From Zootoca vivipara (lineage: Eukaryota), in NCBI RefSeq assembly GCF_963506605.1, contig NC_083279.1, positions 2,790,001-2,854,000 on the forward strand: DNA of 64,000 nt, written 5' to 3'. Of this stretch, positions 1 to 64,000 are shown in pieces (the first letter of the stretch is position 1; each line of letters begins with the position of its first letter). Both the position numbers and the translations under genes were made by a program. The notes below the pieces were generated by a model. It did no database searches and was not told the origin of the DNA. It was given only the letters and a program-made list of their open reading frames with translations.

Positions 1-1190
1 ATGGACACAAGATTTTTAAAATCATGAACAAGAATTAAAAATGAGAGTTGAGAACCACATCGGACGTAAACTTTGTTTTTGAGGTTTGGAAATATGAACT
101 GTGTCACTTCCTGAATTGTTATCCTGCAGTTCCCATGGAATGTGAGATAAACAGGATGTCAGTAGACAATCTGGCTCTACAGATGCTGTGGATTATCAAA
201 AACTCCTGGAACTGATTTTGGACGTGAGAGATGAACTGCGACAGAATAATATAGAGATTCGTAAAATAAGACAATTGAAGCAAGATGAACAAGCATCAGC
301 CAGGGGCATTGTAAATGACTTTGCAAAAGAGGAAGAAAGCCAATCAGTCCTGGACAACACAATTGAAGGTAAAAAAAGAGGAGGAAGATGTAAGGAATAC
401 TGTGCCCCCAGTGGGAGAGGGGGAACAAGACTTGTGTTTGATTCAAGGAGTCCTCAAAGAAGAACCAGCACAGAATAATGTCCTCCCAGTGAGAGAGGGG
501 GGGAAGGATCCATGCTGGGGCCTGAGCTTAACTGGACATAAAATTGTGATAGGGCTGGAAAGTGGAAACATAGCTGGATGGTACTGTGCTACAGTTAGAA
601 AATTGGGGGGGGGGGTCAGCAGGGGACAAAGAAAGGAGAGTGGTGGATAGGTGGCGAAAGAGTAGGAATAGGGTGAGGAGTAACAATGGGTTATTTTCTG
701 ACTGATTAAGATGGTCTGAAACTGGAACGTTTTATGGAGCTAGTTGATACATCTGGGAGATCCGGAGTCCAGGGGAAGGGGGGTAGAATTAGACAAATGT
801 GGTTAAAGAAATAACATTTGAATATATGTAAAATTTGGGGGGTATAAAATGTGAGGCTAAAGGAAGAATAAGAGATGGGTGAAAAATAAAGTTATATTTG
901 GATTAATTAATGATTTATAGGTTGAGGGTAGTCAAGGTTTTTTGTTTTCTTGGGTAGATTAGAATTGGTTGGGAAATAATGAAAAAAAATGTGTCAGAAT
1001 GACTTAAGATGATAAAAGAAAATTGCTTAATTTAGATTTAATAAATGGACCCAGTGTGTGGGGAATCGAGGAAGTCCACAATGTCAATGTTAATGTAATG
1101 AAATTGATATGTTTTTGCTTTTTTATTATGTTTTATTTTTGCTTTTTTGCTTTTGTGTTAAAATGTTTGAAAATTAATAAATATTATTTT
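1..1190 (+). repeat. Probable L1-related non-autonomous/degenerate retroelement (coiled-coil ORF1-like stretch plus L1-like 3' tail)
   Basis: ORF 188-478 is coiled-coil-like (YQKLLELILDVRDELRQNNIEIRKIRQLK). The 3' part is purine-rich then T-rich and ends in AATAAA near 1176-1181, as in lizard L1 3' UTRs. No RT motif is present, so the family is inferred. Confidence 0.3.
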
Positions 1191-1245
1191 GGGGGAGGAA
1201 GAAATGTCACTTTGGTGTGATTTCACCCCTGCTCTCTCTTTCAAT

Positions 1246-1496
1246 CAGGGAACCAGGCAGAGGGCCTTCTCAGTAGTGGCACCCGCCCTGTGGAACGCCC
1301 TCCCACCAGATGTCAAAGAGAAAAACAACTACCAGAATTTTAGAAGACACCTGAAGGCAGCCCTGTTTAGGGAAGCTTTTAATGTTTGATGGACTATTGT
1401 ATTTTAATATTCTGTTGGGAGACACCCAGAGTGGCTGAGGAAACCCAGCCAGATGGGCAGGGTATAAATAATAAATTATTATTCTTCTTATTATTA
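1246..1496 (+). mobile_element. L2 LINE 3' end (5'-truncated)
   Basis: Encodes RAFSVVAPALWNALP...FRRHLKAALF, the typical L2 ORF2 C-terminus, followed by a 3'UTR ending GGTATAAATAATAAA(TTA)n. The same tail recurs at 13888-14080. Confidence 0.85.
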
Positions 1497-3667
1497 AATC
1501 CTGCACCCATCCCCCAGCTGCCCTGCAAGGAAAGGGAGGGAGAGTGTGGGGTGAGTGGTTGTGTCAGTGTGTGGGGTATGAATCCTCTGCAGGCTGTGGG
1601 AGGAGGAAGAGGGGACTTTCCTGAGTCCTTCCAGTGCTTGGCTGCTCTGGTGTGGGGCAGCATGGAGGCCTCCCACTGGCCCAGGCTCCATCTGTGACCC
1701 TTCCTTTTATTGCAGCCCCAAGAGCTTACTTGCTGATGTCACTGTCACTGCCACCACCCTTGCTCTGTAGGGACCACACAGGCCAAAATTTGCCTCCTGT
1801 GCCACCCTCCACCCTCCAGTAGCACCCTTGCTTCTTCTCAGTAGCCGCCAAATGGCAGCTGCAGACTCCTGTGTTTGTGTGTGTGTGTGTGTGCAGTGCT
1901 TTTTTTCCCCCTAGAAAAAAAGCGGCAGTACTGTGTTCCGGTGCCTTCCGCCAGAAGAAAGCACTTGGTATTATGCTAAAAAACAGTGGCAGCTCAAATA
2001 CACAATACACTCAGAGCATGTACATGTTGCTGCTGCTGGATTCCACCACCCATCCCTGAGTATTGGCCAAGCTGGCTGGATCTCATAGCAGGTTTTTCAG
2101 GTTCTTTCTGAGACAGAACAAGGTAAGACATGGAAATGAAGCTAAAAGAATGTCAACAACCACACCATTTCTTAAGGGTCAGGGTGCTGCATGTCCCAGG
2201 GTAAAACAAACCCCAGGTTCTTCCGCAGGCAAAACCCTTCTGGCAAAAGGAGGGAAGCAAAAGTTATTTGAATAAGACTTGTGATTCTTCAGAGAGGTTT
2301 CCCACATCCTTACTGCCTCTTGCTTTGGCTCCAGCCTGATTTTCTCTCACTTCACTATGGCTGGGGGTAGAAGTGGGAAGAGAAAATTCACTGCCTTGCA
2401 TCTCATTCATAGGACTATCCTAGACAAAACATTTCTTAAAAACAAACAAACAAACCCACTGGCTCATTGAACAAAAAAGGATTGTCTGACTTCTCATAAT
2501 GAACTTCACTTGCAGGACTGCACAAGGTTGTGTGGTGCTGCTTTTTCTCTGCTACATTCTCCCATTATTTATTTTTCTATTCCACTTTAAAAAAGAGAAA
2601 GTGTTAACAGTTTCTATAAAAAGAAAGAATAAATTGCCAGCTGCTGCCTGAACTGGGCTTTTCAGGAGATCTTTAAGTGTCAGCTGGAAGCCTGTGCAAG
2701 TGAGCAGGAATCCTCCATGGTAGAGACAAGGTCCTCTGTAAACTGTAAAATGAACAACAGGGTGTGAAAACATGGTTTTAGCACCTGTTTTATTGTAAGC
2801 ACTTCATGCAATTAGTGTATTTAAACCAGCCATATGGCTGGTAAGCTTTTGCATAATGATAAGTGTACTGCTTTAGAGTTAAGCTTCAAACTTACTTTCC
2901 ATTTGAAAATATATAAATAAGTTTCAAATTTCCTGCAGTCTAGAGAGTTTGATATCACATCATTAAAACAACTTTATGCAGAGTGCAGTCAAGACCAACT
3001 GGTTCAGAGAGAGAGAGAACTTAAAAGTGCAGTCCTAAGTGGGACCCTCTCTCCTCCCTCTCCTTGACTTGTTCCCTCAATCCCTGAATAGAAAGAAGGT
3101 GTGAGCAAAGGGGAGGCTGCAGTTCTTTCTCCTGGCCACAGCTTGCATCCCAGGAGAGGGCAAGTGAAGAGGCCACAGGAGTCTGGAGCAAGACCTGCAG
3201 CAAAGGTCTCTGGGGGTTAACAGCGGGGGGGGGAGCTTTCCAGTGCTTTATTTTTGCATGGAAAATTTGTTGTTTCATAAGTTTTGCAAATAAATATCAG
3301 GTAAGCTTGCAAGGGCACCATCAGGGGCCAGGGGGCCAGGCTCCCCAATATTTTCAATGAGGGGGCTCCCCCCCTGAATCCCATGGCAATCCTCAGAAGG
3401 ACATCCTCCCCCTGGCACACCCCTTTGACAATCACCAGGGAGCCTTCCAGGAAAGCTCTCTGGTGACCTCTGCCAGGGATGTGCCAGGATGAAGCGTCTT
3501 TACCCTGGCACATCGCTTTCATGAAGATAAGGCAGATGGCAGTGGGGGTGGCAGGGGGTGGGCCTAGTTGGCCTGGCTGGGTTGGGGTGGTGCTGTGTGT
3601 GTGGTGTCATGCACGCCCCCCCCTCCAGTGTTGGGAACAACTTAGTGTGTCTGTAAGCCTTGGAGCC

Positions 3668-3816
3668 ATCAAAGAATCCTAGAGTTGGAAGGGGCCCCAG
3701 TGGAATGCATTTAAAGCATCCCTGACAAATGGCCACCCAAGCTCTGCTTAAAAACCTGCAGTGAAAGGGAGTCCACCATCTTCTGAGGGAGCCCACTCCA
3801 CTGTCAAACAGCTCTT
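3668..3816 (-). mobile_element. Old CR1 LINE 3' fragment
   Basis: AGAATCCTAGAGTTGGAAGGGG...GGAGTCCACCA...CCACTGTCAAACAGCTCTT is the reverse complement of the CR1 3' end seen at 42758-43111. Confidence 0.7.
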
Positions 3817-4620
3817 GGCTTTGTTTGCCAAATGCAGTAAAATAAGCATGCTAAATGAGATCACACTCTAGGGCACTGGGAAATTTTTCTAACAGAAACT
3901 GAATTTTTTTCTGATGCAAATTACCATATGGGAAATTGCCCTGAATTCCCAGTTCCGTTTCTTTCCAGAAAGCCCACGTCCCTGGTTAGCCTGGCCTCCC
4001 TCCTGCTGGGATGGGGGCCTCAGGAGGTGCAAATAGGATTGTGCTTCCTCAGTGATCTTCTAACATTGCAGCCATCTGCCTTTCTGATTCTGGGAGAAAT
4101 GCGCTAGGAGAAATGAGTCCCCCTCCCTGAGCGGAGAAGGGGAGAGAACCTCCTGTTTCCATTGAGGCCCCCTCCACATTTTAGAACACCAATTTTCTAT
4201 GTTTCTTTCTTCTAGAAACACGGGGGGAATTACAATGTAAAACATGTCATACCCATCACATATACAGTGAAAACTAAAAATCTAAATAAATCTTACTTAT
4301 TCAGAAAAGCGGAGGAGAGAGACAGATAGGGGGAAAGGGTGTAAAAAGAAGAGACACAGTGAATGAAAAGGGAGTTTGAGAGAGGATCAAAATATGTGGG
4401 TGGCTCTAAGTCCTGATTTCCCAAGAAGGGTCTAAAATGTAGGGGAACCTTCACAAGCCTGGAGGCTTACACCTTTGGAAGTTCACCCTCCAACTCATGG
4501 AGTGTAACAGGGACAGCAAGGGCAGAGGGCAGAGTGAAGCCCATTCATTCCTGTGCCCCTTTTGCATGCTAAATGAACCACTAACCCTAGAAGTTGAAGA
4601 GCAATCTTCTGTAATGAAGA

Positions 4621-4742
4621 CAGGGCTTTTTTTCTCAGCCAGAACTTGCCAGAACTCAGGTGGGTGCCATTGCCATTCTTAGAGAACGAGGGAGGCATTC
4701 GTGGTGAGTTCCAGCACCTTGTTTTCTAGAAAAATAGCACTG
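4621..4742. mobile_element. hAT-like MITE (short, degraded)
   Basis: Imperfect TIRs CAGGGCTTTTTT...AAAATAGCACTG with degenerate 8-bp flanks AATGAAGA/AATAAGGA. A second copy lies at 29002-29123. Confidence 0.6.
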
Positions 4743-4879
4743 AATAAGGATTTATTCATATTTGCCAACTTTCTTTAATTTGTATTCTATCAAGAGAAAA
4801 GATCCTTCCTGCAGTAAGAAACTTATCTAAACTGCTTTGTGAGATCTTCCTGGAAAGCACCCCATTCAATAAATAAACC

Positions 4880-4921
<42 letters not shown>
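4880..4921. repeat. (AAT)n microsatellite
   Basis: Directly visible. Confidence 0.95.
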
Positions 4922-4922
<1 letters not shown>

Positions 4923-6369
4923 TCAGAGGTTGTTCTGATTACAGGGTAGCAAACAATATTGCAGTTTCCTACAAGGCCTTCCTTAATAATATTCCGTGAG
5001 AGAGGAGTTGTATTCATAAATATATTGATATATACAACATATATCTGACATATATCTGACATGTTGTAATGGGAACAGTTCATCAAGGATCCAGCTAGCA
5101 CCTTGCTTCTGACAATTACTGTTAAGCATTTTTGGACAAATGTGTTCAAGAATAGGAAGATAATTTAGGGATTTTATTCCATTTCAATCATTCCCTGTTG
5201 GTAGCAGTCAGAAGACAGACTGATAATGAATTTTGTTCCTCCAAGTTATATGTGCTAATAGCTGTTGATGACCCTATCCTACTCCCCCCCCAATTATTTC
5301 TTCATTTGCACCAGGACTGCAAAACATGCTTCCCAGTATCCACTGCTTCAAGACTTTGAGTTCATCAATAACTTCTCAGTTAGTATTAATGGTGCACAAC
5401 AAATTGTGTGCAATCACATACACATATTACACACATTCACACACACACACCAGGTTCCTAACTCCATTAGAGTGATGGTGTCTTATTAAATTTCCAGGCT
5501 CTGCAAAATTCTGACACTATGAAGTAATAAGATTTAATGTAATGCATGTATGTTTGATACGAAATTTACAGAAACTGACATTTTAATTTACAAGCATACA
5601 CTTGAACCATGTTTGTTTGAAAGAAAGTCCCATTACTTTGGGAAAAATTTACTCACAATAAATCACAGACTGAAAATAAGAAACCTGCATATTTGACAGA
5701 ATGTGGGCATTTTTTTTACAGCTCATTCCTATAGATATGTCTTCTCTGAGGTTCCATGCGTACCTATTGATACTTCTGTTGGCCAGCTCCTTTCAGCACA
5801 GACTTCTCTGTTTTGCTTATGAGGATATTCTTCTGTAAATCAGGATGTGCTTTGATGGCCGTTGCCTTGGGCAGCCCAATCTGCTGCTGGAGAGCAAGGA
5901 GAAGCAGTGACTTCCAGTGAGATCTCATTGCCACTGCTGCTACTCCTCAATTCTCCCGTGGAAGGGAATGCCCTGCCACCACTACCGGAGAAGTAGCTGT
6001 GGCTTCCAGGTTCCAGAAAGATCTTGTGGACCTCTTGTGAGATCTCAGACGAACCCAGAAGCCGCAACCATATGACACCAGTAATCAAGTCTTCAGCGGT
6101 GGAGGGGGAGGTCGCACTTTCCCATTTAGACTCTGGTGGCAAAACATGCCTGGTCATCTCCCTACAGTATCTAAAAATAAATGTTGGTTGCCATTGTAGT
6201 GCCGTGGAACATGGCCAGGATCCAAAGAGCTGTTTGGCAGAGCAACCCCAACAACCCTTCTGCCATGCCGTGGCCAGGATGGGGGTCATGAGCAGAGCAG
6301 GGGTGTCCCTCTGCTTGGATCTCCTGGCTGAGCTCCCATCTGCCCGGCCACCTACCAACCTCATCTATA

Positions 6370-7375
6370 ACCATCTCTGGCAGGCAAGCAGCTTGATAAG
6401 CAGCAAGGACTCTCCGTCAGTTTCATATAAGTTTATTTACAAAAAACAACAACACCCTGTTCTGCCTGCTCTCATTAACCTTAGTTGCTCAGTCTGACTC
6501 ATCGCCCCTCCCCCAACAAGAAGGATGCCCAAATCTTGCCTTTCTTCTCCTTCCCTTCCATTACTCTATGAGCTTTTCTAGCCTCCTCGTATGAGGACTG
6601 CACAGCTGGCCTGTCTCTTCCCCAGAAGATACAGCCTCTGAGTCTAGCTTATCTACTGGTTGCCTAGCTACACTTTGGCCAACTTACAACTCTTCCTCTC
6701 CTTGGGAGCTAACAGTGTCTTGCCTGGGAAGGAGGGGGGCTGGGCTGTCTTCTCCACTGTCTTCTGCTCTGGTCAGACCTCACCTGGAGTACTGTGTCCA
6801 GTTCTGGGCACCACAGTTCAAGAAGGATACTGACAAGCTGGAACGTGTCCAGAAGAGGGCAACCAAAATGGTCAAAGGCCTGGAAACGATGCCTTATGAG
6901 GAAGGGCTTAGGGAGCTGGGTATGTTTAGCCTGGAGAAGAGAAGGTTAAGGGGTGGTATGATAGCCATGTTCAAATATATAAAAGGATGTCATATGGAAG
7001 AGGGTGAAAGGTTGTTTTCTGCTGCTCCAGAGAAGCGGACACAGAGCAATGGATTCAAGCTACAAGAAAGAAGATTCCGTCTAAACATTAGGAAGAACTT
7101 CCTGACAGTAAGAGCTGTTCGGCAGTGGAATTTGCTACCAAGGAGTGTGGTGGAGGTCTTCTTTGGAGGTCTTTAAGCAGAGGCTTGACAGGCATATGTC
7201 AAGAATGCTTTGATGGTGTTTCCTGCTTGGCAGGGGGTTGGACTGGATGGCCCTTGTGGTCTCTTCCAACTCTATGATTCTATGATTCTCTAAACTCAGA
7301 CAGACAGCTCTCATCTGCAGAGTCAGCCCCTTGCTCGCTCAGCTCAATTTCTGAGGCTGACTCTTCCACTGTGCT
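6370..7375 (-). mobile_element. Degraded LTR-like repeat interrupted by a CR1
   Basis: Shares ordered motifs with the solo LTR at 35211-35674 (GGCAAGCA, GACTCTCC, TTTATTTACAAAAA, CTGCTCTCATT, TCAGTCTGA, CTGGTTGCCTAGC, TTGGGAG). Ends are not resolved. Confidence 0.45.
6754..7288 (+). mobile_element. CR1 LINE, 5'-truncated, young
   Basis: ORF2 C-terminus [41 protein letters not shown] and an (ATTCTATG)n tail. Nearly identical to 61750-62462. Confidence 0.95.
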
Positions 7376-10300
7376 CTGGGAGGGGGGGCACGCAGTGGCA
7401 GAGAAAGGGACTGTGGTGGGGGAAGCCCACCCAGATGTCATCCCTGAGATGACATCACTATGCCGCCCCCCTGGGACGCTAGCTGTGGGTGGCAGCGGCG
7501 CCCCCTTGGGATGCTCACCATGGGTGGCGGCAGCATCCCCTACAGGATGTTCGCCACAGGAGGTCCTGCCCCCATGCTCACCACACAACCCCCCTGGGAT
7601 GCTCAGTGCGCCACCCCATGGGCAGATCACCACACCTCTGGAGCAGCTAGCTTCACCTCTGGGGCCACGGTTTGGGCGTCATCTTTCCCTTCACTATGTG
7701 ACCTGCTGGTGGCATGTCTGCCAGCTGAGCCCAACACAAAGCCCCCAAATGGGGGTTTTTTTAGGGCAAGGAGAAAGAGGGGCAGAGTTGAGGGATTTTT
7801 AAAATTTATTTTAACTTTAACTCACCAAGCTGTTATTACCTGCTCTGTAGGATTTATTTTATTTTGCTCTTGGTTCTTTTAAGTTTTTAGCTTTCCATTT
7901 CTGCTTTCTGTATTTTAGGTCTGTCCATATGTCTTAATTTAGGTGGGCTTCCTGTTTTGAAGCTCTACCCCCACCCCATTCTGGAGGTGGAATTGTAGAG
8001 TATATGCTTGTAAACAAACAAGGAAGATCAATTCCACAGCACGGACTATTTCTCCCTCCCTGCCTCAGACTAGCACACATTGGTATTAATTTCACTATTT
8101 GCCATAAGAAGCATTCTGTGCATCTTTCCATGGAGAGATTAAATAGTACATGGGATTAAACTACTTCTTCAGATTTACAAAATGCTGAAATTCCACATTT
8201 TCAACATTCTAGTCTTGTGCTTGCACCCCATCTGTGGGGCTGGTATTCTGTGGGAAGCGGAAGAGGTGTTAATTGGCTCATGCTGAGGTGGGTTATCTCT
8301 CACTCTTCCTTTTTCAAAAAATGCCTTTTCAATCCTTCCCCCAGGGCAGTGCCCGTGAAATTAAAGGAAGAGAGAATAAATGTGGAAAAGATGGTGCCAT
8401 CTTTATTTTCAGTAAGGGGAGACAGGCTAGGGGTGTGTACTTGTAGTACAATACTCTTATCCTGCACGTTGGACTAATGTCTGCCAAACACATCCTGACT
8501 CACACAAAGCATGTAATAAGCTCATTGTAGCTTATTTGGTGGGGAGGGCAGATCCAGCAGAGACTCAAGAGGACATCTATTTTTGTGCCTGGCAAAAACA
8601 GGGAAGCTGATACAAACCGATGAGATTTTTCTTCAGCTCTGGACCAGCTCTGCTTTAGAATGGCATCCTTCAGAATGGAAGAGTAACCTTTTTGTCCCCT
8701 CCTTGCATGTGAAAGGGAACTGAAAGTCAGCAGTGTGCTTCTGTCAGCACAGGCTGTTGAACAATTTCCTGCGGAAGATACGGCACAATGTCTCAAGATG
8801 TATGCTTCAGCTTAGTCTCTGTGCTTAGCTAAGCTTCAGCCAGCCCTGGCACACCAGAGCTAGTGCCAACATGTTGCTGTTGTTCAGAACCGTCCAACTC
8901 CAGGAGCCAAATGTTGATAGGGCACAAAGAGCAAGATAGGGCAAGAGCTCAACTGGGAAGAGAGAAGTGACCAGAAAATGGTGGTGAGCAAATGCCCTTA
9001 ATGGCAATAAGGTTAAATAATTGATCATTTGCACCTCATCTTAATTACAAAAAAGTTCAGAATCATCCTGAACTTTTACCACAGCCATAAGGACATTCAA
9101 ACATTTGCAAATTTCCCCTCTCCTGAGTGCTTGGAGGCTTTTTGAAATTCTGATTCCAGACAAGTTATGTCAGTTTCAAAGAAATACTAGATCTGTAAGA
9201 GAGAAGAGTAGTGAGGATTTCATTCATATCAGGTAATTCTTAAAAAAAAACCAACCTCTAGCTCTGAATTAAGAAAAAAAGTTTTCCTATTTGAACTCTG
9301 CGTCCTCTTTGAAGCCTGCCCTCAGTGCTTTTCATTTTTTAAAGAAAAGAATCTGTCAGCAAAGTCTGTATAGCTTGAGTTGAAGCCTGATTTCTGCTGG
9401 TCACTCTCTCTCTTCTAATCGTGCCATGAAGATTCCTCAAGCCTGGACTTGGTTCCCAAATGAATGGGAGAATTAATGCTCCTCTTCTCCAGGAAAGAAC
9501 TCACTCACCCTACTAAAAGTGACTGGGGGGGGGGAGAGAGAAGGTGAAAGGGGCAAAGCTCAGAGGCTTTGTATAAAAAGGTTACCAGAATCAGTCCCCT
9601 GAATCTTCAAGCAGGACTGGGAAAGACTATTCTCCAAAACCCCAGAGCTCTTAGGCTGGATTTACACTGGTCTGAAAAAACAAACAAACTTTTTTTTAAA
9701 AAAAAAAAACCCAACAACCCTGTAATATAGCTCTCAATGCAATTTCCCATTGACAACGGATCGCTGCTCTACAGTGCCTTCTGGTGTCATATTTTTATAA
9801 CACATTTTTAATGTTATAACTGACCAGTGTAGATTAGTCCTTGGTTAGATTTGTATCTGTACTCATCTACCTTTAAACAGAGAAGTTGAAGCAAGCAAGT
9901 CTCCATCTGTTGGCATTAAAGTGAAGATGAAAAAAGGTTCGAAACAACCTTAAAAGAAAACACATTGGCTTTAATATAAAATGATTGTGCAATCTTTGGG
10001 TTAGAAAGGAAGCAGGCTTTAAGATTTCCCTTTTATAGGGATTCCATTCACTTGAGGGGGCCTGCTAAGCCACACCCACTCTGGTAACTTGAGCACTGGG
10101 CTCAGGTTAACCCTTTTATGCATGCTAGTGTGTGTCAGTAATAGTATATTACAACACAACTCACCATGAGTTAACTTTTAAAATGAAAAGCAGTGAAATA
10201 AACTGCAGTGGGAAATTTAAGGAAACTGCGTTCAACGTGCACAGCTGCACATATACAGCTTCATTTAATCATCATGGCCCATAGAAGCCACATCCTCAGT

Positions 10301-13051
10301 GGAGCCCCCTTGGTGTGCTGTTCACTCTAAAATGAGCTGAGCCTTTGAAAGCATTTCAACTGAAATGCTTTTTACTAGCAAAATCTTGAGGGCCTTGGAA
10401 GCATTTCATGCAAAAGTTCAGAAATTCTTGAACATTTCCTACACACAAAGTTCCGACCTGTGCCAGCTCTGTTCCATGGCTTGGAAACTTGGAAACACAT
10501 CATATACCATGCAAATCATCCTTTGTATTGGTTTGTATTAAGTCATCTTGAGTAAGGAGGACAGAGGAGCATTAATTTTAATGGAATTTGCTTTAAGTAA
10601 GCGTGTTCAGGGTTTCAGGCAGCTCAGATCTCCTGATCCATCATGTAATGATTTTGGGGCAGATGTCCAGCCAGCAGAATGAGTAAGACTCTCCCCAAAT
10701 GCAGTAGGGCTGGCTTACCGCACTCTGGAATACACATGGCCACCTAAAGGGGTGACCCTGTGGAAGGCATGGTTGTCAAACCATTAAAATACTTAACTAA
10801 CTGACCAACCATGTCAATTCTGCTCCCCCCCCCAAAAAAAATCCTGGCTACGCCCATGCTGGAAGGACAGTAAATGCAGAGTCTAAAATTACCAAATTGT
10901 TTCTGGTACCTGAACACTTTAATAGCAACAAGATATTAAAAAATATATCAAAAATCTATCCTACCTCTCAATCCAAAGATGCTCAAGCTGGGTAACGAAC
11001 AGTAATACGCACAGAATATTACAGAGGTGTGTGCAATGTCTCTTTCATATTTCCCCCCTCTAACATTTTAACAAATCAGTTTCGGTTATTGAGACATTGG
11101 GAAGAAAAGGGGGGAAGAGGAGGGTGGGATGGGGAGATGGATGGGGGGGGTGTCCATTCTGAAGGTGGGGAAAGATGATGGTGTGTAGCCTGGTGTAAAT
11201 TAATTTGTAGCCTGTGGGGATCACCACGCCCCACGGTGTGGACTGTCCCTGAGAATCGTAGACTGTTCCTGGGACAGGTAAGGGTGCGGATCCCTTGTTT
11301 TCAAATCCGAAACTTGACAGCTATGCACCCCACCCCAATGGCACCTCTGACTGGAAATGACTTCTTCCGGTTGCCCACTCAGGTCCCAGTTTGTCTCGCT
11401 AACATGCTTCAGAGCTGACGAAATCTGTGCTATTGGGTGAACAGATGGAGATGAAGCTGGAAATGCCAGGCAACTCCAGTAGATGCCAAGCCAATCTGCT
11501 GCTAGGTGCCGACTTCAAACTCTCAGGAATCAGTTACACGATGAGTTCCCCAAGGGAAAATGGCTGCTGCTGCTGCTGCTGCACAACCAGCCCTTGCATG
11601 AAGTGGTAAGTTTGATTCACAACAATAGATTTCCTTCCCTGGGTGACAACCTGCCATGGGCTGCATACCAATGGTGGGTATGGCCAGAGTCCAAAGTGGG
11701 TGGATCAATGTTTGGGACTCTTAATTTTGTGCAACAGCTTAGATTTAAGACATGCAGAAGTCAGAAGTTCCACCGCTGCCACTTCACATCTCCCCACCAT
11801 TCAATCAGGCAAGGAAGACACACCATCCCAGTTTGATGATACATCCCATCTAGGCAAAAGCACGTGAAGAGGACCTGGGGCATGGCTAGTGAAGGTGTGA
11901 CTTGGGCATCCTCTCAAGGGCCAGATGCATTGGATTCCCAGGCCAAAGGGGAAAGCTAGGAAGCCTGGCTCTCAGTGCAAGGAATCCTGCAAATGGTGCC
12001 GTGTGCTTCTGAGCAGAGACATGCTTGCACTCTGCATGGAGAATCTGCAGATGAGCCATTCATGAATTCCAGGCACAATGATGAAATAATAATTATATCA
12101 ACAAGAGTTATTTAGTTAATCTACCCAATAGTTATGCTGAACCTCAACATTTGACTATGATCAATAATCTGTGCCCATGATTTGTATCTATATGAGTTCA
12201 ATTGTAAATTCAGAGGGAACATGAACTGCTTCAACTAAAATATATGAGTATTAGTATCTTCAAGATCTAAGCTTACCTCATCTGTACTGAAATGAGTAGC
12301 AAAAGTACTATATATATCAGGCAGCCAGTGAGATCTAATAAGAATCTGCCAGAAAACTCTCTCACACATACAAACTTCCATTAGCTATATGAATTTTTAT
12401 ACCCCCACACTTAAAGGGTACCTCAATGTCTATTTCAAAGCTGATTTGATGAATACAGAAAAGGTCAAACTAAAAATAACTCAACTGAATCGGTTATGAG
12501 TGTAGTAACATATGCCTCATTTAATAATGAACTCAAAATTTGCTCCACAGTTTAAGTAGTATCATGAATGCTAATTTTGACAGTGAAGGGTTATGAACTA
12601 CCTGTCTGCTGAAGGCTGGCACAAGGTCAGGCAGTTGCAGAGCTAATGAAAACCCCAATGTACCAGATGGCAGATGATTGACATGAGAGTGCTAGCTGAT
12701 GGGAACTCAAAGGGACCCTCATGCATTCAAAGTGACAGTGTCCTGAAACACACATGAGCACACCTTGTTTGCTTCCAAGGGTGAAAATGACTTCTGCTCT
12801 GCTTTGTTTTGTTTTCTCATAGAGATGAGCTGAGCTATCTCAGAGAGATTTTTGGGGGGGGGGTTGCTGAAAGGTTTGAGATTTTTATTTTTTCTCACTC
12901 CACCAGAAGGGAAGGCTACTTCATAGAAATTTGTCTGAATATTCTTCAACTTTTGGGGGGCAGCCACCATTTGCCTCCTATGGTACCCTGGAACAACAAT
13001 ATGTCTGACACATTGAGGAGGATGTATTATTGTGGCCTGTCAGACAATACA

Positions 13052-13052
13052 G

Positions 13053-13111
<59 letters not shown>
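13052..13111. repeat. Compound (GTT)n(GCT)n microsatellite
   Basis: Directly visible. Confidence 0.95.
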
Positions 13112-13131
<20 letters not shown>

Positions 13132-13427
13132 AGTGTTGGGAGACCTCTGGATCAAAGAAAGAATTGGTGCTATTGTCGTGATTGCCACTGCTAATGGCAA
13201 GCTCCCCATCCCCACACCATTAAATTGTTGGAAAAAAATATCCTCCCCGTGGAGAAAATCAGTGAAATTGTTCTTCCAATTTCTCTGTCCACATTTTTCA
13301 TGAAAGATGATGTTGGTGCACATTTTTTATATTGCTGGAAAAGTTAGATTGTGGGGTGTCACTCAAAGTATTATTGCATGCCAAGCTGTCTTGCAAACAT
13401 TTGTTCTGATGGGATACACCACTGTTA

Positions 13428-13535
13428 CTTTTAGAAGACATCTGAAGTCAGCCCTGTTTAGGGAAGCTTTTAATGTTTAATGTTTTTAATGTTTAATAGA
13501 CTTGTATTTTAATATTTTGTTGGAAGCCGCCCAGA
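13428..13535 (+). mobile_element. L2 LINE 3' fragment
   Basis: TTTTAGAAGACATCTGAAGTCAGCCCTGTTTAGGGAAGCTTTTAATGTTT...GGAAGCCGCCCAGAG matches 1337-1430. Confidence 0.8.
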
Positions 13536-13887
13536 GCAACGCATGGCATGGTCAGCTAGTTTCTTTATATAAGGATATACAAGATCCCAACAAATTCTTC
13601 CTGATACTTTCTCTATGCTTGGGGAATTGTATGTTTCAGTTTTAATGGCAGACTCCAACCCAGCAGAACTCAAGTCAGCCTGCAAGTTGCTTAAATGCTC
13701 CCCATTCAAATTTCTCCACTGAACTTTAAACTCTAAATTATCTAGTCTTACTTGCTAAGTGGCAGCAATGCAGTAGAAATTTGCCTTTGCCCCCCTTTGG
13801 CAGCACAAGTTCAATAGGATCAGATGATAGGATCCTCAGCCTTCAAATCTGGAGAGCAGCTGCCCGTCAAAGTAAACAATAATGGGA

Positions 13888-14049
13888 AAACACCTGAAGG
13901 CAGCCCTGTTTAGGGAGGCTTTTAATGTTTAATAGATTATTTTATTTCATTTTTCTGTTGGAAGCCGCCCAGAGTGGCTGGGGAAACCCAGCCAGATGGG
14001 CGGGGTATAAATAATAAATTACTATTACTATTATTACTATTATTATTAC

Positions 14050-14080
<31 letters not shown>
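13888..14080 (+). mobile_element. L2 LINE 3' end with expanded (TAT/TAC)n tail
   Basis: Matches 1345-1496 and ends GGCGGGGTATAAATAATAAA plus a microsatellite tail. Confidence 0.85.
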
Positions 14081-14082
<2 letters not shown>

Positions 14083-17000
14083 AAGGAACTAATAACTCAA
14101 CTGTAGGGGTGACTTTCTAGTGATCTATGGAAGGGAATCAGGTACTCATAATTATGTGCGCCTGTAGAGGATGTCTGAGCTTCGTGGCTCCCTTGATATA
14201 CCTCTGCTGCCTGTATTATGAAAATCCTGGTCTTGGACATAGGTTTCTGGGATGATTACTGACTCCATCTCTTTCCACCTTTAAAACACGTTTCAGTCTG
14301 GGTTGCAAGAAACAGGCCTGTGTTGCCATTTGTTTCATGCCTGGCTGTAAAACATTTGGCTCAATAGATCTGGGTAAAAGGGCATCTGTTAATCTGCCTT
14401 CCTTCCTGTTAGCCTTTGAAAAGCTGACAAACCTGTTTTCTGACAAGACACTGTTAATCTATGCAAGAATTCCTGGGGCTCTTTCCTGTCTTTAGTAGTA
14501 GTCTCTTTGAAGTCCAGGAAGCTTTTTTAGCATCTTGGTGTTAGTTCCAGATCTTCCCAACAGTATCAGATTCAAGGTGGGAGGAAACCTGGGAGGGGTT
14601 TTAGAAGTTAGGATGAATTCTATTGGATGATTTGAATCTTTGTAACCTTTTGATATTGTAATAAAAAGATCTGGCGAAGGGAAAGAGAGACGCACTTTCC
14701 CTCCCAGAGATTTGCTGGTTGAATCTCTGTCCTTTGTCTTTTGTTTCCATGTGGTATTCCCACATTCAACCTAGTAAAACACACCTTCCAGCGTTTCCTA
14801 CTTTTGACTTCTGTGCTTGCATAATTTTTCTCAGTTCATTTGAAACACCTCATCCCAACACACAAATATTGTATCCTCTAAAAACATGGGCTAGGGGCAG
14901 GGGCAATATTGATGCAATATATGCATTATTATGTGTGTGTGAGAGAGTGATCAGGGGGTTAGTGTAGCATATTGGGCTTGTGTTGAAAAAAAATTGTGAG
15001 GGAAGGAATCGTGTTCAATACCTCCAACAGATAAATGGAATGAAATACAATTTTAGCTGTAAGCTGCCTTGAGTCCCTGTCAGGGGGAAAGGCAGGGGGA
15101 AAGTGCAAAGTTGCAATCCTGGTGTATTGGCGATATTTACTCCCACTCCAGCAAAACCCAGGTGGGTTTTCCAGGGTGAATCTGAATGTGTGAGCAAGCC
15201 CCCAAATTTTGACAGCATCCGCAAGGGGTAGGGAAGGAGCAGGAGGAGGCAGGGCCCCTGCTGAAGCCCCCAGTGGACTCACATGTGCTGCTAGATCAGA
15301 AGATCCTTGCAGACCTCATTTGCATAAACAAACAACAAAACATTTTTTTAAAAAAATGTGTGTGGGGTTTTTGGGGTGTGTGCACTGTCCCCAAACACAA
15401 CCACATAGAGGAATGTTTGGATTGAAACCTCAGTGGAATTATCCATTTGTTGCAAGAACAGACATTTGCAGCCTGTAATTTAAGCAGCTACATTGATAAG
15501 CCAACAAAGCAGAAAGCAAAACATGATGCATTGTATCCAGAAAGTAAAATGTATACTACTCAATGAAGAAAGAAGTGGATGGATGCATGTTGCTGGAGCT
15601 CATTTAAATTGATATTTTCAGGTGAAAGTCTAGGGTGGAGCCCTAGAGGCCTCTTCACTTGTGAATCTTTGTGTGTGGAAACATCCCTTTCGCCAAAGAA
15701 ATGGATACATGTTCATAGGAGGACATGAATCAGGGCTACTTGCTCAGCAAAAGAAAGGTATGTACAGGTACTGCTATGATTCAAGGTGCATTTATTCTAA
15801 TTATGCATACAAATTGCCAATTATAGAAGTAGTTAGGTGTTTGCATACTCAGTTAGACTGCAGCATGGGGACACATTTTCATGGAAATATGGGCCTGTAT
15901 CTGAATTTCAAAGAGAAACCCAGCAGAAGGAGCCTGGCTGAACAACAGCACCATCTGCAAGGAACTGAAGAGGAATGCATACCTTGCAGATCTTGTAAAA
16001 GCAAAACAAACAACCCTCAAACATTTTGAAATTAATTTCAAACACAAAGATCACTTAAGCATTAAAGTGTTTGCAAGATCTGATAATGTTTTACATGTAC
16101 CTGAGAGTTCAGCATCATGCACAGAAAAGGATCAGAGGAGAAAGAATTATTTGGACCCCTGCAATTCCAGAGAGGGTTTGCCATTCCTCATCCTGAGATT
16201 TCAGAGCCCAAACCTGAGACCTGGGGGTGGCCTCCGGCGATGCTATTAAACACATCAAACATTCAGGCCATTCAAATAAAAAACACAAAGTCTAGCAAAT
16301 GAGAAAAACATCACTGGTTGAAATGATGGGCTAAGTGGGTGTTCCTATGCTTGTTGTGTGTTTTAATGTTTTAATGATGCAACTGCAGGCATTTAATTTC
16401 CGTCTGATATCATTTCCTTCTGAACTCCAACCTCAACAACACTTCTGCCTATATACATTATACTTCAGGAAAAAAACTAGATTTTAAAAATCAGGTAGGA
16501 ACATTTTAATCCAGTAGACGAAATTGCACAACCTTCTTGATCTTGAGGTTCAGATACATGGGTATTTTCCTACACATGTACATTAAGACAGATGCCAGTA
16601 GCCTCTGAAAATAAATTCCACTTACATAATGACACACATTTCATGTCAATTGAATTCAGTTTTTCTGAGTATATTTATGACGTGAATGAGGCGGGCATCT
16701 TTTTCTATTTTACATGAATAAACAGTTGTCTTGCCTGAAGCATGTCTTTTTTTTCAAATTTTATATTCGAAAATTTGACCTTTAAAATAAAATAATAATA
16801 ACTTACATAATGAATTGCAGAGTACATGCATTAATATTGTATTAGTGGCATATTAGCTCATACAATTTTATGGGCGACAGTCTGAAGGCAAAGATATTTC
16901 ACATTAAAATTTTGTTAAAGAACTACAATAATCCACTTGGATGCAACCTCAACATTTCACAGCTAGAAAAAAAGTGTTTTCGAATTTACCAGGTATTATC

Positions 17001-17084
17001 TCAGTTGCATTAACAAAACCATCAAGGTCATAATTAGCAAGCATTAACCTAATGAAAATAACACTAAAAACAGTAGGATTGGTG

Positions 17085-17224
17085 TAGTTACAGGTAGGTA
17101 GCCGTGTTGGTCTGATGTAGTCGAAACAAAATAAAAAAAATCCTTCCAGCAGCACCTTAAAGACCAACTAAGTTTTTATTTTGGTATGAGCTTTCGTGTG
17201 CATGCACACTTCTTCAGATTCTTT
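17085..17224 (-). mobile_element. Penelope-like retroelement terminal (pLTR) fragment with 13-bp TSD
   Basis: Flanked by AGTAGGATTGGTG at 17072-17084 and 17225-17237. Contains CTGAAGAAGTGTGCATGCACACGAAAGCTCATACC (minus strand) and GTAGCCGTGTTGGTCTG, typical of reptile Penelope ends. Related copies at 54796-55046. Confidence 0.85.
17183..17219 (-). ncRNA. Minimal type I hammerhead ribozyme motif (Penelope-associated)
   Basis: Minus strand reads CUGAAGA-A-[GUGUGC-AU-GCACAC stem II]-GAAA-GCUC-AUACC, with both catalytic boxes intact and a palindromic AGCU in place of stem III. The 5' strand of stem I is truncated. Confidence 0.65.
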
Positions 17225-17550
17225 AGTAGGATTGGTGAACAAGCATATTGCAGTGGGGAAATTATAGCTGAAAAAACTAATGGTAAAAAGGATTTTGTCT
17301 GCCTTTATGAGCGGCAGGTGGAGGGAGACCCTTCAGAAATGAAGTCAATGAAGAAATGAGGAATGAAGTCAACATGACTTGACCTTCTGGCAGATTCCGT
17401 TGCTGTGGCCAGATCTCGTGGGATTTGGGCAAGGTTTCATGTGGAGACAGCAGGGGGGTTGGGAGAGCTGCAGGGATGCTGGAATTTTTCAATTGGAGAG
17501 AATGGATTGAAGATGGGTGTGCGCGGTGCGATTCAGCACTTCTGTGCATG

Positions 17551-18306
17551 TGCAGAGTTAATAACTTGCTCATAAATACAAAGAAAACAAAGGAGCTTGT
17601 GGTGGACTTTAGGAGACAGAGGAGCAAGGTCCAGCCACTTTTGATTGATGGAATTTGTGTGGAGAGGGTAACAACGTTTAGATTTCTAGGCATTGAGTTA
17701 CAGGAGGATCTGTCCTGGAGTGTTAATACAAGGGGGCTTGTGAAAAAGGTGCAGCAAAGACTATTTTTTGAGAATTTTAAGGAAAAACCATCTTCCACAA
17801 AAGCTGCTGCTTGCCTTCTATCACTGTGCCATACAGAGCGTGCTGACGTACGGTTTATGTGTGTGGTATGGAAGCTGTACTTCTCAGGACAGAGCAGGGC
17901 TGTGCAGAATTATTAAAACAGCAGAGAGCATTATTGGCTGCTCACTCTCCACCTTAGAACAAATCTACACCACCAGGTGCCATAGAAAAGCACTAGACAT
18001 ATCAAGAGATCCAACGCACCCTGGTCACCATTTCTTTGAGCTCCTGCCATCGGGACGGAGATACAGAACAATGCAGGCAAGAACGAGCCGTCTCAGGAAC
18101 AGTTTCTTCTCTAGAGCGATTTTGGCCTTAAATGGAAAGCCTGGACTTTGAAGTCATCTTATTTTACTTGTTATTTTGTATTATATTTACTCTTTTTAAT
18201 TAGGTTTTGTAATTTTGGATTATGCGGAATGCTTTATCTGAGTGGATGTAGCAACCGAGTAATTTCGTTGTTCCAGCAAAGGGACAATGACAATAAAGAT
18301 ATCTTA
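17551..18306 (+). mobile_element. Rex1/Babar LINE 3' part
   Basis: NNLLINTKKTKELVVDFRR...FRFLGI, then after one frameshift near 17765 AFYHCAIQSVLTYGLCVWYG...DPTHPGHHFFELLPSGRRYR...RLRNSFF (Rex1-type C-terminus). 3' end AATTTCGTTG...CAATGACAATAAA. TSD TGTGCATG at 17543-17550 and 18307-18314. Confidence 0.9.
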
Positions 18307-18590
18307 TGTGCATGACATCAATCGTCGCATCTGTGCATGCGCGAACTGCCGAACCTGGAAGTAACCCATTCTGGTACTTTCGGGTTCAGCGCGTACCTAT
18401 CCTGTGTTGTACACAACCCACAGCATTCGTAACAAGAGGTATGACTGTAATGAGAAGAAACAGATCTTGGAGGTTCCTCCTCCCGCCCCCCGCCCCCCAA
18501 CCATGAAAAGATTTCATACTGACCTGTATGCACATTTATCACTTTAACTATATGTATATGGTGATAAACCTTAAATATATGTATATATCT

Positions 18591-18944
18591 GGGACACGGG
18601 TGGCGCTGTGGGTTAAACCACAGAGCCTAGGGCTTGCCGATCAGAAGGTCGGTGGCTTGAATCCCCACAACGGGGTGAGCTCCCGTTGTTCAGTCCCTGC
18701 TCCTGCCAACCTAGCAGTTTGAAAGCATGTCAAAGTGCAAGTAGATAAAGAGGTACCACTCCGGCGGGAAGGTAAACGGCGTTTCCGTGCGCTGCTCTGG
18801 TTCACCAGAAGTGACTTAGTCATGCTGGCCACATGACCTAGAAGCTGTACGCTGGCTCCCTCGGCCAGTAAAGCGAGGTGAGCGCCACAGCCCCAGAGTG
18901 GTCCCGACTGGACCTAATGGTCAGGGGTCCCTTTACCTTTACCT
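18591..18944 (+). mobile_element. Sauria SINE (full length)
   Basis: 5' GGGACACGGGTGGCGCTGTGGGTTAAACC head, central GTGAGCTCCCG...GCCAACCTAGCAGTT, 3' GGTCAGGGGTCC(CTTTAC)n tail, flanked by TATATGTATAT repeats. Confidence 0.95.
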
Positions 18945-20233
18945 ATATGTATATGTGTCTGATGAACAAAATAAACTTGGGACCTAATTTGCAAAGGCAG
19001 AGCCCCCTGAAATCACTCATCATGGAGTAAACAGTTGAAATCACATTCATTTTCTCCCGGCAAATGTATCTCGAACGAAGTCCCAACAACCACCTTGAGC
19101 GCTCCCTGTGACAGCTGGTTGATGCACCAAGTGACATCCACATCTCGAACACTCCCAGGCTGCTGTCGATTCTCCTCCTCTTCCCTGTCAAGGTGCTCTT
19201 TAGGCTACCTACCACCAGATCTATATGACACATGGGCTCCTGGGAGGGTCAGCTCTGTAAGGTTGATGCTTAGCTCCTCCAGCAGCTTTTCCACTCTGGA
19301 GACTTGGGAGATGCTGTTTTTGGTACAACTGCAGAAAAGGCAAGGAGGGCACAGTATAAATGTGCCATCTGAACGATGGAGCACATCATCCCAAGGGAAG
19401 AAAGGAAGGTTGAAACTAAAATGTTCTGAAGATGTAGAAAGGCTGGGGAATTCATTGAATGTTGCAAGGCAATTTTTTCCATAAAAAATATCCGTACTGT
19501 AATTTTACATCTTGCAAATCCATTTATGTGGCAATCAAACATCTGGAGGATCTACATGTCGGAAGCTTGCTTATCCCCATAACAAGCGCATTATGTTTGT
19601 TCACTGATGCATGAGCATTCTGGAAACTCAGCAGAAAGTAAATACACGGCAAGGAACTGATCCATATGAGAGCTTAAGAATAAAACTATACATGCAACAT
19701 GTTTCTGTTATCTCTCATGCATGAAGGGGAATAAATGCTACAGATAATCACCCAATATGATTGTGAATAAGAGCCATAAACTTCCATAAACTTTATCTTA
19801 TTTTAACTACCGGTACTTCCAAGTGTTTAGTCAAAGCCTGCCAATCTTTCTACTTGTTTACAATATTTTTGTACATATACAATAAATGCCTCCCATTCTT
19901 TATTGAATTTCTCAGTGTCATTGTATCTGAGCTTTTCTGTGCCATCTGAACGATGTTTTGCCATTTCTGCATAGTCCATCATTTTCAATTGCCATTCTTC
20001 TATAGTTGGTATCTTAACTTCCTCCCAACTTTGGGCTAGTAAGATTCAGGATGCTGTTGTTGCATACATAAACAGTTTTTCCTTTTCCTTCAGAATTTGA
20101 TCTTCTGTTATTCCTAATAAAAACACTTCTGGTTTTTTGGTAAAAGTCATTATAAACATTTTCTTCAGTTCATTATATATCATTTCCCAGAAATTCTAAA
20201 CCATTTTACACTCCCACCACATATGGTAAAAAG

Positions 20234-20369
20234 CAGGCATAGGCAACCTTGGCTCTCCAGATATTTTGGAACTACAACTCCCATGATCCCTAGCTAACAG
20301 GGCCAGTGGTCAGGGATTATGGGAATTGTAGTTCCAAAACATCTGGAGAGCCAAGGTTGCCTATGCCTG
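20234..20369. mobile_element. hAT-Charlie (URR1-like) palindromic MITE
   Basis: TIR CAGGCATAGGCAACCTTGGCTCTCCAGAT and its reverse complement, with internal ACTACAACTCCCAT. 8-bp TSD GTAAAAAG/GTAAGAAG (7/8). Confidence 0.9.
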
Positions 20370-20686
20370 GTAAGAAGTATCCTCTTTTTCTTCAAATTTT
20401 AAACACTTATTGGAACTTGTTCTACACTCTCTTTTTTGCAATATTTTCAAGTAGTTCTCTTTCAGTGTTGTACATGCAATAAATTTCAGATCTACCTTCC
20501 AAAGTTTTTCTGAATCACCTATTTGGATATTATGTCTCAGATCTCTCACCCACTTTATCATCACACATCATCACACCTCTTCATCCTTTGTTTCCCATTC
20601 TAGCAACAAACTACTGTATACATTTTCTTCAATAGTTTGGTATTGTCCTCTACAATTTCTCTTTGAAATCTAGATATTGTATAATT

Positions 20687-22611
20687 TAACAACAACAACA
20701 AATCCGTTTATTGTGAGGACCATGCCTGTACACAAATAACAACACAGCAATAATTAAAAATATTAAATGATTAAGAAAAATAATTAAAAATATTAAAATT
20801 CATTGCATGCTATCCCAACAAAACCTTCATCCCACAAAACAGGAAGAGAAGGAAGACAAGCAACGAGTTAAACAGATGATGAAGGGGTCTTTACATTGTC
20901 ATCCATAAATCTTTCCCTGGCTTTCATGGCCTTCATCACAAAAACCGCTACCGCTACCGCTACCCCACGTGTTTGCATCAACTAACAAAAATTTTACTCT
21001 ATCTTCAGGATTGATTATAGAGTTGGGTATAATTTGCAGCATTGCATCTCTAAAGCCCGAGTAAATGGGGCAATAGAGGAGGTAATGGGTAAGATCCTCT
21101 TTAATTTTCATAAGGCAAGGGCATAAACGATGTTCTACTGGGGTTTTTGTGAATCTACCGGTCAGATATGCAGTTGGCAATGTTTGGAACCGCGCCATAG
21201 TAAAAGCTCTCCGAAGGGTGGGATCAGTGATCTCCACCAAGTAGTTGGCACAGATTCTGACTGCTTTTACTCGGGGAAACCAGTAGGAAAACCCAGAGTT
21301 TTTTATCTTCGTGGTGTCCAAAAAGGCGTCTTTTTCAAAAATCCATTCCCGAACTTTATCAGGGCTCCACAGTTTGAGAGTATTAAACTCAGGTAGATTG
21401 TATCTGGATAGAATATCTAATAGGTTTTGACGCCAAGTAGTATTATGTTGTAAAGATACTAAGGCTTGCTTAGCCAATAAGGTGTTTGAGGCATCTGCGA
21501 GGTTGGTGAAAAAACGCAGAAATCTTAAGTGGGCCCTGGCAGACACAGAAGGTAATCCTACTTCCACTCTTAGGAAAGCTGCCGGAGTACTCTGAGGGAG
21601 GCCTAGAATTCTTCTGAGATAAAAATTTTGGAAGATTTCAAGCCGTTCTAGCAGCTTCTGATTCCATCCCCAGAGTTCTACCCCATATAGCATCTGGGGA
21701 ATCACTTTTCCAACAAAAGCTTTTAGTGCCGGGATCACCAGTTGCCCTCCCCTCGTATAAAAGAAGCTGAGCAAAGCACCAATTGTCCTATGTGTTAGAA
21801 GGGTTACAGCCTTGACATGGGCACGCCAGCTAGATGTGGCTTGGAAAGTAATACCAAGATATTTTAAAAAGGACACTGTTCAATTATGTGTTCATCTAAA
21901 GACCATCTAAATGTGTGGCGAGCTCTAGTAAACACCACAATTTTGGTTTTGTCATAATTTATCTTTAGAGAGTTTTGGGAACAATAAGCTGCGAGCCCCT
22001 CCAGCATGCTGTGTAGGCCCCTTCGAGTAAGTGCCATGACAGCCATGTCGTCAGCATATAGCAATATATTCAGATGTTTGCCTTCCAGGGCAGGAGCTGA
22101 TGACTTGTACTTCGCCATATGTTGAACAATGTCATTTATATAAAAATTAAATAGGAACGGTGCTAACAAACAACCCTGTTTAACCCCTTTCCCCAGTGGC
22201 AGTGGGTCAGTATAGTTGCCTGACATCCCGGTTCTGATTTTGACTGTGGTATCTGTATGTAACTCTCTAAGTATTTTGAGAAGTCGTCTGTCAATGTCTG
22301 TTTCATATAGTTTTTGCCATAGTTTGTCCCTACAGATTGAATCAAAGGCAGATGTAAGATCTACAAAAGCCACGAAAAGTTTGCTCTTATGTACCTTTGT
22401 ATACTTATCTATCATTGTCTGTAGTACCAAACAATGACCTGTTGTGCTGTGGCCCTTTCTAAACCCTGCCTGTTCCGGATTAAACAAGTTAGAGTGGTCA
22501 GCCCAGTCAACCAGTTTGTTTAGCAGGTAGCGAGTATAGAGTTTGTATGCGATGTCCAGGAGACTTATGGGGCGATAGTTTGACGGGTCTTGGGTGTCTC
22601 CCTTCTTATAA
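20687..22611 (-). mobile_element. RTE-X clade LINE, 5'-truncated, RT domain plus C-terminal Cys/His motif
   Basis: NYRPISLL, EQAGFRKGHST, AFVDLTSAFDS, GVKQGCLLAP, YADD, KYLGI and RLCPC...EDLTHYLLYCP. One frameshift near 21870. AATAAA plus (TTG)n tail. 11-bp TSD ATTGTATAATT at 20676-20686 and 22612-22622. Confidence 0.88.
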
Positions 22612-24869
22612 ATTGTATAATTGAATCCTCTCTTTTTTTGGTCTTCTTTAAATGTCTCATTTAATTGAAAATATTGTAGTCCGTCTGATACCTATTCTCT
22701 TATTTTATCAAATTTTCTTAATTTCAGTTGATTTTCCACTTCCACTGGGAGCTCTCTATATGTTGACCAATTTGTCCTCATATTTATCTTTTTAAGGGAT
22801 ATTGCTTCCATTGGTGACAGCCATCACCTTGAACAAAAGAACAAAATATGCTCGTTAATTCTTATTGGTGAACTACCAGAAGGGAGAGGGGAACTCCCGT
22901 ACTTGACAGAGCTTTTGTTAAAGATTCAAACCACCGTACCACAGAGGATCTCAGAAATGTCTGAATGCTCCAAAACAGGACAGGGGGATTTCTTGGGCCC
23001 AGTGGGCCAGTTCATTATCTGACACCAATACTGTGCACCAACTTTGGTAGGTGGGTGTGACAATCCACTCTTTGATCACCGGATGTCATTATGATATCAG
23101 ATGATTGACTGGTTGGTTGTCTCACCCATCCGTCAAAGTTCTGGGAGCTGCAGAGCAGGAGTTTGCTGAGTTCAGGGCTGCCTCTCTACGTGCCCCATAG
23201 CGGACATCACATGTGACATCAGATGTGGCTCAGATGTGGCAAATAGGGCCCTAAGCCAGGCCAAGTTTGGCCTGAGGGCCAGAAGTTCCCCACCCCCCAC
23301 ATACTAGAACTTATTCCAATTCAATATACATTACCTATTCTTAGCAATATTTGCAACAATCCTGCCTGTATTGAAAATGTGAAATTGCAGCTTGCACACC
23401 TAGCATTTTATCTGCAGGTCCACTAGGAATATAAAAAAGATCATGTGATTATTATTTTATGGTAGGTTCCAGGGTTGAGAGAGAGAGTATATCAGCTACC
23501 CTAAACCTCAGCTTCCAAAATATAAGACTAACCTAGCGAACACTTGACTTGCCACTTCTTAGAAGGCTTTCACTGAATACCTTGGAAACAGCTAATTCGC
23601 ACATGCAACAAGCTCACATAATATAACCTAGAGCAGCTTGCCATGCACATGGGAAAATCACACCTTTGAATGTGCTCTCAACATCAAATTCTTTCTTCAC
23701 AAGGGAAGACAGAACCTAATACTGTGGATCCTCAAGTGCTGAACCATCCAGAGAAGAGCCATTGAGTGATACACATTCTTGACAATTACATCTAGGGGCA
23801 TATTGTGGCACAGCTGAATTGCGCTGATAGATTTCAAACATACACTTTTAATAGGGAAGAACTACTTACACCTGTTCAGGAATGTGAACATTTTCACAAT
23901 TGTATTTATGGTGAGCAGATCATTGATGCATTGGATCACAACTACAACTCTCATATTACCTTTGCAATAAGCAGCCGGGAGCATGTACACAAAGAAAGTG
24001 ATTCAGATTGAACAATGGAAAATCTGGAAGCTGATTATATAGCCAAAAATCACTTAGCACCAGGAAGCATATCAGGAGTGTCTTACACTTGTTTTTAATC
24101 AAGGGAAATTCTGTAAAAAATCAGTGGTGATTTCCTTTAATGAGCTATGGTTAGGGGAGAAAGTGCAATAAGCAGAGGTGGATTAACAAGAAAATCCCTG
24201 AGCCACAAGAAGATGAGAGCTTCACACACCCTTGTCTTACCCTGATCTTGCAGGTGCTAAGAGCATGAGCTCTGAGCCAGGAAGTCTCTGGATCAAATCT
24301 CTTCTCCACCACTAACACTCTAGATGGCCTTAGGCAAGTGACCATTCCCCCAAACAGCAAAAATCCAAATGATAAAACCAATGTTACAGTTTTCTGGTAA
24401 AGATTACAGAAATTATATATGTAAAGCACCGTTATATATGTAAAGCACACCAGCTGTCACCAAATTTTAAGCATATGTGACAACCTTGGCTCACATTTAC
24501 TCTTTATTCTTTATCTTTCTTCCTTCTGCTGTTTTCCTCAATGACTGTGTTTGCTGCTAGGCCATGGTTTGGCTAAAAAATCTATTATTAAAGCTTAAGG
24601 CATCCCAAAAACAACCAAGCAACTTACTTTCTCTGCCCGCTGCTTCACCACACCTCCGGTTCATTATCGCAAATGCTTTTGTGGCACTCTACTACTGGCA
24701 TTGCCTCACACTTACCACTGGCAAGATGTTTCAAAGGGTAAGGAAACCTCATTTGGGTCTCCGCAGTCTATCTTTTTCTCCATTAAAGGAACATTGCATG
24801 TTCTCTCCAGCAGTGGAGGTCTCCAAACTCCAAAAACCAAAGCTCAAATGCAAATGCAAAGCAAACAAA

Positions 24870-26372
24870 GTTTGGGAAACACTGGTTGGTTGGCTGGTTG
24901 CCTGGTTGGCTGGAGACAATGGAAGCGTGTGCCTACAGGGGTGAAGTCAAGCCACTGGAGAGTTACAGCGCTTGCTGTGGATCCTTGGCAGTTAGCAAAA
25001 TTCTTCTCCAGCCAAAGCAGAAGTTGCACAAAGCAGAAGTGCGACCATGAATCAACAGTGCCAGAACAGCCATACCTGGACTTTGTGAATGCTTCTCTGA
25101 TTCTATTGAACAAGCTCTACGGAACTGCCCCAAAGACAGCGTCAAAGCAAGGTGGAACCACATCAGAGAGGCAACCTACAACACAGCTAGGTCATCTTTT
25201 GGCAAATCTCTGACAGGTTTGAGGCTGGCATTAAGGACATGAGGCCTGTTATTGCCGCAAAGCATGAAGTTTCTGTGAACTAGAAGCATGCTCCTTGCAA
25301 GATGACACTTGCTGAACTGAGAAAGGTTCAGAATCCCAGGTGGCAGATCAATGGGTACTGGCTAAAGCTGTGCCAGAGCATCCAACTCACTGCTGACAAC
25401 AGCGACACTCATAAAATGTATGAAGGCATAAAGAAAGCCTTTGGACCAACAGTCAGGAAAACTGAACTACTGAAAACAAAAACTGTACTCATGGGAAAAC
25501 ATGGTCTCTGACACAGCAATCAACAGCATCCAGACCCTGCCTGTCGTGGAAGAGCTGGATGACCCTCCTTCCCATGACGAACTGAAGAATACCATCAACG
25601 CTCAGAAGCTGGCCTCAACTTCTCCCTCATGACACACCTCCATGGCCTCCTACTGCAGCGTTGGGAACAAGGATCCATGCCACAAGGCATGCACAACTTC
25701 AGCATTGTGACCCTCTACAACAACAAAGGTGACCACCATGACTGTAACAACTATCATGGGATCTCCCTGCTGAGGACCACGGGGGAAAGCCTTCCCCCAT
25801 GTGGTTTCCAACAGATCACAATCACTCGCAGACGAGGTCTATCCCAAGTCACAATGCAGCTTCAGAACTCAGAGTCAACATGATGTTCTCACTGCTGAGA
25901 GCAGAGACACCCTTGTCTTGCCTTCATAGACCTGGCAAAGTCCTTTGATTTCATCAGCCAAAAAGGACTCTTCACGCTGCTTCACAAGATAGGTTGCCCA
26001 CCGAAGTGCCACAAGATGATCCTGTCCTTCCACAAGAATATGTGTGGACCATCCATTATGATGGCTCACCTGTGGACCCCTTCTCTACACAGGGCAGCAT
26101 GAAATAGTACTGTGTTCTTCTGCAACCCTCTTTGGTGTATTCTTCTCCCTGTTGCTCTCCTGAAGGCAGTGAGCAACAGGGGTCTGTTCAACCTGGCACA
26201 ACTCCACACTGAGACAAAAGTGTGGCAGGTCCTTATCTGACACATGTTGTTTGCAGATGACACAGCTTTGACAGCGTACTCTAAGGAAGCTCTACAGAGG
26301 CTCATCAACTGTTATGCTCAAGTCTGCAGGGAATTCGGCCTCACCATCCGCCTGATGAAGACCAGCATCCTA
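24870..26372 (+). mobile_element. Heavily degraded RTE-clade LINE
   Basis: Fragments MYEGIKKAFGP, IVTLYNNKGDHHDCNNYHGISLL, AFIDLAKSFD and LFADDTAL...FGLTI, with many deletions and frameshifts. Confidence 0.85.
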
Positions 26373-28054
26373 GGAAACAAAATTGAAATACAAAAAGAGT
26401 CTTTCCAAAGCCCGCTACCTGTGATCCTTTTGAACAGTAGACAGCAGGGATTCATGAAAAGATTATGCTCTACCATTGGCCATAGGGTCTCACAGAACAG
26501 CAGTTATTATGAGATCTGCAAATAGTTTCAGAGATACCAATTAAAAATACACCTGGGTGGTGCTATTATTGTCCAAGCAATATGTCTGTCTTCTAAGCAT
26601 CATTTGTTGCAATCCTGAGTCAAGGAACATGTTAAGTCTCACTTCGGAGATCTTTAGGTATGTATGATGTGCAGTGAAATCCAAGGCATCTTGAGTCTAG
26701 CATGAACTCCCCTCTGTTCAAGAAGGGTGCTCCGGAGAGCAGCCCAAGGGCAAGATCACTGCATGAGCTTTTCGCATTGCCCAGCGCCTATCTGAACCTG
26801 TTTAGCCAACCTTTATGTTATATCTCAAAGATTTGTGCAGCTCTTCTTTAAACAAAAATATAATTTATCCAGGAAGCAAGATGACATTTCTGTCTTCTTA
26901 CAAAATAAGAGATAACTAGAAAAATAGAGAAAACATCATCTGTTTTACTACATTAAATTTTTTTTTTAAAAAAAAGATGCTAGATGTTTGGGGAAACCTT
27001 ATCTTAGCAAAACAAATAACCTTTTCCTTCAGCGGTGAACAATGGCAGAAGAGGAAGTCTTAACACTCCACTTCAGATTCTGAGAAAAGAAAAATGTTTT
27101 ATAAGCACTGAAAATGAGAATGGTGACTGAAACTGAGGCCCCATATGAATTGCCATTTAGAAAGCATATCCCAACAGCCAAGTTTAATTGTGCTTTGTAA
27201 ACTTGAAATGCCACTTAAATGTGAAATCCTTATCCCCTGGATTTGCTACATGTATTTCATAAAAGTTGTTTTCTTCCCCCTCAGATAAAATCCACAAAAG
27301 CACCTCGCTTGCAGACCTGGCCTCTCTACTTTTTGCTCACTCCAGCAGGTTTGCCTCCAGGAGAGACTCTGTCCTCTCCACACACCCAGCGCATGAACAC
27401 ACCAGGCCTCGGGTGGACAAAGATGCTCACTGTGTTGGTGTGGAGGGGGCGCATTCCTTTCTTTGTGCCACCTGCCTTTCTAGGTTTCTTCCGACAACCT
27501 TTTAATTCCATTTTTGAGAGTGTTCTTATCAGTTTCACACATTCCCCTCTTCATCTTTAAGCTATTTCTTTCCAAAGGATTGTGATATCTCTCAAAATAA
27601 GTGCTTGATTCATCTTTTGGAAAGGCTGAGACTAAGAAAATGGAAAGGGGACCTGCAATCCTCACACCCTTCCCACATTGGGCAGTCAAGAGGAGTATTT
27701 CAAAAGTAGTCTGAATACAAATCGAGAGAGACACACGGAATAGTTTAAAAGTGTTGATATTTTATCTGAATGAGGGGAAGTCTTGTTTCAGCTGAAGAGA
27801 AAACAATCTTAGTAATATAGACACTTTGAATTTTTCAGTTTTAAAGTTTCTAGGACTGAGTGAAAATGACCTCTCAAGATTCCCAGCTTTCTACAACAAA
27901 CATTGTAGTAGCTTTTGTGATCACACGTGCTACAAGTAAAATAGCAAATCTTTGGGCAGTCATAGTAAGCCTTATATGTGGGAAAAGCTGTTTGGGATTC
28001 TGTACTTTGTCAAAAACCATACAAGTGAATTATTCTTCTATTTTCTGAAGTGCA

Positions 28055-28102
<48 letters not shown>
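28055..28102. repeat. (GT)n(GA)n compound microsatellite
   Basis: Directly visible. Confidence 0.95.
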
Positions 28103-28105
<3 letters not shown>

Positions 28106-29001
28106 TGAGGCTTTAAATCTATGCATATTGTGTTTCGAGAATTTCCCATAGCACCCAGTCTCTGTCATCATACCATATAATGGAACCTTGTACCTGTGAA
28201 GAATTTCTTTTCACTCCCTGCCCTGGCTTTTGCTCCTGTTGCTTTGCCTCCCTGAGAGAATCTCTCCTCTCAACACACATCCCAAATGGACCACGCACCA
28301 CCTTTAGTGGACAAAGATGCTCTTAGTGACTCCTAACGAAAATATTGGGCTATGTATCTTTCTGCGCCAAATATTCTCTGAGGAGAAGTGGACCTTCTCT
28401 ATGAGTAGAGAAACTGGGATGGATATTCCAGCAATTGGAGTGGGTGGCAGCCATTCTGAGGGGAAATTCAAAGTGAGTGTTTCAGAATATCTTTTTCCTG
28501 AGATACTTCAGCCCTGCCTAGTGAAAAGTAAACATAAACACTCTGCATTTGACTAATGTTGAATTCAATCACATGATTTTTGATGCCATGCAACCTTTTC
28601 CAGAACACACTGCTGACCAGAGGACAATTTTCCTTCTTTATATTCTGTTTGGTGCCACTTACTACTGTGTGGTTGCTGCTGCTCCACTTCCCTTTTTGGC
28701 TGCTTATTCTTCCTCCATCCCCAGTTAGTCACAGGGCTGAATTCTCCTAGTCAGGAATCTTGTAGTAAAAGGGATGGTGCAATATGGCTCCATCGCTAAT
28801 CTGGCTTGGCTATGTGATGAATCACTGAGAGGCAAAGCAGCCATTCCTACCAGGGAACTGGCATGGATGTGGAAATTCTGGGACACTGGAACCTAAAATT
28901 TGACCATGGGTACTTCTGTCATCTTTTGGTCTTCTGTGTGCTTATCTCTACATGGCTCCTTAGGATACTTCTAAGGCCTCTCAGTGTGCTATGTTCATTT
29001 C

Positions 29002-29123
29002 CAGGGCATTTTTTTAGCTGGTATTTGCTGGAACTCAGTTCTGGCACCTCACAGGTTGGTGCCATTGCCATTATAAGAGAACAAGGGAGGCATTCATGGT
29101 AAGTTTCCAGAAAAACAGCACTG
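29002..29123. mobile_element. hAT-like MITE, same family as 4621-4742
   Basis: CAGGGCATTTTT...AAAAACAGCACTG termini, shared core GGTGCCATTGCCATT...AGAGAAC.AGGGAGGCATTC, degenerate 8-bp flanks TTCATTTC/CTCATTCC. Confidence 0.6.
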
Positions 29124-29848
29124 CTCATTCCTAAAATAAGAATAACTTGCAACAACTCAGCATACTTCATGCTGAAATGTTCTCCATATATACTCACTTT
29201 AGATTTTTTTAGAGGAGGGTTTCCCAAACTACTAGCTAGGGGTGGGAATTGTAGTCCAAAAACATGTTTGGGAAACCCTGCTTTTGGGTATCTCAATTTT
29301 TTGGACCCTCCATTCTTTCCCTTCATTAGGTGAATAAATCTTAGGTTTGGGTGTGTTCTGGTGCTGAAAGTTAAGCAGAGGGCCAGCATATCTGTGGGCC
29401 ACACAAAGGCAGAATAATATCATCTTCCTATTTATACTGGATGTGGCCAAACGAGAAGCTTCAAGCTGCCTCCCAATTACAAGGGCCATTGTTGCATATG
29501 CTTGTTGTTATTTTGTGCAGGAAGAAGGCCTGAGCACACATATATTCCTTGGTCCTGCATGCAGACTTTGAGGTTTCTGGTTCCCAACAACCAGGGCTGA
29601 GGAACTAGATCCAGCCTAATTCCCCACCATGTGGGCCAATACAGACAGATGAAGCGGAGCTGCCCACCTGTCAACCACCTGGTATCATAATGACTTCAGG
29701 TTATTGACACCTCCTCCGAAGACACACTTTCCGCACCGATCAGCTGATTGTGCTGGAAGCAAACCTTCAAGGGGTGCCTTTGAAGCCCATTCAGAGCAGA
29801 AGCAGTCTGAATTCAAAACTCTTCTTTTGCAGAGGGAAAAAGGCTCCC

Positions 29849-30975
29849 CTTTTTTGTTTTGTTTTTTTGCATTTTAATCTTTATTATTTTACATATTAAG
29901 TCCCTTCACCACAAACAGGGGGGGGGGGAAACAGATCGCATCAAATACAACAAAAAAGTAACTTATAAAATATGTTTTTCCATATGTTAAAACTTTCGTT
30001 ATCTTCAGTATAGGTCCTACGTTTCCTTGTTGACTGCATATTTATATATCATTTAGCTTATCATAAATTCATCATGATCTTTGTAGCATATAACATTGCA
30101 GAAGTTAATCAGAGCATGTCAGAGATTTCATATGAGAACAATGTTCTTTTAAATAGAATCTGAATAATTCCCATTCTTTGTTGAACTTTTTGGTTTGTCT
30201 GATTCCTAATTTTTCCTGTCATCTTTGCCAATTCTACATATTCAAATAATTTTGCCTGCCACTCCATTTTAGTTGGTATTTTCTCTCCCTTCCACCCTTT
30301 AGCTATTAACATTCTCACAGCAGTAGTTGCATACATGAATACCTTTCTCTGTGCCTTTGGAATGTCTGCAGCTATGATGCCTACAAGAAAGCCTTCCAGT
30401 TTTTTTGTTAAAGTTAGTTTGAACCTTTTTTTGTAGCTCATTATAAATTATTTCCCCATTTTTTTCCTCTTTTTACATTTCCACCACATGTGGTACATTG
30501 TTCCCTCAGATTATTTACATCTCCAACAAAGGTTTGAGCTAGTTTTATACATTTTTGCCAGCTTGCTTGGTGTAATGTACCATCGATAAAACATCTTCAT
30601 GTAATTTTCTTTTAAAGTATAGCAAGCTGTGAACTTCAAGTTCAAGATGCCATCAGTATGTTATAGCCAAAATCTTTAGACCACTGGATCATCTCTGATT
30701 TAACCTCCTCCTCCATAACCTCCCAATACAACGGGAGCATTTTGGAAAGTAGTTTATCCTTGCTTTGTAGTAAGTCTTTCTCAAGTTTTGATAGAAACCC
30801 CTTTTCTTTTATCTAATTTAAATATATCATTCATTTGATGGAATTGTAACCAATCAGTTAAGTGTTTTCTAATTTCCTCAGTTTTCCCAATTTTAACTGG
30901 CCTTCTTCCTCCTCCAGTACTTCTTTATATGTTGCCCAGTTTTTCCCTCATATTCTTTTTCTAGAGGCAATAGCC
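29849..30975 (-). mobile_element. L1 LINE 3' end (ORF2 C-terminus, 3'UTR, A-rich tail)
   Basis: YMKMFYRWYITPSKLAKMYK, MYHMWWKC, FMYATTAVRMLIAKGWK...IPTKMEWQ. T-rich tail at 29849-29890 on the plus strand. Confidence 0.88.
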
Positions 30976-32994
30976 ACCAGGGCGTTTTTTGCTCCAGCAG
31001 GTTTTTGTATTTGTCCCTCACCACGTAGAGTGGTTGTTTTCTTTTTGTTTTTGCTAAAAATAAAGCATCATAATCCAGTCATTTCCGGGATTGTTGCAAT
31101 GCCTTTTCTGATTATATGCATCTTTCTTCCTTTTAAAATTGCACTTTTTATTATGTGGACTCTTCTTTCTACATTTTAAAAACAACAACAACAACACGTA
31201 TTTTGAAAGGATGACTCTATTTTGGGCATGCAGAATTGAAGAAAACCCCATCAAGTTTCCTATCCTTCACAGAGGTAAAAGTAAAATGTTAAATGAAGTT
31301 AAAACTAACTGACAGTAATCCAGGGTCAGATAAAGTTCACCACATTTCAAGGTTGCAAACTGGATGATTTCATAATACAGTTCATAAGGAAGGCACCAGC
31401 TGATTTTTACTACCCAGCCCTTGAGAGTTGTTACTTCCTGTTTTTTATATGTTTTAATAAAGATGGTTCATTAGTGGGTGACTGGAGTAAACATACACGG
31501 AGATGCTGCGTTTCTGTGGGAAGGAAGGACAGCGTTACACAGTGTTTACCATTTTTATGCCTCTGTAGCTCTCCATTACCTTGAGTTCATCACTCCCTTG
31601 ACACCATCCCTTATTTTCTAAGTTAAACAAAAGGCACTTGCGGAAAGCGACAAAGTGTTCTTGTCTCCTGACCCCCACACTGACAGCTCAATATATTTTA
31701 GAGCAACTGAAGATATGGAAGAAGGATTATGAAACAAGCAGGAACTTCAGAAGACTATATTTTTGTAAATTTATTGTTCAACTGTGTCATGCAGAGTGTG
31801 GTAGTTTTTGGAGAGCAAAAACATACATCTGGAATATAAAACAACGTTAGTGGCTCATAGGAATGAAAAGATAAAAACATCTGTCACATACAACTCCACA
31901 GCAAATGTGAGATTATTAGTTTCATAGGGATTTATTAATTTGATATATTCCAACTACATGGGGGAAGAGTCCCTCACAGCAGAGGACTTGCAATCATTTT
32001 GTAGTGTGTTCTGGTATTCTTTTTCACCTGAACCTAAAATGTATCCACCTAACTAAGGGAAGGAAGAGAGGGTAAAAAATAATAATAAAATGCAAACATC
32101 CTCACAACTCATTTCACTCAAGAGGCAGTCAGCTTGCTGCCAGAACTGTTTGACCCTCTCTTCCAGTGAATGGCTGGAATCTCCCCCACCCCCCACCCCC
32201 GGCCAAGTTACTAGTGGTGCTTAAAATTGCTTCTGGACTCCATGGTTCAAAATGCATTGTTCTTAGGGAAAACATTTCCAAAACTAAAGTGACCTTTATG
32301 AAAATGGCATTTGCACTTGCTGCATATGTTGCATATAAAAACTTATCCAGTTAAGCAATCATGGAAGAGGATAGGAAGGCCTGTTGCCTGAAAAGGGGGA
32401 TTCCAGATTTTTGGGTAGCAGAGGGGAAAGGAGGGGGAGAAGCTAGTCAGATCCACATAGCTGTGGTTGGTGTGTCCATGGGATGGAGTGTACATGCTGT
32501 AATTTTTGACTTATTTTCCTTTTGAATGATGGAACCTTGTGCCATTTCACATACTGCCTCTGAATCTCCATTTACAAAAAAAGCTTTCGCATATGGGATA
32601 AATAAAGAGCTGCTCTTCAGGAGAGGTGTCCACACTTCCCTTGGAAGCACAGAATTGTGTTTCTTTGGATCCCAGCCTTAGAGGGTTAAGTTGCTCCAAT
32701 GAAAGCTTTTCAGGAAACTGAATAGGGAGTCCAACAAATTCCTCCCCAAGCCCTTTTTACAGTGGTTGTTTTCTGGCTCCCTTGAAGACAGGAGTGGGAA
32801 TAGAGCTAGTTTTCAAACTTGAAACATGCTATCATATCCCAAATGGGCTCACTGAGAAAGAGGGGAGGATACTGAGCAGTTGGGTTCCATCAAAGGCCTC
32901 ACTTTGCTCTGCCATAGTGTGGATGTCTTTAGAATAAGCATCCATATACCATATTTAGATTAGTCCACCAACCATGGGCATTTAAAAGAGAATA

Positions 32995-33213
32995 CAGTGG
33001 AAACTCTACTTGTGACCATAATCCGTTCCGGAGGTCCATCCGGAGGTCGAAACGGTTGCTGGGAGAGGCGCCGTTGTGCGCAGGTGCGGGCGGAGATTGC
33101 CTGCTTCTGCACATGTACAAACAGTGACAAACCCGCCGGTTACTTCCAGGTTTGCTGAGGTCGTGACTTGGAACGACCGTAAGAAGAGGCGGTGGAAAGT
33201 AGATGTTTGACTG
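32995..33213. mobile_element. Tigger/pogo-like MITE
   Basis: TA|CAGTGGAAACTCTACTT...AAGTAGATGTTTGACTG|TA: imperfect TIRs with TA duplications. Confidence 0.7.
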
Positions 33214-33380
33214 TACCCACACCCAGATAGGAAGCTTCAAGTAGGAATTGGGCCTTGGTTAGCAACCTCTGCATAGTTTTTTCTTCTCCTGCAACTGCTA
33301 GCCGGCAGTATGGCTGGTAGCTAATAGTAGTTGTTAAATGATTTAAAATGTCAGGATAAGGGTGGGGAGATAACCAGGAA

Positions 33381-33529
33381 NNNNNNNNNNNNNNNNNNNN
33401 NNNNNNNNNNNNNNNNNNNNNNNNNNNNNNNNNNNNNNNNNNNNNNNNNNNNNNNNNNNNNNNNNNNNNNNNNNNNNNNNNNNNNNNNNNNNNNNNNNNN
33501 NNNNNNNNNNNNNNNNNNNNNNNNNNNNN
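33381..33529. other. Assembly gap (N run)
   Basis: Run of N. Confidence 1.
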
Positions 33530-34350
33530 TAAAGCCCTTTAGCTGACATGAGAAAGTTTAGATAGAAATTTGGATAAGGAAGGTAGCCTGGCTGTTTGCT
33601 GATACAACTACAGATCTCTTGGGCAGCAAAAGAAAATAGATAAGGCAACACACTTTCAGATCAGAGAGGTCTATCAAAAACCCTCTTTGGATCTCTGTCA
33701 TGGGGTATCAAATTAACTTGGCTGTTGGTTTTGAAAACAACTATGCAAAATCAAGGGATAAGGTTGTTGACAGAGGTGTTGTTGGGCTGCTTAATTTTTA
33801 ATTCACACTTTTCTAAACTAGTGTCGTCATTACAAATAATTCTGCATCTAATCCAAAGAGCTGAGCGTAATAAAATTTGATGTTAAGTACATAGTTTCTA
33901 CTGAACATACTATCTTTAAATTTTAGAACTCGAGGCTTTGCAGCCGGGGGAGGAGAAATATATTGACAGGGGGTATGAAATGCTCAGCAGAGATCATGGA
34001 ACTATTAAGAAGCATTCAGAGATGAACAAGGGGGTTTCACAAGGGGGTTTCACAGATATCTCTGTGCATATCTGACCCCACAAAATGCACTCCTTCCCCT
34101 GATTTCCAGGGGGCAAAGGGCCACAAAACTGTGTGGCATGAAGGGAAAAGGTAAATGAAAGCATCCAGTACACATCCCGTGATACACTTAGATAAGTAGG
34201 GGACTCCACCTCTGAATATGGAGAGGTGTTTGAATGCACAGGTAACTGTAGCCAAATCTACACAATGGTATCAGAAATTTCATTACATGGCTGGGAGCGT
34301 ACAGTGCAAAAAAGATGAGACTGAGAAGAGGAGTAGAATTAAATGTAAGG

Positions 34351-35106
34351 TGTGACGAATTGACACAGTTTTGAAATGTTTATTCCTACCTGGCTGGAAA
34401 AGAGTTAACCCACCTCCAGCCTGACTGACATAACATTCTGGTGGGGGCGGGACTGTTCCCAGTTTAAAAGGAGGGAGTGTCGGTTTGGTCAGTTAGGGAG
34501 AGGGGGAGGGAGTGGTGTGATGTGTAGAAAGCTGAGAGGTCAGGAGAGTGGGAATGTAGATGTGGTTTAGGAGAGCTTGAGGTTAAATGTTTGACAGAGT
34601 TATTGTACAAATGAAACAAAGCTGATAAACACATTATACGATAAAGACACTACTATGTTTTAAGATAATAAAATTTCATCTGTTTTTTGCCAAGAAGAAT
34701 CGTCTTTATTGTTCCAGCGGGGTATCAGAACTCACAGCAGTGGTGGCTCAATAGAGGACAAAACTTACCTCAGGGATAGAGGCGGCAGTTTGTGTCTTAG
34801 AGTTACACTGAGGAGGCTTAGGAGGATAACCTGGGGTGCCACGAAGTTGCCAGAGTGGAAAGGGCAAACTTTTACAGTGGGGAATCAAACTGAGTGAGAC
34901 CCTTTACTGTAGGCAAAAGGTTATTCCGTCAAACAGCCTAGAGTTTCTTAAGATACCAGGCCACGTAAGCTGGAAGACACTCTTTACTAAGAAACCCACA
35001 AGTAAAAAGGGGTTTATTTTAAGGCGGCAGGAGAAGAGGGTGGGTGGTTTCACCTCTGGTTTCCTGTGTCGCATTTTAGTAGTAGAGAGTGGGACATTTC
35101 GTCACA
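34351..35106 (+). mobile_element. Solo LTR (756 bp), LTR retrotransposon/ERV
   Basis: Termini TGTGACGAA...TTCGTCACA (9-bp inverted), perfect 5-bp TSD TAAGG on both sides, internal GC box, TTTAAAA box near 34463 and AATAAA near 34667. Confidence 0.9.
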
Positions 35107-35210
35107 TAAGGCTTTATTTATTTATTTATTTATTTAACCAAAACATTTTGTTTCCATTGAAATAAAGCGGGTGGTTTTTGCCCCAAAATTGTTCTCTGAC
35201 AAAAATTCAG

Positions 35211-35674
35211 TGTAATGATCTTAGGCAAGCAAGCAAGCATCAATAAGAATTAACGACTCTCCAGCAGTTTTATGGTCCATTTATTTACAAAAACACATCC
35301 AGAGTGAAGTTTCTAGTCTGCTCTCATTGAAGAAGTTGGTCAGTCTGAATCTCTGCCCCTCTCACAGTAGAAAGGATGCCAGAGTCCCACCCCCTTGCCC
35401 TTCTGTTGCACTCTGACCTTTTCCAGTCACCGAGAACAGGGACTGAGAGGGTGGACTTCTCCCCCCCCTTCCACCAGACGAACTTCCCATTCACTGTCTC
35501 TCTGCTGGTTGCCTAGCAAGCCTCTGACTGACTTCTAACTCTCCCCCTTCTTGGGAGTTATCTGTTTCTGTGACTGGCTCCCCCTCCCCAGCTCTGGCAG
35601 CAAGTTCTTTCTATGTGTGTTCATTTTCTGAGCCCGACACTTCCCCTACGCTCGGTTCAGTCATGTCCCTGACA
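35211..35674 (-). mobile_element. Solo LTR-like element (different family)
   Basis: TG...CA termini, 5-bp flanks TTCAG/TTCAA (4/5), minus-strand AATAAA near 35280. Related to 6370-7375. Confidence 0.6.
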
Positions 35675-36230
35675 TTCAACATAAAACTAACTTTGGAGGT
35701 CTGGTGCAGAAACTGAATTTGCCTAAGAAACAAGTCTGTGAGCAGAAAAATCACAAGGGGGGCAGATTCATGAGTAAAGGAAGCAGGGGTATCAGCCATT
35801 AGCCTTCCATATTCACCCAATATCTTATGATGTCTTCAATTAATACCCAGTGATATTTGATTTCATTATTTGATATTTGGCATTCAGTGGAATTCAGTAT
35901 TTAACAGTATTGGTAGCTCAAACAAAATCACAGCTTGTCTTCCAAATTGCATATGATTTCTATGCAAGTTCTAGGATGCACACTCAGTAAACATGGGACA
36001 CCTTTGGGTGTCCCCATCACTCATTGTGAACCAAAGACACCCCATCATTCCTCGGGCATGTGCATTGCCAAAGAAAAGCAGCAGCATTTGGCAAACTGTC
36101 TTCTAGAAAAGGAGCCCATTACCACTGACCTTCTCACTTAGGAACCCTACTAAGCTTCTAGAGAACTTTATCAACACTGATATACCAAATCTGAAAATGC
36201 CTGATGGAGCACATCCAGCAATATTTAGTA

Positions 36231-36430
36231 CAGTGGTGCCTCAGAAGTCAAATGAAATCCATTCTGGAAGTCTGTTAGACTTCCAAAATGTTTGGAAACC
36301 AAGGCACACATCAGCCGTGTCAGACGTTCGGGTTCCAAAGAACGTTCACCGGAACACTCACTTCCAGGTTTGAGGTGTTCAGGAGCCAAAACGTTCAATT
36401 CACAAGACATTCAGGGTCCAAGGTATGGCT
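36231..36430. mobile_element. Tigger/pogo-like MITE, degraded
   Basis: TA|CAGTGGTGCCTC left end and a degenerate right end AAGGTATGGCTA|TA. Confidence 0.55.
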
Positions 36431-38178
36431 ATATTTGATAGTTAACCATGGTACTTGGTAAGATATTAAAGCATTGCAAAATCAAAGGGATAAAGAGAGG
36501 TAAACTAACATGTATATTTTTAAAAACAGATTTTTAAATTCAAAGTTGAAATTAGAAAATTCATATGCTTGCTTTGTCCCACAGTAAGAGACAGAACAAT
36601 TTGGCTTCCTCCACCAGACTCCCTAATAACAAATAAGCAGAGCATCACAGAGACAAAGCCTCTATAGATATCTGAGGTAGGAATACATTTGCCATGTCAA
36701 ATAGCTTTCTGCTTGAAAGGGTTAGTCTGAGAAATATTAAATAGTAGAAAGGAAATTTAGATGTTGATGTCTTAGCGAATGCCAATTTTACTTTAAAATG
36801 AGCTGGATCTACATGGATTGTCCTTTACCATACAAAAGCTTTGTTTAAATATATCTCAGTTTTAGCATTAAATCTTTAAGAAGTTGTATTAAAAATTTAC
36901 AGGGCTTTAGTGCAAAGCATTTGCATGTTTACATAGATCATTTTCTATTCCAGAGGCTGTTTTCAAGCTCTCTTTGTGGAGAAAGGGCATGGAATCTGGG
37001 CTTATTCTGAAGTGAGGGTCACCCATCATATCCGCCATGGAAGAACAATTATTGACACGGGTTAAAATCATTTATACCCACTCCCCATAAAATAAAGAGA
37101 ACAGACATGGGATTTTGGTTTTAAATAAGCAATAATGTTACCGCATTTTTCCAGAGATCTGCAACATATTCTCACTTAAGAGGCCACGAAACTAGAAGCC
37201 AGGGAGCTTTTGTCCTCCCTCCTGAGTCTTTTCTGTACAATCGTGTCTGGCTCAGAGCCAAGAGCTGGACTTTCTCCCTCTCCTGGCCTGCTTGTATCAC
37301 TTGGACCTTGCATGGCTTTGTGGGGGTACATTGGGCAGGCTGCCCACGAAAGCCCTGCCTCCTTTCCTTCTCACCCTGTGGGTGGGGTGGGGTCGAGGAG
37401 GGTCACTTGGGGTGAATGAGAAATGTCCCTCTTTTCATCTGAGGAACATGGGAGGGTATGAGTTTCCCATGCCTGACATCATCTACCAGGGATAGTCCTC
37501 CAGGCCCCCTCTAAGCCCCGATGGACTGCACCCCTCACTCCCTTGCTTTGTTTCCTGCTGGTTGCTGTGTGTCCTTGAACTCTGACCATGGCAGAAAGGT
37601 GAAATCCACACTCTTTGCTGTGCCCACTTTTGCCTCCAGCCTCACCCACCACCGACATGTAGTCTCTGGCAGGTGGCACAGATGGGAATCCAGTCCTTGG
37701 GGTGAGAAAGGTCCCCCACCACCATCATATCTTATGTCAGGGCCAGGAGAGGCAGGTGCAGTTTGACCCCAATGGCTGCACAAGCTCATCTCAGATGCCT
37801 GGTGGGCCTGGGTAGAGGAATTAAGACTCCCTCCTTCTAACCTCCTCCAGCCCATATAGTTGTAAAGCAGAAATGCTTCGTTTCCTCGCATACTGACATT
37901 TTGGAATTAAGCTTTTGTTTCCCTATCCAGGATCTGGGGGTCTTCAGCTGGATGAAAGTAAGTGAGGCAAAGCTGGATAGACAGAAGAGAGAGAGAGAGA
38001 AACAAACAAACAAACAAACAAACAAACAAACAGAGAAATTGTTCTTTAAACATCTTTCATATTGATAAGGAGCTGACCAAGGAGACAGAATTTGCCATCT
38101 TTTATATCAATTTCATTTCTTACATAGGTGAACCCACGTAAAATATATAGGATGAATTACCATAATCTATACATGGAT

Positions 38179-38514
38179 GGGACGCACGTGGTTCCCACAG
38201 AGCCTAGAGCTTGCTGATCAGAAGGTCAGCAGTTTGAATCCCCGCAACGGGGTGAGCTCCCATTGCTCAGTCCCAGCTCCTGCCAACCTAGCAGTTCAAA
38301 AGCACGTCAAAGTGCAAGTAGATAAATAGGTACCGCTAAGGTAAATGGCGTTTCCATGTGCTGCTCTGGTTCGCCAGAAGCAGCTTAGTCATGCTGGCCA
38401 CGTGACCTGGAAGCTGTACGCCGGTTCCCTCGGCCAATAATGCGAGATGAGCGCGCAACCCCAGAGTCAGTCATGACTTGACCTAATGGTCAGGGGTCCC
38501 TTTACCTTTACCTT
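38179..38514 (+). mobile_element. Sauria SINE
   Basis: Colinear with 18591-18944 apart from small deletions. (CCTTTA)n tail. TSD TATACATGG at 38168-38176 and 38515-38523. Confidence 0.95.
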
Positions 38515-38598
38515 TATACATGGGATAAAGCACAACTGAGACCCCAGCTTCTCCAGTACATTCCTTTGAAATATGCCAGCAATGTTTCTAATTTCATT

Positions 38599-38741
38599 NN
38601 NNNNNNNNNNNNNNNNNNNNNNNNNNNNNNNNNNNNNNNNNNNNNNNNNNNNNNNNNNNNNNNNNNNNNNNNNNNNNNNNNNNNNNNNNNNNNNNNNNNN
38701 NNNNNNNNNNNNNNNNNNNNNNNNNNNNNNNNNNNNNNNNN
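38599..38741. other. Assembly gap (N run)
   Basis: Run of N. Confidence 1.
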
Positions 38742-50176: not shown

Positions 50177-51430
50177 GGGGAGAGGGACATGCCTGTGGGA
50201 GTGGGCCCCAGCCAACAGAATAACTGGAGCAGGTTCTACGGGGGGGGGGATGCACTGGGACACCCAATCTCAGTGATCATGGGCAGGAGGAGGAGTTATG
50301 CTAAGACCAGACCATGTCATCACCAAGGAGGCAGATTTAGTCATTGTTTGAGGACTATCCCTGCCTCCGCGCTTCTACACCACCATCTTGCCTCTGGTCC
50401 TGACGTCCTCAGCCAGGGTTTCAACCGCCCGCCGACCGGACCGTGACAGGGAGAGAGCTAGAGTCCTGTCTAGTCAAGTTGCATGGGATCAATTCTAATT
50501 TGTTACCTCTGAGGATGTGGACAGGCTGCTTGGACGAGTGAAACGGACTACCTGTCTCCTGGATCCTTGCCCATTCTGGCTCATAAAAGCGAGCCGGGAA
50601 GAGCTAGGTGATGGGCTCTGGGGGTGGTGAATGCTTCCCTCTGTGAGGGAGCCTTCCCAGACCAGCTGAAAGAGGTGATTATTAAACCACTTCATAAAAA
50701 ACTTACAGTGGTACCTCTACTTACAAATGTTTCTACTTACGAATGGAGCTCCATCCGCCATCTTGGATGCGGTTTAGATAGGATTTTTTCTACTTACGAA
50801 TTTTTAGATAGGGTTGCTTCTACTTACGAATTTTTTCTCCCAATGCATTCCTATGGGATTCGACTTACAATTTTTTTTGACTTACAAATGTGTGTTTGGA
50901 ACGCATTAAATTCGTAAGCAGAGGTACCACTGTATTTGGACCCGGCCAATATTGCCAACTATTGCCCAGTCTCAAATCTTCCATTCTTGGGCAAGGTGAT
51001 TGAGCGCATGGTTGCAGAACAACTCCAGGGACGCCTGGAGGATGCGGACCATTTGGAACCCTTCCAATTGGGATTCAGGCCTCGCTACGGGACTGAAACT
51101 GCCTTGGTCGCACTGGTCGATGATCTCCAGTGAGCTAGCGACAAAGGTGAAAGCTTTTCCTAGTTCTGTTGGATCTCTCAGCGGCTTTGATACCATTGAC
51201 ACTGACATCCTTCTAGAGGGGCTGGGACCTGGGGAAACTGTTATACAGTGCTCCGCTCCTTCCTCCTGAGCCGTGTCCAGAAAGTGGTGGTAGTGGATGA
51301 GTGTTCAAACCCCTGGGCTCTCACTTGTGGGGTGCCTCAGGTTTCCGTCCTCTCCCCCATGCTTTTTAACATCAACATGCAGCTGCTGGGAGAGATCATC
51401 AGGGGGTTTGGGCTGGGTGTTCATCACTCA
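50177..51430 (+). mobile_element. L2 LINE internal fragment (RT region, internally deleted)
   Basis: TTCLLDPCP.WLIK, VVNASLCEGAFPDQLKEVIIKPL, LDPANIANYCPVSNLPFLGKVIE, FQLGFRPRYGTETALV, LLDLSAAFDTID, GVPQVSVLSP. The 5' boundary is approximate. Confidence 0.88.
50706..50932. mobile_element. Tigger/pogo-like MITE inserted in the L2
   Basis: TA|CAGTGGTACCTCTACTTAC...GTAAGCAGAGGTACCACTG|TA, with internal CTACTTACGAA repeats. Confidence 0.92.
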
Positions 51431-51720
51431 ATGCACTGAGGACCTGGTATACCATACAACGTTTGTGAGAGTAGCCAAATAGACAGCAGCACTCTGATGT
51501 TTATGAAGCCATAATTGACAGATGCACAAACACGGTATAGCAATTGTATTTCACCTATTTGTCTTTGCAACCTGATAAAGTTTCCTCCTATCCACTCCTT
51601 TTTTCTTTTCTTCTACCAGTTTTACGTGTTGCTTGTAATGAAGAAGCAAATGCATATATTTTAAAAGTCCATTTACCGTAGTTTATATTGTCTTCATGGA
51701 CTGGCAGCAGCTCTTAAGGG

Positions 51721-51948
51721 TCATGAATTAGTCTCATACAGTTGGAAGGACCCCCAAGGGTCCTCTAGTCCAACCCCCTGCAATGCATGAATCTCAGCTA
51801 AAGTATCCATGACAAATGGCCATCCAACCTCTGCTTTAAAACCCCCAAAGAAGGAGAGTCCACCACCTCTCATGGGAGTCTGTTCCAGTGCTGAACAGGC
51901 TCTTACTGGCAGGACATTCTTCCTCAAGTTGAGTCAGAATCTCCTTTC
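51721..51948 (-). mobile_element. Older CR1 LINE 3' end
   Basis: Reverse complement of the CR1 tail (GTTGGAAGGACCCCAAGGGTCCTCTAGTCCAACCCCCTGCAATGCA). Confidence 0.85.
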
Positions 51949-54795
51949 TCAGCCCTTCCTGGAGATGCCAGGGCTTGAAGCTGGGGACATTTGCCTGAAA
52001 AGCCCCTGCAAGTCAGCCTGTGGAACCTCTTCCTCTTGTGCACTGTGTTGTGAGTGTAGATGTTTGGCCTCTGATTTGACTGTCATTTGAATGCCATTGG
52101 AGACATGGGGATAAACTGGGCTTGGCCTGGTTTTCAAAAGAAGGCGGAAATGAATAAAATGAGATGCGAACCATTTTTGTATTGAGAAATGGGAAGAGAT
52201 CTGGAACTGACTTTTAATGAGGAAACATAATATCTCCCATCTTTTAAAAATGTTTAAAGTTAAGCAGTTTCCAAGAGAAAGTTAAGCTTAAGAGCTTCTC
52301 TTTGGCATAAAGAAATGTTTGCTATGATGCCTTTCCAAGGCCATCCAAGATGGCAGATTGTTTTTCAATTTTAAAAATAGCATTATATATTTCAGAAACC
52401 AATATTTTCAAGCAGAAAACTTTTTAAACATCTGCTCTGAAACCACTCCAAGGAGGGAAACACACAAGGCTTCACTTCTTCTGGCTCTCTGGAAATGCAA
52501 CATTATCCCAAGACATAAGGTGCTTTGCTTTACAATTCTGATCAGCTTTTTGCCTTGTGAGAGATTGTTTCCCTTATTATTTTTCAGCAAAGTTTAAGCA
52601 GTGCAGAGGAGTAGATTGGCAGATTTATTTGCATGTTAGCAAGCACAATAAATGGCATATGTCATTCTCCTTCTTCAAAGGTCTGCTTATGTTCTGGACA
52701 CCCCATTTCAACTGTAAGAAATAAAGGCACTGCAAGAGAAATGTTGCGTGAGATGTGAGGAGAAGGGCATCTTTTATCTTGAGCATTGATGCTTGTTCAG
52801 TACCTGAAGGCAGCAGATGATAGGAAATGCAGAGAGGGTTGGGGGCAACTGTCTAGGACTGACTCCACATACACAAAATGGCCTGTGGAAACAGCTCCTG
52901 TGAAGTCAACAAAGAATTAGTTTGGCACCCCCACGTGTGACCACACACACATACACATGCACCCCTCAACATATTTGTTCTTAAAGGACATGAAAAGTAG
53001 ACAACCTTAAGTAGATTTCCTTAAGTAGAGTAATAGATCATTTGAGGAATCCTAAGAAGTTCTATGACTATATGACCAAAGGTGAAATTTGCATCCCTTA
53101 CAGTAAAAGTAATTTGTTTGTCAAAAGTAGAGCTTTGTGTACAGTACAGTAATTTTCAATCTGAGGTCGGGTTTTGAGTTGGATTTATTTGGTCACGGGC
53201 CTCTCAAACAAACAAACAAACCAAAAGCAACATTGGGGAGGCTGAAAGTGCTTCAACCCCTAGGAGCTTTCTCTGAGTAGTGCAAGAACTACCAACTAAA
53301 TACTGCCTCCATGGTGGCCCATCAGGGCCTTGATAAATTATTATTGTTATTTATTCCATTTATATACCGCCCTATACCTGGAGGTCTCAGGGAGGTTCAC
53401 AAATCTATTTTGACTGCCTGTCTGCTTGTCACAACAAAAGCAGAAAACTCCACTGCTGAGCTGATGTCCTCATTTTGGTCCACGAGACCGAAGTTGTGCA
53501 AGCCAGGTATATTGCCATTGTGTGATGATTTGGCTTCATTCCCCCTTGGGATCCTCCTTAGCTCTATGGTTGTATGATTGTATTATATTTGGGGAAACAT
53601 ATCTTTTGACAGTTCAAGTGAATAAAAATATGAGATATAACTTTACAGCAGTTTTCAAACTTTGGCACAAAGAGTCCAACAAACCTTTTGAGCCTCCAAG
53701 AATGTAACTAGGAAAAAGCCACACCATTTGAATAGGAACTTCCTCAAGGGAGTTTATGGTGTCCCTTAAGGTTGCTTTGGAGAGAGGCTCTAGGGAAGGA
53801 GAACAACTTTCAAAAAGCAAGGAGTTGCTCTATTATCTTCCGCACTGTCAATCAGTTTGCCAAGCAGAGCAGGCTGCAGCTGCCCACTTTGCAGCGACTT
53901 GTCATGGCCCCATCCTCAAACCCAGGTCTGCAGGAGGAGGCACGGCCTGAGTCTGCTGAGAAGCTGCATCCAGTTCCGGATCCAGAACCTGTGGTCAAGA
54001 GCTATTAGTCCTCATGGACACCTTCATCTCTGCCCGATTTGCCCAACTAAAGGAGCACCTCCACGGCGGGAGTGTGCCAGGATACTGGCCACAGAAAGGG
54101 AAAGAGGCACCCCCTCTCCAAAGAACTATTTGAGGACATATTGTAAACTAATGAAAACATTAGTGGGATTGATATAAACACGTGCAGTAAGAGATAAGGG
54201 AAGGATAAGGGGGAAATTGTAAGTATATTTGAATTGGAAATGCAGTAATAAAAAGATATGAAATAAATAACCGCAGAAGGGAGGGGAGGGGATTTGAGAG
54301 GAAGGTAAGTGTAGATTTGTAAAGACTTCGTTTTTCTGGCTAAAATGTTTGTAAAAGTTGTGGGGGAGGGAAACCTTTTGGTGCACACCCACCCAGGCTC
54401 TGTTAGAGTCATTTGCTCACTTGTTGCTTCCTAGGTTTTTGCTGCTCCACTGACTCTTGCTGGATTAAAACATGACTGAGAGGGGAGGGACCAGGCAGTT
54501 GTTTGGACACAATAACCACCTTGCACTCTAAAAAGCCTCACTTTAGAAGCATGCTGGACTGTCTCAAAGCATCTATTGCATTATCTCCAGATATTGTATT
54601 ATCTCCAGACTGAGACCTGCAATTTTTATTAATGTAAATTAATATAAATGTAAATTAATGTAAAATGCATTATTATTTATTGTCAGCTTTTCCAGTCCAA
54701 ATAAAAATTCTAGTTCTCGAGCTGAAGATAATACCTGTAGCCTGAGATCCCCAAGGAGGTAAAATGCATGGCTGCTCTCACACTCCTTCCCTGGT

Positions 54796-55046
54796 CGAAA
54801 CAAAAAGAAAAAATCCTTCCAGTAGCACCTTAGAGACCAACTAAGTTTGTCACAGGTATGAGCTTTCGTTTGCCTTCTGAGTAACACCCCTCCCCACCCT
54901 CTGACTATACATAAGGGTCTGGAGACTTCTGTTTCAGTGTATGAAGAAGTGTGCATGCACACAAAAGCTCATACCAATGACAAACTTAGTTGGTCTCTAA
55001 GGTGCTACTGGAAGGAATTTTTTTATTATTTTTTGTTTAGCCTACG
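54796..55046. mobile_element. Penelope-like insertion with inverted pLTR fragments and 12-bp TSD
   Basis: 54796-54869 and 54961-55038 are inverted copies (TCCTTCCAGTAGCACCTTAGAGACCAACTAAGTTTGTCA). Flanked by TCCTTCCCTGGT at 54784-54795 and 55047-55058. Confidence 0.88.
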
Positions 55047-55526
55047 TCCTTCCCTGGTGCCATCTTCCTCTCTTGAAGCAGGCAAAACAATAAAAAACAG
55101 CCATGTGTTCTTGCCCTCCCACTCATCTCCATATTCCTCCTTGTGGAGGTATTCAGAAAACCAAGGAACAGATAACACACACTCTCCAGATGTCGAATCA
55201 ATGAGAAATGTGTTTGGTACCTCCAGAGATCCACCAATGAGGTCTGTGACCTTTTCTCTTGCCCTGGGCATAAGCTGTTAAATTGACCAGTAGTGTGAAA
55301 AGTATGTGGCTAACTCAAGATCACAAAGCTCATTTTCACTTTATATATGGGTTATGATCAGGACAGGGAAGATGCTGAGGTCAGAAGGGATCATAATCTG
55401 ACACCTTAACAAAAGTAGCGACTTCTCACTCCACTTGCTTAATTGTGTAGAGCTTTCTGGATCAAATTTGATTCACCTCATGCATTTCAGTATTATAGCT
55501 GTGAAGGTTTTGCTAACAGAAATCCA

Positions 55527-56975
55527 CATTTTATTTTATTTTCATCAATAATTTTTTATTGTTTTTCTCAGATTTCTTTACATCAACAGATACAGTTTAC
55601 GTTTGTACAATACGTGGCTCTATCAAGCTTTGACTTCCCTCCTCCCCTAAGTAGGTACCTGAATTCACTTTACTCGCACATTTTACAATTTTACAATATT
55701 AAATGCTAACTCAATACCAAAGATTATACCCGTATTAAATCATCATTGTAGGATCTAATTTATACCTGCCAGAGTCTTTAAATTCTTATAGTTCTCCTTT
55801 GCATAGTCCATAAATTTACTCCACTCTTCTCTGAATTTCGTGTCCTCCCGGTCTCGAATTCTGCATGCCAAATTTGCCAGCTCTAGATATTCCAACATCT
55901 TCACTTGCCATTCTGCAATTGTAGGTAGTTCCTGCACTTTCCATCTCTGGGCTATTAATACTCTCGCTGCCACTGTGGCGTACATAAACAGTCTTTAGTC
56001 TGCTTTTTAAATTTCATTTCCCATCAGCCCTAACAAAAAGGCGTCGGGTTTTTTGGGGAACGTGTACTTAAATAGTTTTTTAAAACTCATTATAAACTAA
56101 TTCCCAAAAACTTTTGACTTTGTCACATGACCACCACATGTGGTAAAAATCACCATCTGATACCTTGCATTTCCAGCACGCTTTGTCCTTCTTTCTATAC
56201 ATTCTTGCCAATTTTACTGGCGTCATATACCAGCGGTATATCATTTTCATTACACTATCCTTCAGGAAGAAGAAGAGTTTGGATTTGATATCCCGTTTTA
56301 TCACTACCCGAAGGAGTCTCAAAGCGGCCAACAATCTCCTTTCCCCTCCCCCCCCACAACAAACACCCTGTGAGGTGGGTGGGGCTGAGAGACTTCAGAG
56401 AAGTGGGACTAGCCCAAGGGCACCCAGCAGCTGCATGTGGAGGAGCAGAGACGCGAACCCGGTCCCCCAGATTACGAGAGTCTACTGCTCTTAACCACTA
56501 CACCACACTGGCTCTTCAGGACTGTGCATGCTGTGAATTTAAGGTTTTCCTTCAATAATTTTGTCCACTCTTCAAACTCAATATTGTGCCTAGATCTACT
56601 GCCCATTTTATCATACATTCCTTTACTGTCTCATCCATAGTGTACCAATCCAACAACAGGTTTTACATTTTTGACAATAATTTAACATTATTTTCCAACA
56701 GCTCAATTTGAAATTTCTATCTTTTCTTTTCAAATCCTAATTTCTTCTTATCTGCCTTAAATAAACCATTAACCTGGTGATATTGTAACCAGCCTGAAAA
56801 ACTATCATATGGTTTTAACTTAAATCCAGATTACGTCTCCATAATTAATTCTTTATATGTTATCACTCTCTCCTCCATGTTTAATTTCTTAACTGAAAGT
56901 ATATTAATTGGGGAGATCCACTATGGGGTCTTCCTTTCTAATATCCTCTTAGTTCTGTCTGTCCCATACCTCATA
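55527..56975 (-). mobile_element. L1 LINE 3' end, interrupted by a SINE
   Basis: MKMIYRWYMTPVKLARMY...CWKCKVSDGDFYHMWWSC (L1 C-terminal Cys/His motif), MYATVAARVLIAQRWK, and a T-rich tail near 55530. Confidence 0.9.
56268..56513 (-). mobile_element. Squam3-like tRNA SINE, full length, inserted in L1 ORF2
   Basis: A and B boxes and a (TCT)n tail. TSD CTTCAGGA at 56260-56267 and 56514-56521. Confidence 0.9.
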
Positions 56976-58305
56976 GAGAAATCCATGTTTTAAGGCTGTT
57001 GGAAGATGAGAATCATTGAGTGCTAAATAATTGACACATATTGACATGAGAGTAATAGCAAATCACTGGTTTATTCCCGGCCTCATATCAGAGTGAATCA
57101 CAACGCTAACCAGAGAAGCAATCGGCTGTGAAAACCTGCACTCTCCTTCTCTAAACCAGCTAATTTAGCAAGCAACAACACACACTCCTCACTGACATAA
57201 ATGGTAAATGCTGTTCCAGCCTCTTGTTATAGCTCCCTGTTGAAGGCTTTTTCTTTTTTTCTTTTGGCTCCTTTTCTCTTCCATTTCATTCTAACACAAA
57301 AATAAATCTCCTAAATAGGCTTTGAGAGATCTCCAGTGGCATTCCTTTCTCCACCCTGTGCAAGCTATACAGTTGTATGGCCTCCTTCCGTATAGTTAAC
57401 CATGTCGTTCAGAGTCCGCACCAGAGAGTTCGATAGTCGAGTCAGAAATGGCACTGCTGATGCTCTCCCAGCAGGAGGTGGCTGGTTACACAGCAATTTG
57501 AAATGTCCAGCTCGGAAAAGAGCAACTTCAGATCGGTGCTGCAGAAAACATTCCTATGGAATTCAGCTCTCAGGGAAAGGAATCCAATATGGAGAGACCC
57601 TCCTGTTGCCATAGTCTCTTGCACTCCTTGAGGGCACTGCCTCAGCCATCCGGGGCCACAGGATCAGGCTGTTACTCAGTTCAGTTTGGGAGAAAATCTG
57701 CATGCACAGGGAAGGTGACTCCCTGAGAAGCTGTGGAGTGAAATGGAAGCAAGCTTTGGCCAATAATTCTCTAGCTAATGACTGAAACAGGCCTTAATGG
57801 CAGAAATGTCTCTGTCTGCTGGAACCCTGCTGGAATGTGAGGAACAGAAAAATAAAATGCTCCCTGCGATACAAGCTGCTTTGCTAAGGAAGAAGGGATA
57901 AAAATAAATCAGGGGCCCACACAAATAATAGGGTGTCTGACAGGATGTCAACAGGTGAAGCTTTCCCCATGATTGTATTTCCATATGAGAAAAGGCTTCT
58001 CTTAGAATTGATAATCCAGTAGAGGTAGCCTTTACGTGAATTTGGAACTTCCCCAAGACTACAGGGGAGTTTTGCAAGACCACCAAGGGCAGGGAAGCTA
58101 CTGGGTGGTGGGGTCAGGGTGGTGGCGGCGTATCAACACCAGAAAGAAACCCTCAGATCCAGTCCTAAAGCAGATAGGTTTGGGGCAAGAAAAACTGAAG
58201 TCCTTTGGGTTGCAGTGACTCTGCCCCCTGTGGCTCTCATCTGGATTAGTGCTGGGTCTAAAACAGGGGGAGCTAATCTTGAACTTTCTAGGTGTTATTG
58301 GACTT

Positions 58306-58596
58306 TAAAGGTAAAGGTAAAGGGACCCCTGACCATTAGGTCCAGTTGTGACCGACTCTGGGGTTGCGGCGCTCATCTCGCTTTACTGGCCGAGGGAGCC
58401 GGTATACAGCTTCCAGGTCATGTGGCCAGCATGACAAAGCCGCTTCCGGCGAACCAGAGCAGCACACGGAAACGCCGCTTACCTTCCCGCTGTAGCGGTA
58501 CCTATTTATCTACTTGCACTTTGATGTGCTAGGTTGGCAGGAGCTGGGACCAAGCAACGGGAGCTCACCCCCTCGTGGGGATTCGAACTGCCAACA
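58306..58596 (-). mobile_element. Sauria SINE, 5'-truncated
   Basis: (TAAAGG)n tail followed by the reverse complement of the body at 18591-18944. Confidence 0.93.
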
Positions 58597-60594
58597 CCCC
58601 ATCATTTCTGTCATTTGGCTCTGCTGACAGGAGTTGGGAGTCCATCAACATCTGGAATGGTGCATGTTAAGACTCCCCGCACCATTCCTCAAGTGGGCCG
58701 GTACCACAATGTTGCTGTGTGGAGTGCGGCCATTCCCTGGTCCAGGCACTCTTCCATTGTTGTGCCATCCACCACAATACTTCCACCCATTTCCCATTCC
58801 ACCACAACAATTAGTCAGCATTTCATAGCCACTTAATTTTGGCTGGTTTGGGGTCTTCTCTGTAGGATCCACCACAAAACATTTTTTTTCAAATCTTCTG
58901 CAAATATTAGAGTTCCACCAAGTCTGTTGATATCACCCTCTTTTGTGCTTTAGCTGTACAAGTAACATCACTCATGTCAAAATATGCCTCAAAAATAGAT
59001 TATCATTTTCTAATATTGTGTTCATTTATTTGGAATTGAAACATTATCTTGTGCTTCAGTACTGAACTATATAAAAGCTTACCTTTGATCCAGAGCAAAG
59101 GCTTGTTCTTTAGAGACAGTTATTTCCACTAATGAAGCCCTTCTCCCCCCCCCCCCAAGAGCTTCCAATTATATTTTCCTTCTTATTGCTAGAGATTAAG
59201 AAAGAGACTATTAATATCTGGTGCAGGTTCACACTGGAAGACCACTTGTGCTATGAAGGTCACCATGCTTACTTAAAGAAATCAGTAGAGTATATTAATT
59301 TAAAAATTAATTAAATGCCAATGCTGAGAAGCTTATTTCTTGTACTGTACTGTTAAGATACAAGACTTCATGAGGTTATCTGTATTAAACTTTCTGGAAA
59401 TGATTTCTCCCTTTTTTCCTTTTCCTTTTATATATTGTGGACCATATGGAATCCAGATTTAACAACAACAAAAGTGGGTTGGTGTGACAAATTATCTTTC
59501 CAGAATGAGAATTGTCCCATCTTAAATGGCATAGCCCTACCTTTGTTTCTTCGCTTCATGCTTCAACGTTAGAAAGACATTTTAAAATTACTTGTTAAGT
59601 ATTATATTATATTTTTATAGCTTTCTGTGTTTTATCCATGTTTGCTTTAATATTTGAGAGTTTCCTTTATTTATTTATTTATTTTATTTATTGAATTCAT
59701 TAATTTTCCTTGAGTTCTGTTTCTGGGAAAAGATGGGATGATAATAATTAAATCATCACCATCACAATTATTGGCAGAGCTCATTTCTTTTAGTTTAGAC
59801 CTCCACAAAATGTAACTCACAAAGACAAATTCAATTCAACACATCTTTTCTCCCCTGATCATTATAGTGGGGACCCTGACTTCTTGGGGGGAGGAAACAT
59901 GGATGCCATTTTGAGCTCCTTAGAGGAAAGACAAGATACGAGCACAGCAAATAAATTAATAAATACTCTCCCACCACCCAGACACTTGCAGCCCATTTGT
60001 GCCCTGTCCTTTCAAATTATTTGGGGTGTATAAACAACAACTGGGATCCTCATTCCATCAGACATCTACTTGCCAAATTAATCTGACTGATCAGTGAAGT
60101 TAATTTAAAAGAGATAATAATCATTTGATTCATAAGCCTGATGGGAATAATATGTGCATTTGTGAGAATGACAATTCACTCTGACATTTTAAGTGCCATT
60201 AGTTTTCTAATGTGTCCCCCCCCCTTAATCTTTCCCACTGCACCAAGAAACAGAAAATGTTAGGGGCTGACCATCTAAAACAAACACATTCTGCTTTACG
60301 TAGAGTTAAAATACCGTGTTTCTCACATTTTAAGACATGTCTTATATTTATTTTTCCTCCAAAAAAACACACCATGGCTTATTTTCAGGGGATGTCTTAT
60401 TTTTTTTTGTTAAGCTTTTTAATTTTTTACTGGTATTAAGCTTTCAGAGTTTTGCTGGGTCGGGCTCGGTGCGGCGCGCGCTGCTGCCCTTGCTGGCTCC
60501 CGCTGGGTCGGGGCTCTCCCTCTCTGAGATAACTACGAGCTCTTCTCCTCCTCACCCCCCAGTCGTGACACGGCTGTCGCGCGGGCTTCCTTAC

Positions 60595-60976
60595 CCGGGT
60601 TGCAGTGCAGCGGCGAGGGCGGCGTGGCGACGGGCGACGAGGGGGCCGTGGAAGGCTGAAGCAAAGACGGTGGCGGAGGCAGCGGCGGGTCTTTGGGGCC
60701 GCCAGCGCCCGGCAAAGGTGCGGCGGGAGGCGGCAGCATGAGGCAGCGATGCGGAGGGGGTAGGCAGCGCACGCAGAACGAGTGGAGGCACGGCAGCAGC
60801 TTGGGCCGCCGGCTCTGGATGTTCTGGCCGCAAACCCCGCAAGTGTCCAACAGGTTGAGCCGCGACTCTCCGTCGGCCCGGTCTGCGGGGCCTTGCCGGC
60901 TTTCAGCCTCGTTTTCCCCACCCATGGCGACAGGACCGGCCGCGGTGGGCCCTGCTCCTGCCATAGGCTCGTCCAT
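60595..60976 (-). CDS. TRIM24: TRIM24 (TIF1-alpha) coding exon 1, partial RING finger; apparently a transposon-captured copy
   Basis: [11 protein letters not shown]...[44 protein letters not shown] matches the TRIM24 N-terminus as I recall it. ATG in ACAATGG context at 60976. Phase-1 donor CGG|GTAAGG at 60594. If unspliced, the frame continues to TAG at 60533 (147 aa). Confidence 0.88.
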
Positions 60977-61310
60977 TGTTCAGCGGCGGCGGCCATTTCA
61001 GGCGCGAAACGCCTCTCACCCAATGGCCGCTTCTGCTCTCACCCTCCCCCCGGCCTGCTCACGAGCGGAGCCCCGCCCCTTCACGGCCGCTGGGAGCAAG
61101 CGACGTCGGTTGCTCGCCGGTGTGATTGGCAGGCTGTTCTGGGCTTGGTCGAATTTGGGGTGGGGGATTCATTCAAGAAAGAGCCGGCAAAGACAGCTGC
61201 GTGTGCTGCGCCGAACCCCGACTGAGCGGGACCCGGGAGAAACAGCAGCGCTCAGTGAGGCGCATGCTGCAAAAGCGCCATGCAGACCTGCTCCCACCAC
61301 TGCTCCCACT
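60977..61310 (-). promoter_or_regulatory. CpG-rich TATA-less promoter/5'UTR of the TRIM24 fragment
   Basis: E2F-type TTTCGCGCC (61001-61009, minus), YY1-like AAATGGCC (60991-60998, minus), GC box (61071-61079), CRE-like GACGTC (61102-61107), CCAAT (61125-61129, minus). Dense CpG. Confidence 0.7.
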
Positions 61311-61447
61311 CAGCATGTCTTATTTTGGGGGGATGCCTTATATTTTATTGCCTCCAGAAAATCGTGCCATGTCTTATTTTATAGGGACGTCTTAAAATGT
61401 GAGAAACACGGTAATGCGGAGTGACATCGTGCTTATTGTTCCATAAA

Positions 61448-62579
61448 TGTCAATGGCAAGAGCCAGGAGCAGGTCGGCAATAACTCACATGGTATCAGTA
61501 AAGTTAAATCTTTATACAAGGAAACAAACAGGCCTAGTGAGTACAGCAACTCTCCCTGGTAGCTCTTGCCCCAATGACAAAGTTGTCAGGACTGAAGGTC
61601 CCTGCCTTCCCACATCTCTCTGCGTCTCCTCACCAGCCTGACTCATCGCTGCCTCTCCAGCCTCCTCTTCTGCCCCTGATTCTGCGCTGCTGTCTGCCCC
61701 AGCCTCTTCCTGCTCACAAAACCCTGTTACCTCTTCAGCTTCTGACATCAAATCCAGGATGGGTGACACCTGGCTTGAGAGCAGTACATGAGAAAAGGAT
61801 CCAGGAGTCTTGGTAGACCACAGACTTGACATGAGTCAACAGTGTGATGCAGCAGCTAAAAAAGCCAAAGCAATTCTGGGCTGCATCAATAGGAGTATAG
61901 CATCTAGATCAAGGGAAGTAATAGTACCACTGTATTCTGCTCTGGTCAGACCTCACCTGGAGTACTGTGTCCAGTTCTGGGCACCACAGTTTAAGAAGGA
62001 TACTGACAAGCTGGAACGTGTCCAGAAGAGGGCAACCAAAATGGTCAAAGGCCTGGAAATGATGCCTTATGAGGAACGGCTAAGGGAACTGGGCATGTTT
62101 AGCCTGGAGAAGAGAAGGTTAAGGGGTGATATGATAGCCATGTTCAAATATATAAAAGGATGTCATATAGAGGAGGGAGAAAGGTTGTTTTCTGCTGCTC
62201 CAGAGAAGCAGACACGGAGCAATGGATTCAAACGGCAAGAAAGAAGATTCCACCTAAACATTAGGAAGAACTTCCTGACAGTAAGAGCTGTTCGGCAGTG
62301 GAATTTGCTACCAAGGAGTGTGATGGAGTCTCCTTTTTGGGGGGTCTTTAAGCAGAGGCTTGACAGGCATATGTCAAGAATGCTTTGATGGTGTTTCCTG
62401 CTCAGCAGGGGGTTGGACTGTATGGCCCTTGTGGTCTCTTCCAATTCTATGATTCTATGATTCCTCTTGGTTGGCTACTCTCCTCCCTCTGCCCACCTAT
62501 CCTGGTCCTGCCACGTCTTTCCCTGCAGTTCCCCTTCCAGTCCTTCTTCCAGTCCTCTGCATCCAGCCAGTCCAGGACA
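61448..62579 (-). mobile_element. Possible LTR-like repeat interrupted by CR1
   Basis: CT-rich segments 61448-61735 and 62463-62579 either side of the CR1, with TG...CA ends. No convincing TSD. Confidence 0.35.
61750..62462 (+). mobile_element. CR1 LINE, 5'-truncated, young
   Basis: Open ORF2 C-terminus (61810-62388: [25 protein letters not shown]...[17 protein letters not shown]) and an (ATTCTATG)n tail. Possible TSD CCTCTT. Confidence 0.95.
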
Positions 62580-63032
62580 ATCATTCCGCATGGAGGAAGC
62601 AGCAGGCTGGAACTCTTTGGAACAGATCCAAAGTCTGCTGAGGAGAGTTCATGAATACAGAATTCAGGGTAACTGTTCTTCAGATTTTCAGGCCTGTTTT
62701 CACAGGTGGAAACTTCCTCAGTTCAAAGTTTAAGGTGGGGGGGGGATAAAGGCTCTGACTTCAGTGCCTACTGTGAGACTCTTGTGATCAAACATCAGCT
62801 ATCTTCTGCAGTTAAGGGCTCTGAATTCCCCCCCCCCCCCAAAATCTTTATGATTGGATGAATTTTAAATATTATCCAAAATAAAGTGTTGCTGTTATCT
62901 CCATCATGCCATTTTTCAGACAATTACTGAATTGTATTTTAAAATGCATATTTTTTGGGAAATTGGTTTGCAGAAATGGGTTTAAGGAAATAATAGAATC
63001 ATAGAACTGTAGTTGGAAAGGACTATTAGAGG

Positions 63033-63351
63033 CATAGCTGCCAAGTCTCCCGTATTCCCCAGGAAACCTCCATTTTTCCAACCGTTTCCCGCTGGCAGCG
63101 CGGATTTTTAAAAACCCCGTAAATCCCCCGGATTCTTACCGCCCCGGGGAGGCTCCTTCTGCGCATGTCTGGAGTCTCTGGACATGCGCAGAAACGATTT
63201 CTGGCACTGCGGCCATTTTGGAAATGGGCAGAGCATGCGTAGAAGCGACTTCCGGCGCTGCTCTGCCCAGTTCCAAAATGGCCACAGTGCGACTTCCGGT
63301 GCCGCGCCGCTGCCGATCCCAGATTTTTCAATCTGGGAGTTGACACCTATG
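63033..63351. mobile_element. hAT-type MITE with 8-bp TSD
   Basis: Imperfect TIR CATAGCTGCCAAGT/AGTTGACACCTATG with a perfect TSD ATTAGAGG at 63025-63032 and 63352-63359. A similar terminus (AACTTGACAGCTATG) occurs near 11311-11325. Confidence 0.9.
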
Positions 63352-63692
63352 ATTAGAGGTTACCGTTCACACACTTTCACTGTGCAGATACTGGTGGTTA
63401 GGTAAAACCTCTTTTAAACTGTTTAGCAGAGTTTATTTTATTTCTCTCGCAGAAGTAGTGAACAATGACAAAGTTGTTGTTTCAAAGATGACTCACAAAC
63501 TTTATGAAGTCTCGGTCAAAAGATTTTATTCCCTGACCGGGTACAGGCATTACCATAGCAAAGGTATTTTCAACTGTTAACATGAACAGCAATTAACAGC
63601 ACACTTTCAAACAAAAGTATTATCTATCTCCCAACTCCCTGCAAATTACAGCAACAGTCCTTCAGCAGATTTTGACAGGCAACACTCTACGG

Positions 63693-64000
63693 CAGGGGTA
63701 GGCAACTTAAGGCCCATGGGCCGGATGCAGCCCAATCGCCTTCTTAATCTGGCCAACGGACGGTCCAGGAATCAGCATGTTTTTACATGAGTAGAATGTG
63801 TCCTTTTATTTAAAATGCATCTCTTGGTTATTTGTGGGGCCTGCCTGGTGTTTTTACATGAGTATATTGTGTGCTTTTTTTAAAAAAAAATGCATCTCTG
63901 GCTTATTTGTGGGGCATAGGAATTCATTCACACACACACCCCAAAAATAGTCCGGCCCACCACACGGTCTGAGGGACGGTGGACCGGCCCTTTTCACATG
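63693..64000. mobile_element. hAT-Charlie-like non-autonomous element (right end not resolved in window)
   Basis: Starts CAGGGGTAGGCAAC.TAAGGCCC...GGGCCGGATG. Contains an internal ~70-bp tandem duplication (TGTTTTTACATGAGTA...AAAATGCATCTCT...TTATTTGTGGGGC). Confidence 0.75.

What the first reader, a model, noticed from the sequence alone, without database searches (positions are those of the whole stretch)
60314..61411. DNA transposon that has captured the promoter, exon 1 and splice donor of TRIM24 (Pack-TIR gene capture)
Seen: perfect 23-bp TIRs plus TA duplications enclose about 140 bp and 100 bp of AT-rich arms with subterminal repeats. Between them are about 850 bp of CpG-island DNA holding a TRIM24 5' end with an intact reading frame. 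The CpG-rich sequence stops abruptly at the arms, and by eye I found no TRIM24 exon 2 (VGVIRCPVC...DNFFVKD) in the ~60 kb downstream on the minus strand. Established: TA TSDs and CCGT-starting TIRs are typical of Tc2/pogo-like Tc1/mariner elements. Gene-fragment capture is well known for plant Pack-MULE/Pack-CACTA elements and is less commonly reported for animal TIR elements. Inference: this is not the native locus but a mobilisable promoter-exon cassette. Perfect TIRs and retained CpGs suggest it is young and possibly multicopy.
Basis: partly seen in the sequence, partly recalled or inferred. Interest (0 to 1): 0.92.

Follow-up and report, generated by a model that had tools for sequence, protein, structure and literature searches.

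The report
Lizard transposon carrying TRIM24 first exon
A 1.1-kb cut-and-paste transposon in a lacertid lizard carries a copy of the start of the TRIM24 gene and seems to have multiplied to some 15-40 copies in this species, which is rare in vertebrates, but this copy looks decayed and silent.

Summary
Perfect 23-bp inverted ends (60314-60336 / 61389-61411), each next to a TA, enclose a sharply bounded CpG island. On the minus strand this holds the start codon, 127 codons and GT splice donor of TRIM24 (TIF1-alpha) exon 1. No other TRIM24 exon lies in the window.

Public reads support capture. In two related species the exon-1 DNA sits on one single-copy contig whose other 4 kb does not match the window's flanks. 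In this species the cargo contigs are 15-18 times deeper than the single-copy flanks and 97-98% identical to the window. Contigs that cross both cargo/carrier joins are equally deep, so the chimera was amplified as a unit. The end 92 bp belongs to a MITE family at roughly 18,000 times single-copy depth.

This copy is not young. It has 12 private substitutions, 7 of them CpG decay, and one changes a conserved Tyr to Cys. An RNA run shows almost no reads on it.

Only about 650 bp (60522-~61174) is shown to be TRIM24-derived. The outer GC-rich parts look like carrier DNA.

It is a new, unusually amplified member of a known kind (animal Pack-TIRs, Tan 2021). Unchecked notes of this scan describe similar first-exon captures elsewhere in this genome. 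Other copies' flanks, the empty site and the transposase were not seen.

The parts
60312..60313 (.). Left TA target-site duplication
   Evidence: Part of the 25-nt perfect inverted repeat (I2). RNA reads from other family copies match from 60312 onward, with unrelated letters before it (table 7).
60314..60336 (+). Left terminal inverted repeat, 23 bp
   Evidence: The flank-to-TIR junction lies on an error-free 1775-bp single-copy contig of an independent sample (X2 record 17).
60337..60405 (+). Left arm: high-copy MITE end with ~54-nt repeat units
   Evidence: D1/D2. Depth is ~3.1e5 against 16.6 for the flanks in X2. Other copies diverge after 60404-60406 in all runs (tables 2 and 7).
60406..60458 (+). 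AT-rich subfamily-specific spacer
   Evidence: Depth is about 6,200 at 60445 (~375x), and half the copies carry an extra AG there (table 4).
60459..60521 (+). Left GC-rich inner segment, probably carrier DNA or an older capture
   Evidence: It has inverted similarity to 61181-61251 (I1, score 32 against 16.8±2.8 in shuffles). Depth is ~3,700 in X2 but not raised in the relatives. It is not matched by the relatives' exon-1 contig. Other copies diverge at 60512.
60522..60594 (-). Captured first 73 bp of TRIM24 intron 1, beginning with the GT donor at 60594-60593
   Evidence: The relatives' native contig matches from 60522 (table 8). The Varanus read-through protein aligns into this stretch. GTAAG is seen.
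60595..60976 (-). Captured TRIM24 exon-1 coding part: ATG, 127 codons plus 1 base (phase 1), first six zinc ligands of the RING
60977..61174 (-). Captured 5' leader and proximal upstream DNA of TRIM24 (~200 bp, with a CCAAT motif and a CRE-like palindrome)
   Evidence: The relatives' native contigs match to 61098, plus a short piece around 61156 (tables 2, 3, 8). The motifs were read and I5. Promoter function was not tested.
61175..61295 (+). Right GC-rich inner segment, origin unresolved (carrier, older capture or diverged upstream DNA)
   Evidence: It has inverted similarity to 60459-60516. The multicopy X2 contig follows the window to 61236 and then departs from it (tables 5c and 8).
61296..61388 (+). 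Right arm with ~54-nt repeat units
   Evidence: D1. Depth is 3,500-14,700 in X2.
61389..61411 (-). Right terminal inverted repeat, 23 bp
   Evidence: The TIR-to-flank junction lies on an error-free single-copy contig (X2 record 21, 61387-61614).
61412..61413 (.). Right TA target-site duplication
   Evidence: I2.

Best explanation
This is a non-autonomous cut-and-paste DNA transposon. It has a TA duplication and 23-bp TIRs, so it is most likely of the Tc1/mariner superfamily, and it belongs to a MITE family with thousands of copies. It acquired about 650 bp of the TRIM24 (TIF1-alpha) 5' end as DNA: ~200 bp upstream and leader, the whole first coding exon, the splice donor and 73 bp of intron 1. 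The likely route (inferred) is template switching during repair or replication of the element. The chimeric element was then mobilised in trans and multiplied to roughly 15-40 copies in this species' lineage after it split from two sequenced relatives. The copy in the window is one decaying, apparently silent member. It sits in repeat-rich DNA and is not the TRIM24 gene. Shown here: the structure, the identity of the cargo, a different context for the cargo in relatives, and excess depth of cargo and of the cargo/carrier joins. Inferred: transposition as the means of amplification, the capture mechanism, and the lack of function.
For: - Ends: perfect TIRs plus TA, unique in the window. Reads from other family copies begin to match exactly at the TA (table 7).
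- Family without cargo: cargo-less forms of the family join 60364 to 61315 and 60408 to 61357 (tables 5 and 5c).
- Cargo identity: it is TRIM24 exon 1, and no further TRIM24 exon lies in 60 kb downstream.
- Relatives: the cargo lies on one contig each, at single-copy depth (39.2 against 41.5 for the flanks; 12.5 against 12.5). These contigs are 4.9 and 4.2 kb long, and their remaining DNA does not match the window's flanks. The window's left flank is on another contig (table 8).
- Same species, independent sample X2: both flank/TIR junctions are present without error at depth 16.6. Cargo contigs have depth 248-303 and are 97-98% identical to the window. They include contigs that cross the left join (60483-60584) and the right join (61098-61236) (table 8).
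- Decay: at 12 sites the window differs from the X2 multicopy contig and from both relatives alike. Seven of these are CpG-to-TpG/CpA changes, and four are amino-acid changes, including Y78C at a residue that is Tyr in Varanus and Gekko.
- CpG island: it ends abruptly inside the element.
Against: - No other copy was seen with its own flanks or TA, so transposition rather than segmental duplication is inferred.
- Copy number comes from contig k-mer depth, which the tool warns is not a copy number.
- The native TRIM24 exon 1 of this same species was not seen directly. The only sign is one RNA read with 10 or more mismatches that carries the relatives' letters at 60959 and 60982.
- The state of the orthologous site in relatives is unresolved. 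The X12 contig stops at 60311 with 80 unaligned letters.
- No transposase or named TE family was matched.
- The origin of 60459-60521 and 61175-61295 is unclear.
Confidence: 0.85

Rival explanations
1. A real capture, but the amplification was not by transposition. The ~15-40 cargo copies would come from segmental or tandem duplication of a region holding one Pack element, or from repeated independent captures.
For: No other copy's flanks were observed, and depth alone cannot tell the mode of amplification. Tan et al. found that most animal Pack-TIRs are single-copy and arise without transposition (PMC8277862).
Against: The window's flanks are strictly single-copy right up to the TIRs (16.6 against 248-303), so this copy is not part of a larger duplicated block. 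The TIRs are intact and the carrier family has thousands of copies. Both joins are shared at the same depth, which argues for one capture event followed by spread of the unit.
Confidence: 0.08
2. This is the native TRIM24 5' end. Two independent insertions of the same MITE family happen to bracket the promoter and exon 1, and intron 1 is longer than 60 kb or exon 2 is hidden.
For: TA is obligatory for such elements, so matching 'TSDs' prove little. Vertebrate TRIM24 first introns can be long (own knowledge). Three masked N runs exist downstream.
Against: The relatives' single-copy exon-1 contigs lose all similarity to the window within ~75 bp of the donor and ~200 bp of the ATG. They are not collinear with the window's flanks. 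The cargo is 15-18 times deeper than the flanks in this species. The copy carries private CpG decay and a Y78C change. There is essentially no RNA cover. The N runs lie in SINE- or LINE-like DNA.
Confidence: 0.03
3. The element is a functional cassette: a mobile promoter with first exon that makes chimeric transcripts, or a truncated-RING decoy of a TE-silencing cofactor.
For: The ATG, open frame and consensus-like donor GTAAG are intact. About 200 bp of upstream DNA with CCAAT- and CRE-like motifs is retained. Some animal Pack-TIRs are transcribed as chimeras (PMC8277862).
Against: In about 1.1 billion RNA letters there was about 0-1 read on the cargo at 88% likeness or more, although 15-40 near-identical copies could contribute. 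No joint from the donor was seen. The change pattern looks neutral, with 4 non-synonymous and 4 synonymous changes and CpG decay. The RING lacks its last zinc-ligand pair, and an unspliced reading stops after 147 aa.
Confidence: 0.04

Closest known systems
Animal Pack-TIRs (Tan et al. 2021, Nat Commun 12:4280, PMC8277862), TcMariner class
   Same: A TIR-bounded non-autonomous element with a TSD encloses a DNA-level copy of a gene fragment whose parent lies elsewhere. TcMariner was the second commonest carrier, with 115 of 370 cases.
   Different: That survey reports only four multicopy cases among its Pack-TIRs, and the one exemplified there has three copies. Here depth suggests 15-40 copies. 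The words lizard, Anolis, anole and reptile do not occur in that paper's main text. The cargo here is a CpG-island 5' end with a whole first coding exon and its donor.
Pack-MULEs of grasses (own knowledge: Jiang et al. 2004 Nature; Jiang et al. 2011 PNAS)
   Same: Amplified gene-fragment-carrying TIR elements with a bias toward GC-rich 5' gene ends.
   Different: A different superfamily (Mutator, 9-10-bp TSD, long TIRs) and plants. No sign of expression or small-RNA output was seen here.
Ssk-FB4 multicopy Pack element of Drosophila (PMC8277862)
   Same: A chimeric element spread by repeated transposition. The parent is distant. Template switching followed by transposition was proposed.
   Different: Ssk-FB4 carries a nearly whole gene and is expressed and under selection. 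Here only a first exon is carried and this copy is decaying.
Stowaway- or Tc1/mariner-type MITEs
   Same: TA duplication, short TIRs, no coding capacity, thousands of copies.
   Different: An internal ~54-nt direct-repeat array and a gene-derived cargo. The autonomous partner is unknown.

Membership tests
Pack-TIR (gene fragment inside a TIR transposon) | Both ends are TIRs of a repeated TIR-transposon family | tested here: met
   A 23/23 TIR. The end 92 bp is ~18,000 times deeper than the single-copy flanks in X2 and thousands of times deeper in two relatives. Cargo-less joined forms were seen.
Pack-TIR (gene fragment inside a TIR transposon) | Target-site duplication flanks the element | tested here: met
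   TA on both sides. This is weak on its own, because TA is the obligatory target.
Pack-TIR (gene fragment inside a TIR transposon) | The interior is non-TE DNA copied from a parental gene located elsewhere | tested here: met
   The cargo is TRIM24 exon 1. In two relatives it lies on single-copy contigs with other flanks. The parental locus of this same species was not seen directly.
Pack-TIR (gene fragment inside a TIR transposon) | Multicopy class: several copies with the same chimeric joins but different insertion sites and TSDs | tested here: inconclusive
   Contigs spanning the joins have depth 248-303 against 16.6 for the flanks.
   A 3-bp reading (ATA / TAA) does not match, and no TTAA is present.
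   There is no second TIR copy in the window and no hit in metagenome contigs. The genome itself cannot be searched here.
No Repbase or Dfam library is on hand.
TRIM24 / TIF1-alpha gene | Complete RING, B-boxes, coiled coil and PHD-bromodomain encoded at the locus | tested here: not met
   Only exon 1 is present, with six of the eight RING ligands. tblastn with full-length TRIM24-like proteins finds nothing else in 64 kb. This is a gene fragment, not a gene.

The most novel reading that the evidence does not exclude
This lacertid lineage may have had recently active DNA transposons of several superfamilies that repeatedly pick up CpG-island first exons and amplify them to tens of copies. That would be a vertebrate counterpart of the Pack-MULE bias for GC-rich 5' gene ends. 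The TRIM24 element would be one family of a genome-wide set that scatters promoter/first-exon/donor cassettes able to seed chimeric genes. Unchecked notes of this scan describe similar cases for ATXN7L2, IQSEC2, OSBPL10, MCAT, EPB41L4B and PPME1 in the same genome.
Probability: 0.3. Interest if true: 0.72.

Novelty: new member of a known kind. Interest (0 to 1): 0.45.

Why it matters
Gene-fragment capture by cut-and-paste transposons is well documented in plants but thought to be rare and nearly always single-copy in animals. An amniote in which a captured CpG-island first exon with its splice donor has spread to tens of copies after a recent species split is a natural system for two questions. 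The first is how capture happens (gap filling, or template switching followed by transposition). The second is whether dispersed promoter/first-exon cassettes ever create new chimeric genes. For genome annotation the practical point is that TRIM24-like first exons in this genome are mostly transposon cargo, not genes.

Tried and rejected
- Motif and tblastn searches for TRIM24 exon 2 and the B-box exons in the window found none.
- The flanks of the three N runs look like SINE or LINE DNA, with no sign of exons. The runs were not filled.
- BLASTN of the arms and the cargo against the window found no other copy.
- The 23-mer TIR found 0 hits in metagenome contigs.
No native squamate TRIM24 locus could be aligned base by base, so the breakpoints could not be checked for microhomology.
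- The search for homologous proteins with the 147-aa read-through ORF gave only other squamates' TIF1-alpha fragments at 83-88% identity. It gave no near-identical sister copies, so there is no second route to copy number.
- The search of earlier findings by sequence came back blank, which means nothing.
- Pfam on the largest ORFs of the window found only LINE reverse-transcriptase fragments and no host gene.
- The perfect TIRs do not show youth.
- The decoy-RING and portable-promoter ideas have no support in the RNA run.

Full report
**1. What is in the sequence.**

TA plus a 23-bp sequence at 60312-60336 is the perfect reverse complement of 61389-61413 (I2). The 23-mer, even with three mismatches allowed, occurs nowhere else in the 64 kb, and shuffles give 0.

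Inside the ends are AT-rich arms. Their shared similarity beyond the TIR is direct, not inverted. About 54-nt units built around GTCTTAT(A)TTT recur at 60348-60399, 61289-61340 and 61343-61394 (D1/D2). The ancestral element therefore looks like TIR, short tandem array, TIR.

Between the arms is the only strong CpG island of the window. There are 6-13 CpG per 100 bp from about 60401 to 61300, and 0-4 on either side.

On the minus strand an ATG at 60976 opens 127 codons, up to 60595, followed by GTAAG. The peptide carries the first six zinc ligands of a RING (weak matches below Pfam's cut-offs).

**2. Identity of the coding piece.**

A search of 1.8 billion representative proteins gave as best hit a 306-aa protein, 84% identical over all 128 residues. 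NCBI names it 'Transcription intermediary factor 1-alpha, partial [Varanus komodoensis]'. A second search adds 'transcription intermediary factor 1-alpha-like [Notechis scutatus]' at 83%. TIF1-alpha is TRIM24.

The Varanus model reads through into intron 1, and its alignment to the window continues past the donor to 60536. The window therefore also holds the start of intron 1.

**3. Is this the native gene?**

No further TRIM24 exon is in the window. Motif searches for the rest of the RING and for the B-boxes found nothing. tblastn with the Varanus protein (which includes exon 2) and with full-length TRIM24-like proteins hit only exon 1.

Three N runs lie downstream. Their flanks read as SINE- and LINE-like repeats. 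I did not fill them. The large ORFs of the window are LINE reverse-transcriptase remnants, and no host gene was recognised.

**4. Public reads.**

I laid 59400-62300 on four runs: an RNA run of the same species (X21), contigs of an independent sample of the same species (X2), and contigs of two related species (X12, X14).

(a) *The insertion is real.* In X2 a 1775-bp contig covers 59400-60338 and a 228-bp contig covers 61387-61614. Both are error-free at depths 16.6 and 16.3. Both flank/TIR junctions therefore exist in another individual at single-copy depth.

(b) *The ends belong to a very large family.* Depth over 60273-60466 is about 3.1e5 in X2, roughly 18,000 times the flanks, and 1e4-2e5 in the relatives. 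Reads and contigs from other copies start to match exactly at 60312 (the TA) and leave the window's sequence at 60404-60406. Cargo-less forms join 60364 to 61315 (X12) and 60408 to 61357 (X2).

(c) *In the relatives the cargo is single-copy and lies elsewhere.*
- X12 holds 60522-61098 on one 4871-bp contig (depth 39.2; flanks 41.5).
- X14 holds it on one 4200-bp contig (depth 12.5; flanks 12.5).
- Short further matches reach about 61174.
- The remaining ~3.1 kb and ~1.2 kb of these contigs match nothing in the stretch.
- The window's left flank is on a different contig (X12 record 2, 59703-60311).

As TRIM24 is a conserved single-copy vertebrate gene (own knowledge), these contigs are most simply its native 5' end.

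(d) *In this species the cargo is amplified.* X2 contigs on the cargo have depths of 247.7, 288.6 and 303.3, which is 15-18 times the flanks, and are 97-98% identical to the window (8 differences in 340 bases). Summed bins reach 390-800. A fair range is therefore 15-40 copies, with the tool's caution that depth is not a copy number. The relatives serve as an internal control against a GC bias.

Importantly, the 102-bp contig at 60483-60584 crosses the left join of carrier and intron. The contig at 61098-61236 crosses the right one. Both are at the amplified depth. What multiplied is the chimera, not the exon alone.

(e) *A hierarchy of depths in X2.* The outermost part is at ~18,000x, 60445-60563 and 61243-61339 are at ~200-375x, and the cargo is at ~15-40x. 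This suggests nested subfamilies.

The GC-rich inner segments 60459-60516 and 61181-61251 are imperfect inverted repeats of each other in two registers (I1, 1 of 500 shuffles as good). The relatives' native contig does not match them. I take them for carrier DNA or an older capture. The TRIM24-derived part is then about 60522-61174 (~650 bp), not 850 bp.

**5. Age and state of this copy.**

At 12 sites the window differs from the X2 multicopy contig and from both relatives alike (table 3).
- Seven are CpG to TpG or CpA.
- Of the eight in the coding part, four change the protein (P110T, P104S, S88L, Y78C).
- Position 78 is Tyr in Varanus and Gekko.

That is about 1.8% private change with a neutral look. 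At this rate 46 TIR bases would stay unchanged about four times in ten, so the perfect TIRs do not show youth.

The divergence between cargo and relatives' native copy is 26-29 differences in 577 bp. This is about that of the flanks (23 in 609), and the relatives show no amplification. The spread therefore dates from around or after the species split.

**6. Expression.**

In about 1.1 billion letters of an RNA run (6% of it) the cargo has 0-1 read. That read has at least 10 mismatches and carries the relatives' letters at 60959 and 60982, so it likely comes from the native gene. No joint from the donor was reported.

The many RNA reads on the arms come from other family copies, as shown by loose ends on both sides. 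This gives no support for promoter or decoy function, but one sample cannot exclude it. An unspliced reading would end after 147 aa.

**7. Mechanism.**

- Shown: a TA/TIR element with a DNA-level copy (intron included, so not a retrocopy) of a gene's 5' end, with shared joins at amplified depth.
- Inferred: capture by template switching during double-strand-break repair or replication of the element, then mobilisation in trans by a Tc1/mariner-type transposase. These are the models discussed for animal Pack-TIRs (PMC8277862).

Microhomology at the breakpoints could not be examined.

**8. Comparison with what is known.**

Tan et al. (2021) found 370 Pack-TIRs in 100 animal genomes, 115 of them in TcMariner elements. 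Only four were multicopy, three in a frog and one in an alligator, and the one exemplified has three copies. The words lizard, Anolis, anole and reptile do not occur in the main text of that paper.

The present element meets the structural criteria for a Pack-TIR. It is unusual for its apparent copy number and for carrying a whole first coding exon with its leader and donor.

The superfamily call rests on the TA and short TIRs alone. The Tc2/pogo label is untested.

Notes of this scan list further first-exon captures in the same genome, several said to be at tens of copies:
- in hAT elements: MCAT, OSBPL10, EPB41L4B, UNC13B;
- in a Helitron: PPME1;
- in TA-type elements: ATXN7L2, IQSEC2.

I did not check them. 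They suggest a genome-wide pattern that would be more interesting than any single case.

**9. Verdict.**

It is a new and unusually amplified member of a known kind.

Not seen directly:
- other copies' insertion sites;
- the native TRIM24 exon 1 of this species;
- the state of the orthologous site in relatives;
- the autonomous partner.

Noticed in passing
window 61631-62300 (sharp edge at 61749): A repeat of extreme copy number, with summed depth 1e5 to 2.6e6 in all three DNA runs. It has a poly-A-type junction at 61749 and many RNA reads, and is probably a squamate SINE or LINE tail next to the element.
   Followed up: no
window 33381-33529, 38599-38741, 48606-48754: Three N runs of 143-149 bases. 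Their flanks read as SINE-like (48.6-48.9 kb) and LINE-like (38.7-38.9 kb) repeats, not TRIM24 exons.
   Followed up: partly
window 60459-60516 and 61181-61251: The GC-rich inner segments of the element are imperfect inverted repeats of each other in two registers, and a 48-nt direct repeat lies on the left side. They are ~200-375 times deep in this species but not in the two relatives. They may be a carrier subfamily or an older captured CpG island (mosaic cargo).
   Followed up: partly
window 60405-60406 and 60512 (loose ends): Many other copies of the same MITE continue at these points into different GC-rich sequences, for example CCTCCTCCTCCTGCCGCGGCC.... The family may carry several different interiors.
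   Followed up: no
window 21867-22487 (-) and 39559-40068 (-): Reverse-transcriptase (RVT_1) ORF remnants of LINE elements. No host-gene exon was recognised anywhere in the window.
   Followed up: partly
window 13054-13131: A (TGC)n-type microsatellite that reads as a poly-Cys run.
   Followed up: no
same genome, other pieces (scan notes s1-853059, s1-849345, s1-852634, s1-850069, s1-848604, s1-850499): Other first-exon captures by hAT, Helitron and TA-type elements are noted in this genome, several said to be at tens of copies. This may be a genome-wide capture-and-amplify pattern.
   Followed up: no
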